This document shows, piece after piece, positions 1-64,000 of a DNA stretch of 64,000 nucleotides (its first letter is position 1; each line of letters starts with the position of its first letter). Below the pieces are notes generated by a model, which did not search any database, was not told the origin of the DNA, and saw nothing but the letters and a program-made list of their open reading frames with translations. Both the position numbers and the translations under genes were made by a program. The DNA comes from Promethearchaeia archaeon (lineage in GTDB: Archaea; Asgardarchaeota; Lokiarchaeia; Sigyniarchaeales; SOKP01): positions 16 through 64,015 of the forward strand of contig JAWOCD010000022.1 of the NCBI GenBank assembly GCA_046483985.1. The letters are read 5' to 3'.

Positions 1-2019
1 TTTACTATTGAAGATGCTACCGGGGATGTGAATGCATCCATTTGGGATCAAAATGAAGATATGTTAACTAGTTCTACTGATTCGCTTTCCTTTAATGCAA
101 CAAAAGATACGAACTATTTTCTTGTCCTTGATCCGGATGATCCTTGTACGACAAATGTTTCATTTGGCGGGATATGTTGGCCAGGGAAGAATCCAACGTA
201 TGCTAAATTAATGAATATCCCGTATGGTGGCGATTATGCAAATATTCAAGAAGGGGAAAGTGTCTGGTATTCATTTGATGCGAATTCAGGAGACCAAATA
301 AGTTTCTGGCTTTATGAGTTCAATGAAGCCGATAATTTGGATTTAACCCTCTATGATTCAAGTGAATCAGAAATTTCTGATGTAAATATTATTGAGAATA
401 ATACCAACAAAACATTGACTACAAACCTGGACTCAAGTGGCCGTTATTATCTTGAGGTTAACGGAAGCTCGGTCGTTTCTGGAGAAGGGGATTATAAATT
501 AGATTTTGGATATTCTGTAAGTGAGGAAGGTACTAGTAGCGGAACTCCGATTGATTTTGATACATCAACCGTTGAAGGAAATTTACGGGGAGCTGAAGTT
601 GAGACCAAAGGAGGAGTCTGGTATTCGATTGAATGTGAAGAGAAAAAGGAATACTCGTTTACATTTAATGGTGATGCCTCTGCTCTTTATGATTACGAAT
701 TAGTTGATTCCGACGGAATTACCGTGATCTCTCGAAAGACATTCTCTGGAAGTCCTTCAACCCTCGATTACAAATGCCTTTCGGCGGGAGAGAAATATAT
801 CCATATCTTACCCTATAAGGGCGGTGTCAACTATTCGATTTCGAAAGATGTGCAACCGTTTGATCATGTGGGAGAGAGTTCGGAGTCTGCACAGCCTTTC
901 AGTGAGAATTTCCCCTTACAGTCAAACTTACCGACTGGATGGGGTTCTTCCACGTATTGGGATGAAATTTCTCTTGAAAAGGACACGAAACTTCTCCTAA
1001 AATTGGATTATGACGATTCCACTAATTTTGATCTGTATTTATACGACCAACAAGGTTCGGAAGTCTTAGATTCCTCTTATCAAAAGAATCCGGAGATTAT
1101 CTCCTATGATATTTCCGACTCGGGCAATTATAAAGTTCTTGTGGATGGGATTGAGGGCTCGGGACAATATACATTAACCGCGGCTCCTGCGACTAAATTG
1201 AGCACCGGTGAGATCTCAGGTGAGTTTGCCCCAAGTAGTCTAAATGAATATCATTATGTCCACCTGAAGAAAGGAGAGACCTTAGAAATAGACTTAGAAA
1301 GTTCTGGCTTTCGATCACCTTATTTTGGAGTCTATCTCTATGATCAAGAATTCAGCGAAGTCGGGAAAGATGTTGAGGGGACGAAGATCATGCTCGAATA
1401 CACCGCAGAAGAGGAGGGGGATTATTATATCCGATTTTGTAATTCAGAAATGGGAAATGGCGATTATAGCGGAACCATTAATATTAGACCTCCCGATATT
1501 ACTGTCCTTTACACGATCTTAGCTGCTATTGTGATTCCGCTCGTGTTCGGATTGACTTTTATGGCAGTTTCCACACGCTATAAGAAGAAACACGGAGAAT
1601 GGTTCTGGAAAGATTCCGAATTCAGGGAAAAACTTTACGATATGAAGTTCAATTCAAAACGGAAATTAAGAGAAGTAAGAAAAGATATCTCGGAAAAATA
1701 TGAAAATTTCAAGGATAAATCATCTTCGACGATGGGAAACGCAAAGAAAAAGGTTTCCCGAAAAATATCTGATTTGAAAGCGGGAACTAAACGTACTGAA
1801 ACTTCCGCAGATTTATTTGACTTCCCAGATAAAACGGAATCGTTTTCGGAGTCTCCCGAATTTTCGTTTGAAGAAGACGAAGAGTTAGACGATGGTGCGT
1901 TAGATAACCTAAAAGATTTAGTAGATTCGGATTATAAAGTGTCTTTTGAAGAAAAGGAGAAATTAAGTGAAAAAGAATTAGAAAACCTAAGGAATCTCAT
2001 AGATTCTGACGAGGATTAA
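1..2019 (+). CDS. Surface-anchored protein, 5'-partial, with at least 5 tandem ~110-aa PPC (pre-peptidase C-terminal)-like beta-sandwich modules, one TM helix and a K/E/D-rich cytoplasmic tail
   Basis: The frame is open from nt 1, upstream of the listed GTG at 28. A module signature recurs: W/Y-Y-x-F/I..., then DLDL/FDLYLYD, then SG-x-YY/YK-x-V-x-G, then GDY/GQY-x-L. Examples are DLDLTLYDSSES...SGRYYLEVNG...GDYKLDF and FDLYLYDQQGSE...SGNYKVLVDG...GQYTLTA. A hydrophobic helix VLYTILAAIVIPLVFGLTFMAV lies at about nt 1507-1575, followed by a charged tail. Confidence 0.6.
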   Translation, partial: FTIEDATGDVNASIWDQNEDMLTSSTDSLSFNATKDTNYFLVLDPDDPCTTNVSFGGICWPGKNPTYAKLMNIPYGGDYANIQEGESVWYSFDANSGDQISFWLYEFNEADNLDLTLYDSSESEISDVNIIENNTNKTLTTNLDSSGRYYLEVNGSSVVSGEGDYKLDFGYSVSEEGTSSGTPIDFDTSTVEGNLRGAEVETKGGVWYSIECEEKKEYSFTFNGDASALYDYELVDSDGITVISRKTFSGSPSTLDYKCLSAGEKYIHILPYKGGVNYSISKDVQPFDHVGESSESAQPFSENFPLQSNLPTGWGSSTYWDEISLEKDTKLLLKLDYDDSTNFDLYLYDQQGSEVLDSSYQKNPEIISYDISDSGNYKVLVDGIEGSGQYTLTAAPATKLSTGEISGEFAPSSLNEYHYVHLKKGETLEIDLESSGFRSPYFGVYLYDQEFSEVGKDVEGTKIMLEYTAEEEGDYYIRFCNSEMGNGDYSGTINIRPPDITVLYTILAAIVIPLVFGLTFMAVSTRYKKKHGEWFWKDSEFREKLYDMKFNSKRKLREVRKDISEKYENFKDKSSSTMGNAKKKVSRKISDLKAGTKRTETSADLFDFPDKTESFSESPEFSFEEDEELDDGALDNLKDLVDSDYKVSFEEKEKLSEKELENLRNLIDSDED

Positions 2020-2030
2020 AATTAAATCAA

Positions 2031-2055
2031 TTTTTTTTATTTTTTTTTATTTTTT
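2031..2055 (+). terminator. Cluster of T-runs (T8, T9, T6) just after the stop codon, a putative archaeal oligo-T terminator
   Basis: The sequence ttttttttatttttttttattttt starts 12 nt after the stop at 2017-2019. Oligo-T tracts terminate archaeal transcription, but specificity is low in an AT-rich genome. Confidence 0.4.
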
Positions 2056-2146
2056 GAATACCTTTCCCAGTTTTTAGGAGTCATTAATTTTTTTGAGTTT
2101 TGGATATATTTGCATGAACTTCTGTCTATGTTCCATAGCGTGAACC

Positions 2147-2479
2147 TTAATCTTCCATTTGGGCATTTTTCAGAAAACCTAATCCTCTCGGCGTAATTTT
2201 CCATCCTTCTTCCGTATCCATTATATACCTCAACTGTTCGAGCATCGAAAGATGGTATTTCACTTGATCTTTTGTTAGATCTATATGCTCGAGAAAATCC
2301 TCTGTTTGCATTATATTAAGATCAAGTATCTTTAGAATTTTCCTCCTAATTGGATTGCTCATTGTTCGATAGGCTCGCGCATGGTCCTCCTTGCGTTCCA
2401 TCTCATCTACTCTATTCAGAAATTCTTCAAACTCTTCTTCCGTTAGTTTTGTATTATTCTCAATCTCACGATGTCCCAT
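2147..2479 (-). CDS. ArsR-family winged-helix transcriptional regulator
   Basis: SNPIRRKILKIL...QVKYHLSMLEQLRYI matches the ArsR/SmtB pattern (NP-x-R-x-x-IL ... HL-x-x-L). The protein is small, 110 aa. Confidence 0.6.
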   Translation of the reverse strand: MGHREIENNTKLTEEEFEEFLNRVDEMERKEDHARAYRTMSNPIRRKILKILDLNIMQTEDFLEHIDLTKDQVKYHLSMLEQLRYIMDTEEGWKITPRGLGFLKNAQMED

Positions 2480-2693
2480 ACAATAAATCCCTACCTTTTG
2501 TTAAATTTTTATATAACTTATTAAAAATAAATTAAGGATACTTTAAAAAAAATCATTTCTAATCTAAAATAATTGTTAAGTTTCTCAAATGGCTTCATTA
2601 AATCAAAATCTTGAAAAAGAGGTAATTTAAAGAAAAAAGATTAAACCTTTACTCCGTATTTATCCAAATTTAAAGAACAACGTGTTAGCCGAA

Positions 2694-3581
2694 TTAGAGA
2701 TGGAAATCTGTTACTTTTTCTCGTACTTCTAATTCTGGATAGTATTTTCCAGCTAATGGTGGTGAACTGTTATAACATTCTTCTATATCCACTATGCCTA
2801 CTTTCATTAAGCGGGAACGTTGATATCCTCTAAATGTCCCTTTCGCCACTTGGCTGGCTAAATCCGTGTTCAAGGCAATGACTGCCACTCTGGTCCCCTC
2901 TGGTATGAGGGTTAGTTCCTCTTTAAAAAGAGAAGGGGAAAAAACGAGTCGGTTATGGTCTACTGCACGCAGCTGAATAACTGGAACGATAATAGGATAT
3001 CCATCCCTTGGATCCACATATGCTAAAAATTTCGGATTCATAACACCCGTAAATAAATCATAACCGATGACATTCAGAGCCTCTTCCTCCCTATTTGTTT
3101 TCACTCCTCCTTTGGCAATGAGCGTTTTGATGATTCCGCTCATTAATCGCAGAAGTGAAAGCTTTTTGATCGCAGAAACAGCAACAACTTCGTTATAATA
3201 AGCTTTATAGACATTCATATAAGTCATATACCGGAGTAATTCACTATCATTGAAATGTTGAAGTGCCTTTCCTTCTTTTTTGGTATGTGTAAATTTTGCC
3301 TTGACGCGCATGCATTTAAACGGCATTTCAATGGTCATATAGAAAATCCCTTGTTTCGGATTTACGTTTTGGACGTTTTTCTTGGAATTTCCTCTAGAAA
3401 ACTGACCCCATACGATCTCGTTTTTATCAAATGCTTGATTACTCGTAATGATAGTCAAATGAGGCCACCCCCTTTCATCAATAGTGCCAACAAGTTTCAG
3501 CATCATCTCGGGTTGGGTGAATTCCATTTCTTTTTCTGATAATTCTGGTGCCCATTCTATATTTTTTCCTTTCTTACTCAT
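2694..3581 (-). CDS. Pyridoxamine-5'-phosphate-oxidase-like (FMN-binding split-barrel) family protein, tentative
   Basis: The N-terminal half (LVGTIDERGWPHLTIITS...NSKKNVQNVNPKQGIFYM) resembles the PNPOx-like pattern. No catalytic assignment is possible. Confidence 0.4.
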   Translation of the reverse strand: MSKKGKNIEWAPELSEKEMEFTQPEMMLKLVGTIDERGWPHLTIITSNQAFDKNEIVWGQFSRGNSKKNVQNVNPKQGIFYMTIEMPFKCMRVKAKFTHTKKEGKALQHFNDSELLRYMTYMNVYKAYYNEVVAVSAIKKLSLLRLMSGIIKTLIAKGGVKTNREEEALNVIGYDLFTGVMNPKFLAYVDPRDGYPIIVPVIQLRAVDHNRLVFSPSLFKEELTLIPEGTRVAVIALNTDLASQVAKGTFRGYQRSRLMKVGIVDIEECYNSSPPLAGKYYPELEVREKVTDFHL

Positions 3582-3722
3582 ATCTGTTCAACTTCAATAT
3601 TAAAGAGATACTTATGGTTTATTTAGTTTTTTAAATTATTTTTATACCCTTGATATTAATTTCCCCTGAAGATTTGTAATATAATATAGAAGAGAAACGC
3701 TATACTTAGAAGCGGTGATCTA

Positions 3723-4730
3723 TTAATCTGGACAACTAGGCAATGGCGATACATCGTTTTTCTCTTTTTTTTCCTCTTTTTCCTCTCCCTTTGTCATACC
3801 TGACCACTGCGCATTTTTTACTCCTGTATTCTGAGCAATTCGGCGAAAATCCTCCATTTTCTCTTCTGTAAATATGTCCAAATTGCGTAAGGGCCAAATC
3901 TTATCCAGCCGTTCATATTTTGAAACGCAGATATTATTAAACGCCAATAAATCCCAACGCTCTGGGATATTGTATAACTTATTTACGATAAACTCTCCAA
4001 TCTCTCTTATATTTCTTTCTGTGGCGGTATATTTAGGGATAATCGGAGTCCGAATCCACAACCTTTTCCCATTTTCTTTAACGTACTTCGCCAACCATAT
4101 GGCGTTCTCTAAAATCCTCTTGTTAGATACCCCCGTAAATTTTTTATGCAGATCGTTATCCATCACCTTGATATCCAGTAAAATTAAGTCAACGTAAGGT
4201 AACAAATCTAAATAGGTTTCTTTGGTGGCAATACCACAAGTATCCAATGCCGTCGAGATTTCACTTTCTTTACAGCGTTTTAGAAATCTCAACACAAAAT
4301 GCTTTTGTTGAGTGGGCTCTCCGCCAGAAACGGTGATCCCGCCGTCAGATTTAGTGTAATATATTTTGTCTTTCTCCACTTCCTTAATTAGATCGGCCAA
4401 GCTCCACCATTCGCCAATTAGGTTCAATGCCGTACTGGGACATTCTTTTACACAATCTCCACAAACGCTACAAAGATCACGATCTATATGAAGCCCTTCT
4501 TCATCAAGTAAGAGCGCTTGTTGTTCGCAAGTCTCTATACACCTCTCACATCTTATACATTTATTCTTAAACCATTGAAGTTGTTGATCTTTCGTAATAC
4601 TCTCTGGATTATGGCACCATTCACACCGTAGGGGACATCCTTTAAGGAAAACGGTGGTACGAATTCCAGGACCATCCTCAGTGGAGAGTTTTTGTATTTC
4701 GAACACTAAACCGTCTTCTCTTTTGCTCAT
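3723..4730 (-). CDS. Glycyl-radical enzyme activating enzyme (radical SAM, with an extra 2x[4Fe-4S] ferredoxin insert)
   Basis: It has the N-terminal GPGIRTTVFLKGCPLRCEWCHNPES motif (CxxxCxxC of GRE activases). This is followed by CIRCERCIETC and CSVCGDCVKECP ferredoxin motifs and the GGITVSGGEP SAM-binding motif. Confidence 0.85.
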   Translation of the reverse strand: MSKREDGLVFEIQKLSTEDGPGIRTTVFLKGCPLRCEWCHNPESITKDQQLQWFKNKCIRCERCIETCEQQALLLDEEGLHIDRDLCSVCGDCVKECPSTALNLIGEWWSLADLIKEVEKDKIYYTKSDGGITVSGGEPTQQKHFVLRFLKRCKESEISTALDTCGIATKETYLDLLPYVDLILLDIKVMDNDLHKKFTGVSNKRILENAIWLAKYVKENGKRLWIRTPIIPKYTATERNIREIGEFIVNKLYNIPERWDLLAFNNICVSKYERLDKIWPLRNLDIFTEEKMEDFRRIAQNTGVKNAQWSGMTKGEEKEEKKEKNDVSPLPSCPD

Positions 4731-4834
4731 TTCCTTTTATTCATTATTCTCTCTTCTTGCTATAGTAATAATATTGTAAAAACTAATAAAAGTTATTTAT
4801 AGATGTGAAAATGTATTCTTTCAACACGATATAG

Positions 4835-8140
<3,306 letters not shown>

Positions 8141-8154
8141 AATAATAAAAAATT

Positions 8155-8261
8155 ATTTAACGATCTGCGAAAGAAGTCCCCATCCCTTTAGGGTGGGGAT
8201 GAATTTCGTATTTATACAAACATTTTTAAATCCCCGTCCTTTAGGGCGGGGAGACTTCAAT
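8155..8261 (+). mobile_element. Gene-less miniature derivative (MITE/PATE-like) of the IS200/IS605 element at 63421, with left-end and right-end hairpins only
   Basis: Nt 8155-8232 match 63421-63498 with only minor differences (atttaacgatctgcgaaagaagtCCCCATCCCtttaGGGTGGGGatgaatttcgta...). The left hairpin is at 8178-8198. The right hairpin CCCCGTCCtttaGGGCGGGG is at 8232-8251. The end ...gagacttcaat is shared with 21851-21888. Confidence 0.8.
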
Positions 8262-8933
8262 TTCCGTTTTCTTTCTTAAAAAATAAAAACCAATTTCGAA
8301 AAACCAAAATATTATTGCAAAAAAGACCATCCACTCAATGAATCTTGTGGGTGCCGCCCGAAGATCTGTACTTTTTAATAGAACCATTAAATCAATTCCT
8401 TCAGTCATATATGGGACATAGCTGATTAAAAACGCAATAAATACCCCAGTAACTCCAAATCCAATGATTGCTTGAGAATTAGCAATCTCATCACAGAAGA
8501 TCATAGAAAGGCTAAAAAACAGAATCATAAACAGTCCAGCAAAAAAGAAGGTGGTCGATCCGGTGATATGTAATTGGGAATTATCCCTCATATTCCAAAT
8601 TGCGTTAATTTCTAATCCAATAATTGACAATATTCCGAAGAGAAAAGCACTCCAAATCATTATTTGGTGTCTTTCAATGTTATTCGATAAGAACTGAAAT
8701 AAAAATATGATGAAGATGGTCGCGAAAATGGAAGTAATCGTGAGCCCAACCATGAATACATATTGGGCCCCATTCGGACCTGCCCCTAAATGACTTATCC
8801 AATGAGAAAAAAGACTGAATGGTTCAGCAAGCATATATAATATTGACCCGATAAGAACCGTTAATCCCCCGCACATACCCGTTAAAAGTGCAAAATAAGC
8901 AGGTTTGATTTTTTCAAATAAAGATTTTAACAT
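8241..8933 (-). CDS. Polytopic membrane protein (about 6 TM), function unknown
   Basis: Six hydrophobic segments are present. The last 7 codons and the stop (EIEVSPP*) are encoded inside the miniature element at 8155-8261. Confidence 0.6.
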   Translation of the reverse strand: MLKSLFEKIKPAYFALLTGMCGGLTVLIGSILYMLAEPFSLFSHWISHLGAGPNGAQYVFMVGLTITSIFATIFIIFLFQFLSNNIERHQIMIWSAFLFGILSIIGLEINAIWNMRDNSQLHITGSTTFFFAGLFMILFFSLSMIFCDEIANSQAIIGFGVTGVFIAFLISYVPYMTEGIDLMVLLKSTDLRAAPTRFIEWMVFFAIIFWFFEIGFYFLRKKTEIEVSPP

Positions 8934-9295
8934 TTCTGTTCTCCTAATAATTTGCTTTCCTCAAATCTATAAACATATTTAATGGAAAAAATATTTAAGG
9001 TTATTGGTTTGCTATTTTTAGTTTATATATAAAGCCATTTCCCTATTTTATATAAAGAAAATGACATATTTTTATAAATAAATTTGAAAAATTTTCAAAG
9101 AGAAATTAGACAAATGCGAGGATATTGAAGATTCTGGAACCCAGCGGGACTGTAAGATTAAGGTCTTGTAAGATGCCGTTCTGAAGATTGGAGAACATCA
9201 GAAACCCGTCAGTTGGCGGTTAGAGGTTATTGCTGAGGGAAAAAAACCGTTATTCGATGATCTAAATAAACGGATAGACGGTTTCCCGGCTATTT

Positions 9296-10585
9296 TTACA
9301 TTAGCGTTTGAGTAAACATCTTTATTTTGTTCTTTAAGACTTTCAAACTGGTCATACGCTTATCTCCTACATCAAGATCCACTACCAGCATGGGGATTCC
9401 TAACTCATCCTTAAGGGCTTCCCGTAAAATCTGCGTAACACTTCCAAATTGCTTGCAACCGATATGAGCGGTAAAAACAAAGCAATCCGCCTTATAATCT
9501 CTCGCCAAATTGATGGAGTCTTCTATAAAGGAATAGTAGAAATCAGTAGATTGTTTCATCATAGGAAATTCCATCCCCTTTTTTGCCATTCCGTAAAACA
9601 TCTTTTCCATTCCATTAGTAGTATCAATGGGTTCGGTAAAATTATAATTGAAGATATCAAACAACACGCTCATGCCGAGCTCTCTATCCAACCACTCACA
9701 TAGGGAAAGATCAAAAAAGATTAACATGTAGGGCCAGATTGAGCGAACCCTCTCCTCTCCTCCATGGTGAATCCCCTTTTTATAATTATTCTTGGCTACT
9801 TCGAGCATTTCATTATAATATTTTTCTTTTTCTTTAGTGCCCGCCATAAAAACGGAGACTGCCGCTGACATTGCATTAAAAATATTTTCTACAGGACACG
9901 GAACGGCTTTTTTTAATTCGAATATTTCAAGTTCGGTCTTGGTAATATTATCATCTAACTCTATTGCCTGCTCCATTTTATCCCAGTTGGGCTTTTGTCC
10001 GATAATTTCTCCAAGATCTTCTAAACTTTTCCGTATCTCTTCTCCATAATAATGATATCCCTCTTCCGAATGTCGAAAGGGCAAATCAGGCAGTACCAAG
10101 GGGGTATCCTCTTTATGTTTAAAAAAGGGATAAGAAGCGTATGTATTATCACAAGGGGCTGTGGGGGTGATAATTGCGTCGAAATCGAATAAATCATCGA
10201 GAGTCATCCCCATCACCCCTTTTTGTGAGGAACACGTATGAAATGGATGGCCCCAGCTTTCAATAAGGTCATAATATGCTTCTACACCTTCGGGCAATAA
10301 TGCAGAAAGAATATAAGAAACACCCTCGATACAAACAGGTACGATGTCAAAACATTTTAAATATTCCGCTTGAAATGCAAAATGATGTCCTACAATCGGC
10401 AGACCATCTCTTGCCTTTTCCACAAACTCTTCCAGTTTTTTTCCTAAATATTTAAGACCGATCCTTAAAGAGGGTATGGTTTGCTTTAGTAAAATAGTAT
10501 CCACTAACTGATGCGTATTTTGGAGAGCTTCCAGTAACATTTTAAAGGGAATTACTCGATTATCTAATTTAGCTGTTTTTTGCAT
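9296..10585 (-). CDS. 2-hydroxyacyl-CoA dehydratase / benzoyl-CoA reductase B/C-family subunit (HgdB-like)
   Basis: The size (429 aa) and the GHHFAFQAEYLKCFDIVPV pattern are typical of HGD-D family subunits. It lies directly downstream of a paralogous subunit. Confidence 0.7.
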   Translation of the reverse strand: MQKTAKLDNRVIPFKMLLEALQNTHQLVDTILLKQTIPSLRIGLKYLGKKLEEFVEKARDGLPIVGHHFAFQAEYLKCFDIVPVCIEGVSYILSALLPEGVEAYYDLIESWGHPFHTCSSQKGVMGMTLDDLFDFDAIITPTAPCDNTYASYPFFKHKEDTPLVLPDLPFRHSEEGYHYYGEEIRKSLEDLGEIIGQKPNWDKMEQAIELDDNITKTELEIFELKKAVPCPVENIFNAMSAAVSVFMAGTKEKEKYYNEMLEVAKNNYKKGIHHGGEERVRSIWPYMLIFFDLSLCEWLDRELGMSVLFDIFNYNFTEPIDTTNGMEKMFYGMAKKGMEFPMMKQSTDFYYSFIEDSINLARDYKADCFVFTAHIGCKQFGSVTQILREALKDELGIPMLVVDLDVGDKRMTSLKVLKNKIKMFTQTLM

Positions 10586-10611
10586 TTTTTAATCTCCTCA
10601 TTTATTATAAT

Positions 10612-11775
10612 CTATTTTATCATTTCTAAAAATGCTTCTATCCGTGTTCTTAATCTTGTATAATCTGATTGGGTTGCTTCTCTATCTATGTTAAAGACGG
10701 GGATTCCAAGACTCTTTAAATCATGCTCACACATCATGTTTTCACATCCATGAAGATCGCAGTTGTTTATCCGCTGCAGGATTACGCCTTCCACATTGCC
10801 TTCCTTGATTTCCTTGATTATATAATCGAATCTTCTGGAATGGTCGTCCATAAAGCGCGGACAAGATAATCGATAATAAGTTCTTTCTACGATGCTCTTA
10901 AGGGGATCACTTGTGGTTTTTACATCATCGATAATATTCCGGGTTCCAAAACATAACATGTCGGATACAATACTTGCTCCGGCTTTCTCAACTAAGGTAA
11001 TAAAATCGACGTTATCGATTACACTCCCGACCAGCATAATTCGTTTTTTGTTATTCTCAAGTGCAAGCCTTTCTTTTAATTTTTTTAGAATCCTTTTCAG
11101 TTCTCTATTTGCTATCTCCTTGGGCACGGAGGAATTTGCCATTGTTATTTTTAAAAATTCTTTTCCTGTCAGTTTCGGTTGTTTTCTTTTTCGATATCCG
11201 TGAATTTCGCGTAAAAGCTCTCTATTTTTGTTATAAATTTCTATTGAATTTGTTAACTTTTTTGCAGTTATTTCTGGTATATTATATTCGTCTAACAATT
11301 CATTTTTAAAATTTCGAACCTCTCGCTTATACCATTCGAGTCCTTCCTCTGTTAAAACATGGGGAACCGCGGTATAAAAGCAAGGGGGTTTAGCTGTATA
11401 GGTATCTCGCTCAAATACAGTAAGATCAAAAATTTCATACATTCTTCGACTATGATCGCACGAATTTGAAACAAAAAGACCATCAAGAAAGTTATATCCA
11501 CCTCTTAAGGCCATATCAAGGGATAATCTGACATATCCACATGTGAATCGAACCATATAGATATCTGCTAAATTATCGCTTATATGACCAGTTGTGCGGA
11601 TCCGATATGGTAAAATTCCCGCCGCATGGATAAGTTCTTCTGGAATATAAGTACAATAGTAACCTAATACCTTTTTGCCTTCTTGCTTCCATTGCTGTAC
11701 ATAGGAATTTTCTATTGTCTCAGAGAGTTTTAGGAAAGGATCATTCTCTAAATTCAAAATTTTCTTTTGCTCCAT
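10612..11775 (-). CDS. 2-hydroxyacyl-CoA dehydratase / benzoyl-CoA reductase B/C-family subunit (HgdA-like)
   Basis: KVLGYYCTYIPEELIHAAGILPYRI is the characteristic N-terminal block of this family. Conserved Cys residues are present, and it is paired with 9296-10585. Confidence 0.75.
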   Translation of the reverse strand: MEQKKILNLENDPFLKLSETIENSYVQQWKQEGKKVLGYYCTYIPEELIHAAGILPYRIRTTGHISDNLADIYMVRFTCGYVRLSLDMALRGGYNFLDGLFVSNSCDHSRRMYEIFDLTVFERDTYTAKPPCFYTAVPHVLTEEGLEWYKREVRNFKNELLDEYNIPEITAKKLTNSIEIYNKNRELLREIHGYRKRKQPKLTGKEFLKITMANSSVPKEIANRELKRILKKLKERLALENNKKRIMLVGSVIDNVDFITLVEKAGASIVSDMLCFGTRNIIDDVKTTSDPLKSIVERTYYRLSCPRFMDDHSRRFDYIIKEIKEGNVEGVILQRINNCDLHGCENMMCEHDLKSLGIPVFNIDREATQSDYTRLRTRIEAFLEMIK

Positions 11776-12212
11776 TATTTATTTGGTTTTTCTTTATATA
11801 TTTTATTTTTGCCAATCATCATCAGCCTACAGAGAGTCAGAGCGCTTAAAAAACTCCCTTTAATTTTAATTTTTCCCGTTAAAATTTTTGGGACAATTTT
11901 CAGAAGCCCAAAAATATTACTCTTCGAACGAATTATCTTGCTTACTATATCGGTGGCTTTATATTTATCCTCCACGTTGATGATAATAACGGCGGCTGGA
12001 TTTTCAGCTTTTTCCACGCGTACCTCGAAATTCTCGATCTCCCGAGTAAGCACAAACTTTAGGGAACCCGTAAGCGCGGGAAACTGCATCTCAATTTGTT
12101 CTCCCTCTTGTTCTTCCTTTACATATTTCTTAAATGATTTTTCTAGGCCAAATAAATCAATTAACATATTTGCCATTTTGGCAAAGTTCGCCAGCCGAGT
12201 TTCCCTTACCAA
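11775..12212 (-). CDS. SCP2 (sterol-carrier-protein-2)-like lipid/acyl-binding domain protein, tentative
   Basis: The C-terminal LTGKIKIKGSFLSALTLCRLM resembles the SCP2 signature (K-x-x-G-x...L). The first base of its stop codon is the last base of the downstream dehydratase start codon (nt 11775), which suggests translational coupling. Confidence 0.45.
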   Translation of the reverse strand: MVRETRLANFAKMANMLIDLFGLEKSFKKYVKEEQEGEQIEMQFPALTGSLKFVLTREIENFEVRVEKAENPAAVIIINVEDKYKATDIVSKIIRSKSNIFGLLKIVPKILTGKIKIKGSFLSALTLCRLMMIGKNKIYKEKPNK

Positions 12213-12432
12213 ACGTTCAGCCCGTACATCTCGATTTTCTTGAATTGATGAAGTTATACCTCTAACACCTTTTTAGAATTCCAATCTCAAAATCAATATA
12301 TTACATTTCAACCTTACTCATATATTTAATTTTACCTTTGGTTCTTGATAATAAGATTATAATAAAAAGAATAAAAAAATAGCTGATGTTGGGCTTGTCC
12401 CGATATTTCCAGATTTTTTCTGACAGTATATC

Positions 12433-13665
12433 TTAAAATATCAGCGAAATAAGGAACCATATTACCCATATAAATCCTATCAATATTACAATCGCTCCCA
12501 CTCCAAGCCACGAGGTCAACACATTTTTAACAATGTTAACCTTGAAATCTACAGCTTCATATGGACATAGTTCTGCGCAGCAATAACAAGTGATGCATTT
12601 ATCTTTATCCCATGAGGGAACATATTTACTGGGGTCATTGATTTCTGGCTTAGAAATGGCATCCACTGGACAATTTTCCCAACAAGTCCCGCATAATCTA
12701 CATTTTTCCAAATCAAATTTTACCGTAGACTTAAAAATCACTTCACTGGCATAATCAGCCAAGAATCTGGGTAACGGAAAACTGATGGGGCGACCAGGAG
12801 GACTTGTGAATTTCTTTTCCATTGATTTTATAGACTCTCCGAGAATCTCGAAAGATCGTAACTCTGTGGTTCCTAAATTTCTTATTTCTCCCTTCTTTAG
12901 GTATTTAATCTCTTTAGGATCAAAACCAATTAATTTACAGACCAAGGTGTCAAGGGCAACGGGATCAAACCCCGCAATGATGGTATCCATTTTCACAATA
13001 TCACCGGAAGAGGGCCCATTCCCTTCCATTCCATAATATCCGTCAATGACGGTCAGTTGGGGTCTGGAAACCGAATAGATATCGGTCAATGCCGCGCAGA
13101 AATCCTCAAGTTTCGGGAACTTAGCGTGAGTAGCTGCTTTATTTCCAAGGATTAAGGTCCCGAACATGTTCTTGATGCAACATGTGACCGTACATTGCCC
13201 GTGTGTTTTAATTTTCGGGAGATTGATGATTATATCCGCTTCCTCTAAAAGGGTGGATGAGGAGATCTGATTAAGCACGAGTGGATTCTCTACCTTGTAT
13301 AATTTTCGCGGTGTGGCTTCAAATGGAGTCCATTTTACATCTTCACGTTCACACACTTTTTTTAATCCGCTTTTTTCAAACGATTCTTCCGTTTTTCCGC
13401 GTTTTTGAGTCCCGCTTGAGTCTGCTACAATAATCTCTTCTGGGTTAAATTGTTTTACCCATTGGATTACGGCAGACAATACAGAAGGGTGTGTGGTTGT
13501 TCCCTCTTTGGGTGCCTTGGGCATGAGAAGATTGGGTTTTAGGAGAACTTTTCTTGGATTATTGTGAAACAACTTTTCTGCATGAATGAGTTCCAAGGCT
13601 TCAAAAACTGCCTCTTTTACGTTCTCATTTCGTATTTTGGTGAGTGATATTTTTTTATTGCTCAT
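12433..13665 (-). CDS. DUF362-domain protein with a C-terminal 2x[4Fe-4S] ferredoxin domain and a terminal TM anchor
   Basis: VLLKPNLLMPKAPKEGTTTHPSVLSAVI is typical of DUF362. CRLCGTCWENCP and CITCYCCAELCP are ferredoxin motifs. The last ~30 aa are hydrophobic (WLGVGAIVILIGFIWVIWFLISLIF). Confidence 0.65.
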   Translation of the reverse strand: MSNKKISLTKIRNENVKEAVFEALELIHAEKLFHNNPRKVLLKPNLLMPKAPKEGTTTHPSVLSAVIQWVKQFNPEEIIVADSSGTQKRGKTEESFEKSGLKKVCEREDVKWTPFEATPRKLYKVENPLVLNQISSSTLLEEADIIINLPKIKTHGQCTVTCCIKNMFGTLILGNKAATHAKFPKLEDFCAALTDIYSVSRPQLTVIDGYYGMEGNGPSSGDIVKMDTIIAGFDPVALDTLVCKLIGFDPKEIKYLKKGEIRNLGTTELRSFEILGESIKSMEKKFTSPPGRPISFPLPRFLADYASEVIFKSTVKFDLEKCRLCGTCWENCPVDAISKPEINDPSKYVPSWDKDKCITCYCCAELCPYEAVDFKVNIVKNVLTSWLGVGAIVILIGFIWVIWFLISLIF

Positions 13666-13740
13666 AGATCTTTTTAACCTTTGTAGACTTTTTTATTTTT
13701 GCCTATAGATCATTAATGAATTGTTTGATATTTCGATTTC

Positions 13741-14919
13741 TTATATCTCTTTTTCCACGAATGTTCTAAGTTTGTCTATTGCAATTTTTATCTCATTTAG
13801 TTCGGTTGCATAGGAGAGACGGATAAAATCGTCTCCATGAGGACCGAACGAAACCCCAGGGCAAGTTGCCACATGAGCCTTTTCAAGTAATTGGGTTGAA
13901 AAATTCATGCTATCCTTGCCCGTTTTTTTTATATTTACAAAAATATAGAAAGCTCCAGGGGGAGTCAAGCAGCTTATTCCTTCTATCTTGTTTACTTCTT
14001 CCACGATATAATCCCTTCTCTTTTTATAGGTTTGAATCATATTCTTCTTATCGTCTTCGCAATTTAAAGCATACATCCCCGCCACTTGAGAAATGGAAGG
14101 GGCGCAAATAGAGAAATTTTGCTGGATTGGAATCATTGCCGCATTAAATTTCGGTGGCGAGATAATATATCCCAAACGCCATCCCGTCATGGCATAAATT
14201 TTGCTGAATCCGTCCAAAATAATTAATCTGTCCTTTACTTTGTCATATAGTTCTTTATCGCTTAACGATGGTGCGATGGAACCGGTATATGTTAATTCCG
14301 AATAGATCTCATCCGAAATGACCCAGAATTGGTGATCTTGCACCAAGTCAGCAACTCCTTCTAAAGTTTCCTCGGGTATTATTTGTCCCGTGGGATTAGA
14401 TGGGCTGTTTAAAATAAGTGCCTTGGTATTAGAGGTAATTTTATCTTTTAACCGTTCCATGTCCAAATTAAACTCATCCTTTTCATAAATCGGGAGCATG
14501 GTTACCTTTCCATTAAAAAAATTGACGAAATTCACGTAACAAGGATAGCCGGGATCCGTAATTATTATTTCGTCCGGAGAATCTATCAAAACAGACATGA
14601 TATTAAAAAAGGCTGGAGATGTCCCTGAAGTGATCATCATTTCCGTTTCTGGATCAAATTGGACTTCTCGCTGATCGTATTTATTCTCTGCAATAGCTTC
14701 TCGTAATTCTAAGATTCCTAATGAATGCGTATAGTGCGTTTTCCCTCTGGAGATCTCATCCATGCAACCATTTATAATGCGTTGCGGCGTATCAAAATCG
14801 GGCTCCCCAATCTCTAGATGTTTTACATCAATCCCTTTTCTTTCCATCTGTTTTGCTTTTTCTAATACTTCCATTACAATAAACGGTTTTATCCGCTCTA
14901 ATCTCCTTGAAAATTCCAT
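13741..14919 (-). CDS. Class I/II PLP-dependent aminotransferase (aspartate/aromatic type)
   Basis: NSPSNPTG and the PLP-lysine block FSKIYAMTGWRLGY are present. The length is 392 aa. Confidence 0.85.
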   Translation of the reverse strand: MEFSRRLERIKPFIVMEVLEKAKQMERKGIDVKHLEIGEPDFDTPQRIINGCMDEISRGKTHYTHSLGILELREAIAENKYDQREVQFDPETEMMITSGTSPAFFNIMSVLIDSPDEIIITDPGYPCYVNFVNFFNGKVTMLPIYEKDEFNLDMERLKDKITSNTKALILNSPSNPTGQIIPEETLEGVADLVQDHQFWVISDEIYSELTYTGSIAPSLSDKELYDKVKDRLIILDGFSKIYAMTGWRLGYIISPPKFNAAMIPIQQNFSICAPSISQVAGMYALNCEDDKKNMIQTYKKRRDYIVEEVNKIEGISCLTPPGAFYIFVNIKKTGKDSMNFSTQLLEKAHVATCPGVSFGPHGDDFIRLSYATELNEIKIAIDKLRTFVEKEI

Positions 14920-15056
14920 TTTCTTATAACTCTCTTCTTTTTAGTTTTCGTTCCATATCTGATTTAAATCAATTATCCATTATAATATAAATATCCTTTA
15001 AAATATTAAAAATAAGACGATGTTATAACTTTAAAAAGAGAAATATAAAGAAGAAT

Positions 15057-17555
15057 TTAAATATTATGTGACTCCCGCGCAATTATCTCATCTTGCAATT
15101 CCTTCCCTATACTATTGAAATAGGCATTATAACCTGTAACTCGTACAAGAAGGTTTGGATAGTCCTTAGGATGCTTTTGGGCATCTTTAAGCATATCCAC
15201 ATCAAGCATATTAATTTGTAATGAGGTACCTCCGTTTTCAATATATCCTCGAAGGTATGCCTTAAATTTTTCTCGATGTTCCGGGTCGCGGATAATTGAT
15301 GGATTAAAGGTGATTGTGTGACTGGCTCCGTTGGGAAGATAATTGATGTATTCTCCATCCTCATTTTTACCGCCTAAAGCCCTTCCCACAGAGTTAGTGA
15401 CCGCAGTTGGACCCTTTTTGTCCGCTCCGGTATTAGGACATATGGCGTTTGACATAAAAGTTCCTTCATTTCTTCCATCTGGAGTTGCCGCCGTGAATGA
15501 TGCATCAGCTCCTGCCCAATAATTCCAAGAAAGCATGCCGGGTCGATATTGGAACCCCGTCGGAGTTTTATACTTCCAAGTTTCGTCCGCCCACGTTTTC
15601 ATTACTTTTCTGGCTAACTCATCGGGTTCCTTATTATCATTTCCGTATTTTGGTGCTTTATTCTTTAGGAAGGTTTGCATGATTATATTTTCTTTTCCTT
15701 CAAAATCATCTCTTAAAGCTTGTTTGACCTCCTTAATGGTATATCTTTCTTCATCATACACGAAATGTTTAATTGCAAGTAATGAATCCACCGTTGTGGC
15801 AAAACCTACTCCTTCGACGGTGACAAAGGAAAGTTCTGCCCCTCCATTTCTCACGTCTTTTCCTTGTTCAATGCATCCCCGAACGAGGGTTGATAGATAT
15901 GGGGTTGGTAAAAAGGCTCCGCGTAATTCTTCTGTCTTATTATTTACCTCCACTAGGTATTTAATAATGAACCTAACTTGCTCTTGCCATGCATTCCATA
16001 AATCCTCCCAACTCTCAAAATCTTCTGGTCTTCCCGTTTCAGGACCAATTTGTTCTCCATCTTTTGTGGCTTCATTATTGCCTGGCATATTCTTCCCGTT
16101 CCATAAGGTTAATTCTATACTTTTGGCAAGGTTCGGATTGCAATTAACTGTTCCGGATCTGTCGTTTCCTTGCATTGTATTTTCTAAGCACCCCACACAG
16201 GCGTAATCCCATGCATCCTCTTCTGGAATTCCCTCTCTTACCATACCAGCAATACTTCGCTCGTCAAAATTCAAGAGAAAGGGAGATCCTTGAGATCGGG
16301 AGATCATATCGATAATAATGTCTAATAGTTTATCTGGCGAATTTCTATTGAGTCGAATATTCGGTTTTGGCTCCAAAATTGGTGACCATTCATCAATTAC
16401 TTCTAAGATCGTGTAAGTTAATTCATTTGTTAGGTCTTCTCCATTTGGTCCACAGCCCGATAAGGTCATCAGTTGACCGAACGCGCTGGTGATCCCTTGT
16501 TTCCCTAACTTAATTTGAGCATCGTAGGCGGTATTACAATGAAACCAAAAGCTCCCCAAGATATCTTTGGCAAAATCTTTGGTGATGTTTCTTTCTTCAA
16601 TTACGTCCCTTTTATAAAGTTCCCATAAATATTGATCTGTTCTGCCAAATGAGGTTCCTGGGCCAGGATAGGATTCCTCGGCCATAATTAACATATGCGT
16701 TAACCATAGGGCTTGAACTCCTTGCCAAAATGTTTTCGCCGGTTCCCACGGTACTTTTTCTAAATTGATTGCCATTTGCTCTAGTTCTTCTTTTCTTTCT
16801 GGAGATTCCGTTTCTGAGATTAAGCGTCTGCATTCATCCGCATACTTTTTTGCCAATTTCCGTGGAATTTCCGTGGCTTTAATCATTGCTCTTAATTCTT
16901 CTCCCTTGGGTCCGTTTTTTTCTTTTTTTGATAGTTGTTCGTAGGACTTTTTGGCTTTTATGTGTAAATATTTAAATCCTTTCTTGATAATCGTATCATG
17001 ATCGGGAATAATGTGGCCTGCCGTTGCTCCCGTATTGCCGAATCCGGAACGATGAAATTTAAAAAGTGCATGTCTACATTCCAAATTTTTCTCCCAATAT
17101 TCCTCTGCCTCCGTTTTGGTGAGACATTTACTCAACTGGGTATTGAATCGTCCTCCCGCAATGAGATCATTTTCTGAAATGATTTCTTGGGGGATATAAT
17201 TTAATATGCCCTCCTCAAAGAAAGTTATCCGCCTTTCTGGCAACGATAGTTCCCAAAAATTATCCGGCAGCTCAACTTTTTGAGCCATCGAACGTATAGA
17301 GGCTACAAATGGTCCATATTCGTCCTCTCCGATATAGTAATATACCTCTGGAGCTACATAATAATCCCCTTCGTGCCAGATGACATCCCAATCAGTTCCT
17401 GTAGTTAAGGGGGTAAACTCATTTGCCCACTCTCTATCTGCTCCCTTAAAATAGTATTCCCGGAGCCATTGTTGTCTGGGGGAGAGATCATGCGATTCGG
17501 CAATTTGAAACTGCCGTTCGCGGGATAATTTAGATTTATTTTTACTCTTACTCAT
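15057..17555 (-). CDS. Glycyl radical enzyme, PFL2/dehydratase-like clade, divergent
   Basis: The C-terminal glycine-radical loop LLVRVTGYNAYF has Gly808 (nt 15117-15143). The thiyl loop DYACVGCLE has Cys456 and Glu458 (nt 16182-16199). The length is 832 aa. Confidence 0.9.
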   Translation of the reverse strand: MSKSKNKSKLSRERQFQIAESHDLSPRQQWLREYYFKGADREWANEFTPLTTGTDWDVIWHEGDYYVAPEVYYYIGEDEYGPFVASIRSMAQKVELPDNFWELSLPERRITFFEEGILNYIPQEIISENDLIAGGRFNTQLSKCLTKTEAEEYWEKNLECRHALFKFHRSGFGNTGATAGHIIPDHDTIIKKGFKYLHIKAKKSYEQLSKKEKNGPKGEELRAMIKATEIPRKLAKKYADECRRLISETESPERKEELEQMAINLEKVPWEPAKTFWQGVQALWLTHMLIMAEESYPGPGTSFGRTDQYLWELYKRDVIEERNITKDFAKDILGSFWFHCNTAYDAQIKLGKQGITSAFGQLMTLSGCGPNGEDLTNELTYTILEVIDEWSPILEPKPNIRLNRNSPDKLLDIIIDMISRSQGSPFLLNFDERSIAGMVREGIPEEDAWDYACVGCLENTMQGNDRSGTVNCNPNLAKSIELTLWNGKNMPGNNEATKDGEQIGPETGRPEDFESWEDLWNAWQEQVRFIIKYLVEVNNKTEELRGAFLPTPYLSTLVRGCIEQGKDVRNGGAELSFVTVEGVGFATTVDSLLAIKHFVYDEERYTIKEVKQALRDDFEGKENIIMQTFLKNKAPKYGNDNKEPDELARKVMKTWADETWKYKTPTGFQYRPGMLSWNYWAGADASFTAATPDGRNEGTFMSNAICPNTGADKKGPTAVTNSVGRALGGKNEDGEYINYLPNGASHTITFNPSIIRDPEHREKFKAYLRGYIENGGTSLQINMLDVDMLKDAQKHPKDYPNLLVRVTGYNAYFNSIGKELQDEIIARESHNI

Positions 17556-17907
17556 TTTTAAATCCCTTTCTTATTTGGTACTTACGATAAAGTAATAAAA
17601 AATATATTATATATAGATTGGTTTTACAAAATAAAGTGTTAAGTTTTAGAATTATTCTGATAAATTGAGATGGTATTTTCACCCTCTACAAAAACCTCAA
17701 AAATCTCTTTTACTCACCCGTTTTCGGCCATTTTTGTATCTTTTTTATGAAAATCCATAGCGCGCTCTTCTTGGGAACGGTAAGGCTTTAAAACTTCTAA
17801 AAGAAAAGAGAAGTAATTATGGCGACTTTTGGTGAAAATGTTAATGATTTATTTTTAAAATATATATCATTCATTAATATGACGATTACTAAATAAAGTG
17901 ATTTTGA

Positions 17908-18999
17908 ATGAAAAATGTATTAGGGGTCGATCCGGGTACGAAATCTTGGGACTTTTTTGGGTTATCTGATAAAGATGTTGTTGTCGATACATCAATTCCC
18001 TCCAAAGAGTTAATGGAAAAGCCGCAGAAAGCAATTATGATTATTGAATCGATGGAAGATATAGATTTAATGGTGGCACCAAGCGGATTTGGGCTGCCGC
18101 TTAAAAAAGTCCAAGGTCTTGATAAAGATGATATATTTTTCACGCTGTTAAAATTTAAGAAAAAAGCAAAGGATCAATTACTCGGGCTGGGAGATGTCTT
18201 ACGTTTAATTAAGAAAGCGGATATTCCAGGTATAATGGTTCCTGGTGTAAAGCATCTATCCACGGTCCCTACCTATAGGAAGATAAATAAAGTAGATATG
18301 GGCACTGCCGATAAACTTTGTACCAGTGTGGTGGGAATTAAACATCAAATGGAACGATTTCATATTCTCCCGGAAAAAACGAATTTTATTATGGTTGAAA
18401 TAGGACACGGATTTACCGCAGTATTAGCCGTTGAAAATGGTCAAATTATCGATGGAATCGGCGGATCTAATATAATGGGATTCAGAGCATGTGGCAGTTT
18501 AGATGGCGAATTAGCATATTTAATTAAAAATATTAGGAAGAAAAATATTTACCGTGGGGGAGTGTCGTATATCTCTGGTTATCCGGATTTGAGTATTAAG
18601 GAAATTACATTCCTTGCTGAAAAGGATGAACATGTGAGAAATGCCTTAAAAGCTTATGTAGATGATGTTACAAAAGCAGTCTATGCGATATCATCTTCTT
18701 ATCTCGAAACCCATGAGAATATGGAGATTTTATTGGCTGGGAGGGGCGCGAAGATCGATTATTTACGTAATATGCTAGTAAACTCGATAGAATCGATCGC
18801 ACCGGTAAAGTTAATGGGAAATTATAGTCAAATCGCGAAGCGAGCAGCTCAAGGAGCTGCCTTTATCGCAAATGGCCTTTTAGACGGCGAATATGAGCCA
18901 ATAATCGATAATCTAAAGCTCAAAGAAGCTTCGGGGTCGATCCTTGACGATATTTATATCCCCCTCGATAATAAAGAACTCAAACCATATTTGCCCTAA
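17908..18999 (+). CDS. ASKHA-fold (acetate/sugar-kinase-like) protein resembling the archaeal DUF1464 family
   Basis: The N-terminal VLGVDPGTKSWDFFGL has a phosphate-1-like DxGT motif. The size is about 360 aa. The family assignment is from memory. Confidence 0.5.
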   Translation: MKNVLGVDPGTKSWDFFGLSDKDVVVDTSIPSKELMEKPQKAIMIIESMEDIDLMVAPSGFGLPLKKVQGLDKDDIFFTLLKFKKKAKDQLLGLGDVLRLIKKADIPGIMVPGVKHLSTVPTYRKINKVDMGTADKLCTSVVGIKHQMERFHILPEKTNFIMVEIGHGFTAVLAVENGQIIDGIGGSNIMGFRACGSLDGELAYLIKNIRKKNIYRGGVSYISGYPDLSIKEITFLAEKDEHVRNALKAYVDDVTKAVYAISSSYLETHENMEILLAGRGAKIDYLRNMLVNSIESIAPVKLMGNYSQIAKRAAQGAAFIANGLLDGEYEPIIDNLKLKEASGSILDDIYIPLDNKELKPYLP

Positions 19000-19055
19000 T
19001 TCATACTGTATTATCTAAAGAAGAAGATTATTATTTATCTACTGAGGAGAAAATT

Positions 19056-20636
19056 ATGAACATAGTTATCATTACCGGTGAGCAAAGCTATTCCATTCTT
19101 GAGGAGATAGTTAAAAATCTCCAGGAGCACCAATTCTCCATTGAAGTGGCTCCTGTTTCCATCTCTGCGTTTATAACAAAACAAATGGTTCGTTCTCTAC
19201 TTTCTTCTTTGCAAATCTCTTCGGTTGATTTAGTCCTACTTCCGGGTTTTATTCAATGGGATACTGTTTCTTTAGAAGGACAATTCAACGTTAAAATCAG
19301 AAAAGGCCCAGAATTTGCTTCAGATCTCCCGGTCATTATTGAACAGCTTGAAGATATCGAATTATCAACGACTATTCCTGCAAATAAGTTACTGCAAGTC
19401 TCTGGTGAAAAAGAATATAAAAACTTGGTGCAAAGAAAGCTCAAAACTGCAAAAGAACATATCTGCCATCACACTTTTTATGTGAAAAAAAGCCGCTCGG
19501 ATTTAATGATTGGTAAATATTTACCGCCCCCCATTATTGCTGAGATAGTTAATTGTACAGAAAAAACAGATGCGAAAATTATTAGGAAAGTTGCCCATTA
19601 TTCTAAGACGGGAGCGGATATTATTGATATTGGATGCGTATCAAATAAACCTAACCCGCAACGAGTTAGGGAGATTATAAGATTAATTCGAGATAAATTT
19701 AACATTTTGATTAGTATCGATTCAATGGATTCTAATGAAATTTCTGCTGCAGTCCATGAAGAGATTGATTTGATTTTAAGCCTTGATCTCAGTAATTATC
19801 GGACCTTCTTAGATATTCCCAAAGATATTCCAATTGTATTACTCCCCACGAAAATTAAGGAAGGGTTTTTCCCCCAAGACGCTGAGACACGAGTAAATAA
19901 TCTACTTGAATTAACGGAGATTATGCAGCAGCACGGCTTTAAAAAATTAATTGCAGATCCCTTATTAGAGACGCCCATAGCTCCCGGTATGTGCAATTCA
20001 CTAAAAGCATACTTTTTGTACCAAGAAAAGGTCAGTCAAAAGAAAAATTTACCTTTGGAGCTGCCGCTCTTTTTCGGAATCTCAAATGTGGTGGAACTTA
20101 TGGATGTGGATTCCATAGGGATAAACGGTTTACTAGCGAGTATTGCGACCGAATTAGAGATAGGAATAGTTTTTACCGTCGAGCATAGCGCAAAACTCAT
20201 GTACGGGGTGGCTGAGTTAAAACAGGCACTTATGCTTAATTATTTGGCTAAGGGGAAAAAAACGCCGCCAATCAATCAAGGGATCTCCGCATTTAAAGCG
20301 AAAGGAAAGACACGCGAAAAAATCCCCAACGAAGTTCGAAATAACCTCGAGGAGAACGTTATCCAAGCCGAAGAACAGAAAGAATATAAGCCCGATAAGA
20401 ATGGCTATTTTCGAATATATATTGAACATTATTCCGGGAAGATTTTCGTGTTATTTTATGATAACGCTGATAATTTTCTTCATTCTTTTCAAGGTAACAC
20501 CGCTGAAGATCTCAGTAAAAAGATCATAGAAATGAATTTAACTCAAAATATACAACATCTGAATTATCTTGGACGAGAATTGGCAAAAGCTGAATATTGT
20601 CTGAAGTCTGGGAAACCTTATTTACAAGACCAGTAA
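19056..20636 (+). CDS. Dihydropteroate-synthase-like pterin-binding protein (MJ0107-like architecture)
   Basis: The central GADIIDIGC is a pterin-binding TIM-barrel motif. The ~525-aa three-part architecture with N- and C-terminal extra domains resembles the methanogen DHPS-like proteins. Confidence 0.65.
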   Translation: MNIVIITGEQSYSILEEIVKNLQEHQFSIEVAPVSISAFITKQMVRSLLSSLQISSVDLVLLPGFIQWDTVSLEGQFNVKIRKGPEFASDLPVIIEQLEDIELSTTIPANKLLQVSGEKEYKNLVQRKLKTAKEHICHHTFYVKKSRSDLMIGKYLPPPIIAEIVNCTEKTDAKIIRKVAHYSKTGADIIDIGCVSNKPNPQRVREIIRLIRDKFNILISIDSMDSNEISAAVHEEIDLILSLDLSNYRTFLDIPKDIPIVLLPTKIKEGFFPQDAETRVNNLLELTEIMQQHGFKKLIADPLLETPIAPGMCNSLKAYFLYQEKVSQKKNLPLELPLFFGISNVVELMDVDSIGINGLLASIATELEIGIVFTVEHSAKLMYGVAELKQALMLNYLAKGKKTPPINQGISAFKAKGKTREKIPNEVRNNLEENVIQAEEQKEYKPDKNGYFRIYIEHYSGKIFVLFYDNADNFLHSFQGNTAEDLSKKIIEMNLTQNIQHLNYLGRELAKAEYCLKSGKPYLQDQ

Positions 20637-20680
20637 GAAATATTTATTCTTTATTATATTGAATGATTTCATTCGGTCCT

Positions 20681-21667
20681 TTAAGTATGGAGCCTATACA
20701 AAAGATTAAACTGATTTACATTTTTGCTTAACCCATGATGTTTAACAATATATACATCTTCTATTTCATTTTTTTCCACCACTTCAGCGAGTTTGTTTCC
20801 GGCAATATCCAAGAATTTTAACTTGGGCATTCTTTTTAGATAGTCGATATTTTTTTTTTCTTTAAGTTTATTGTTTGCCAAATACAGATGGGTTATTGAA
20901 CCGATTGTTGATAATGTTCTTATATTGGTCAAGTGATTATTGTTAAGATTTAATTCTTTTACATACGTTAATCTTTTGATTTCTGGAATTTCTGATAAAT
21001 TTTTAATTCGCTCAGCATATTTTTGCCTCCACACATTGACATTCCATCCGATTTCCGATAAATCAAGCTTTGTAATAACCCCTTGCTCCCATTCAAAGAA
21101 AACCGTATAAAATCTTTCGGTTAACCTTTTAATGGTTAAATAATTGATGAGAATCTCTGCTAGCCGTTCAATAGGAAAATCTTGGTATTCCTTTCCCTGA
21201 AATAAGGTGGTAATATTTTTTCTAAATTCTTTATTTGAGTAGTTCCGATGCTTATCCAGATATTTTCGCTCTATTATTTCTTGGATTCGGTTCCAAATGA
21301 TAGTCTGTGCTTTATGGGTATTAATTTCTATTAAGGTTTCGATAATTTCAATTAAACATTCATAATCTGACTCGTGAGTGATGGCCCATGCCATCGGAAT
21401 TAATGCTCTCTCGAGGAATCTTCTTCTAATGATATGAGCTGCTAAAGTTCTAACCTTACTATTAGCATCTGTAACTAATAAATTCTCTAGGAGTTTGAAG
21501 AAGAAATCTTGGTTTTCTTGAAGATTGTTCAAATAGATGATGCTCTTCTTTCGCGTTTGTGTATTTTTGCTATTTTCAATTAGCGATAATAATAACTGAA
21601 TCGCTGTTTCCCTTGTAATTCTTTTATGATCAAGATCTTCTAATATTTCAGCAAGCTTAGAGTCCAT
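20681..21667 (-). CDS. HEAT-repeat plus leucine-rich-repeat (LRR) protein
   Basis: The N-terminus has HEAT-like helices (DANSKVRTLAAHIIRRRF). The C-terminus has LRRs (VKELNLNNNHLTNIRTLSTIGSITHLYLANNKLKE...LKFLDIAGNKL). Confidence 0.6.
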   Translation of the reverse strand: MDSKLAEILEDLDHKRITRETAIQLLLSLIENSKNTQTRKKSIIYLNNLQENQDFFFKLLENLLVTDANSKVRTLAAHIIRRRFLERALIPMAWAITHESDYECLIEIIETLIEINTHKAQTIIWNRIQEIIERKYLDKHRNYSNKEFRKNITTLFQGKEYQDFPIERLAEILINYLTIKRLTERFYTVFFEWEQGVITKLDLSEIGWNVNVWRQKYAERIKNLSEIPEIKRLTYVKELNLNNNHLTNIRTLSTIGSITHLYLANNKLKEKKNIDYLKRMPKLKFLDIAGNKLAEVVEKNEIEDVYIVKHHGLSKNVNQFNLLYRLHT

Positions 21668-21773
21668 ATTACTAATGTTAATAGTATTTTCTATAGATTT
21701 AAACCTTTAGAGTTTAGTGTTTGCATTATTTAACAGGATATATAACCCTGGTGGGTATAGAGTTCCATTTCCG

Positions 21774-21888
21774 ATTTAACGATCTGCGAAAGAAGTCCCC
21801 ATCCCTTTACAGCCCTAAGATATGCCCACCAGCTAACGCTTAGTGGACTCGTAGGAATCCCCGTCCTTTAGGGCGGGGAGACTTCAAT
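21774..21888 (+). mobile_element. Second miniature IS200/IS605 derivative (rearranged left hairpin, longer right-end segment)
   Basis: The first 36 nt are identical to the first 36 nt of both the 8155 and 63421 copies (atttaacgatctgcgaaagaagtccccatcccttta). The last 32 nt (aatccccgtcctttagggcggggagacttcaat) are identical to 8230-8261. The 3' arm of the left hairpin is replaced by unrelated sequence. Confidence 0.8.
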
Positions 21889-23017
21889 AATGCTGGATTG
21901 TATTATATACAGTGTCCCTCTGAATGGGTTTTTTTCCTGCCGCCTTGATGATTTTAATGATCTCTTCGGGCAAAATAAACTCTCCATAGTCTGCTCCCGC
22001 GCTTTTTGAGATATTTTCTTCCATCAATGTTCCGGAAAAATCGTTTACGCCATAATTCAAAGAGACTTGAGCAAATTTTGGCCCCAATTTAACCCACGAA
22101 CATTGAATATTGTCAATATAATCTTTTAAAAATATTCTAGCCACCGCAAACAATTTTAAATCTGCCATACCATAACAGGGTTTCAGCGGGTATTTTTTTA
22201 TCCGCGCGAGTTTCGGGTTTTTTTTCACAAACGGTAAGGGAACAAATTCTGTAATACCCTTTGTTTCTTTCTGCACCTCACGTAATACACTTAAATGTTC
22301 TATCCGGTCTTCCAAACTCTCAATATGTCCATACATCATTGTAGAAGTGGTTGGAATGTCTAATTGGTGGGCAATAGTGATGATCTCTTTCCAATGTTCC
22401 ACATTAATTTTATTCGGACACATAATTCTTCTTATTTCATCAACTAAAATCTCTGCCGCGGTCCCGGGCATTGAACCCAGACCATTCTTCTTTAGCTCCT
22501 TTAAAGTATTTTTAATACTCAATCCGGTTATTTCTGCCATATGGAAAATTTCTTGAGGGGAAAAAGCATGAATGTGTATCTCAGAATCCACCTCTTTAAC
22601 GGTTTTGAGGATATCGATATAAAATTGAAAATCTACTTCAGCATTTATGCCTCCTTGGATGCAAACCTCCGTACATCCTTTACTTTTAGCTTCTTTCACT
22701 TTATTTTTGATTTCTTCGAGAGACAAAAGAAAAGCTTCCTCGTGATTGGGGGGGACACTGAAAGAACAAAAAAGACATCCTTGCTGGCAAATATTGGTAA
22801 AGTTTATATTACGATTTATAACAAAAGAAACCATGTTCTTGGTTTTTTCAACACAAATTCTATTTGCGACTCGTTGTAGGCCAATAAATTCTTTCCCCGT
22901 AACTTTAAGTAATTCAACAGCTTCTTCCTTCTTTAATTGGTGACCATCTAAGACCCTGCTAAGAATATTGTTGATATCCGCTTTAATTTCGTGTTTAAAA
23001 AAGTCGAAACTTCCCAT
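21884..23017 (-). CDS. cofH: FO (7,8-didemethyl-8-hydroxy-5-deazariboflavin) synthase subunit CofH (radical SAM)
   Basis: VSFVINRNINFTNICQQGCLFCSF is a CofH/MqnC-type CxxxCxxC block. It lies immediately downstream of a CofG-type gene. Confidence 0.72.
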   Translation of the reverse strand: MGSFDFFKHEIKADINNILSRVLDGHQLKKEEAVELLKVTGKEFIGLQRVANRICVEKTKNMVSFVINRNINFTNICQQGCLFCSFSVPPNHEEAFLLSLEEIKNKVKEAKSKGCTEVCIQGGINAEVDFQFYIDILKTVKEVDSEIHIHAFSPQEIFHMAEITGLSIKNTLKELKKNGLGSMPGTAAEILVDEIRRIMCPNKINVEHWKEIITIAHQLDIPTTSTMMYGHIESLEDRIEHLSVLREVQKETKGITEFVPLPFVKKNPKLARIKKYPLKPCYGMADLKLFAVARIFLKDYIDNIQCSWVKLGPKFAQVSLNYGVNDFSGTLMEENISKSAGADYGEFILPEEIIKIIKAAGKKPIQRDTVYNTIQHY

Positions 23018-23027
23018 ATACTTTCAA

Positions 23028-24128
23028 TTATCTTAAATTATTTATCACATTTAAAATCATATCGGAACAAAAGCCTTCTTCTTGAATATATTTTTCATAA
23101 ATGGGAAGCCTTTCCTTCAGAGTAAATCCGTTTTGAGAACAAATCCTTTTTAAAGTATTAATTTTGGGCCATGGTTTTTTGGGGTTAATTTGATCTGCTG
23201 TAAACGGGGAAATACCTCCGAAATCATCGATTCCCATCTTTAAAAACTTCTCGGCATGGTTTTCGATAAGATTGGGGGGGACTTGTACTGGAATTTCATT
23301 ACCAAAAATTAGTTTCGCAATTCCTACGGTTTTTAATATTTCTTGGATGCTTATCGGTTCGGGGGGGTGAAATGCAATTCCTGGTTTCTCGATGAAGTTC
23401 TGAATTATCACTTCCTGGATATGTCCAAATTCTTCATGAATTTCCTTTATTATAAGAAGATCTTTTATCCGATCTGAGAGGTTCTCGCCAATTCCAAGTA
23501 AAAGCCCTGTAGTGAAGGGGATTTTGAGTTTTCCCGCATTTCGTAAGTGTTTAATTCGTTTTTCTGGGGTTTTTTTCGGAGATTTTTCATGAACTTCTCC
23601 TTTTTCAAATAACTTCATGCTGGTACTTTCAAGCATTAACCCCATACTTGCATTAAACTTTTTCAGATCTTCTAACTCTCGGTAAGAAAGATATCCAATA
23701 TTCGTATGGGGGAGAATGTTAAAATCCAACAAATAGGAGGAAACATCTTTTACAAATTCAATAAAGTCAGCACACCCTCTTTTTTCCAACTCGGACTGGA
23801 CTTCCTTGTAATGATTTGGCCTTTCTCCGGAAATTAATAAACCCTCTTTACAATTGTGTTCCAATCCCTTTTGAATGAGCGAGGTCATTTTTTCGTTTTC
23901 GATTAAGACCACATTTCCTTCTCCCTTTAGTTTGGGGACTTTATAGTTGTAAAAGCAATATCCGCATTGATTTTGACAATAGTTGGATAATGAAAGGGTA
24001 AAATTTCGGGAGTAGGTAATGACATTTCTTTTTTCCTTCGGCAATCGGCCTTTGATTTCGTGAACTCGTTCCCGAATGGTTCTCAAGGATAATGCTTTTA
24101 GCTCTTTTATCCTTTGTTCCTTATTCAT
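23028..24128 (-). CDS. cofG: FO synthase subunit CofG (radical SAM)
   Basis: ITYSRNFTLSLSNYCQNQCGYCFY is a CofG-type cluster motif. It is adjacent to CofH. Confidence 0.72.
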   Translation of the reverse strand: MNKEQRIKELKALSLRTIRERVHEIKGRLPKEKRNVITYSRNFTLSLSNYCQNQCGYCFYNYKVPKLKGEGNVVLIENEKMTSLIQKGLEHNCKEGLLISGERPNHYKEVQSELEKRGCADFIEFVKDVSSYLLDFNILPHTNIGYLSYRELEDLKKFNASMGLMLESTSMKLFEKGEVHEKSPKKTPEKRIKHLRNAGKLKIPFTTGLLLGIGENLSDRIKDLLIIKEIHEEFGHIQEVIIQNFIEKPGIAFHPPEPISIQEILKTVGIAKLIFGNEIPVQVPPNLIENHAEKFLKMGIDDFGGISPFTADQINPKKPWPKINTLKRICSQNGFTLKERLPIYEKYIQEEGFCSDMILNVINNLR

Positions 24129-24801
24129 TTGACTTATCCCTCCGTGTATAATATAACGTTACATACCCATCCCGATGAGCGACATCTTTTACTTTGTATC
24201 GAGGGCAATCTCTCATCTCCCCAAAACCGAACCCTTCCACTAAACTTGTAGCATCTTCTCCCCCAACCATCCAAGGCGCGATAGTCACACGTATCTCATC
24301 TATCAAGTCATTTTTTACAAAACTCCAATTTAGTGTGCCTCCTCCCTCCAAAAGGATTGATTTAATGCCCTTTTTATACAATTCTGGCATAAGACTAGGG
24401 AGTGCAACCCTCTTACCCTTTCCTGCTTTAATAATTGTGATTTCTTTTTCTTGGAAATTACGTTCCTTATGGGGTGTAATATTTTCTGTGGTGCAGATAA
24501 TAGTTGGATATAAATCTTGTTGATATGTGACCACCTTTGCTTCCAAGGGAATAGAAAGATTACTATCTAATATAATTCTGTAATAACCAGAATGCTCGTA
24601 GTATTTAATATGCAGTTTCGGGTCGTCTTTCAAGATTGTTCCTTTGCCTACCATGATGGCATCTACATTCGTTCTTAATTTATGAACCTCCCGCCAATCT
24701 TGTTCATCCGATAACTCGGGATCGCCCGTTCTAGAAGCGATTTTCCCATCTATCGTCATTGCGGCACTTAATATTATATATGGATTTTTATCCTCTTTCA
24801 A
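24121..24801 (-). CDS. 2,5-diamino-6-ribosylamino-4(3H)-pyrimidinone 5'-phosphate reductase (RibD C-terminal domain type, archaeal ArfC/Rib7-like)
   Basis: MTIDGKIASRTGDPELSDEQDWREVHKLRTNVDAIMVGKGTILKDDPKL and LLEGGGTLNWSF are RibD_C/DHFR-like motifs. It overlaps cofG by 8 nt. Confidence 0.8.
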   Translation of the reverse strand: MKEDKNPYIILSAAMTIDGKIASRTGDPELSDEQDWREVHKLRTNVDAIMVGKGTILKDDPKLHIKYYEHSGYYRIILDSNLSIPLEAKVVTYQQDLYPTIICTTENITPHKERNFQEKEITIIKAGKGKRVALPSLMPELYKKGIKSILLEGGGTLNWSFVKNDLIDEIRVTIAPWMVGGEDATSLVEGFGFGEMRDCPRYKVKDVAHRDGYVTLYYTRRDKSNE

Positions 24802-25951
24802 ATACTAATTCACCATGGATATATACTTTTTTTATGTTTTCTGCTGTTGTCCTTTGGACTATTATGGAATAAATATTTTTTTTATTGAGTTGATAAACAA
24901 AATAATTGGGATCGTTTAAATTTACCAAGAAAAAATTTCCCTTCTTTCCGTTTTCGATATATCCTTGCTTTTTATTCAATTTAAAATTTTCTGCGGCATT
25001 TATCGTTACCATTTTCAATAAATCTTTCGCAGTTAGGGATTTTATATCAGTTCCTTTTGTTAATGCCCTAGAGATCAAATATAAATAACGCATTTCCTCA
25101 AATAAATCTGGAGATACCGCCATGATATTATCTGTGCCCAAAGATATTTGTACTTTCCTTTTTTGAATCTCTATTATAGGGGGAAATCCCATTTGAAAAT
25201 AACTATTACTTCGAGGACACAACACTAAACTTTTGTTTTTCTTTTTTATTCTCTCCAGATCCTTACCTTGGAATTGAGTTCCATGTACAATGACATCCAC
25301 GAGGTCATCGGCAAATAGTTCATTAATTAATTTTTTCCTACGTTCTTTTTCTGCACAGTGGACAGCAATGATCTTCTTCAATTCTGTGTGATATTTTCTC
25401 AATTCTTTTTTATCCTTCTGGGAAATGTGCCGGTAACTGACTAACCCGATCCCGTCCGCTTCTCTGAAGACAGATTGAATTTGCTCAGTCTTCTGAAATC
25501 GCCCTAAAATGACCGTCTTTATTTGAAAATCACGTTTAGCAGTCTTTAATACCTCTATCCCGTCCATTTCCCGCTCTCTAAAATCAACAAAACAAGTTAT
25601 TCCCCTTGAAATCATATCTTCGATTGCGTTTTGGATTCCTTGCTCTTTAAGTTGGTTAGAAGTTGCTTCAAGGAGTTTATGTTTGATGCCTCCTGGTGGG
25701 GCAACCACAGAGTCAAGATCTCTGTTGAATCCCGCCTCTTTAGCGAAACTATCCCCAATATGAACATGGGAATTAATAAGGCCGGGAATAAGCAAAAAAT
25801 TGTTTTCATGGTCTGAAAGGATTAATTTTTTATTACACTGCTCATAATAGAGATTTTGTATTATCCCGTCAGAGTTGACATTGAATTCAATATTCTTTTT
25901 TAGGGATAACTGTTCTCCAATGAGTCCATACTTGTATGAAAATCTCGGCAT
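24788..25951 (-). CDS. Amidohydrolase-superfamily deaminase (COG0402-like, the guanine/cytosine/MTA-SAH deaminase branch)
   Basis: Metal ligands appear in the expected order: GLINSHVHIGDS (HxH), AVHCAEKE (H-x-x-E), IVHGTQF (H) and LGTDN (D). It overlaps the reductase gene by 14 nt. Confidence 0.7.
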   Translation of the reverse strand: MPRFSYKYGLIGEQLSLKKNIEFNVNSDGIIQNLYYEQCNKKLILSDHENNFLLIPGLINSHVHIGDSFAKEAGFNRDLDSVVAPPGGIKHKLLEATSNQLKEQGIQNAIEDMISRGITCFVDFREREMDGIEVLKTAKRDFQIKTVILGRFQKTEQIQSVFREADGIGLVSYRHISQKDKKELRKYHTELKKIIAVHCAEKERRKKLINELFADDLVDVIVHGTQFQGKDLERIKKKNKSLVLCPRSNSYFQMGFPPIIEIQKRKVQISLGTDNIMAVSPDLFEEMRYLYLISRALTKGTDIKSLTAKDLLKMVTINAAENFKLNKKQGYIENGKKGNFFLVNLNDPNYFVYQLNKKNIYSIIVQRTTAENIKKVYIHGELVFERG

Positions 25952-26267
25952 TGCTTATCAAATCATATATTACAATACTGTGTAAATATATTAATTTTTT
26001 AGTAAATTTTTAGAAAGGGTAATATAGGGGTCACTTTACTCATATGAGGCGGGTTTTCCCAATTCTTTTTATTGCTCATATACGATATGTAATTCTTTTT
26101 ATCAATTCTGTATTTTGAAAAAGAATCATAACTTATTATTTATTTTTCAGATTAAATTGTAAAATACTTATTTTATCATTGTTTTTACTACGTGATTTAA
26201 GCTAATCGGTGATTGAATTATTCATAAATTCAAAAAAGATCTTCAAAACTCTGAATCGACCATCGAT

Positions 26268-27194
26268 ATGGGAATCGATAAGGTCGGGATTGTAGGAGTT
26301 GAGAAAAAAGTAGAAATTGTACAAGAGAATAAGAGATATTCTTTTTATCCGGAGATCTCAGCGCTAATTTCCCTGCCGGCACAACAAAGGGGAATTCATA
26401 TGAGCAGGACCTCCGAGACAATCGAGGAGATTATTAATGAGGTCGTTTTTAAACCGACTCCTACCATTGAAGTTGTGGGAGATCGTATAGTTCGACGCCT
26501 ACTGGAACGCCATCCATATACTTCCAGAGTAGAGGTCAAATTGGAAGGTAAACTTATAATTCAAGTAAGAGAAACCGAAAAGCGGAACATTCAAAAAGCC
26601 TATGATGTCAGTTCTTGCGTCCATGCAAAAAGAAAAAAATCGGGGGAGATTGATTACAATTACTATATTGCAGCAAAGGCTAAAGGGATGACGTGTTGTC
26701 CTTGTGCTTTGGGTATGTCTAAAGAATTCGCGGAAGAAGTCATTAATACCAGAAAAGATATTGATATTTCAGAAGATCAGTTGGCAAAGATTTTGAAATT
26801 AATGCCTCTTTCTTCTCACAACCAGAGGGCTATCGGTACAATCAAACTGCAGATCAAGGATTTGGATGTCCACAAAATTGATGTCTTGGATATAATTGAA
26901 ATAATCGAGGATAGTATGTCCGGGAAGATCCAGTCTGTTTTAAAGCGCCCAGAAGAGGCGGAGCTTGTACGTTCTGCCCATCTGAAACCTCTATTTGCCG
27001 AAGATGCAATACGAGAAATGGGAAAAAACTTTATCCTTCGCGATTTTCCCAATCTGGAAGATTCTTTTCATGTGACTTTTAAAATAGAGAGCCTCGAATC
27101 CATCCACCCTCATAACGTTTATGCTGAATTAAATACCACGATTGGAGAACTTAAGCAAGCTATATTAAATAAGGCTAACTCTCTAAATGATTAA
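26268..27194 (+). CDS. mptA: GTP cyclohydrolase MptA/FolE2 family (type IB/IV)
   Basis: QRGIHMSR, MTCCPCALGMSKEF and SSHNQRAIG are the FolE2/MptA signature blocks. The conserved N-terminal DLQN block lies upstream of the first ATG, so the true start is probably near 26217 (see findings). Confidence 0.78.
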   Translation: MGIDKVGIVGVEKKVEIVQENKRYSFYPEISALISLPAQQRGIHMSRTSETIEEIINEVVFKPTPTIEVVGDRIVRRLLERHPYTSRVEVKLEGKLIIQVRETEKRNIQKAYDVSSCVHAKRKKSGEIDYNYYIAAKAKGMTCCPCALGMSKEFAEEVINTRKDIDISEDQLAKILKLMPLSSHNQRAIGTIKLQIKDLDVHKIDVLDIIEIIEDSMSGKIQSVLKRPEEAELVRSAHLKPLFAEDAIREMGKNFILRDFPNLEDSFHVTFKIESLESIHPHNVYAELNTTIGELKQAILNKANSLND

Positions 27195-27200
27195 CTCAAA

Positions 27201-28241
27201 ATGAAAGAGATCAAGGGAATAGAAGGAGATTACCTTCAAACAAAAGAAACTAATCTTTTTTTCGACATCAAGGGATTAGTACATCCTGAAGAAAGAAAAA
27301 TCTGTTTTATCCGATTTTATCAAGATCCGGACGGAGATCGGGTAAGAAAAGGGAAAAAATATACAAAGATTTACAAGTTAGCCGAGCGTTATGAGTTTTT
27401 AAAGGAAAAGTATCCCCAATATCTCTTTTATTCGGATCAACGGGACCTCTTGCTTCAAGGAGTCCCAAAAGAGGAGATAAAGAAGATTTACACGCCCAGG
27501 GATTATTTTAATCGTTTGCAAGATAAACACTCCTTGTCAAGAATGGAAAAATGTTCTCTTCAACTATGCCACTTCTTAATTGAGAATAGTCACCTTCCCG
27601 AAGATGCGATTGGCATCACCGGCTCCCCTATGGTAAGCTTAAGTAAGGAGAAGTCTGACATCGATTTAATCATTTATGGAACCGAAGTTGGTCGGAATTT
27701 TCAAGATAGTATGGCAGACATTTTAAGAGCTGGAGATTTTTGCAGAAAATATAATATGCGTGAGTATCAATCGCATTATCGATGGAGGGCTGGTGGTTCT
27801 GGGATCCCGTTTGATAAATTCCTTAAGAGTGAAAAACGGAAACTCCATCAAGGAATGTATAAAGGATTTGAATTTTTTATTCGCTATATAAAAAGTCCAG
27901 AAGACTGGCCAAGTTCTTATTATGATTACCAATATAAAGATATGGGGAGAATTAAGATAAATGCCAAGGTCATTGAAGATAAGGATTCGATATTTACCCC
28001 ATGTACGTATAAAGTTGATAATGTTCAAATCTTAGAAGATAAAAACCTAAATGATGCAATAGATGATAAATTGGTTGATCAAGTTAAATCCTACCGAGGT
28101 CGTTTCTGTGAACAAGCCAAGAAAGGGGAAAATGTACTAATTGAAGGAAAACTGGAGAAGGTTATGGAGAAGAAGAAGGATTTTTATTACCAGATTCTAC
28201 TTCAAGACCAGACAAGAGATAAAATGCTCATTTTAAACTAA
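27201..28241 (+). CDS. Predicted Pol-beta-superfamily nucleotidyltransferase with a C-terminal OB-fold-like region
   Basis: IGITGSPMVSLSKEKSDIDLIIYG is a G-S...D-x-D minimal NTase motif. The C-terminus (KKGENVLIEGKLEKV) is OB-like. It starts 6 nt after mptA ends. Confidence 0.45.
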   Translation: MKEIKGIEGDYLQTKETNLFFDIKGLVHPEERKICFIRFYQDPDGDRVRKGKKYTKIYKLAERYEFLKEKYPQYLFYSDQRDLLLQGVPKEEIKKIYTPRDYFNRLQDKHSLSRMEKCSLQLCHFLIENSHLPEDAIGITGSPMVSLSKEKSDIDLIIYGTEVGRNFQDSMADILRAGDFCRKYNMREYQSHYRWRAGGSGIPFDKFLKSEKRKLHQGMYKGFEFFIRYIKSPEDWPSSYYDYQYKDMGRIKINAKVIEDKDSIFTPCTYKVDNVQILEDKNLNDAIDDKLVDQVKSYRGRFCEQAKKGENVLIEGKLEKVMEKKKDFYYQILLQDQTRDKMLILN

Positions 28242-28378
28242 AATATGGTTTCTTGGAACCTTTCCGCTCTATATATAATATTTAGACCGTATGTTCAAAT
28301 TGGAGAAATCTTTAAATATTTTAAAGCCTTAATAATTCCGAAATTAAACTTTTTATTGAATTGAATTTTTAAGAGTAT

Positions 28379-29692
28379 ATGGATACTTATAACGCAGATT
28401 TGCATATTCACAGCCCGCATTCCATTGCTGTTTCCCAATCGTTAAATTTGGACACGATGCTGAAAACTGCAAAGATTAAGGGGTTGCATCTTATCGGGAC
28501 TGGAGATATTCTGCAACCCGATTGGTTTCAATATATGAAGAAAAATCTTACAAAACATGATGATGGAAGTTTTTCCTATAAGGAAATTAATTTTCTTCTG
28601 CAAACCGAGATAGAAGACAAGGAAAGTATTCACCATGTTGTCTTTTTTCCCGATTTTGATACTGTGAAGGAGATCCAGACCCAGTTAGAACCGCATTCCA
28701 AGAATATTTTAAATGAGTGGGGGGGACGACCCCGGGTTAATTTATCTCCTCCGGAACTGGTAGACATCGTTACAGATTCCAATGCGATTATCGGACCCGC
28801 CCATGCTTTCACACCTTACCGGGCTATTTTCCGCCAAGGTAAATTCAATTCTTTAGAAGATTGTTATCAAGATGCCACCAGTAAGGTGGATTTTCTTGAA
28901 TTAGGTTTATCGGCCAATACAGAATTAGCAGATAGGATGGAATGTCTCAAAGATGTCTCCTTTTTGAGTAATAGTGATGCGCATTCCCAAAAACCCACCT
29001 CATTGGGACGAGAATTTAATAAATTTGCTTTAGAGACTCCGTCTTTTGAAGAAATACGTCTCGCTCTTCGTCGAAAGGATGACAGGAAAGTAACATTAAA
29101 CGTGGGATTACACCCCAAGCTGGGAAAATACTACAATATGTTCTGCGGAAAATGTAGACGCCGCGTCTTATTTAAAAAAATGAAAAAAAAGAACAAAAAC
29201 CCCTTTACCAGTTATTCCATTACCGAAAATTTTATTATTTATCAGGTAGATAATCCAGCAGAACGTCGCAAAAAATATATTAATAAGGTTTCCAAAAAAA
29301 ACGTCACGTGTCCAGCGTGTAAACAGAAAACTGGAAAAAATTATAAAATGAAGCTGGGGGTAAGCGAACGAATAGATGTGATTTCCTCCTATCCAGAACC
29401 CAAACATCCGACTCACCGACCGGAATATATAAACGCGGTTCCATTGTATGATATTTTAAGGGCGATAAAAGGCATTAAGAGCAAGAATAGCAAAACAGTG
29501 AACAGAGCATACGATAAAATAATTAAGCACCTGGGCAACGAATTTGATATCGTTTTAGATATACCCCTCGCAGAGGTTAAGGAATATAATGAGAAAATTG
29601 GGAAGATCATTGAAGCAATCAGAGAAGATGAAATCGAATACACTCCCGGTGGCGGCGGGACATACGGTGATATTAATCTTCCACAATTTTGA
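28379..29692 (+). CDS. Endonuclease Q-like PHP-domain nuclease with a Zn-ribbon insert
   Basis: The N-terminal ADLHIHSPHS...KGLHLIGTGDILQPDW is PHP metal-binding and closely resembles Pyrococcus EndoQ as I recall it. Cys pairs CGKCRRR and CPACKQK are present. The size is ~430 aa. Confidence 0.7.
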   Translation: MDTYNADLHIHSPHSIAVSQSLNLDTMLKTAKIKGLHLIGTGDILQPDWFQYMKKNLTKHDDGSFSYKEINFLLQTEIEDKESIHHVVFFPDFDTVKEIQTQLEPHSKNILNEWGGRPRVNLSPPELVDIVTDSNAIIGPAHAFTPYRAIFRQGKFNSLEDCYQDATSKVDFLELGLSANTELADRMECLKDVSFLSNSDAHSQKPTSLGREFNKFALETPSFEEIRLALRRKDDRKVTLNVGLHPKLGKYYNMFCGKCRRRVLFKKMKKKNKNPFTSYSITENFIIYQVDNPAERRKKYINKVSKKNVTCPACKQKTGKNYKMKLGVSERIDVISSYPEPKHPTHRPEYINAVPLYDILRAIKGIKSKNSKTVNRAYDKIIKHLGNEFDIVLDIPLAEVKEYNEKIGKIIEAIREDEIEYTPGGGGTYGDINLPQF

Positions 29693-29794
29693 ACTTAAAT
29701 TTTGACTTTCAATATCCCTGGAAAAAGTTGGAACTTTTAGATCTGCTTTTGATTTTGGATAACGAAAAAGAAAAAGATTGTATATGAGTTTATC

Positions 29795-30031
29795 TTATAT
29801 CTCAAATTCCAATTCCAATTCTAAAAGCTCTCCGCAATCGCAAGTTAACCAATCGAAACATTTAATTGCCACAATCATGGATTCAATATTTTCTCTGGTA
29901 AACTTATTACGAAAAACCTTATTATAATCGCAATTTGGGCATGTGATAATCGCTCTTACTCGAATTAGATTTGATCTGGACTCAGAATCCACCAGCTCGT
30001 TTTGCTCGCGATTATTATAATTTATTTCCAT
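29795..30031 (-). CDS. Small Cys-containing (Zn-ribbon-like) hypothetical protein
   Basis: It carries CPNC...CDCG in 78 aa. No recognisable family. Confidence 0.35.
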   Translation of the reverse strand: MEINYNNREQNELVDSESRSNLIRVRAIITCPNCDYNKVFRNKFTRENIESMIVAIKCFDWLTCDCGELLELELEFEI

Positions 30032-30599
30032 CTATAATCCACATACCCTTATTATATTATAAATGAAACAAATCAGCTATATAAATTTTTATACTTTTAT
30101 TTATTTATCAAAAAAGCTTAAAAAATGAATTTCACGCCTTTAGGCGTTAGTAGTTCAAACTCATAGGAAAAAGATTAAAATGTGAATTTTTAGAAAAAGA
30201 AGGGAATTATTTCCCCTCTTTTTTAGTCGGTGTAGTCGGAGTAGTACTTAGCGTAACCGTATCCTTCTGTGGGTGGAGGGAGGAATAATTTTTTTTTTGT
30301 TTTATTCCTTGTTTTGCTTCTATCTAATATTATTTTCCACATTTCATATCAAATGCAGTAATATCTATGTGATATCAAATGAGATCAACTTTATCACTCG
30401 ACTTCTAGATTAAAAAAATTGGGGATGTAAACATCCTTGGATATGGGTTTCTGATTTCCGTGCTCATATCGTTTATTACGATGATAGGCTTAATATCCAT
30501 TTATCGGAAAGAAAGAAAGAAGTTTTAAAATCTTTTAATTTTTATTTTTTTTTATTTGCTTAGATATTTTCGTATTTGAATTGCAGTTGAGAATATGTT

Positions 30600-31754
30600 T
30601 TAACCAGCGTCACGGATCTTTTTTTCGAGTTCGCTCAGATCCTCATCTTCCTCCCCCTCCTCTTCAGAAGTTTCCGATTCATCAGTTTGTGTTCCCTCTC
30701 CAGCAGCTTGAATTTGTTTTTCTAACTCACTTAAATCCTCATTCTCGGAGGGGGTTGCTTCTGAAGTGTCTGTATCCGATCCAGCGGCTTGAATCTGCTT
30801 TTCTAAGTCCGTTAATTCTTCTCCGCCTCCTTGAGATTCCTGCGATCTGTCATCCTTAGAGACCTCTTGGGCCATATTTTCTAAATCTTGTGCGAATTTG
30901 GCTTCTCTTTTTTCGAATTTCTTCTGAAATTCTGTTGCCTCCTTTTCTGCTTCCTTTTTCTGCTTTCGATATTCCCGATTTTCCTTTACTTCCTGCTTGG
31001 CTTTTCTCAATTCTCGTTTGAATTGTTTCAATTGCGTTCTGAGCATTTTGGGCACAATTTCTCCCTCTTCTTCAAGTTCCTTTATATCTTTTTCCAATTG
31101 GACAACATTTTTTTGCATCATTTCCACATAGCCCTCTTCGAATTGTTTGCTCATCCCTTCGGTCATTGCCCAATAATTCGATTCAAAATCCCTCTGTTTT
31201 TTGTAGGCATCCTTGAGTTTTTGATCCACCTCTTCGGGCTTTTCCGAGATGCTGGAGGGAGTAAGCGTCACTTGTTGGTTCATCATGATTTTTGTACTTT
31301 TTCCCAAGTCCTTATGCGTTATTTCAGCATATCCCGAAACTAATGCAACTGATACTTTCTCCTCATCTTTCACATGAATCCAGAAGAAATGATCCGAATC
31401 GACTAGATACTCAATTTCAGCTAGGGGTAGGGAGATCGGCCCGTAGGTTCGCACTCGAAATAAGCCATCCATTAAAGTGACCTTTGTAATAGTGGCGCCC
31501 TTAATATTCAGCTTCGCTTTCGAGTTCGGAAATAGACTGACATAGGTGTAATGATCTGTATTTTCATCGCTAATATCGATTGCATATGAATCTTCCCCTG
31601 TGATGATGGTATCACCGTCCTTGATCGGCACCACGAGGTCCTTCTCTAAATCCTCCTCATTTTCGGGGGCTCTCGCTTCTACTTTCTGTTTTTCCCCATT
31701 CCTTTTGATATATACGGTACCTTCCGTTTGATTTAATTCTACTTGTTTCTTCAT
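30600..31754 (-). CDS. Hypothetical protein with an N-terminal FecR-like beta domain, a central coiled coil and a C-terminal acidic region with three DL(S/T)(D/E)LEK(Q/K)I(Q/R)(A/D)AG repeats
   Basis: The N-terminus (TVYIKRNGEKQKVEA...PIKDGDTIITGEDSYAIDISD...LFPNSKAKL) resembles the FecR-domain pattern. The K/E heptad-rich middle is coiled-coil-like. The triple repeat is seen directly. Confidence 0.5.
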   Translation of the reverse strand: MKKQVELNQTEGTVYIKRNGEKQKVEARAPENEEDLEKDLVVPIKDGDTIITGEDSYAIDISDENTDHYTYVSLFPNSKAKLNIKGATITKVTLMDGLFRVRTYGPISLPLAEIEYLVDSDHFFWIHVKDEEKVSVALVSGYAEITHKDLGKSTKIMMNQQVTLTPSSISEKPEEVDQKLKDAYKKQRDFESNYWAMTEGMSKQFEEGYVEMMQKNVVQLEKDIKELEEEGEIVPKMLRTQLKQFKRELRKAKQEVKENREYRKQKKEAEKEATEFQKKFEKREAKFAQDLENMAQEVSKDDRSQESQGGGEELTDLEKQIQAAGSDTDTSEATPSENEDLSELEKQIQAAGEGTQTDESETSEEEGEEDEDLSELEKKIRDAG

Positions 31755-32089
31755 ACAACATTAATATTGTCTTTTCTTATAAATCCATGGAATTGGTTAA
31801 AGTTTTGAGGAAAGAATTTTGCCATGATAATAATTTGAACTATCACACCCTAAAGGGGATGGATTCGTGATTCATTGAAGATTTCTGACATACCATCAGT
31901 CTGACATCTTCTCCAAATGCCAGCCCCGTAGTCCTTACGGTTGAAGATGAACTTGGTTATCGTCCATCAATTACATTATAGTAGCGCTCTTTTATAAATA
32001 TATATGCGATTCAGCACCCCCCTAAAAGACGGTGTTTTCTCGCACTTTAGTGATAAAAAGAAAAATTAAAAATAAAAAACCAAATCTCT

Positions 32090-32887
32090 TTAATTATTTT
32101 CCCTTAGGATTACTACGTCTACATATAACTCATAGTTTTCATCTTCGTCCATATCATGGATTTTTACCTTTTCTACGGAGTTTGTTCCCAAAATTTCCAA
32201 AAGTTCGGACTGATATAAGGTTTTCACGTCAGATCGTTTCAATTTTTTCTGCAGTTCTTTATTACCGGGTGGATTTTCGCTTGATGTGACTAACACCACT
32301 CTTCCGGTGTGTTTAGTCAGTTGGATCGCTAATTTGATAGATTTATCTCCAGTATCGATAACAAGCACTCGTTTATCAGTGAATTGTTTCAAGTTTTCTA
32401 CTTCTTCATATACCCCTTTTCCTGAAAATTCATCAATACCTTTAATTATTTCAAAATCGATTGCTTCACATGTTGTTTTAGCTTCAACGGATTGCTCTTC
32501 GCCTGTTCTATAATTGTCTATTGCAGCTTTAAGAGCACCAGCAGCAAGATTGGAGCAATGCATCTTGATGGGGGGCAATCCTTCCAATTCCTCTGCCACA
32601 TCGCTTCTTGTTATTGTATATGCTTCTTCTAATTTCATCCCTTTTGCCATTTCGGTGGTCATTGATGAGGTTGCCACCGCTGAACCACAGCCAAATGTTT
32701 TAAATTTTATATCCGTGATGATTTCCTCTCCTTTTTCATTTTTTCCCACATTGATAAACATTTCCATGATATCCCCACAGACGGGATTTCCGACTTTTCC
32801 ATAACCATCGGGGTTTTCTATTTCCCCCACATTTCGTGGTTTTCGAAAATGGTCCATTACTCGTTCGGAATATTGCGTTGATTTCAT
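32090..32887 (-). CDS. iscU: IscU/NifU-N scaffold fused to a degenerate thioredoxin-reductase-like NAD(P)-binding domain
   Basis: The N-terminal 130 aa contain GNPVCGD, FKTFGCGSAVATSS and MHCSNLA, the three IscU Cys ligands. The C-terminal ~125 aa align to the TrxR central domain (GKGV...KRVLVIDTGDKSIKLAIQL...RVVLV) but lack its CxxC. Confidence 0.8.
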   Translation of the reverse strand: MKSTQYSERVMDHFRKPRNVGEIENPDGYGKVGNPVCGDIMEMFINVGKNEKGEEIITDIKFKTFGCGSAVATSSMTTEMAKGMKLEEAYTITRSDVAEELEGLPPIKMHCSNLAAGALKAAIDNYRTGEEQSVEAKTTCEAIDFEIIKGIDEFSGKGVYEEVENLKQFTDKRVLVIDTGDKSIKLAIQLTKHTGRVVLVTSSENPPGNKELQKKLKRSDVKTLYQSELLEILGTNSVEKVKIHDMDEDENYELYVDVVILRENN

Positions 32888-32890
32888 GAT

Positions 32891-34084
32891 TTATTCATTC
32901 ACCTCCTTATAATTACTAAATTCAGGGGGAGTTAATGGCGAGAGGGTTCTTAATCGCTTAACTATATCTGGCAAAACTTCAATTACTTTATTTATATCAT
33001 CTTCTTTTGTAAATCGTCCTAATGTGAATAAGAGGCTCCCATGGGCTTCTTCATGTAGTAAACCCATTGCAATCAAAGTATGAGAGGGTTCTAGAGTTTT
33101 TGAAGTGCACGCCGATCCTGTTGCAGCTGCAATTTTCTCGTCTTTTAACCCCAAGATCAAAGATTCCCCTTCAATAAAATCAAATCGGAAGTGAGCATTA
33201 TGCGGTAATCGATTTGTAGGGTGTCCATTGAGGTATGACTTCGGGATAGTATCCAAGATACCCTCTATTAATTTATCACGTAAATGTGCAAGCCTTTTCG
33301 CCTCTGCATTGATCTCGCTCTTCATGATTTCAGCGGCCTTTCCAAAACCAACAATTCCAGGCATATTATGAGAACCCGAGCGCATCCCTCGTTCTTGACC
33401 TCCTCCGATGATGATCGGATTTACTCTAACTCCTTTTTTAAGATATAAGGCTCCGACCCCGCGTGGACCGTAGATATCATTGGAAGACAGCGTAATCATA
33501 TCTATTGGGTTTTTCTGAACATTTATATGTATGTCGCTTTCACTGGCAACCGCATCTGTATGAAATAAAATGCCATTCTCTGCGGCGAGCTTACTTATTT
33601 CTTTTATGGGCTGGATAGATCCCACCTCATTGCTCGCGGTGGAAATGGATATCATGATCGTCTCATCGCGTATAAGATTCCTTAATTTATCCAAACTTAC
33701 AATTCCATATTGATCCACTGGCACTCTACTCACTTCAAATTCTTCGCGTTCCAAATATTTTCCTAAATTCAAGATCGAAATATGTTCAATTTCAGAAATT
33801 ATTATATGATTTCCTTTCTGCTTATTTCGTAAGGCGCCCCCAATTAATGCCAAATTATTAGATTCTGTTGCACTTCCGGTAAATATAATACTTTTTGGAT
33901 CGGGTGCATGGATAAATTTGGCAACTTTTTCTCGGGCGTGTTCCAGAGCTTCTGTTGCTATATCTCCAGTTCCATGCAAGGATGCGGGATTTGCAAATGT
34001 ATCTGTAAAATAAGGTTTCATTTCCGTAAAAACCCTTGGATCTACGGGCTTTGCCGCTTGATAATCTAGATATACTTGTTTCAT
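32891..34084 (-). CDS. iscS: Cysteine desulfurase (IscS/NifS, class V PLP)
   Basis: LSSNDIYGPRGVGALY is at the PLP-Lys position, SGSHN is present, and the active-site loop is ATGSACTS. It is followed by iscU. Confidence 0.9.
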   Translation of the reverse strand: MKQVYLDYQAAKPVDPRVFTEMKPYFTDTFANPASLHGTGDIATEALEHAREKVAKFIHAPDPKSIIFTGSATESNNLALIGGALRNKQKGNHIIISEIEHISILNLGKYLEREEFEVSRVPVDQYGIVSLDKLRNLIRDETIMISISTASNEVGSIQPIKEISKLAAENGILFHTDAVASESDIHINVQKNPIDMITLSSNDIYGPRGVGALYLKKGVRVNPIIIGGGQERGMRSGSHNMPGIVGFGKAAEIMKSEINAEAKRLAHLRDKLIEGILDTIPKSYLNGHPTNRLPHNAHFRFDFIEGESLILGLKDEKIAAATGSACTSKTLEPSHTLIAMGLLHEEAHGSLLFTLGRFTKEDDINKVIEVLPDIVKRLRTLSPLTPPEFSNYKEVNE

Positions 34085-34156
34085 TATTTTATCACAAATT
34101 TTAATCTTTTTAATTTTTTTCTATGTTCTAATTTTGTAAATATATCGATTCCGGGG

Positions 34157-34519
34157 TTAAAACCATAATGTCCCGTCAGCTTCAAGTACTAAATCATTTA
34201 AGGTTGCTGCGCCGACAATCTTAACTCCTGGAATCAGATCAACTTTCTCCCAGCCCAACATTCTCTTAGAAGCCTCGCAAACTAAAATTTCAACTCCGAT
34301 ATCCAAAGCTTTATCGATCATTTTCTTAACAGAGGGAAAATCGCCTAATTTAATCTTTTCTGCGGTTCCAGGCTTTAGAATTTTTAAGCCCATTCCCAAA
34401 TAATAAACCGTAGCTTTGATATCCATTGCTTTAGCAGTTTGAGCCAACACTAAAGGAGAATACTGACGTGCTGGAGCCTCGCTTGTTTGTACATATAATA
34501 AATATTTGTTTTCCATCAT
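34157..34519 (-). CDS. DsrE/DsrF-like sulfur-relay family protein
   Basis: The 120-aa Rossmann-like protein shows the DsrE2-like pattern (LVLAQTAKAMDIKATVYYLGMG...LVCEAS). It is adjacent to a TusA gene. Confidence 0.6.
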   Translation of the reverse strand: MMENKYLLYVQTSEAPARQYSPLVLAQTAKAMDIKATVYYLGMGLKILKPGTAEKIKLGDFPSVKKMIDKALDIGVEILVCEASKRMLGWEKVDLIPGVKIVGAATLNDLVLEADGTLWF

Positions 34520-34529
34520 TTTCCACCTC

Positions 34530-34781
34530 CTAATTGATTATTCTAAAATAAAAGATAAATTCATTTTTTTCTTTCTTGAGATCTAATAATTCTGTACCAG
34601 TTCTTTTAGCCCATCGCTTAAAATCTTCTTCAGCTGCTGGATCGTCTGCTAAAACCTTTAAGATTTGTCCTTTTTCCAAGGTTTCAGAGGTATTTCGAAC
34701 TTCAAACAACGGTTCTGGACAAAAGAGTCCTCTGGTGTCTAACTCTTTATCAAATGCCTTTTTTTCACCTTTTTCGGTCAT
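34530..34781 (-). CDS. TusA/SirA-family sulfurtransferase
   Basis: LDTRGLFCPEPL carries the conserved CPxP motif. The length is 83 aa. Confidence 0.8.
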   Translation of the reverse strand: MTEKGEKKAFDKELDTRGLFCPEPLFEVRNTSETLEKGQILKVLADDPAAEEDFKRWAKRTGTELLDLKKEKNEFIFYFRIIN

Positions 34782-35056
34782 TTTTAACCACCCAATTCTG
34801 AAATTTAAAATTTATTTGCATTAAACTAACTTTTTTCGATATTTATATTAATTAAAACGATATCTTGTTTTATCCAAAAATTAAATAGACGGTCAAGTCT
34901 ATAAAGGTGATCTTTATATTTTCAAAGTTTTGTTTTAGTATTGGGTTTTCTCGAATAACTGAAATTTAGACTTATTAATAATAAATAAGCTGCTTAAGAG
35001 TAATCTGGATTTTTAAATTCTCTTTCCCGTTATTCATATTTTTATTAAAGTTAATT

Positions 35057-35959
35057 TTAAGGGAGTGTCTCGGAAAGAGGTTCATTTAGGCTCCCAGTCC
35101 GATAGCCTTCTAAATCGAGTGAGATATAGGTAAAACCTAACTTTTTGATTTTATCTACTATATCTGAATTCTTTAAAATTACCTGAAAATCATTTTTTTC
35201 AATTTCGATACGTGCCACTTCTCCATGGAATCGAACGCGAACTTGATGAATTCCTAAATCTTTAATTAATTGCTCTGCTTTATCAATTTTTTTAATTTTT
35301 TTTTGGGTAATTTTAACACCGTATGGGAATCTCGAGGATAAACAAGCTAAAGATGGTTTGTCCCATGTTTCTAAGCTCATCTTCTTCGATAGTGCTCTTA
35401 TTTCTTTTTTGGTTAATTGAACTTCCTTTAATGGACTTATAATATCCAGTTCCTCCAATGCTTTTATTCCTGGGCGATAATCTCCTAAATCATCGTAGTT
35501 TGTCCCGTCCAAAACATAATTTATTCTTTTTTTCTCCGCCAACTTTTTTATTTTTGAAAAAAGCTCTTGTTTACAGAAATAACAGCGATCCTTGGGATTT
35601 TTGACGAAATTTTGATTTTCCATCTCTTTTGACTTGATGATGATATGTTCGAAACCCCACTTTTTTGCTAATTTTTTAGTAAAGTCCAATTCATCCCTTG
35701 GAAAGGTAGGAGAGTTACTAGTAATGGCAATAACATTATCTTTTAGAATAACTTGGGAAACTCTTAGAAGAAAACTGCTATCAACCCCTCCGGAAAAAGC
35801 TATTGCGACTTTTTCCATTTTCTTCAAAATTTTCTTCAAATTCCTAAACTTTATTTGAGTCGTTTCCTTCATTTCCGTCATTCTCTGTATTGGAGTTAAT
35901 TTTAAATCTGATTTAAATTTAAGAGCAATATTTGCATTAAAAGAAAAATTATAGGACAA
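35057..35959 (-). CDS. PP-loop ATP pyrophosphatase of the LarE / TIGR00268 type (ATP-dependent sulfur transferase-like)
   Basis: VAIAFSGGVDSS is the PP-loop, and LACLSSRFPYG is the LarE-type Cys motif. The true start is probably an internal Met (MTEMKETT, about nt 35881). Confidence 0.7.
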   Translation of the reverse strand: MSYNFSFNANIALKFKSDLKLTPIQRMTEMKETTQIKFRNLKKILKKMEKVAIAFSGGVDSSFLLRVSQVILKDNVIAITSNSPTFPRDELDFTKKLAKKWGFEHIIIKSKEMENQNFVKNPKDRCYFCKQELFSKIKKLAEKKRINYVLDGTNYDDLGDYRPGIKALEELDIISPLKEVQLTKKEIRALSKKMSLETWDKPSLACLSSRFPYGVKITQKKIKKIDKAEQLIKDLGIHQVRVRFHGEVARIEIEKNDFQVILKNSDIVDKIKKLGFTYISLDLEGYRTGSLNEPLSETLP

Positions 35960-35971
35960 ATAACGAATTCT

Positions 35972-36964
35972 TCAAGTAAATTTTTCGATGTATTTACAAT
36001 ATGTGCAAGTTTTTCCATTACTACAAGGATAACCGCAGTTTTTGCAAAAATTGTAGTTTACTTGAGGTTTTATTTTGTCCCTGTTTTTATATAAGATTTT
36101 TGATAATCTTAAAAAACTCTCTAAAAGATTATATTCAATTTCAGGCACCAAATTTTTCAATCTTTGAATAATCTGGAGCACTTTTTTTCTCGTTATGGGT
36201 TCCTCCTCTCTGTAAGGACAATGAGATCGATAGTACCTGAGGTTTTTTAAATTACAATACAAGAAAATTTCCTCCTCGGGGATATGCATTAACGGAGTTA
36301 TTTTTTTTACATAATACTTTTTTAATGTTTTTGACCGTTCTCTAAAGATGTATTGATTTCCAATTAAATAAAACCGTTTGTATAAGATGTTCATAAGGTA
36401 TGTTTCGGCTATATCTGTCAGGTTATGACCCATGGCAAGAACGGTCCCCTTTAGTTCTTTTGCACCTTCATTAAGCAGTCGTCTTCTAATTATTGCACAA
36501 TAGTTACAAGAATATCTTTTATTTTCTTTACCTTTCATTGTTTTAATGATCTCGTCTAATGTCATTCCGACTCTTCTTCTGAACGAAATAATCTTATATT
36601 CTACATCTAATTTCTCACAGAAGGCCTTCGCGAACTCAACACTCTTGTCTCGATATCCTTTAATACCTTCATCAATGATTAAAGCAGTTATAGAATTTAA
36701 ATTGTCGTTATTAAGTAAAAGTTTATTTAAGTTGTAAAGCAAAGCAATTGAATCCTTACCTCCAGAGAGCCCAATGATCAATTGATCCTCGGGAGTCCAT
36801 AGTTTTGACCTTGAAATCATCCTTTTGATTCTGTTTTCAATGGATTCAATAAAACAACTTCGGCATAAATTACGGTCAGAATATCTCTGTTCAATGACTG
36901 GTGATTTCCCACATTGCGTACATTCATCTAACTTTAAATGAATTTGATAATTTGAACGATTCAA
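35972..36964 (-). CDS. TtuA/NcsA-family tRNA 2-thiolation enzyme (PP-loop, Fe-S dependent)
   Basis: There are N- and C-terminal CxxC...CxxC Zn fingers and the PP-loop GLSGGKDS. Cluster ligands are CNYCAIIRRR and SHCPY. Confidence 0.8.
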   Translation of the reverse strand: MNRSNYQIHLKLDECTQCGKSPVIEQRYSDRNLCRSCFIESIENRIKRMISRSKLWTPEDQLIIGLSGGKDSIALLYNLNKLLLNNDNLNSITALIIDEGIKGYRDKSVEFAKAFCEKLDVEYKIISFRRRVGMTLDEIIKTMKGKENKRYSCNYCAIIRRRLLNEGAKELKGTVLAMGHNLTDIAETYLMNILYKRFYLIGNQYIFRERSKTLKKYYVKKITPLMHIPEEEIFLYCNLKNLRYYRSHCPYREEEPITRKKVLQIIQRLKNLVPEIEYNLLESFLRLSKILYKNRDKIKPQVNYNFCKNCGYPCSNGKTCTYCKYIEKFT

Positions 36965-37009
36965 GAAAGTTTTCCTCCTGAAATTGAAAAAAAGAGCGGA
37001 TTACCTTAT

Positions 37010-37396
37010 TTATGATTCTTTTTTCTTTTGGCGGTATTTTTCAACTGCTTCATGCAATCCATCAGCGGCTAAATTACTGCAGTGCATTTTAACTTGTGGT
37101 AATCCATCGAGCGCGTCTGCGACATTCTTTCTCGTTATCTTCATACCTTCGTCTAAGGTTTTTCCCTTTGCTAATTCTGTTATCATACTTGATGTTGCTA
37201 TAGCAGCTCCGCACCCAAAAGTTTGGAAGGAAATATCCTTAATGATTTCTTCTCCATTTTTTTCTTTAACTTTTAAATAAATATACATGAGATCACCGCA
37301 TACTGGGTTTCCAACTTCTCCAACTGCATCGGGATCTTTCATTTCTCCCATGTTTCTTGGGTTTTTGAAATGGTCCATAACTTTATCTGAATACAT
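37010..37396 (-). CDS. iscU: IscU Fe-S scaffold (second copy, stand-alone)
   Basis: GNPVCGD, FQTFGCGAAIATSS and MHCSNLA are present in 128 aa. Confidence 0.9.
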   Translation of the reverse strand: MYSDKVMDHFKNPRNMGEMKDPDAVGEVGNPVCGDLMYIYLKVKEKNGEEIIKDISFQTFGCGAAIATSSMITELAKGKTLDEGMKITRKNVADALDGLPQVKMHCSNLAADGLHEAVEKYRQKKKES

Positions 37397-37444
37397 ATTT
37401 TTCTTTCTCCTCTTTGTTTAAATTTATCTACTTTTAAACATATC

Positions 37445-38662
37445 TTAAACTTCTTTTTTCAGCGGGGACATTTTTCTAAGCCGTTCAATAACTGGAGGTA
37501 GTTTCTCTAAGAAAAAATCCACATCCTCTTCTGATGTAAATCTTCCTAATGTAATTCTAAGAGAACCATGTGCCTCTTCTGTCTCTAATCCAATCGCTAG
37601 TAGTACGTGAGATGCTTTTAACTCCTTTGAAGAGCAAGCTGATCCGGTGGAAGTTTCTATACCTTCCATGTCTAAACTTAATACCATTGACTCACCTTCA
37701 ATATATTTAAATCCCACATTGACGTTATTTGGAAGACGCCGAGACGGATGACCGTTTAAATAAGAATCCTCGATATTATTTAAGACGGTATCTATTATCT
37801 TATCTCTTAAGCTCTTTAATCTTTTTGCCTCTTCTTCCATCTTGTTTTCTGCTAATTCCGCTGCTTTGGCAAATCCTGCGATTAATGGTACCGCTTCGGT
37901 GCTAGGTCTTATTTTTCTCTCATGACCTCCTCCTTCCATTAATGGTTTAATGAATCTTCCTTGTCCCTTCTTCCTACCTCCGTTCCGGATGTAGAGTAAT
38001 CCTATACCCTTAGGCCCATAAATTTTATGACCGCTAACCGAAAGTAAGTCTATATTCATTTCATCCACATCAATGGGGATCTTTCCAAATGCTTGAACCG
38101 CATCAGTATGAAAAAGGATATCGTGCTTTTTTGCAATCTTTCCGATTTTTTTAATTGGTTGGATCGTGCCTATTTCATTATTAGCAAACATAACCGAGAT
38201 AAGAATTGTATTTTTAGTTATTGAATCCTCCAATTCCTTTAAATCAATTAATCCATTCCTATCTACGGGTAAATAGGTAACATTAAAACCTTGCTTTTCT
38301 AATTCTTCACAAGGATGTAATACTGCGTGATGTTCTATTTTTGATGTGATAATATGATTTCCTCTTTTTTTATTTTTATAGGCAACTCCTTTAATTGCTA
38401 AGTTATCTGCTTCTGTTCCTGAAGAGACAAAAAAGATATCATCTTTATCACTGTTAATAAGATTAGCAATTTTCCCTCTTGATCTTTCCATCACTTTTGT
38501 AGCCTTTTGTCCGAGGGAATGTAAACTTGATGCGTTTCCATAATTAGTTTTGAACTGTTTACATATTACTTTTATAACTTCTGGATCCATTGGAGTGGTA
38601 GCCGCGTTATCCAAATATATATAATGTAAATCTTTCAAATTCTTACCCTTTAAGATTAGCAA
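37445..38662 (-). CDS. iscS: Cysteine desulfurase (IscS/NifS, second copy)
   Basis: DNAATTPMDP, SGHKIYGPKGIGLLY (PLP Lys) and the active-site loop STGSACSS are present. Confidence 0.9.
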   Translation of the reverse strand: MLILKGKNLKDLHYIYLDNAATTPMDPEVIKVICKQFKTNYGNASSLHSLGQKATKVMERSRGKIANLINSDKDDIFFVSSGTEADNLAIKGVAYKNKKRGNHIITSKIEHHAVLHPCEELEKQGFNVTYLPVDRNGLIDLKELEDSITKNTILISVMFANNEIGTIQPIKKIGKIAKKHDILFHTDAVQAFGKIPIDVDEMNIDLLSVSGHKIYGPKGIGLLYIRNGGRKKGQGRFIKPLMEGGGHERKIRPSTEAVPLIAGFAKAAELAENKMEEEAKRLKSLRDKIIDTVLNNIEDSYLNGHPSRRLPNNVNVGFKYIEGESMVLSLDMEGIETSTGSACSSKELKASHVLLAIGLETEEAHGSLRITLGRFTSEEDVDFFLEKLPPVIERLRKMSPLKKEV

Positions 38663-38694
38663 TTTATTTTTATTTTTTTCGAATTTATCTTCCG

Positions 38695-38952
38695 TTAAAT
38701 GGTAGCCTCAAAAATACTTATTCTTTTATCATCATCGTCCTTATAGCTCCTTATAAAATGGGAATCTTTAAGCTTTCTTAGAGAGTATGCCACCGTCCGA
38801 TTTGGGAGAAGCGTTTCTTTTAAGATCTTTTGCCGATTCATGGGGCCATATTGTTTCAATAAATATAATATGAACTTACTTGAGGGAGCTAAAGAATACA
38901 ATTCTTCTTTTTCCTTTAGATCGGATATAATATACAAATCACTAATTATCAT
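38695..38952 (-). CDS. Small winged-helix (MarR/ArsR-like) DNA-binding protein
   Basis: The 85-aa protein has FILYLLKQYGPMNRQKILKETLLPNRTVAYSLRKLKDSHFI, which is HTH-like. It sits at the head of the iscS-iscU-ttuA-larE string. Confidence 0.5.
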   Translation of the reverse strand: MIISDLYIISDLKEKEELYSLAPSSKFILYLLKQYGPMNRQKILKETLLPNRTVAYSLRKLKDSHFIRSYKDDDDKRISIFEATI

Positions 38953-39124
38953 ATTATCACCTTTTTCAAATAACTCAAATTTCTAAAGAGTTATCTAAAA
39001 TTAAGAAAGAGCTAATTATATTTAAGACTTTGGGTTATATGCAGATCTAAACACCCTAATGCCGTTCTGTTTCAATTTAAAACCCAGAACGTAAAAAAGT
39101 TTCAAAATGAAACTCCTGAAAAGA

Positions 39125-39688
39125 TTAAAATTTACCGCATCCATCACACTTCCCAGAAAGAAAAGCCTCACAATCTTCACAAACATTTTCACATTTACAT
39201 TCTTGACTCTCGTTGGTGAACAGCTTAACAGGCAAGAATCTTTCCCCCGGAAAACTGAGAGCGAAAAGAATCTGAGAGTGTAAAATCCCTTCTTTATTCG
39301 TAGGACCACAATGGTTTATGTATCTATGGAGAATATCCATATTTTGACCGACAATCCCCATAATTAAATCATATTGTCCAGAGATATGAGATAATAAAAA
39401 TACCCGGGGGCAATCGGTATAACCTTTAATAATTTTTTTCGTAACCTCAAAATTTTTTGTTTCTAAAAGAATATAACACGCTTTATAGCCTAAATTATCA
39501 ATATTAATATCCCCTTGAATTTTCAGAACTTTCCCCTCTTTTAATTTCACAATTCGCTTCTTTATTCCGGTATGGCTCATTGTTTCGTTGTTACTTTTAA
39601 CAATTTTATCTTTAAGGTCGGTTAAGCTTTCACGTCCATCTTTGAAAAGTTCCCTAATTATTTGTTTATCAATATCGTCTATATTCAT
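39125..39688 (-). CDS. Lrp/AsnC-family regulator with a C-terminal Cys-rich extension
   Basis: The N-terminal DIDKQIIRELFKDGRESLTDL is HTH_AsnC-like, followed by a RAM-like domain. The tail CKCENVCEDCEAFLSGKCDGCGKF contains 8 Cys. Confidence 0.7.
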   Translation of the reverse strand: MNIDDIDKQIIRELFKDGRESLTDLKDKIVKSNNETMSHTGIKKRIVKLKEGKVLKIQGDINIDNLGYKACYILLETKNFEVTKKIIKGYTDCPRVFLLSHISGQYDLIMGIVGQNMDILHRYINHCGPTNKEGILHSQILFALSFPGERFLPVKLFTNESQECKCENVCEDCEAFLSGKCDGCGKF

Positions 39689-39865
39689 TTTTCATTTCTA
39701 TATAATTATAGGGTTTGGCATTTTTTTATTTTGCTATACATAGTCCCGAAATTTTAATAACTTAAAGATTCTGTCTATTTCTTGTCCATAGATATTATTT
39801 CTGCAATAGTTGCAGTTTTATTTTTAAGTATAAAAAGGATTTATATATTGAGAACAACTGGGGTT

Positions 39866-40681
39866 GTGATAAAATTGAATTTAACCGAGGAACAAATTGA
39901 GAGATACTCTAGACAAATCGTACTTAAAGAAGTGGGAGGAAAAGGTCAAGAAAAATTATTAGATTCTACTGTGACTATTTTGGGATTAGGTGCTCTAGGC
40001 TCTCCTACTGCATATTATTTAGCTGCAGCAGGTATAGGCCGTTTAAGATTAATTGATTTTGACAACGTGGAACTATCTAACTTACATAGGCAAATATTGC
40101 ATTCCACTCGAAATATTGATAAAAAAAAGACTTCAAGCGCATACGAGAGATTAAAACAAATTAATCCGGACTGTGAAATAGAACTCGTTGAGAAGAGAAT
40201 CACCCCAAATAATGTAAAAGGGATTATAACAAATTCAGATTTTTTAATTGAGGGTTCTGATAATCTTCCCACCAAAATGTTGATTAATGATGCTTGTATT
40301 AATTTAGGAATACCCTTTACGATTGCTGGTGTACTAAGATTCCATGGGCAAATATTAACCGTAGTTCCTGAAGAAAAAACCACTTGCTATAGATGTTTGT
40401 TTGGAGGTAATGAAGAATCCTCCCAAGCGATGTCTTGTTCACGTGCTGGCGTAATCGGATTAATTCCAGGGGTTATGGGATGCTTTGAATCTATGGAAGC
40501 GATCAAATATATTTTAGATATGGGAGATCTAATAACAAATAGAATTCTGTATGTAGATTTACTGAAAATGAGTTTTAATTTCATCGATGTCCATAGAAAT
40601 AAGGGTTGCGAAGCTTGTGGAGATAAACCAAAGCATTTAATTTCAAATTATGACTACGGATTTGATAAATTATGTCTTTAA
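39866..40681 (+). CDS. E1-like adenylyltransferase (MoeB/ThiF/UbaA/TtuC family, no rhodanese domain)
   Basis: EEQIERYSRQI and ILGLGALGSPTAYYLAAAGIGRLRLIDFDNVELSNLHRQ (GxGxxG) are present, with Zn pairs CYRC and CEAC. I prefer the GTG at 39866 (MIKLNLTEEQ) to the listed TTG at 39782, which adds a hydrophobic non-homologous leader. Confidence 0.85.
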   Translation: MIKLNLTEEQIERYSRQIVLKEVGGKGQEKLLDSTVTILGLGALGSPTAYYLAAAGIGRLRLIDFDNVELSNLHRQILHSTRNIDKKKTSSAYERLKQINPDCEIELVEKRITPNNVKGIITNSDFLIEGSDNLPTKMLINDACINLGIPFTIAGVLRFHGQILTVVPEEKTTCYRCLFGGNEESSQAMSCSRAGVIGLIPGVMGCFESMEAIKYILDMGDLITNRILYVDLLKMSFNFIDVHRNKGCEACGDKPKHLISNYDYGFDKLCL

Positions 40682-40920
40682 ATAATTATTCAAAGAAGTT
40701 AGATATAAGGGGTAAAACGTGTCCTATGACCTTTGTATATACTAAGTTAGCTTTAGAGGATTTAAAAAAAGGGGAAATTCTCAAGGTTATTTTGGATTAT
40801 CCTCCAGCTGTGGAAAATATTCCGGAAAACAGTAAAAGACAAAGTTTGGCTGAGACTCTCAAGGTTAAGAAACAAAAATCCCGTTCAAATGAATGGGTAC
40901 TATTATTACAAAAAAAATAA
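40672..40920 (+). CDS. TusA/SirA-family sulfurtransferase (second copy)
   Basis: LDIRGKTCPMTF carries the CPxx motif. It overlaps the E1 gene by 10 nt. Confidence 0.75.
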   Translation: MSLNNYSKKLDIRGKTCPMTFVYTKLALEDLKKGEILKVILDYPPAVENIPENSKRQSLAETLKVKKQKSRSNEWVLLLQKK

Positions 40921-41125
40921 CATCTGTAAACGATGTGGAATTGGTTTCATAAGCAAAATTTGCAGTTATTTTTAAAAAGAACAAAATTTTTCATATCATG
41001 ATTAAAGAACTAATATCTTGAATTCTTTAAAATTTTAGGAGAATCAATTTTACAAAAAAAGCATTTCTATGCAGTTATTGCCACACAACGAGTGATTATT
41101 GACTTAAATTTTATTTATCAATTAA

Positions 41126-41824
41126 GTGGTGAATGGGATTAATATATACAAAAAAGTAAGAAAGAAAATTAATCTAAAATACTATTCAGTGGGTGTTAAA
41201 CTGATAACTAATGAAAATAAAGGGATTAATTCAAATAAGGATTTTAAAGTACCGAAAAATTCGCATAGGTACTGTGAATTTGTTAAAAGAGCTTCAGAAG
41301 GAGAATTTCTCAAAATTTCTAAAGAGAAATTATCTTGTGTAACTTCTCAAATAATGTTGGGGTTCAAGAAACCGAGAAAGATCAAAATGGATATGCGAAT
41401 GGATTTAGACAATCTTGATTCCGTTATATTATTCCCGCTGGATGATTTTCCAACTAAAAATTTTGATAGTATTGTGCTTCGAGTAAATCCAAAACACGCT
41501 ATGGATATTATCGAAGCATATCGAAAGGTATTTCATAAACCCTTAGAGGTAAATTGGGGGTTATATTCAGGTATTTGCAGCGAGATAACTGCTTCGGTTA
41601 TAAAAAATCAAGATATTAATTTTTCGTTTTTATGCTCTGGTTCGAGAATTTATACCGGATTTGATGATTGTGAATTAATGTGTGGTATCTACAATGCATT
41701 GGTTGAAAAGATATTCAAAAAACTAATTGAAATCTCTAATGAGAGAGAAATGGATCTTCAATTAGTTAATGAATTAGATAATTATGAAAATAAAAACTAT
41801 AATAAAGGCAAAATAGAAGAATAA
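41126..41824 (+). CDS. DUF169-like uncharacterised protein, tentative
   Basis: The size (~230 aa) and the pattern ...YSVGVKL...HRYCEFVKRASEGEF...LSCVTSQIMLGF resemble the DUF169 (COG2043) family as I recall it. Confidence 0.4.
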   Translation: MVNGINIYKKVRKKINLKYYSVGVKLITNENKGINSNKDFKVPKNSHRYCEFVKRASEGEFLKISKEKLSCVTSQIMLGFKKPRKIKMDMRMDLDNLDSVILFPLDDFPTKNFDSIVLRVNPKHAMDIIEAYRKVFHKPLEVNWGLYSGICSEITASVIKNQDINFSFLCSGSRIYTGFDDCELMCGIYNALVEKIFKKLIEISNEREMDLQLVNELDNYENKNYNKGKIEE

Positions 41825-41834
41825 AGAGGTAATC

Positions 41835-42677
41835 GTGTTGGAAGACTTTTTAAGATGCTTAGGATGTGGAAGAAAATTAGGGGATAAAGAAGGAAGACAC
41901 TACAATTATTGTTCAGAATGTCTTTTGAATTTAGAATTCCAGATCAATGATTTGGATATTGATACGATAAAAACTAACCTTCAAAAGATCTTAAATTTCT
42001 TTGTATCCGATGTAAATGCCGCATTTAATAAAGACCCAGCAGCTCATTCTCTAATGGAAGTTCTTACAAGTTATCCTGGAATTAAAGCGGTGTTATTATA
42101 TCGAATCGCGCATTTCTTTTGGGATCTTGATATGCCTTTTGTCCCTAGATATCTTTCAGAAGTGGGGAGAGAAAGTACGGGAATTGAAATCCATCCTGGG
42201 GCTCGAATAGGGAGCGACTTTTTTATCGACCACGGTGGTGGAGTAGTAATAGGAGAAACTGCCGAGATAGGGGATAATGTGACCATTTATCAAGGAGTTG
42301 TTTTGGGAGGTACAACTCTTGATCCGGTTAAGCGCCATCCTACTTTGGGTAATAATGTTGTTGTGGGGACGGGAGCAAAACTCCTAGGTCCTATTACGAT
42401 TGGAGACAATGTTAGAATCGGTGCAAATTCCGTCGTTGTAAAGGATATTCCTTCAAACTCTGTTGTGGTAGGAGTTCCAGGAAGGGTTATCTCAAGAGAA
42501 GGTGAAAAGATAGATAAAATAGATCTCAAACATGGGGATCTTCCCGACCCTTTATCTATTACCTTATCTACTTTAAATTCGAGAATAGAATTCCTAGAAA
42601 AAAAGATACTTGAAAGTAAGGAACAAAATAAGGAAGAAATAAAAATAGAATATGGTAAATATGGCGGTGGTATATGA
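41835..42677 (+). CDS. cysE: Serine O-acetyltransferase (CysE) with an N-terminal CxxC...CxxC extension
   Basis: DPAAHSLMEVLTSYPGIKAVLLYRIAH, GIEIHPGARIG and hexapeptide repeats are present. The N-terminus carries CLGCG...CSEC. Confidence 0.85.
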   Translation: MLEDFLRCLGCGRKLGDKEGRHYNYCSECLLNLEFQINDLDIDTIKTNLQKILNFFVSDVNAAFNKDPAAHSLMEVLTSYPGIKAVLLYRIAHFFWDLDMPFVPRYLSEVGRESTGIEIHPGARIGSDFFIDHGGGVVIGETAEIGDNVTIYQGVVLGGTTLDPVKRHPTLGNNVVVGTGAKLLGPITIGDNVRIGANSVVVKDIPSNSVVVGVPGRVISREGEKIDKIDLKHGDLPDPLSITLSTLNSRIEFLEKKILESKEQNKEEIKIEYGKYGGGI

Positions 42678-42805
42678 AGAATGCGGACAATTATAATGAT
42701 TATTGGGTCCAAATTAAAATTGATACAATTATTGCAAACATCTTTAAAAGACTTCGCTTCCCATTTTCTTATAAATTATTCTAAAAATTAAAGTCGTGAT
42801 TTACA

Positions 42806-43732
42806 ATGGTAAAAGTATATAGCAATATTATTAAGGCAATAGGAAATACGCCTTTAGTAAAATTTAACAGAATTACGGAAGATATTAAACCTAATATTTA
42901 CGGTAAAGTCGAAGCATTTAATCCAGGAGGAAGCGTGAAAGATAGAATTTGTATGGCAATGATAGAGAAAGCAGAAGAAAAAATAATAAAAAAAGACACT
43001 ACAATTGTTGAACCGACTTCCGGAAACACTGGAATCGGCTTGGCTTTAGTCTGCGCTGTGAAAGGATATAAACTTATCCTCACAATGCCTGAAAGCATGT
43101 CTGAAGAAAGGCGAAGGATATTAAAAGCATATGGTGCAGAATTAATATTAACTCCCGCAGAAAGAGGAATGAAAGGAGCAATCGAAAAAGCGGAGCAATT
43201 AAATGAAGAAAACGGAAAAGTTTATATACCTCAGCAATTTAAGAATGAAGCGAATCCCGAAATCCATCGGAAAACGACCGGAAGAGAAATTATCGAGGAT
43301 CTAGACGGCAAAGTGGATGGTTTTGTAGCGGGTATAGGAACTGGAGGCACTATTACGGGAGTAGGAGAGGTTTTGAGAAAAGAACTCGGGGAACAGGTAA
43401 AAATTTATGGAGTAGAACCAAAGAATTCCCCGGTACTTTCGGGAGGACAACCAGGATCTCATAAGATTCAAGGGATTGGTGCGGGTTTTGTACCAGATGT
43501 ATTGAACACTAAAATCTATGATGATGTAATCCAAGTTGAATCTGAGGACGCACGAGATACCTCAAGAAAATTAGCGAAATTAGAAGGTATTTTCGCGGGT
43601 ATATCTTCTGGAGCGGCTACTTGGGCAGCATTAAATATTGCTAATGAAGAATTTGATGAGGGAGAAAATATAGTTATCATCCTTCCAGACACTGGAGAAC
43701 GCTATTTAACAACAGATTTATTTAATCTCTAA
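42806..43732 (+). CDS. cysK: Cysteine synthase / O-acetylserine sulfhydrylase (CysK/CysM family)
   Basis: IGNTPLV, NPGGSVKDRI (PLP Lys), TSGNTGIGLA and GIGTGGTITG are present. Confidence 0.9.
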   Translation: MVKVYSNIIKAIGNTPLVKFNRITEDIKPNIYGKVEAFNPGGSVKDRICMAMIEKAEEKIIKKDTTIVEPTSGNTGIGLALVCAVKGYKLILTMPESMSEERRRILKAYGAELILTPAERGMKGAIEKAEQLNEENGKVYIPQQFKNEANPEIHRKTTGREIIEDLDGKVDGFVAGIGTGGTITGVGEVLRKELGEQVKIYGVEPKNSPVLSGGQPGSHKIQGIGAGFVPDVLNTKIYDDVIQVESEDARDTSRKLAKLEGIFAGISSGAATWAALNIANEEFDEGENIVIILPDTGERYLTTDLFNL

Positions 43733-43926
43733 ATATTTCTAATAGAAATAAGGATTTAATTAAATCAACGAAATAATCAATTTTAACAAAGTTTTTTTTA
43801 CTAAAAGATTCCAAAATTGGGTGTATTGATATTCAGCATCTATTAGATAACTATACAAATGTTAAATATTTTTATTCGGAAAAAGAATTTGGACTTGAAT
43901 CAAGTCAAATTTTACCCAATTTTAGA

Positions 43927-44946
43927 TTGGCATATGAAACTTATGGAGTATTAAATAAATCTAAGACTAATGCTATCCTAATTTTTCATGCTCTTTCTGG
44001 AAGCTCTCATGTATATAGTGATGATACTGAAATAGGCGGGTGGTGGGATGAAGTCGTTGGTCCAAATCTTCCTATTGATACAAATAAATATTTTGTAATT
44101 TGTGCTAACATGTTAGGAAGTTGTTATGGCTCGACTGGTCCCGCATCCACTAATTCTAAGACTAAAAAACCTTACGGACTTGAATTTCCCATAATTACCA
44201 TTCATGATATGGTAAAAGCAAATAAACTTTTGATTGACCATTTGGGAATTGAGAGTCTCTTAGCTGTTGTTGGAGGGAGTATGGGAGGGATGCAAGCGCT
44301 CGATTGGGCAATTAGTTATCCCAAAATTACATACGCCGTCATTCCCATTGCAACTGCTGCTTACGCTACTACCTTTAATATCGCCTTTAATGAAGTGCAG
44401 AGACAAGCTATTTTTTCTGATCCCAATTGGAACCAAGGAAACTATTATGATAACCATTCTCCTCCCAATCAAGGTTTAAGATTGGCTCGACAAATTGGGC
44501 ACATTACTTATCTCAGTGAGGAATCTATGAAGGAAAAATTTGGAAGAGATCTCCGACACAATCCGAAATTAGTTTTCCAATTTACCGAAGAATTTGAGGT
44601 AGAAAGTTATTTACAATATAAAGGATCTTCTTTTACAAAAAGATTTGATGCCAATTCGTATCTCTATTTAACGAAAGCAATCGATTATTTTGATATACGA
44701 GAAAACGGAAATTTAGCACATCCACTTTCCAATTTAGAAACTATACAATTTTTAGTAATATCATTTACCTCTGATTGGTTATATCCCACCACGCAGGCAA
44801 GGGAAATTGTATGTGCTCTAAAAGCAAATGGTATAAAAACGAGCTTCGTGGAAATTGATTATAATTACGGACATGATTCTTTCCTGCTTGATTGTAAGGA
44901 TTTCAAAGTGATTTTATCCAATTTCTTGGAGAATCTTGAATTGTGA
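43927..44946 (+). CDS. metX: Homoserine O-acetyltransferase (MetX)
   Basis: AYETYGVLN...NAILIFHALSGSSH, GGSMGGMQAL (nucleophile Ser) and the C-terminal YGHDSFLL are present. The conserved N-terminal block continues upstream of the listed TTG start (see findings). Confidence 0.85.
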   Translation: MAYETYGVLNKSKTNAILIFHALSGSSHVYSDDTEIGGWWDEVVGPNLPIDTNKYFVICANMLGSCYGSTGPASTNSKTKKPYGLEFPIITIHDMVKANKLLIDHLGIESLLAVVGGSMGGMQALDWAISYPKITYAVIPIATAAYATTFNIAFNEVQRQAIFSDPNWNQGNYYDNHSPPNQGLRLARQIGHITYLSEESMKEKFGRDLRHNPKLVFQFTEEFEVESYLQYKGSSFTKRFDANSYLYLTKAIDYFDIRENGNLAHPLSNLETIQFLVISFTSDWLYPTTQAREIVCALKANGIKTSFVEIDYNYGHDSFLLDCKDFKVILSNFLENLEL

Positions 44947-44958
44947 TGTGATAAAAAG

Positions 44959-45570
44959 ATGTTGCTAAGAACAGATTTAAAGATTATTTATACTCTAATA
45001 GAACCAAACTCTAAAGTCTTAGATTTAGGCTGCGGAGAAGGAGTACTATTATACGAGTTAACTGAAAATAAACAAATTGAGGGATTAGGGATAGAAATCT
45101 CGATAGAAAGGATAAAAAAGTGTATGGAATACGGGGTTTCAGTTGTGCAAGAAGATTTAAATAAGGGGTTAAAAGATTTTAAAAAAAATTCATTTGACTA
45201 CGTTATATTAAGCCAAACACTTGAGGAAATCGCCAAACCAGTATATCTTATCAAAGAAATGATGAGGGTAGGTCGGAAGTGTATTATTAGCTTTGAAAAT
45301 TTAGCCTATTGGAAGAATAGGATACGGTTTTTATTTACAGGGAGTTTGAGAGGGAATAACTCGAAAGGGAATAACTCGAAAAAAGATTTTTTATACAATA
45401 ATAAAAAGCAGCAGTTATTGAGCATAAACAAATTCCTTAGATTCTGTGAATATAAAGATTTTATTATAAGTAAAGAAATTTATCTAAATCAAGATACCCT
45501 CAATTTTGGAAAAATATTTCCTAACTTTTTCTGTAAAACATCTATATTCGTTTTAAAAGGAAAAGAATAA
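44959..45570 (+). CDS. metW: MetW-like methyltransferase-fold protein (partner of MetX)
   Basis: RTDLKIIYTLIEPNSKVLDLGCGEGVLL...FDYVILSQTLEE has typical MetW organisation. It lies immediately downstream of metX. Confidence 0.72.
   Translation: MLLRTDLKIIYTLIEPNSKVLDLGCGEGVLLYELTENKQIEGLGIEISIERIKKCMEYGVSVVQEDLNKGLKDFKKNSFDYVILSQTLEEIAKPVYLIKEMMRVGRKCIISFENLAYWKNRIRFLFTGSLRGNNSKGNNSKKDFLYNNKKQQLLSINKFLRFCEYKDFIISKEIYLNQDTLNFGKIFPNFFCKTSIFVLKGKE
45352..45381 (+). repeat. Perfect in-frame 15-bp tandem duplication (gggaataactcgaaa x2) inside metW
   Basis: Seen directly. It encodes GNNSKGNNSK. Confidence 0.9.
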
Positions 45571-45614
45571 ACATATTTACATAAAAAGAAATTTAATCCG
45601 AGGTATTTTACTTA

Positions 45615-46778
45615 ATGAACATCAATTGGGAAAATATACGAAAAAATCAATTTCCATCACTAAAAAATCAGATTCACATGAAAGCCGCTGGAGGATCCCC
45701 CATGTGCAAGTCTGCCTATAGCAAGGGCACAAAATATTTTAGGAATATTTATAAAAAGGGAGATATCTTCTGGGACCACTACTTTAAGGAAATGGAGGAA
45801 GCTAGAGAGTTGGTTGCAGATTATTTAAACTCGAATACAAATGAAATAAGTTTTCTAATTAACACATCCTCGGGTATTAATATCATATCCCATCTACTGA
45901 ATCAAGGAACTATACTTTATCCAGAGGGTGAGTTTCCCTCCTCAATTCTCCCCTTCAAGTTGAAGGATTTTAATTGCATAAAAATTAGATCGAAAAATAA
46001 GAAATATCGAGCCGAAGATATTGAGGAAACTGTTCATTCAAATCACGATTATTTAATCCAAAGTTACGTTCAATATCTCACGGGATTTAAGCAAGAATTA
46101 GGTAAAATTGGGAGGATTACCTACAAGAATAAAGTTATTTATATAATAAATGCGACTCAAGCCTTTGGTGCTTTACCTCTGGATGTTAAAAGACAAAAAA
46201 TTGATATATTAGTGGCATCTGGCCTTAAATGGGCGTGTTGTGGCTACGGAGCCGCCATTCTCTATGTTAAAGAAAAAATTCTCGAAGATAAAAACTTACC
46301 TTGTCTCAGTTGGTTGAGCGTGAGAAATAAGTTTGCAATGGATAATGATAATACTGATGTAATCAAACAAACAAAAGCAATGGACAGTTTTGGGGGTACT
46401 CCCAATTTTCCCGCTTTAATGGCATTAAAAGGAAGTTTAGAATTGATAAAAGATATCGGTGCGGGTGATATCAATGTAGGCATCAGAGAAATTTACAAGA
46501 GGATAAAATTTCTCACAAATAAGTTTATACGAGAACTTCAAGACCTGGGTCACAAAATAATTAGCCCCTTAGATTTAAAGTATCGTTCGGGTATAATTAC
46601 AATGCAGCATCAGAACGCGAAAGCGATATATAAGGAGTTATTAAAAAATAACATCCATATCTCACTTAGAAATTATCCCTCCTCCCAAAATAAGGATTTA
46701 TTACGATTTGCCCTCCATTACTATAACAATTTAGAAGATATCCGGAACGTAGTTTCGGTTTTAAAGAGGTGTGGATAA
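45615..46778 (+). CDS. Class V PLP-dependent aminotransferase / cysteine-desulfurase-like enzyme
   Basis: NATQAFGALPLDVKRQKIDILVASGLKWACCGYGAAILYV has the PLP-Lys in an S-G-x-K-W context, typical of the class V fold. Confidence 0.65.
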   Translation: MNINWENIRKNQFPSLKNQIHMKAAGGSPMCKSAYSKGTKYFRNIYKKGDIFWDHYFKEMEEARELVADYLNSNTNEISFLINTSSGINIISHLLNQGTILYPEGEFPSSILPFKLKDFNCIKIRSKNKKYRAEDIEETVHSNHDYLIQSYVQYLTGFKQELGKIGRITYKNKVIYIINATQAFGALPLDVKRQKIDILVASGLKWACCGYGAAILYVKEKILEDKNLPCLSWLSVRNKFAMDNDNTDVIKQTKAMDSFGGTPNFPALMALKGSLELIKDIGAGDINVGIREIYKRIKFLTNKFIRELQDLGHKIISPLDLKYRSGIITMQHQNAKAIYKELLKNNIHISLRNYPSSQNKDLLRFALHYYNNLEDIRNVVSVLKRCG

Positions 46779-46781
46779 AAA

Positions 46782-48452
46782 ATGAAAAGAGAGGTAAAAT
46801 CTCATAATTGGAGATTTCTTACCCCTATTGGAGGCTTCCACGGAGTTTCTGCTGTTTTTCCCAGATTTCAAGATATTATTGATTACGAAGAGGACCGATT
46901 TTCAGTTTACCAAGGTTATCCTAGATTTGTTACACATCCTGCTATAAGGAATTTGGAAGATCAATGGAAAGAAAAATTCGATGCAGTGAACGCTATAAGT
47001 TTCCATAGTTATCGGTCATCTATTTTCTTTTTGATTGATTACTTTTTCAGGAAAGGCGATAAGATTTACATCGACTCCAGATTAACTTCAAAAATATTCA
47101 CGCTTCTAAATCAAAGTTTTCCCGATATCTTATCTAAAGTAACGAAAGTATCTGAAGCAGATATTCTAATATTTAACAAACCAGTAACTCAAGTTAAAAG
47201 GTCTTTTGAAGATAAGATTCTAATTTCTCTATTGGACAACCCAATGGACGAAAAAGATTTCAAATTTAAAGGGGATTTCTTAATTTGTCATGATCCATTA
47301 AACGATATAGGAGTAATTTTGAAATTCAATGATCAATTCAACAATTTGACGCTTCTCCGAAGACATTGCGGATTTAATGTAAGTTCACGAAAAATCTGTG
47401 GAAATAATGAAACTCTAATTCGAGAAAAATCAAAACTAAAGGATCAATTGAAAAAGCAAATTACCCATTTGGAAAATGTTGAGACGAACTATTGTTATTT
47501 TTATCCCTCTGGCATGGCTGCAGTGTTCATATCGATTTTTTCACTTTTATCAAGCCAAAAGCCGAATTTTATTGGTTTAGGTTCTTTATATGTGGATACT
47601 CTAAAGATTCTAGAAAAATGGTCAGAAAAGTATGGTTTATCGAAGACAGACTTTATTCGTGATGCAATTGAGAAAACTTTAAAGGAACGTATTAGCGAAA
47701 AAACCGCAGGCGTTATTGTTGAAATTCCCTCTAATCCCTTAATCCAACTAGTAGATATAAAAGAAGTAATCAATACAGTCCATTTATATGGCGGAAAAGT
47801 GATTGTAGACAATACTATTGCCACACCTTATAATTTTAATCCATTTGATTATGGAACCGATATCGTAGTTCACAGTTCAACAAAATTTTTAAACGGGAAA
47901 AATGACCATATTGGAGGAATAATCATTACAAAGGAGAAAGAATTGGGTGAAAAAATTAGAAAATTTAATAATCTCTTTGGATTAGATATGGCATTCAATG
48001 ATATAAGGACATTATCTGAAAATATCAAGGGGTTCGAAAGACGGATGGAAAGGATTAATAAGAATACCGAAATCATAGCCAAATACCTAAATAATCATGA
48101 ATATGTGGGGAAGGTATATTATCCCTCCTTAGCTGATAATCCCGATCGGGAAATTTTGAAAAAATATCTAAAGGGAGGAAGCGGTCTTCTTAGTTTTGTC
48201 TTAAAAAATTCAAATATCGAAGTTGCACGTCAATTTTATAATAATGTTTTACCTCCCATTTTAAAAGGTCCTAGCCTCGGTTCAGAAAGAAGTTTGTTAT
48301 CTCCCTACGTAATGATGACACACTATAAATATTCCGAAACAGAATTAAAACATTTAGGGTTAAATCGCTATTTAATGCGTCTATCCGTGGGAACGGAACC
48401 TTTTGAAGATATTATATACAGCTTAAAGTATGCTTTAAATTCTTTAAAATGA
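46782..48452 (+). CDS. Cys/Met-metabolism PLP enzyme (MetY/MetB/MetC family) with a ~230-aa N-terminal extension that looks like a degenerate copy of the same fold
   Basis: The C-terminal part has YFYPSGMAAV, VVDNTIATPYNFNP and the PLP-Lys block HSSTKFLNGKNDHIGG. The N-terminal part has YQGYPRFVTHPAIRNLEDQW...AISFHSYRSS, which is paralogue-like and has no Lys block. Confidence 0.7.
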   Translation: MKREVKSHNWRFLTPIGGFHGVSAVFPRFQDIIDYEEDRFSVYQGYPRFVTHPAIRNLEDQWKEKFDAVNAISFHSYRSSIFFLIDYFFRKGDKIYIDSRLTSKIFTLLNQSFPDILSKVTKVSEADILIFNKPVTQVKRSFEDKILISLLDNPMDEKDFKFKGDFLICHDPLNDIGVILKFNDQFNNLTLLRRHCGFNVSSRKICGNNETLIREKSKLKDQLKKQITHLENVETNYCYFYPSGMAAVFISIFSLLSSQKPNFIGLGSLYVDTLKILEKWSEKYGLSKTDFIRDAIEKTLKERISEKTAGVIVEIPSNPLIQLVDIKEVINTVHLYGGKVIVDNTIATPYNFNPFDYGTDIVVHSSTKFLNGKNDHIGGIIITKEKELGEKIRKFNNLFGLDMAFNDIRTLSENIKGFERRMERINKNTEIIAKYLNNHEYVGKVYYPSLADNPDREILKKYLKGGSGLLSFVLKNSNIEVARQFYNNVLPPILKGPSLGSERSLLSPYVMMTHYKYSETELKHLGLNRYLMRLSVGTEPFEDIIYSLKYALNSLK

Positions 48453-48579
48453 GGGAAATTTCGATATCTGCTAGATTTGCATTTAATTTTAAATCAGATG
48501 AGTGAATTACATAAATAGAAATAAATAAATTGACCCCCGAAGATTTTTATATATCTCTAATTACAATTAATTACAATCT

Positions 48580-48867
48580 ATGAGAACTGTCAAGATCAAA
48601 TTTTTATCGTTGCTCAAGGACTTAATTGGATCTGAGGAAATTGAGCTTTCGATTCCGGAAAACTCCACGATAAAAGAACTATTAGAAGAATTAAATTCAC
48701 AGTATGGCGAAAAATTTAAAGATATTCTTTATGAGAAACCAAATAAGTTAAATAAGGGGATCCTTATTGGACTAAATGGAAAAAATATCCGTGATATTGA
48801 TAACTTAGATACAAAGATCGAAGCGGAAGATGAAATCACCTTTATGCCAGCGATTGCGGGAGGATAG
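48580..48867 (+). CDS. MoaD/ThiS-family ubiquitin-like sulfur-carrier / SAMP-like protein ending in Gly-Gly
   Basis: The 95-aa protein shows a beta-grasp pattern (VKIKFLSLLKDLIG...INGKNI...DEITFMPAIAGG*) and a terminal GG. Confidence 0.75.
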   Translation: MRTVKIKFLSLLKDLIGSEEIELSIPENSTIKELLEELNSQYGEKFKDILYEKPNKLNKGILIGLNGKNIRDIDNLDTKIEAEDEITFMPAIAGG

Positions 48868-48900
48868 TTAGCAGATATACTTATTTAATTTTTAAAAGAG

Positions 48901-49851
48901 GTGTTTATAATTAATAAGGAGGAAAGTAAAATAAATATCGGTCATCTTTCAACAGCATACCATACAAATTTTATTTTAATGCAAGAAAAAAAGTTAGCGG
49001 AGGATCTGAATAAAAAAATCACTTGGCATCAATTTGGTACTGGACCAGCTATGGTGCAAGCGTTTCAGAGAAATGAGTTAGATATGGGGTACATGGGATT
49101 ACCTCCCGCCATAATCGCCATTGAAAAGGGGATTCCGATTAAATGCGTTGCCGGAGGACATGTTGAGGGAACTATTATGGTGGCTCCTCAAAAATATAAA
49201 ACTTTTTCAGACTTTGGTCAAGATTTAAACAGATGTTTTTCCCAATTCGAAGGAAGCTCCATTGGCGTTCCCAGTAAAGGTTCTATTCACGACATTATCT
49301 TGAATTTTTATCTTGATAAATTCGAACTTTTTGAGAAAATTGAGGTTTTGAATTACGGACAGGCAGAATTTATAGCTTATGATATGCAACAGGGTATTTT
49401 AGGTGGTGGTGTGGGAACTCCTGCTTTAGCTGCTTTTTCTTATACTATATTAAATTCCCATATTATTATACCCCCGGATTGTTTGAGGAAGAATAACCCA
49501 AGTTATGGTATATTTTTTCATCAAGATATGATAAATAATCAACCTAAAGTTGTAAGATCATTCTTAAAACACCATAAAAGAGCATCTATTATGCTAAGAA
49601 ATTCCCCAGACGAAGCAGCAGAGTTGATAACAAAAAGTTTTCCCCTAATGAATAAAAAATATGTGAAATCTGTATTAGAAATCTCTCCAAAGTATTGCAT
49701 TGACCTACCAGAGGGATATATATCTTCTACTATGAAATTTGTGGATGATCTCTATGTTTTAAATTATATTAAGAAACCTTTGAAAGAAAATGAGATTTTT
49801 CTACTAGATTTTGTCGAAGAAGTTCATCCAGAACGCCACCACTATCTCTAA
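48901..49851 (+). CDS. NMT1/THI5-SsuA-like (type II periplasmic-binding-protein fold) protein without a signal peptide
   Basis: IGHLSTAYHTNFIL...WHQFGTGPAMVQAFQRNELDMGYMGLPPAIIAIEKGIPIKCVAG resembles NitT/TauT/THI5-like binding folds. No N-terminal hydrophobic leader is present. Confidence 0.5.
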   Translation: MFIINKEESKINIGHLSTAYHTNFILMQEKKLAEDLNKKITWHQFGTGPAMVQAFQRNELDMGYMGLPPAIIAIEKGIPIKCVAGGHVEGTIMVAPQKYKTFSDFGQDLNRCFSQFEGSSIGVPSKGSIHDIILNFYLDKFELFEKIEVLNYGQAEFIAYDMQQGILGGGVGTPALAAFSYTILNSHIIIPPDCLRKNNPSYGIFFHQDMINNQPKVVRSFLKHHKRASIMLRNSPDEAAELITKSFPLMNKKYVKSVLEISPKYCIDLPEGYISSTMKFVDDLYVLNYIKKPLKENEIFLLDFVEEVHPERHHYL

Positions 49852-50792
49852 GAATACCGAAGCATTTTCTTTAGTGGGACAAGAGCTTTTTCTGCAATGT
49901 TCGGAGGAACTTTTACTTCAAACTGTTTTTCGATGAGATGTTCCAAGATATATTCTATTAATTCAATCGTATTTTTTTTCATATTATAACAGATCATTTC
50001 ATCCTTAGCTAAATGGAACATTTTATCGGGAAAATCATAACTCATACGATCTAATAATCCTTTTTCGGTACCTATGAGAAATTCCCCAGCATCTAACGGG
50101 TCTTTTTTCACACGATTATACATCCCAGCGGTGGATCCAATAAAGTCGGCCAGATTTCTTACCTCACGTGTACATTCGGGATGTACTAATAATTCTGCAT
50201 TTGGATACTTTTTCTTAATCTTTTGAACATCTTCTGGGTTTAGTCGGGAATGGGTAATGCAATGACCATCTTCAGGCATTTTGATCAAGTCAACATCTAA
50301 GTACTCCTCTATGTAACTAGCCAAATTAGCATCTGGACCGAATAAAACAGTCTCGGTATCAAATTCTTGCATAATTTTTTTAACCATTTTCACGGAATTA
50401 GAGGATGTACAACAAATATCCGATTCAGCTTTCACTGCTGCTGTACTGTTTACATAAGTCACCACGGGGAGATCAGGATACTTTGCCTTGTAATCTCTGA
50501 CCATTTCGTCAGTGAGAAAAGCAGCCATCGGACAACAAGCTTCAGAGTTTGGGAGTAAGATGTGTTTATTTGGGTTTAATATAGATGCAGTTTCTGCCAT
50601 AAAATCAACTCCTGCAAATATAATATATTTTGTGTTTGCTTTCTCTTTTGCAGTTCTAGATAATCCAAGAGAATCCCCTAAATAATCTGCAATCTCTTGA
50701 ATTTCAAGTCTTTGATAATAATGCGATAAGATGGTAACGTCTTTTTTCTTTTTTAGCGTTTGAATCTTATTTTTTAAATTATTTTGATTCAT
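49848..50792 (-). CDS. nadA: Quinolinate synthase NadA
   Basis: ILSHYYQRLEIQEIADYLGDSLGLSR and FAGVDFMAETASILNP are present, with conserved Cys in ACCPMA and DICCTSSN. The length is 314 aa. Confidence 0.85.
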   Translation of the reverse strand: MNQNNLKNKIQTLKKKKDVTILSHYYQRLEIQEIADYLGDSLGLSRTAKEKANTKYIIFAGVDFMAETASILNPNKHILLPNSEACCPMAAFLTDEMVRDYKAKYPDLPVVTYVNSTAAVKAESDICCTSSNSVKMVKKIMQEFDTETVLFGPDANLASYIEEYLDVDLIKMPEDGHCITHSRLNPEDVQKIKKKYPNAELLVHPECTREVRNLADFIGSTAGMYNRVKKDPLDAGEFLIGTEKGLLDRMSYDFPDKMFHLAKDEMICYNMKKNTIELIEYILEHLIEKQFEVKVPPNIAEKALVPLKKMLRYS

Positions 50793-50943
50793 ATTTAAAT
50801 TCGGTGCCCATAATTATCGTTTTGGTTCATAATAGCAATTCATCAAAATAAAGATTAGTGCAATTTTTACATCCTTTTGTAATCATCTTAGTACAAGGAA
50901 AAATAACTAATAAAAAAGAATGAATTAATGTTTTAGGTTTTGC

Positions 50944-51522
50944 CTAAAAAGAATGCCACGAAATTCCTCCTTGTTTTAGAATCTGCAGTATTATAAACCC
51001 TATAATAGCTCCGGGTATAGAACTTGCGGCAAATAAACCCCAGTAAAAAAGTAAACCGTTAATCCCTCCCAAGGGAACAATTAAATTAGCAATCGTTCCT
51101 CCAATGAATATTGTTCCAATGGGTTCAGTAAGAGCGGCGAAGGAGACATTTTCTGGAAATTTCTTACGCAAAAGGTAAGCAGTGAGACTGACCACGATAG
51201 CGCCCGAGATACCTCCATGAAATGCATGAATAGTTCCGATACCTAATGAAAATCTTACAGATGCGATTCCCGATGCGGTTATAACCGAAAAAATAAGACC
51301 AATCCATACTCCCATCATTGCATTAATTATATGCGCAAAAGGATTTATTTTGGTTCCGAATATAAAAAAATATGCGAATGGATTTAGATAACTCATAATG
51401 AGTCCTACAGCAATAAAAATCCCCGTGACGGCGACTTTTTTAGTCATAGATTTTTTCCCTTCAAGACTTTTTTCGTGAGATTTTTCGTTTTCCTTACTTT
51501 TTTCATTCATATTATTTTTCAT
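50944..51522 (-). CDS. Small polytopic membrane protein resembling the ECF-type S component ThiW, tentative
   Basis: It has five to six TM helices. The INPFAHIINAMMGVWIGL and GTIHAFHGGISGA blocks resemble ThiW as I recall it. The N-terminal 25 aa are K/E-rich, so the real start may be the internal Met (MTKKVAV). Confidence 0.45.
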   Translation of the reverse strand: MKNNMNEKSKENEKSHEKSLEGKKSMTKKVAVTGIFIAVGLIMSYLNPFAYFFIFGTKINPFAHIINAMMGVWIGLIFSVITASGIASVRFSLGIGTIHAFHGGISGAIVVSLTAYLLRKKFPENVSFAALTEPIGTIFIGGTIANLIVPLGGINGLLFYWGLFAASSIPGAIIGFIILQILKQGGISWHSF

Positions 51523-51651
51523 TTTCTCTGTAAATATTTAGGAATCAAAAAATAGAATCGCTTTTAAAAAATGATGCAATTTTTACTCAATTCTTTAAAT
51601 CTAAAAATATACTAATATTAAATTGATAAAACTACCTGTAAAGTTAAAACT

Positions 51652-52398
51652 ATGAAAATTTATTTTTTGGGAACTAACGGTTGGTATTCCTCCGCCCTTG
51701 GAAATACTACTTGTTCCCTAATTGACTCTAACTCACATTACATTATTCTTGACGCTGGAGATGGTTTGCACAAGCTAGACAGATATATCATAGAAAAATC
51801 TAAACCAATAATTTTATTCCTGACCCATACACATTTGGATCATATCAGTGGTCTTCATACACTAAGTAAATTTCGGTTTGAGCAAGGAATTACGATCTTT
51901 TGTGATAAGGGAACTCAAAACGTTCTTGATACTATTATACGACATCCATATACGAGCCCATTTTCTCATATCCCCATGGATATTGATTATTTCGAATTTG
52001 AAGAAGGTCACCATTCTAAACAAATAGATTTTACAGCGAAATATCTTCTTCATTCAGATAAATGCATGGGATACAGAATTAACATTGAAAACAAAATAAT
52101 TGCCTATTGTACAGACACGGGGGTTTGTGATAATTTATATTCCTTAGCAAAGAATGCGGATCTCCTCATTAGTGAATGTTCTTATAAGCCCGGTCAAGAA
52201 AAATGGGGTTGGCCCCATTTAAAACCCGAAGAAATTGCTACGGTTGCAAAAAAATCGAATGTGAAACAACTTTATCTGACCCATTTTGACGCGAGCATCT
52301 TCGAAACAAAAAACGACCGTAGAAGGGCAAGAAACAAAGCAAGAACCATCTTCCAATCCACATACATCGCATATGACGACTCTGAAGTATTTGTTTAA
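51652..52398 (+). CDS. Metallo-beta-lactamase-fold hydrolase (RNase Z/BN-like)
   Basis: LTHTHLDHISG (HxHxDH), DTG and LTHFD motifs are present in 248 aa. Confidence 0.75.
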   Translation: MKIYFLGTNGWYSSALGNTTCSLIDSNSHYIILDAGDGLHKLDRYIIEKSKPIILFLTHTHLDHISGLHTLSKFRFEQGITIFCDKGTQNVLDTIIRHPYTSPFSHIPMDIDYFEFEEGHHSKQIDFTAKYLLHSDKCMGYRINIENKIIAYCTDTGVCDNLYSLAKNADLLISECSYKPGQEKWGWPHLKPEEIATVAKKSNVKQLYLTHFDASIFETKNDRRRARNKARTIFQSTYIAYDDSEVFV

Positions 52399-52515
52399 AA
52401 ATTTAATAATTATGCGAGATTTCCTCTCCTTATTTATTTTCCTAACCGATTGGTGCAAATATTACAAGAATTAATTTAAGTCCTTATTTTCTTTTAGAAA
52501 ATAAAATAGATATCT

Positions 52516-53631
52516 ATGAATGAAATAGAAATTCTCCGGAAAAAGACCGAACTGTTGGTAAAAGGTGTAAATGTTTCTCACGATCTTTTAAAACATTTAG
52601 ATTTTGTGAGAAAAGGAGGAGCTGGCCCGTTAAACGGCAAATATTTTCTCCTTGATGCAGATAAAACTCTAGCAAATGTACCCTTATGGAATGAAAAATC
52701 ATCCCATTCTGATCTATATTTAAAATATTCCGGGGGATCAATGTTCGAAGTTTTTGATGAAAAAAATAAACTTTTTGACAGAATTGAGCTAATAGAATCC
52801 CCAGCCTTTTATGAATTGGAGACATCTGACGGAATTCCAATGAAGAAGATTGCGCTAATGCATGGGATTGATTGCTTAGCAAGTACAATTTATCAAAAAT
52901 GTAAACATTGGTCTTGTGGAAAAGCGTGCAAATTTTGTGGGATTGAATTGAGTTTACAGAACGATAAAACCATACTTGAGAAAAACGGTCGTCAGCTTTC
53001 CGAGGTTATTAGTGCGGCAAAAATGGAAGAGAGGTGTACTCATCTTACGTTAACTAGTGGAACCGTCCAATCAAAAGGTAAGGGGGCAGAAAAGTATATC
53101 AGAATCTTAGAAAATCTCAACGAAAAGTTTCCGAACTTGCCTATTCACGTACAAATTGAACCAGTAAATGATTTTCATTATCTTAGTTCGTTAAAGGAAG
53201 CGGGAGCCGATACAATTGGAATCCACATAGAGTTACTAAATAAAAAATTAAGAAAACAAATTACTCCAGGTAAAAGCAATATATCATGGGAAACATTCAA
53301 AAAAAATTGGAAGTTTGCGCTCAACACATTTGGACCGAACCAAGTCGAATCATATGTTTTGTACGGGTTCAGAAAGGATCCCGCTAAATTTATCCAAGAT
53401 GTTGAGAGAATTATTTCGCTGGGAGTCATTCCCTATATTACTCCAGTCAGAAAAACGGGAAATAATGATCTTCCCCTCTATCCCATTACTATAAATGATA
53501 TGGTCTTCGTCTATAGAATGGTGGCTATAATGATGAAAAATTATGGTGTCAATCCCTTGGCTCATAAGGCAGGTTGTGTCCGATGTGGTGGATGTTCTAC
53601 CATTAATGAAGCTTACAAGTTAATAGTATAG
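52516..53631 (+). CDS. Radical SAM protein with a ~125-aa N-terminal domain (RKGGAGP motif) and a C-terminal CxxCxxC
   Basis: CGKACKFCG is the CxxxCxxC cluster motif. It also has LTLTSGT, IHVQIEP and a C-terminal GCVRCGGCS. Confidence 0.7.
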   Translation: MNEIEILRKKTELLVKGVNVSHDLLKHLDFVRKGGAGPLNGKYFLLDADKTLANVPLWNEKSSHSDLYLKYSGGSMFEVFDEKNKLFDRIELIESPAFYELETSDGIPMKKIALMHGIDCLASTIYQKCKHWSCGKACKFCGIELSLQNDKTILEKNGRQLSEVISAAKMEERCTHLTLTSGTVQSKGKGAEKYIRILENLNEKFPNLPIHVQIEPVNDFHYLSSLKEAGADTIGIHIELLNKKLRKQITPGKSNISWETFKKNWKFALNTFGPNQVESYVLYGFRKDPAKFIQDVERIISLGVIPYITPVRKTGNNDLPLYPITINDMVFVYRMVAIMMKNYGVNPLAHKAGCVRCGGCSTINEAYKLIV

Positions 53632-53666
53632 TAAATCGATCATTAGTTATATAATAAAAAAATAAC

Positions 53667-54665
53667 ATGAGAATAAAAAAAATAAGAATCTCGACTGGTT
53701 CAGCCTCACTATTGGGTTTAAATTTTATTAAATTTAAATTCCCAACTACAACTTGTTATTTAATGACCCACATAGAAGGGAGCTGTAGGGCCAATTGTGG
53801 ATTTTGTCCCCAAGCAAGAACCACAAAAAATAAGGGAGATGAACTTTCAAGGATTAAATGGCCCTCCTACGATTTCAAGCTCTTTTTAGATAAACTAAAA
53901 CAAACATCTGCTCAGAATCTTTTCGGGAGGATTTGTCTACAGACATTAAATTATCCAGAAAATTTCGAAGATGCAAGAGAAATTGTTTCGGAGATTTCTA
54001 ATCTCTCAAATCTTCCTATATCGGTTGCTATACCTCCAATGCCGAAAAAGCAGTTAAGGGATCTGAAAAACGCGGGAGTACAAAAAATAGCGATAGCTCT
54101 TGATGCGATAACTCCTGAAATTTTCAACCGCGTAAAAGGAAAAGGCGTTAATGGTCCGTACGACTGGAATTCACACTTTAAGTGCCTTGAAAAAGCTATT
54201 GAGATTTTTTCCGAGGGTTTTGTAAGCACCCACTTGATCATGGGATTGGGAGAGTCTCATAAGGAATTTCTTACGATTGTTGAGAAGTTACATAATTTAC
54301 ATGTAACTGTCTCATTATTTCCATTTAATCCTGTACCGCACACTAAACTGGAACATAAACAGAGACCAAAAATTACAGAATATCGGAAAATGCAACTTGC
54401 CCACTTTTTGATTGTTAATAACAAAAAAAAAATTGAGGAATTTAGCTTTAATGACGATGGGAAACTAATAGATCTTAATATCTCCCGAAACCAATTACGT
54501 AGATTTGTCTTTCATGGAGATGCTTTTAGGACTTCGGGATGTTCACATTGCAATCGTCCGTATTACACGTCAAGACCATCGGGCCCAATATATAACTATC
54601 CAGCTCGTATGGAGAAAAGTGAAAAAGAGAAGATATTCGCTCTATTAATTAATTACATCAAATAA
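53667..54665 (+). CDS. Radical SAM protein, biotin-synthase-related type
   Basis: It has SCRANCGFCPQ (CxxxCxxC) and a TIM-barrel-like periodicity. Extra Cys residues are present (RICLQT, GCSHCNRPYY). Confidence 0.7.
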   Translation: MRIKKIRISTGSASLLGLNFIKFKFPTTTCYLMTHIEGSCRANCGFCPQARTTKNKGDELSRIKWPSYDFKLFLDKLKQTSAQNLFGRICLQTLNYPENFEDAREIVSEISNLSNLPISVAIPPMPKKQLRDLKNAGVQKIAIALDAITPEIFNRVKGKGVNGPYDWNSHFKCLEKAIEIFSEGFVSTHLIMGLGESHKEFLTIVEKLHNLHVTVSLFPFNPVPHTKLEHKQRPKITEYRKMQLAHFLIVNNKKKIEEFSFNDDGKLIDLNISRNQLRRFVFHGDAFRTSGCSHCNRPYYTSRPSGPIYNYPARMEKSEKEKIFALLINYIK

Positions 54666-54678
54666 TCAAAAGAGAATT

Positions 54679-55704
54679 ATGACCGATAACAGTTTACTGA
54701 GAAAATTCAAGACGGATAATCTTTCGTGGGTCGATTTTAAAAAATTTTTCAATCTTCAATCTGAGAACTTAGATCCTTACCTGAACCTTGCTCGAAAATT
54801 GACTATAAAAAGATTTGGGCACTTATTAAAGATTTATATTCCAGGGGAAAAATTTCCGGCAATAAGTATTACTGGGAATGAGTGTTCTCTGAGTTGCGAG
54901 CATTGTAATGAAAGATATTTGGAGAATATGCATCCTGTATTGAATTCTAAAGATTTAGAGGATTATTTGTTTAGTCTATCCGAAAATGGGGGTGTGGGAG
55001 CTTTAATTTCGGGAGGTTGTGATCCGGATGGAGCAGTACCCTTAGATATATTTTTTAACGCAATTAAAAAGGTAAAAAGGGAAACAGATTTGATCATAAA
55101 TGTTCATACGGGGTTGTTAAATGAATATACGGCATTAAAATTGGCAGAATCCCGAGTAGATGTTATCTCGTTTGATGTAAATATGGATCCAGCAATTATC
55201 AATAATATTTACCATTTAAATAAGGATATTTCTGATTATAAGTGTGCTATGAAGATACTAAAGAAATACAAGCTGAATGTTGTCCCTCATATTTGTATAG
55301 GATTATATTACGGGGAACTCCATAAAGAATTAGAAGCATTAAAATTTATAAAAGAATCTGGAATAAATCCTTCTTTGATTGTATTAATTGCTTTAATCCC
55401 TCCCACTAAATCGATTGATAAATTTGATACACCAGACCCTAAGGATATAGCAAAAGTAATAGCTTTAACAAGATTTATATTCCCTAATACTGAAATATCT
55501 TTGGGTTGTATGCGTCCAAGAAAAAAGATGAAGGTCTCATTAGAAAAGTATGCTATTAAAGCTGGAATCACAAGAATTGAAATACCCTCGAAGAAAACTT
55601 TGAAATGGCTTAAGACAAAAGATCCAAGCATTCAATACAATTTTTATTCGGCGTGTTGTGCAATTCCGAAGATGTATGAAGACTTTACAAGAACGAGGAT
55701 TTGA
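54679..55704 (+). CDS. Radical SAM protein, biotin-synthase-homologue type
   Basis: It has ISITGNECSLSCEHCNE (CxxxCxxC) and ISGGCDPDG. Extra Cys residues are present (HICIG, LGCMRP, SACCAIP). Confidence 0.7.
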   Translation: MTDNSLLRKFKTDNLSWVDFKKFFNLQSENLDPYLNLARKLTIKRFGHLLKIYIPGEKFPAISITGNECSLSCEHCNERYLENMHPVLNSKDLEDYLFSLSENGGVGALISGGCDPDGAVPLDIFFNAIKKVKRETDLIINVHTGLLNEYTALKLAESRVDVISFDVNMDPAIINNIYHLNKDISDYKCAMKILKKYKLNVVPHICIGLYYGELHKELEALKFIKESGINPSLIVLIALIPPTKSIDKFDTPDPKDIAKVIALTRFIFPNTEISLGCMRPRKKMKVSLEKYAIKAGITRIEIPSKKTLKWLKTKDPSIQYNFYSACCAIPKMYEDFTRTRI

Positions 55705-55882
55705 ACAATTGTGAGTGGAATCATCTTATCATCTATCTATTTTGATTGAGGGCGAAATTCAAAAACATAATAGAAAAAAAGGGCAGTTCTCAATAAAACT
55801 TATTGAAAAATTATTTTTCATAAGTGTTACCTTTTAATCTTTATTTGAATATTACCGATATTGTCAAACAAATAATTATGAG

Positions 55883-56413
55883 GTGAAAAAAAAAATTCCT
55901 CCACATTGTGACACTATGGATGGTCCCGTAGTAGAAGCTGCCAAATCGGCATTAAAATCAAAGGATGCTAACCTAATCTTGCCTTGGGTTCCAAAAGAAG
56001 CAGAAGAAGAGTTAACAGAAGCATTTAATAAGACCTTAAAAGTGAGAAAAAAAGGAGAAGATGAAAAAGAACTAGCAGATCGATGGTTCTTTGAGACTGC
56101 TGTTCGTTTGCATAGGAAAGGAGAAGGTAAAGGGTTTACTGGTTTAAAACCTGCCGGATTAGATTGGGGTCCTGTGGTCCCTAAGGCTGAGGATGCGATC
56201 GAAAGTGAAAATCCAAAAGAGGTTATTGACTTTATTTTGAAAACAGCCGAAGATGAATTAAATAAGCGTTTTCAGAAGGCAATGTCAAAGAAAGACTATG
56301 ATGAAGACGATGTTGAGAGTGCTCGAGAGTATGTCCATTCCATGCTAGGTTTCGTGTTGTTTTCACATCATCTATATAAATTTATCATAAGTGATGAACA
56401 TCACGGAGATTAA
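55883..56413 (+). CDS. Uncharacterised soluble protein with an N-terminal HCDTMDGPVV motif
   Basis: It has a GTG start, 176 aa, and a helical, charged sequence. I believe it belongs to a DUF family defined by an HCDTxDGP N-terminus, but I cannot verify this. Confidence 0.4.
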   Translation: MKKKIPPHCDTMDGPVVEAAKSALKSKDANLILPWVPKEAEEELTEAFNKTLKVRKKGEDEKELADRWFFETAVRLHRKGEGKGFTGLKPAGLDWGPVVPKAEDAIESENPKEVIDFILKTAEDELNKRFQKAMSKKDYDEDDVESAREYVHSMLGFVLFSHHLYKFIISDEHHGD

Positions 56414-56443
56414 GTCTAAGACAATATTCAGTTATTCTAGATT

Positions 56444-56481
56444 AATAAAATTAAAAAAAATGAATAAAATTAAAAAAAATG
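56444..56481. repeat. Perfect 19-bp tandem duplication (aataaaattaaaaaaaatg x2) in a convergent intergenic spacer
   Basis: Seen directly. Confidence 0.9.
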
Positions 56482-56505
56482 ATTTATTTTTTTGGCAGAG
56501 TTTGC

Positions 56506-59304
56506 TTACTCTACAATTTTCATAGGTTTTCCGTGATGTTCTGGAATTGGTTCGGATCCACACTCAGCACCCATCCAACATACTAAGTTATCATCTTCTT
56601 TAACCATGGGTTTACCACAATGAGTAGGTAGTTCTTGTTCATAATCACATTCCGAGCATTTTAATTTTCCCATTTCTTGACTCACCTCCCTTTCTTTTAT
56701 TTTACTTTGTTCATTTTCTTGTTGATGTGTAATCAATTGTTCTTCATGATCTGATATCTCCGATTTCCTTAGAGCATCACTTGAAAAGGATTTGGATAGA
56801 TATTGAGAATCTGGTTGAATGTTTTTTCTCCGTAACAAATTGGAGTTGGTAACGACAGTTACCGAACTTGAAGCCATTGCAATCTGTCCTACTACCGGGT
56901 GAGCAAACCCAATTATAGCGAGAGGTAACGCAATAGTGTTATAAATAAATGCCCAAAAGAGATTTTGTCTAATTTTTTTGAATGTTTCCCTTGACAATTT
57001 TAACGATGAAACTACTCCAGATAACTTTCCGCTGACTAATGTAATATCTCCTGCTTCTATAGCAATATCGGTACCAGTTCCGATGGAAATTCCAACATTT
57101 GCCGCCGTTAATGCAGGAGCATCGTTGATTCCATCTCCTACCATTGCAACCATTTTACCTTCTTTTTGTAAGTCTTGTATTTCTTCGACTTTTTCATTGG
57201 GTAGAACTTCAGCAATAACTCTTGAAATACCTGCCTTTCTAGCAATTGCTTTTGCAGTACGCTCGTTATCTCCCGTAAGCATAATTGTTTCAATCCCCAT
57301 ACTTTTTAACTCGGCTATAGCGGCAACGGAATCATCTTTAATTGCATCGGCAATTGCTAAAATACCCGCTAATTTACTATCTAGAGCCACTAAAATGACA
57401 GTCTTCGCTTCTTCTTCACGTTTTTGTATTAAATTATTAACCAAGTTATAATCTATATTATATTGATCCATTAATTTTTTACTTCCAACCAATATTGTTG
57501 ATTTTGACTTCGATTTTCTTGTACCCTTGACACCTTTCCCTGTGATGGATTCAAAATCCGAAATATCATAGAATTCAATATCTTTTTCCTTTGCCTTTCT
57601 TAAGACCGCATCCGCTAATGGATGTTCGGAGCCCGCTTCAATACTTGCTGCTAGTTTGAGTACCTCTTCTTTTGAAAAATTATTTGTAGAATGAATATCA
57701 ATGACTTCTGGGGTTCCTTTGGTGATTGTTCCCGTTTTATCAAAGACTATGGTTTCTAATTTCTCAAAGGTTTGAATTGCCTCTCCATGTCGTATTAAAA
57801 TTCCATTATTCGCCCCCATCCCGCTACCGACCATTAATGCCGTTGGGGTAGCAAGACCTAAAGCACAAGGACACGCTATAACGAGGGTAGCGATAAATGC
57901 AGATAAAGCTAAGGTTATTAATCCCAGATCAATATCTATCCAAGGTATTACATCTTGGAAGGGAGCTATTATACCAATCATAAAATCCGGAATAAACATC
58001 CATAGGATGAGAGCCATAATTGCTAGGAATAAGACCACGGGAACAAAATAGCCCGTAATCTTATCGGCATAATTTTGAATCGGCACCTTAGATCCTTGAG
58101 CCTCTTCGACTAAGCGAATGACTTGGGATAGAAAGGTTTCATCTCCTACTTTTGTGGCTTTAACCTTAAGAAGTCCACGCTGGTTTATCGTTGCACCTAT
58201 GACCTCATCTCCTTCTGTTTTTTTAACGGGAGTTGACTCGCCTGTTGCCATTGACTCGTCGACGGAGCTTTTTCCCTCAATGATAAGTCCATCTGTAGGT
58301 ATTTTTTCTCCGGGCCGGATTACCATTATATCTCCTTTCTTTAATTCATCAACCGGAATTTCTTGTTCTTTTCCGTTTCTGATGATTTTTGCTGTTTTGG
58401 CACCTAATTCTAATAATTTACGAATTGCCTGGGATGCCCTTCCTTTTGCTTTATTTTCAATGTATCTTCCCATAAGATGGAAGGCCATTATCATAGCTCC
58501 CACACCCGTATAATTCATTACAGGGATTATAAATGAGAGGGGGCCAGAAAGAAAGGCGGAGAGAGTACCTAATGCTATTAGTGTATCCATATTAGCGTTT
58601 TTATTTCGGGCTGCGTTAAAAGCCGAAGAAAGAGTCTTATTGCCCGCCCAAAATATGGGAAAAATACTCAATATTATCATTCCCACACTAAAAACTAATT
58701 CATTTGGCCATGTGATACCCAAGAACATCTCAAGAAACATCCATATGGTAACGGGAATCGTAAAGATCCAGACGATAATCAATCGTTTCCTCGCTTCCTC
58801 AAATTTTTTCTGTTCTTCTGTAATTTCTTTCTCATACCCTCCTCTAGCCGATTTCATATCAAACTTTTCTACTGCTCTGTAGCCCGTACTATTGATCGTA
58901 TTCTCAATATCAGAGTAATTAAGTACTTCGGGATCATAAAGAATTGTAGCTTTTTCAGTTGCTAAGTTCACATTTACCTCGGCAATACCTTCGGTTTTTG
59001 AGAGTGCTTTTTCAACTGTTTGAACACAGGAAGCACAATTCATACCGGCTATTTTCACGACTATCTTTTCCACTTGAGGACTAGCTTTATAACCCGTTTT
59101 TTCTATTGTGTCAATTATGTTCCTCTTTTTTAACTTATTTGGGTTATATTCGAAATAAGCTTTATTCGTGGCAAGATTGACATTAACATCCTTGATACCG
59201 TCTGCTTTATCTAATTCTCTTGTAATTGTTTGAGCACATGAAGCACAATGCATTCCGTGAATATCCAATGAAGATTTTTTAAATTCTTCTGTTGTTTTTT
59301 TCAT
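56506..59304 (-). CDS. copA: Copper-translocating P1B-type ATPase (CopA) with two N-terminal HMA domains and an extra C-terminal Cys/His domain
   Basis: It has GMHCASCA and GMNCASCV (HMA), [21 protein letters not shown] and GDGINDAP. The C-terminal 54 aa carry KCSECD...THCGKPM...CWMGAEC...EHHGKPM. Confidence 0.95.
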
Positions 59305-59397
59305 TAAAAGGCACCATTTATTTTTTTAGATTTTTATATATAATACTCCTGAGTATATGTCTCATAATATTATTGAAATTAAATATTCTAATGGATT

Positions 59398-59694
59398 TTA
59401 GATCTCTGCACCGCAAAATGTACAATATGAAGCGTCTTCATCTTCTATGTGATTTCCACAATTTGGACAGATTAATTTCTTTTCGGAGTGCTGTGTTGTT
59501 TTCTTTGGTCTTTTAACCGGTTCAACTTGTTCTTTCTTAACATCTGATGTCTGACTATGCGTCAAGAAATAAAGTAATATTATTATCAACGTAACCAACA
59601 AAATTAAACCAATTAGAATAAAAACCCCTAGATCGGGTGTCCAATCAAAATCCATCATCTGATCCATATGTTCACCTTCATGGAAGTTAACCAA
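59398..59694 (-). CDS. Single-pass membrane protein with a His/Met-rich N-terminus and a C-terminal zinc ribbon
   Basis: It has HEGEHMDQMMDFDW, one TM helix, and CPNCG...CTFCG. Confidence 0.5.
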   Translation of the reverse strand: MVNFHEGEHMDQMMDFDWTPDLGVFILIGLILLVTLIIILLYFLTHSQTSDVKKEQVEPVKRPKKTTQHSEKKLICPNCGNHIEDEDASYCTFCGAEI

Positions 59695-59705
59695 TTTTTT
59701 TCACC

Positions 59706-59993
59706 TTAACCTGTGTGAGATTCTTTTTCTCTTGATTGATTGATTTTGTAGTTCTTTCTAACAAGTAAATAAACTAATAAACCTACTACATTAAAGATCA
59801 GAGTAATTATTAACCACATCTCCGCGTTATCGATCCCTCTTTTTAGTGCGTCTTTATGTACATAATATGCGATTATTATGGATGTAGCGATAATAATTGC
59901 CCACCCAAGCACCATAAAAATCCACCAATATGGTCCGAATACATCAAACCACCAATCCATCATGTGATAACCATCATATTCATTTAATATCAA
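59706..59993 (-). CDS. Small three-TM membrane protein (PLD-N-terminal-like / YHKDALKRG motif)
   Basis: It has the N-terminus GYHMMDWWFD and three hydrophobic helices. YVHKDALKRGIDNAEMWLIITLIF is typical of a widespread small membrane domain. Confidence 0.5.
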   Translation of the reverse strand: MILNEYDGYHMMDWWFDVFGPYWWIFMVLGWAIIIATSIIIAYYVHKDALKRGIDNAEMWLIITLIFNVVGLLVYLLVRKNYKINQSREKESHTG

Positions 59994-60028
59994 AATTCTT
60001 CACCTATTTTGTATGGAAGAGTATATAT

Positions 60029-60715
60029 TTAAAAGTAATGATTATTATTTTTAATCTGTAAAATTTCATGGTCTCTTTTTCGGGCGGCCCGGGAAATCAT
60101 CGCTTTTATTATCCCTGCCTGATCTATGTTCCGAGATTTGACAACTTTGAACCCTGCAGATTTGAGATTGGAAATTTGGTCCCTTGCAAGGTGAAATCCG
60201 CGCATATTAGTTGTTAACGGGTCAAGAACCTTTAAAAGTAAATTCAAAAGTTCATTATACCCTAAACCGTGCTCTATCTGCACCAAAAAACCTTCTGTTC
60301 TTAATACCTTTTTCACTTTTTTAAGTCCCTTTATGGGATTTGGCACAGAGCAAAATACGCAAGTTGAAGTAACGAAATCAAATGAATTTTTATCAAAATA
60401 ATTGTCTAGGTGTTCGATATCCCCCTCTCTTATTTCTTTTACATAATTGAGATTATATTTCTTAATTTTGGATCGTGCAGATTTCAACATCTCGGGGCTG
60501 AAATCTAAAATCGTGAGATTAACGGAGGGATCATAATGAAATAAATTCAATCCTGTGCCAACTCCTACTTCTAAAATATTACCTCTTAAGGATCGGAACA
60601 GTTTTCTCTCAGAAGAAAAGATATGTTCCATTACTCTATTTTCAAGGTCGTAATATTTGGCGTGTTTGTTGTAAATCTCTTCAGCATTCTTTTCTCGAGC
60701 GATTAAATTAGACAC
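60029..60715 (-). CDS. Class I SAM-dependent methyltransferase
   Basis: ILEVGVGTGLNL is motif I, followed by FDFVTSTCVFCSV. Confidence 0.75.
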   Translation of the reverse strand: MSNLIAREKNAEEIYNKHAKYYDLENRVMEHIFSSERKLFRSLRGNILEVGVGTGLNLFHYDPSVNLTILDFSPEMLKSARSKIKKYNLNYVKEIREGDIEHLDNYFDKNSFDFVTSTCVFCSVPNPIKGLKKVKKVLRTEGFLVQIEHGLGYNELLNLLLKVLDPLTTNMRGFHLARDQISNLKSAGFKVVKSRNIDQAGIIKAMISRAARKRDHEILQIKNNNHYF

Positions 60716-60841
60716 TTTAAAATCATCGTATTATTAATTTAATTTACTTGGTATTATTTTATTAATATATATTTATGAATATATACTTTATGGTTATGAA
60801 TTTTAGAGTACATATTTAAAAATTTAGATAATTTTTAATTA

Positions 60842-61297
60842 TTGAGAAGGAATTTTATGAAGAACAAAAAAATAGAAGTTAAAAATCTGACAAAATTTTA
60901 CGCTCTTTCCTTGTTACGTGTGAAAGAAGCAGTAACGGGTTATTATATATTAAAACGTTTAAAGAATGATTTGGGAAGAACAGCAAGCCCTACCTACATC
61001 TATAAATTTTTAGATGATCTTAAAGCAAAAGGATATCTAGAAGATGTTGAGACCCCCAACTCAAAGAAATCTAAAGGGTCCCGTTTAACCCCTGATGGAA
61101 AAAAATTCGTGGATAAAATCTTAAACCGTTTTAATAATATAATTGAAGCCGCAATCCAAGACAAAATAAAAGTTTGTTCAAGCTGTGGAGTGAAACTTTA
61201 TAATAGCTCTCATAAAGAAATTATAGATGGAAATACAATGTATTTCTGTTGTAAACATTGTGCAAAAGCTTATAAAGAATCAAAAAATCACCCGTAA
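60842..61297 (+). CDS. PadR-like winged-helix regulator fused to a C-terminal TRASH/YHS-type metal-binding domain
   Basis: VTGYYILKRLKNDLGRTASPTYIYKFLDDLKAKGYLE is PadR-like. CSSCGVKLYNSSHKEIIDGNTMYFCCKHCAKAY fits the TRASH spacing C-x2-C-x19-C-x3-C. Confidence 0.65.
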   Translation: MRRNFMKNKKIEVKNLTKFYALSLLRVKEAVTGYYILKRLKNDLGRTASPTYIYKFLDDLKAKGYLEDVETPNSKKSKGSRLTPDGKKFVDKILNRFNNIIEAAIQDKIKVCSSCGVKLYNSSHKEIIDGNTMYFCCKHCAKAYKESKNHP

Positions 61298-61399
61298 ATA
61301 TATTTTATAGAAATGAGGTTAAATTTTTATTTGATTCTAAGAATTTTTTTAATCAACGATGTAATCGTAAATAGTTTAGCCGCCTTAGAATAATGGCTA

Positions 61400-62584
61400 T
61401 TATTTTTCTAACCGATTTCCACAATTATAACACTTGATATCACTAGATCTATTTATTGCAGAACAAACAGGACAAATAACCATATCAACCTGATTGGGAT
61501 CTCCAGAACGTTCTTCTGTCGATCGTGGAAGGGGACGAGCATGGGATCTCCTATCCTCTCCTGTACTCTGAGTAAATTCGGGTGAAATTTCCTCTTCATG
61601 ATTTTCTTTGTCTTCTGGCATTGCTAATGGATCCTCAACGGAAACAATTTGTGGTCGTTCTTTATCCTCTTGTTCTCGTAGGTAGGAGGTAATATCCCTT
61701 GCTTCAAATCTTATTTCGGCGGGAGGCTCCTCGCCTTTTTGCACTATTTTTGCATATTCCTCATCTAATTTTAATAAATTGAAACAGTTATGACATCTAA
61801 ATAGATGCGGCATCCCAATATTCCTTGTCTTAGCCCAATTTGCCCAGCAAGACATATGCGCAATGGTTTTACAGTTAGGACATCGAAAGAGGGTTTCATC
61901 TGTTTCTTTAAAACAAATTGAGCAAGTCTCTGGCTCTTTGAGAATTTCGACATTATCTGCTAAATTTTCATAGAATGCTTTATCCTTCTGGAATACTGTT
62001 AAGGATTTATTGTAATCAAGTCTATGTTTCTCCGCCAATTGTAACAAGGTTTCATGGAATTCATCTCTGGTGGCAACTTCATAGACTTTTCCTCCGCAGA
62101 ATTCAACCAGTCGTTCTAAATTCTTATGATTATGGGGTTGGCCAAGATGAATGACATCGATGATAAAAGGGATATCTTTTACTTTCTCTACAAGGTTTTT
62201 TAGAACAAGAAAATATTGATCTGAGATTTTTACGCTATTTTTATCGATCAAAATTAGTAATCGAAAGACCTTATCGGAAATCTTTTTAAATACGTCAATA
62301 ATGAATGTGGCGGCCACAAATATACCACCAGCGATATTGGACTTCACTCGAGAATCGCGATATTCATTTAATGCATCGATAATATTATTAAAATCGAAGG
62401 TGAAGTCCTCTAAATATGCGGGCCCGCTCTGCGTGAAAATGATGATATTGAATCTATCAGAGGGATCAATTCCTAACTTTTTATTTGCAAACTCCTCTAA
62501 CCCGTCATAGAGATTTTTTTTCTTTATTGCTTTAGACGAAAGCGCGATAAAGAGAAGAGTATCTTCCGAATTAGTCTGACCCAT
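61400..62584 (-). CDS. vWA-like domain protein with a C4HC3 RING/PHD-type zinc finger and a C-terminal zinc ribbon
   Basis: The N-terminal ~200 aa have vWA-like alternation (RFNIIIFTQSGPAYLEDFT...GGIFVAATF...RLLILIDKNS) but no DxSxS MIDAS motif. Residues 221-267 read C-x2-C-x10-C-x2-C-x4-H-x2-C-x17-C-x2-C. The C-terminus has CPVC...CYNCG. Confidence 0.6.
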   Translation of the reverse strand: MGQTNSEDTLLFIALSSKAIKKKNLYDGLEEFANKKLGIDPSDRFNIIIFTQSGPAYLEDFTFDFNNIIDALNEYRDSRVKSNIAGGIFVAATFIIDVFKKISDKVFRLLILIDKNSVKISDQYFLVLKNLVEKVKDIPFIIDVIHLGQPHNHKNLERLVEFCGGKVYEVATRDEFHETLLQLAEKHRLDYNKSLTVFQKDKAFYENLADNVEILKEPETCSICFKETDETLFRCPNCKTIAHMSCWANWAKTRNIGMPHLFRCHNCFNLLKLDEEYAKIVQKGEEPPAEIRFEARDITSYLREQEDKERPQIVSVEDPLAMPEDKENHEEEISPEFTQSTGEDRRSHARPLPRSTEERSGDPNQVDMVICPVCSAINRSSDIKCYNCGNRLEK

Positions 62585-62781
62585 ACTATAATTATAATTG
62601 TTAATCTCTTATTTAATATATTTTAAATCGAATCCGGAAACGATTCATTTAAATACCGAAATAAAAACAAGGAGGTCTAAAGTTAATAATATTTAATGAT
62701 AAAAAATCGGACTGGATACTGATTTCTTGTTTCTTCGAAAAGGATTTGGAAGAAAGAGATTATCGGGTCTGTGACACGTAC

Positions 62782-62833
62782 GCTCCACTATATGAATAAT
62801 AAATGCTCCACTATATGAATAATAAATGCTCCA
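62782..62833. repeat. 23-bp tandem repeat, 2.26 copies (gctccactatatgaataataaat)
   Basis: Seen directly at 62782-62804, 62805-62827, and a partial copy at 62828-62833. Confidence 0.9.
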
Positions 62834-62858
62834 GAACAGCTTTTGGTATTTTTAATTT

Positions 62859-63354
62859 TTATTTGATTGCCTCGATGACCACAAATGATCCCTTACCGTA
62901 TCCTTCTTCGATTCGTGCCGTTTCCTTTATAGCTGGGAGAGGACGAAAAATAGTTTCGATCGATGAAGCCTATTATTAACTCCCCTTCCTTCTTCAAAGT
63001 CCGGTATATCTCTTTAAACGATCCTTCGATGTCATCGATGAAACAAATGGTAGTCACCATCAGCACGTAATCAAAAACAGTGTTTTTGAAGGGTAAGCTT
63101 TCCCCAATAGAATCAATGAGGGTTTCTATCTTCTTCTTACAAATCATTCGCATCTTACGGGAGGGCTCCACGCCGATGCGGATCCCTAACGGTGCGGCAA
63201 ATCTGCCGCTCCCTACGCCAATTTCACACTCCACCCCCTCCTTGGGAAGGTGTTTTTTTACCGCTAATAGTTCAGATTCGTACGCATATGTATTTTTGAT
63301 GAACCATTTCTCGTATTTGTAGGGATGCTCGTTAAACGGTTTTGTTCGGGGCAA
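62859..63354 (-). pseudogene. Class I SAM-dependent methyltransferase remnant (internal deletion plus frameshift)
   Basis: The N-terminal 130 aa are a normal methyltransferase (EIGVGSGRFAAPLGIRIGVEPS...FDYVLMVTTICFIDD...LKKEGELIIGFIDR). The frame then runs into an Arg-rich tail and stops at 62893. The +1 frame continues as ETIFRPLPAIKETARIEEGYGKGSFVVIEAIK* to 62859, which looks like the family's native C-terminus. Confidence 0.5.
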
Positions 63355-63537
63355 TTTGACCTCACTACGGGTGTTTCGTTAAAAATTAAAGGTAGATAGT
63401 ACTTTCTATGAAGCATAAAAATTTAACGATCTGCGAAAGAAGTCCCCATCCCTTTAGGGTGGGGATGAATTTCGTATATTATACAAACATTTTTATATTT
63501 GTTTTTTGGTATTATCTTAGTAACCAAGTGAAATAGT

Positions 63538-63822
63538 ATGGGATACGAACTTGATAAAGGTGCTCATTCGGTGTATTCATTAAACTACCATTACATCTGT
63601 TGTGTAAAATCTCGAAGAAAAATATTCGATACCGATGAAATAATCAATAGATTAAAAGAAATTAATATATCGTTAGCGGAAAAAAATGATATTAAAATTC
63701 TTAATCAAGAAACCGATCTTGATCACATACACATTATATTCAAACCGAGTTATCTCTTGGTTACGACCGGTCAAGTTACATTAGATCAATTGAAAAAATA
63801 TGTTGACTCACAAGGTGAATAG
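63538..63822 (+). CDS. tnpA: IS200-type Y1 (HUH) transposase TnpA, abnormally short (94 aa)
   Basis: It has YSLNYHYICCVKSRRKIF, the HUH motif DHIHIIF, and the C-terminal KKYVDSQ (catalytic-Tyr region). About 35-40 residues normally found between the HUH motif and the C-terminal helix are absent. Confidence 0.7.
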   Translation: MGYELDKGAHSVYSLNYHYICCVKSRRKIFDTDEIINRLKEINISLAEKNDIKILNQETDLDHIHIIFKPSYLLVTTGQVTLDQLKKYVDSQGE

Positions 63823-63825
63823 AAA

Positions 63826-64000
63826 GTGCAATTAAGTCAAAAAATTCGGATATATCCTACGGAAGAACAATTACAAGTACTTTGGGATTTATCGGAAAAA
63901 TGCCGTTTGATATATAATTTTGCACTTTCGGATCGCATCAACACTTGGAAAAACCAAAAGAAAAAACCAAAGCAGGAAAGAAAATACATAACATACACAC
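63826..64000 (+). CDS. tnpB: TnpB (OrfB) RNA-guided nuclease, N-terminal 58 codons only (3'-partial)
   Basis: The GTG at 63826 gives VQLSQKIRIYPTEEQLQVLWDLSEKCRLIYNFALSDRINTWKNQ..., the typical TnpB N-terminus (K-x-R-I-Y-P-T-x-E-Q...G-x-x-R-x-x-Y-N). The frame is open to the window end. Confidence 0.8.
   Translation, partial: MQLSQKIRIYPTEEQLQVLWDLSEKCRLIYNFALSDRINTWKNQKKKPKQERKYITYT

Follow-up and report, generated by a model that had tools for sequence, protein, structure and literature searches.

RING-type E3 ligases and the vWA docking subunits p44, p34 and Rpn10 are hallmarks of the eukaryotic ubiquitin, transcription-repair and proteasome machines. In TFIIH, the vWA domain of p34 binds the RING-like domain of p44, and the RING/PHD-type finger of Slx1 binds Slx4. 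In archaea, the RING E3 of Caldiarchaeum requires an Ile (I30) and a Trp (W58) for activity, and R69, the equivalent of the linchpin residue, matters as well (PMC5654768), while a Helarchaeial E1/E2/RING cascade is active in vitro (bioRxiv 10.1101/2023.07.25.550441).

Here we analyse P0001, a protein encoded in a 64,000-nucleotide stretch of Asgard archaeal DNA (the window). As judged from its sequence, it is a member of a previously uncharacterised family in which a vWA domain devoid of its metal site is combined with a finger of predicted RING type, with two zinc sites, and with a zinc ribbon at the end of the chain. NCBIfam gives no match to P0001, and no description of a vWA-RING family or of an Asgard p44, p34 or Rpn10 turned up in the literature examined on Asgard signature proteins, ubiquitin and chromatin. 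We tentatively favour reading P0001 as a modular RING-type ubiquitin-ligase-like adaptor, to which we give slightly less than an even chance.

Architecture and distribution of the P0001 family

The AlphaFold model of the whole protein (pLDDT 83) falls into four parts, namely a vWA domain, a finger, a disordered linker and a C4 ribbon (Table 1). Three of these had been described in an earlier note made from the DNA letters, as a vWA-like Rossmann domain with a lost MIDAS, an acidic and Pro-rich linker, and a terminal C-x2-C...C-x2-C ribbon, and all three descriptions held. AlphaFold and Foldseek agree on the vWA domain, a compact fold with a pLDDT of about 90, for which Foldseek gave vWA-only matches to p34, p44 and Rpn10 (TM about 0.7). 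The canonical metal-dependent motif DxSxS...T...D is not found in P0001, where 'ALSSK' stands in place of DxSxS, Ile in place of Thr, and D114 alone is kept. In the paralogue alignment, P0001 reads 'IALSSKA' and 'LIDKNS' where distant paralogues have 'DTSRS' and 'SDG', both of which are retained in the paralogues C41:27689 and C66:82718.

Table 1. Features of the P0001 gene and of the E1, E2 and ubiquitin-like genes considered with it; positions are those of the window unless a contig is named.
Feature	Position	Strand	Basis
Complete P0001 gene, 394 aa (vWA, RING-type finger, linker, Zn ribbon)	61400..62584	(-)	open ORF; homologues
vWA (Rossmann-like) domain without MIDAS, residues about 6-185	62030..62569	(-)	AlphaFold, Foldseek, phmmer, paralogue alignment
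Conserved helix 'F-Y-x-N-L-A-D', residues 199-209, joining vWA and finger	61958..61990	(-)	alignment, AlphaFold
Predicted C4HC3 cross-brace finger, residues 221-267	61784..61924	(-)	alignment, finger-only model, Foldseek, Pfam
Conserved post-finger region, residues 268-320	61625..61783	(-)	alignment, AlphaFold
Disordered acidic/Pro-rich linker, residues 321-365	61490..61624	(-)	pLDDT, alignment gaps
C-terminal C4 zinc ribbon, residues 366-392 (C371, C374, C385, C388)	61409..61489	(-)	Pfam, alignment
Putative archaeal promoter in AT-rich upstream sequence, TATA-like in places	62585..62670	(-)	inferred from sequence reading
E1-like gene, 299-aa ThiF-family protein	39782-40681		
GG-ended Ubl, ThiS/Urm1-like	48580-48867		
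E1, ubiquitin system	C99:30829-32052		
E2, ubiquitin system	C99:32141-32668		
E2, ubiquitin system	C116:24199-24708		

The helix that joins the vWA domain to the finger has three residues that are invariant in the homologue alignment (F204, L208 and A209). Behind the finger, the conserved region comprises the strand 'FNLLKLD' and two helices (residues 275-282 and 298-308); E306 is invariant there, the 'EDP' at 317-319 near-invariant, and residues 301-320 reach a pLDDT of 87-94. The acidic, Pro-rich linker falls below a pLDDT of 50 over residues 327-363, and its length differs among homologues, as seen from the alignment gaps. The ribbon, C371-x2-C374-x10-C385-x2-C388, matches two Pfam models with scores under their cut-offs, Zn_ribbon_3 at E 5.5e-5 and Zn_ribbon_RanBP at E 0.0014.

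By sequence, phmmer against the PDB gave the Rpn10 vWA as the sole match of P0001 below 0.01 (E 0.004), and the fold match to Rpn10 is strong too. This would be expected of an Rpn10-like ubiquitin receptor or shuttle, whose vWA domain would dock on the proteasome or on a PAN/Cdc48-type ATPase while its zinc modules bind ubiquitin. The RanBP match and the NZF/RanBP2-like spacing of the ribbon (C-x2-C-x3-N-x6-C-x2-C) fit as well, but just one of the 40 members has a RanBP-type match, the Asn varies, and the alignment shows the whole ribbon to be missing from some subfamilies. Moreover, P0001 has no UIM, and a proteasome linkage is absent from the gene neighbourhoods. We consider the receptor reading, like the assignment of the ribbon to the NZF type, to be weak, and the receptor role to be very improbable.

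The source genome holds at least 10 paralogues of the family, with pairs on contigs C126, C66 and C74 (on C74 in tandem, C74:67370-70636 and C74:71140-72306); two copies are also present in many of the related loci. In relatives the paralogues often form co-oriented tandem arrays, as in one locus where paralogues of 1109, 399 and 454 aa lie in succession on the same strand. The homologue P0002 is 68% identical to P0001. Outside a single GTDB class (Lokiarchaeia-type), none of 194 Asgard genomes encodes the family. A broad Asgard distribution was considered and rejected. Those MAGs that carry Thor, Odin, Hod and Hermod labels fall into the GTDB family of the window genome, and the Thor, Odin and Hod labels are mislabels. 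The distribution suggests a lineage-specific expansion and not a direct ancestor.

Gene neighbourhoods were uninformative for guilt by association. ORF clustering of 79 homologous loci revealed no conserved linkage to ubiquitin, E1, E2, JAB, TFIIH, helicase or proteasome genes; the recurrent neighbours were Fwd, Hdr, OFOR and PEPCK (lineage synteny), GNAT, a small GTPase and the tandem paralogues. A role in defence is unsupported, and PADLOC returned no match.

The finger and its relatives

The finger has the ligand order and spacing that the earlier note had claimed for it, C221-x2-C-x10-C-x2-C-x4-H-x2-C-x17-C-x2-C267, reading CSIC-x10-CPNC-x4-H-x2-C-x17-CHNC. All eight ligands (C221, C224, C235, C238, H243, C246, C264 and C267) and W250 are invariant across 40 homologues (37-70% identical), and the same eight ligands occur in all 79 related loci; judged by this conservation, the pattern is not there by chance. 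The Trp that had been pointed out next to the sixth ligand is indeed present as W247, but it is only mostly kept (L, G or F in some homologues), and the invariant Trp is W250, four residues after that ligand. I223 and H265 are conserved in at least 90% of the alignment.

When modelled alone, the finger (pLDDT 81) shows a beta-beta-alpha order, with two strands and then a helix that starts at H243/C246 and carries W250; in the model of the whole protein this helix covers residues 244-254. The best PDB matches of the finger-only model in Foldseek were two RING-H2 domains crystallised with E2~Ub, those of RNF12 (6w9d_B, prob 0.99, TMt 0.61) and RNF165 (5d0m_C, prob 0.98, TMt 0.64), followed by the C4HC3 RING of Slx1 and by TRIM37 and Deltex, all with the weak E-values of a small finger (0.03-0.07). 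No zinc-ribbon pair was among the finger-only matches, and the model and the fold search, which yields RING folds, lead us to reject a double zinc ribbon as the identity of the finger. A cross-brace domain of the RING/PHD superfamily is supported, as judged from the order of secondary-structure elements and the fold matches of a predicted model. The earlier note had named a double zinc ribbon in a genome devoid of E2-like genes as the outcome that would speak against its proposal; both halves are contradicted, since the fold is RING-like and the genome carries a full eukaryote-like ubiquitin system, including two E2s.

Among the Pfam models, Prok-RING_1 matches 39 of the 40 members (E <0.05; best E 4.7e-7), mostly under cut-off, while zf-RING_16 matches 24 and zf-RING_2 matches 12. 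P0001 itself passes no Pfam RING cut-off (18-22 bits against 29.1 for Prok-RING_1, 18.6 against 27.4 for zf-RING_16); its paralogue C74:71143 does, with 29.6 bits on Prok-RING_1. Three details depart from a classical RING. The spacing of 4 between ligands 4 and 5 is one residue above the classical range, the position after the last Cys, where a linchpin Arg/Lys would stand, is Phe268, and the Pro position of 'CPxC' is His265 in the subfamily of P0001, with Pro in more distant paralogues.

A PHD-type reader was also considered, in which the finger would bind a peptide tail (of a histone or another lysine-rich protein, modified or not) and the vWA domain would recruit a partner, giving a chromatin or signalling adaptor. 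P0001 fits the PHD formula C-x2-C-x(9-21)-C-x(2-4)-C-x(4-5)-H-x2-C-x(12-46)-C-x2-C exactly and has an aromatic residue, F262 (at least 90% conserved), two residues before ligand 7. A PDB profile search gave the ORC1b PHD finger as best match (E 0.002), along with several further PHD fingers, and Pfam PHD matches 18 of the 40 members. Every one of these PHD matches is sub-threshold, however (P0001, 11.4 bits against a cut-off of 24), and PHD entries rank low in the fold search, with about 28 columns aligned. In the model an 11-residue helix begins at ligands 5-6, a feature that RING domains typically have and PHD fingers do not; a PHD-like fold, free of a long central helix, is not what was found. 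PHD fingers also go unmentioned in a preprint on the Asgard chromatin machinery. We regard a PHD reader as improbable.

The ubiquitin system of the genome and candidate roles of P0001

The earlier note had connected P0001 with an E1-like enzyme and a GG-terminated Ubl encoded in the window. Both genes exist, but the proposed partnership is unlikely and we reject it: they are a sulfur-carrier ThiF and ThiS/Urm1-like pair in a sulfur-metabolism cluster, among cysteine desulfurase, Cys/Met PLP-enzyme and serine-acetyltransferase-like genes, 13-21 kb from the P0001 gene. As had been noted for the window, neither an E2 nor a JAB (JAMM) gene lies on its contig. The genome-wide search that had been proposed located eukaryote-like ubiquitin, E1s, two E2s and JAB elsewhere. 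One operon on contig C99 encodes Ub (C99:30368-30763), E1, E2 and JAB but lacks a RING gene. Contig C116 carries another E1 (C116:19834-21423) along with the other E2, and C70 a GG-ended ubiquitin (C70:3975-4166). Both E2s have an intact HPN...C active site and retain the loop-4 and loop-7 motifs that contact RING domains. Furthermore, a protein encoded at C96:7113-8867 has UBC-like and RWD folds fused to a C4HC3 finger like that of P0001 in type, which links this kind of finger to ubiquitin-system folds.

With this remainder of the system encoded in the genome, an E3-like adaptor could work as follows. The MIDAS-less vWA domain would act as a docking module for a substrate or partner protein, as in p44, p34 and Rpn10, which it resembles. 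The finger would bind two zinc ions and present a RING-H2-like surface made of Ile223, Trp250 on the central helix and His265 of the 'CPxC' position, which could recruit one of the charged E2~Ub enzymes of the genome, and the zinc ribbon on its flexible acidic linker may make a further contact, be it to protein, ubiquitin or nucleic acid. The motif and its conservation, the predicted folds, the distribution of the family and the Ub, E1, E2 and JAB genes of the genome are observations; that the protein binds zinc and an E2 and acts as a ligase, and what its vWA domain binds, we infer, and with them the E3 role itself. In favour of it are the invariant ligands and W250, the conservation of I223 and H265, the beta-beta-alpha model with E2~Ub-bound RING-H2 domains as best matches, the near-universal Prok-RING_1 match and the C96 fusion, and equivalents of the Ile and Trp are needed in the Caldiarchaeum E3 (PMC5654768). 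Against it stand the absence of ubiquitin genes from the 79 neighbourhoods, scores under every Pfam RING cut-off, the weak fold-search E-values, Phe268 and His265 in place of linchpin and Pro, and PHD-like traits (C-x2-C at ligands 3-4, x4 to the His, F262, and weak Pfam PHD matches). The family is also confined to one class, whereas the ubiquitin system is wider in Asgard archaea, and the RING-like domains of p44 and Slx1, the closest fold relatives, are protein-binding modules.

The last point leads to a serious rival, a p44/p34-like non-catalytic scaffold in which paralogues would join through vWA-to-finger contacts into a hetero-oligomeric platform devoid of ligase activity; we consider it unlikely, although by no means negligible. 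The p34-p44 contact in TFIIH and the binding of Slx4 by the Slx1 RING are its precedents. The whole-chain fold best matches Ssl1/p44 and Tfb4/p34 (300-350 aligned columns, E 3e-12 to 1e-10), the C4HC3 RING of Slx1 is among the top finger matches, Pfam SLX1_C matches 11 of the 40 members, and both the co-oriented arrays and the missing linchpin residue fit a scaffold. On Pfam Ssl1, with its cut-off of 27 bits, the two distant MIDAS-bearing paralogues even reach 33.4 and 32.3 bits, but the generic VWA_2 model gives them more (54-56 bits), and their best PDB sequence matches are bacterial BatA/BatB-type vWA domains and Rpn10, so the Ssl1 link is non-specific. The domain order (vWA, C4HC3 finger, linker, C4 ribbon) is unlike that of p44 (vWA, C4 finger, C4C4 RING), Tfb2/p52 is absent from the genome and XPD present but unlinked, and the E2-contacting Ile and Trp are kept beyond what the fold alone would need.

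A more far-reaching proposal, which we put forward as a long shot, concerns the tandem genes for long, subfamily II and subfamily I paralogues, which often stand behind a small GTPase gene. Their products would assemble into a hetero-oligomeric complex, and its vWA-to-RING contacts would share ancestry with the p44-p34 module of TFIIH and with the docking domain of Rpn10. Such a complex, possibly a multi-subunit E3, would be a surviving archaeal relative of the source module of eukaryotic vWA-plus-zinc-finger subunits. Confinement to one class reduces the weight of the family for eukaryogenesis, and the position closest to eukaryotes is usually given to a class other than this Lokiarchaeia-type one. 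Returning to the E3-like adaptor, the family unites RING-type and vWA domains in many paralogues, and since the complete Ub/E1/E2/JAB system has no RING gene in its operon, the family would supply candidate substrate-specific E3s, or else p44/p34-like scaffolds, for Asgard ubiquitin signalling.

Comparison with known systems

Of the eukaryotic parallels drawn in the earlier note, that with TFIIH p44/Ssl1 was upheld at the level of the fold and that with Sec23/24 was not. Like P0001, p44/Ssl1 (GTF2H2) and p34/Tfb4 (GTF2H3) are proteins of about 300-400 aa with an N-terminal compact vWA domain that lacks a working MIDAS, followed by Cys-rich zinc modules, and the archaeal proteins, too, come in paralogue sets. 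The top Foldseek matches of the whole model are TFIIH chains that we take, in part from their lengths, to be these subunits (7o4i_6, E 3.4e-12; 6nmi_E and 6nmi_F), with Rpn10 next. One family homologue matches Pfam Tfb4 (E 4.7e-7), and C41:27689 and C66:82718 pass Ssl1 (PF04056), albeit with higher scores on VWA_2. Identity to the TFIIH subunits is 11-15%, however, and P0001 itself matches neither Ssl1 nor Tfb4; its C4HC3 finger comes immediately after the vWA domain, its C4 ribbon lies at the far C-terminus, whereas p44 ends in a C4C4 RING-like domain (C1_4), and its family is confined to one Asgard class. Membership in TFIIH, whose core also comprises XPD, XPB, p62, p52, p34 and p8, was rejected on the domain order and on a genome search for Tfb2 and XPD, the former absent and the latter located on another contig. 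A relationship to Sec23/24 was rejected as well: the Foldseek top 50 contained no Sec23 or Sec24 chain, only the ArnB vWA (8s05_B) at rank 48, and the model has none of the beta-sandwich, helical and gelsolin domains.

Rpn10/PSMD4 has the vWA domain closest to P0001 by sequence among PDB entries and a similar fold (2x5n, TM 0.70), but it carries UIM helices where P0001 has zinc fingers, and its link to the proteasome has no counterpart around the P0001 gene. The C-terminal finger of Slx1 uses the same C4HC3 ligand set and stands near the top of the structural matches (7cq3_A, 4xlg_A, 4xm5), yet Slx1 has a GIY-YIG nuclease domain and no vWA. The best sequence profile for the P0001 finger remains Prok-RING_1 (PF14446; 22 bits for P0001), and known archaeal counterparts are the RING finger E3s of ubiquitin operons, the Caldiarchaeum srfp and the Helarchaeial RING E3. 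These are small stand-alone RING-H2 (C3H2C3) proteins, whereas P0001 has a C4HC3 finger that lacks the linchpin Arg and shares its chain with a vWA domain and a ribbon, and its gene lies outside the E1/E2/Ub/JAB operon of the same genome. The likeness is in the Ile after the first Cys and the Trp of the central helix, which are conserved in P0001 and both required in srfp (PMC5654768).

Domain layout and surroundings of P0001

We modelled the whole of the target protein, P0001, with AlphaFold2 from a 40-sequence alignment (mean pLDDT 82.9, pTM 0.74) and compared the model with the PDB using Foldseek. TFIIH chains were the top matches, the leading group consisting of Ssl1/p44 (7o4i_6, E 3.4e-12; 8ebt_E; 7nvr_6; 6nmi_E) and Tfb4/p34 (7o4k_4, 6nmi_F, 5o85_A), chains being assigned to subunits in part by their lengths. 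The Rpn10 vWA domain (2x5n) came next, followed by generic vWA proteins, and archaeal ArnB appeared only at rank 48; that P0001 is an Rpn10-like ubiquitin receptor seems to us improbable. The likeness to TFIIH p44/Ssl1 that the earlier note had drawn from the sequence is thus seen in the predicted structure, and its vWA-like domain with a lost metal site (MIDAS) is likewise borne out, by the vWA matches and by an alignment with paralogues, in which P0001 has IALSSKA in place of DxSxS and LIDKNS in place of SDG. Both motifs are retained in this genome's more distant paralogues. The acidic/Pro-rich linker and the terminal C-x2-C...C-x2-C ribbon are also real, judging from sequence, alignment and model. 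Membership of TFIIH is unsupported, because the domains are arranged in another order, a search of the genome gave no Tfb2 gene and XPD is unlinked.

The immediate neighbours of the gene (PadR-TRASH regulator, methyltransferases, CopA-type ATPase, IS200/IS605 element) are uninformative. From their sequences, the ATPase and the regulator (56506-61297) look like a copper-resistance module adjoining the target. Two tandem copies of a 23-nt unit, tggagcatttattattcatatag (minus strand), occupy 62788-62833; they sit some 200 nt upstream of the target gene and separate it from a truncated methyltransferase ORF.

Features of P0001, of the window and of a related locus
Feature	Position	Strand	Description
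P0001 gene	61400-62584	minus	ORF, 394 aa
Alternating beta/alpha domain	residues 6-185		AlphaFold2 model
Conserved helix	residues 199-208		AlphaFold2 model
C4HC3 finger	residues 221-267 (nt 61784-61924)		CSIC-x10-CPNC-x4-H-x2-C-x17-CHNC
Small domain	strands 232-234, 241-243; helix 244-254		AlphaFold2 model; helix starts at H243/C246
Further conserved helices	to about residue 320		AlphaFold2 model
Disordered stretch	residues 327-363		AlphaFold2 model; small ribbon after
C-terminal ribbon			C371-x2-C374-x10-C385-x2-C388
CopA-type P-type ATPase	56506-59304	minus	two HMA domains, Cys-rich tail
PadR + TRASH-domain regulator	60842-61297	plus	
IS200/IS605-type element	63538-64000		Y1 transposase ORF (short, 94 aa), then start of TnpB-like ORF leaving the window
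Sulfur-mobilisation cluster	37445-49851		two class-V aminotransferase/cysteine-desulfurase-like genes, ThiF, DUF169, hexapeptide transferase, Cys/Met PLP enzyme, ThiS/Urm1-like, NMT1/THI5-like
ThiF-family E1-like gene	39782-40681		
ThiS/Urm1-like GG-Ubl	48580-48867		
Array in related genome	L106:485-7365	one strand	small Ras/Arf-like GTPase gene, then paralogues of 1109, 399 and 454 aa

Fold of the C4HC3 finger

The finger motif had been placed correctly, and its eight ligands, together with W250, are invariant among 40 homologues (37-70% identity); the ligand pattern recurs in 79 of 79 related loci, many of which hold two copies. A conserved tryptophan does follow the sixth ligand as described, but it is W250, four residues on, whereas W247, directly after that ligand, varies. 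Searched alone, a model of the finger (residues 195-325, 34 sequences from related loci, pLDDT 81.4) had as its best Foldseek matches the RING-H2 domains of RNF12 (prob 0.99, TMt 0.61) and RNF165 (prob 0.98, TMt 0.64), both in complex with E2~Ub, followed by the Slx1 C4HC3 RING, TRIM37 and Deltex. E-values were weak (0.03-0.07), as is usual at about 60 residues. C1 and PHD domains gave partial matches only, and with RING folds at the top and no zinc-ribbon pair among the matches we reject the double zinc ribbon alternative. No Pfam model passed its curated cut-off for P0001 alone; across 40 members, mostly under those cut-offs, we found Prok-RING_1 in 39, zf-RING_16 in 24, PHD in 18, VWA_2 in 14 and SLX1_C in 11. 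On the strength of these profiles and the Foldseek matches, the modelled finger is a member of the RING/PHD cross-brace superfamily. Fold and profiles lean to RING and ligand spacing leans to PHD; we regard a PHD-like reader as improbable.

Distribution and paralogues

We searched 5.8 billion proteins and, exhaustively with phmmer, 1.84 billion representatives, the second search yielding 169 relatives; in both, all named matches, the weakest included, were Loki/Prometh- or Helarchaeota. Of 332 GTDB genomes of the phylum (at least 80% complete, five candidates per genome scored), 127 carry the family at E at most 1e-30. All 127 belong to the class of the window genome, and the 194 genomes from other classes gave no member. 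By our own count about 75 have the close core family, at E at most 1e-79, and a MIDAS-bearing paralogue (C66:82718-83917) is present in 137 of the 138 genomes of the class and nowhere else among the 332. Matches in MAGs labelled by NCBI as Thor-, Odin-, Hod- and Hermodarchaeota (L022, L024, L039, L041, L046, L049) coincide exactly in their coordinates with those in genomes of the window genome's GTDB family, and the labels therefore look misleading.

The genome itself encodes at least 10 vWA-plus-finger paralogues. A maximum-likelihood tree supports three core subfamilies, with P0001 and its 68%-identical relative P0002 on a long branch inside subfamily I. The array of the related genome runs from the 1109-aa form through a subfamily II to a subfamily I gene. 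In the window's genome (C74:67370-72306) the first two have remained in place and the third has not; the window gene is accordingly a subfamily I copy that has moved, with every invariant residue kept, and for this reason the nearness of the IS200/IS605-type element may matter. In the forms of 1088-1118 aa there is a long Lys/Glu-rich, coiled-coil-like tail, and their C-terminal domain has no match in Pfam. Distant paralogues exceed the Pfam Ssl1 cut-off, yet score higher with VWA_2, and by sequence resemble bacterial BatA/B and Rpn10.

Ubiquitin genes and a proposed role

The genome (4.06 Mb, 128 contigs; window at C9:16-64015) holds the E2, JAMM-type and further Ubl genes whose search had been proposed: two active E2s with HPN...C (C99, C116), at least 10 JAB-domain genes over the Pfam cut-off, and ubiquitin-family genes, a GG-ended one on C70. 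Two of its five ThiF-family genes adjoin E2s. The C99 operon reads Ub-E1-E2-JAB, without a RING gene; downstream (C99:34702-36657), two adjacent genes encode proteins that join an N-terminal CxxC zinc ribbon to a ubiquitin-like domain, with ...SSTAG near the end and then a short tail. Outside the window, C96:7113-8867 (minus strand) encodes a 584-aa protein with a UQ_con-like domain (residues 38-111, 41 bits), an RWD domain (416-508) and a C-terminal C4HC3 finger, CVIC...CPHC-x4-H-x2-C...CGFC, a layout that recalls FANCL or RWD-RING E3s. The window's own E1-like gene and GG-Ubl, which the earlier note had thought conceivable conjugation partners, proved to be ThiF and ThiS/Urm1-like genes among cysteine desulfurase, Cys/Met PLP-enzyme, hexapeptide transferase and NMT1 genes, and from sequence we read the pair as a sulfur-carrier system.

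NCBI records name proteins of this type hypothetical or 'VWA domain-containing', NCBIfam and PADLOC hold no model for P0001, and we found no description of the vWA-finger family in the literature searched. The present analysis contributes a fold assignment for the finger alone, a comparison of E2-contact residues, an inventory of the genome's ubiquitin genes, the limitation of the family to one class, the recognition of mislabelled MAGs, a tree of the subfamilies, the tandem array and the FANCL-like fusion protein. The likeliest reading of P0001, though still a tentative one, is a RING E3-like adaptor, in which the vWA domain would dock a partner, the finger would recruit E2~Ub and the ribbon would supply additional contact. 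A non-catalytic scaffold resembling p44/p34 or Slx1 is the main rival, less likely than the adaptor but favoured by the paralogues in tandem, the absent linchpin (Arg/Lys after the last RING Cys) and the nature of the closest structural relatives. In keeping with an adaptor, the E2-contact positions I30 and W58 that matter in the Caldiarchaeum E3 (PMC5654768) correspond to I223 and W250 of P0001 and are conserved in the family. The linchpin of that E3, R69, in contrast, is Phe268 in P0001, and the CPxC proline position is His265, with Pro in the distant paralogues.
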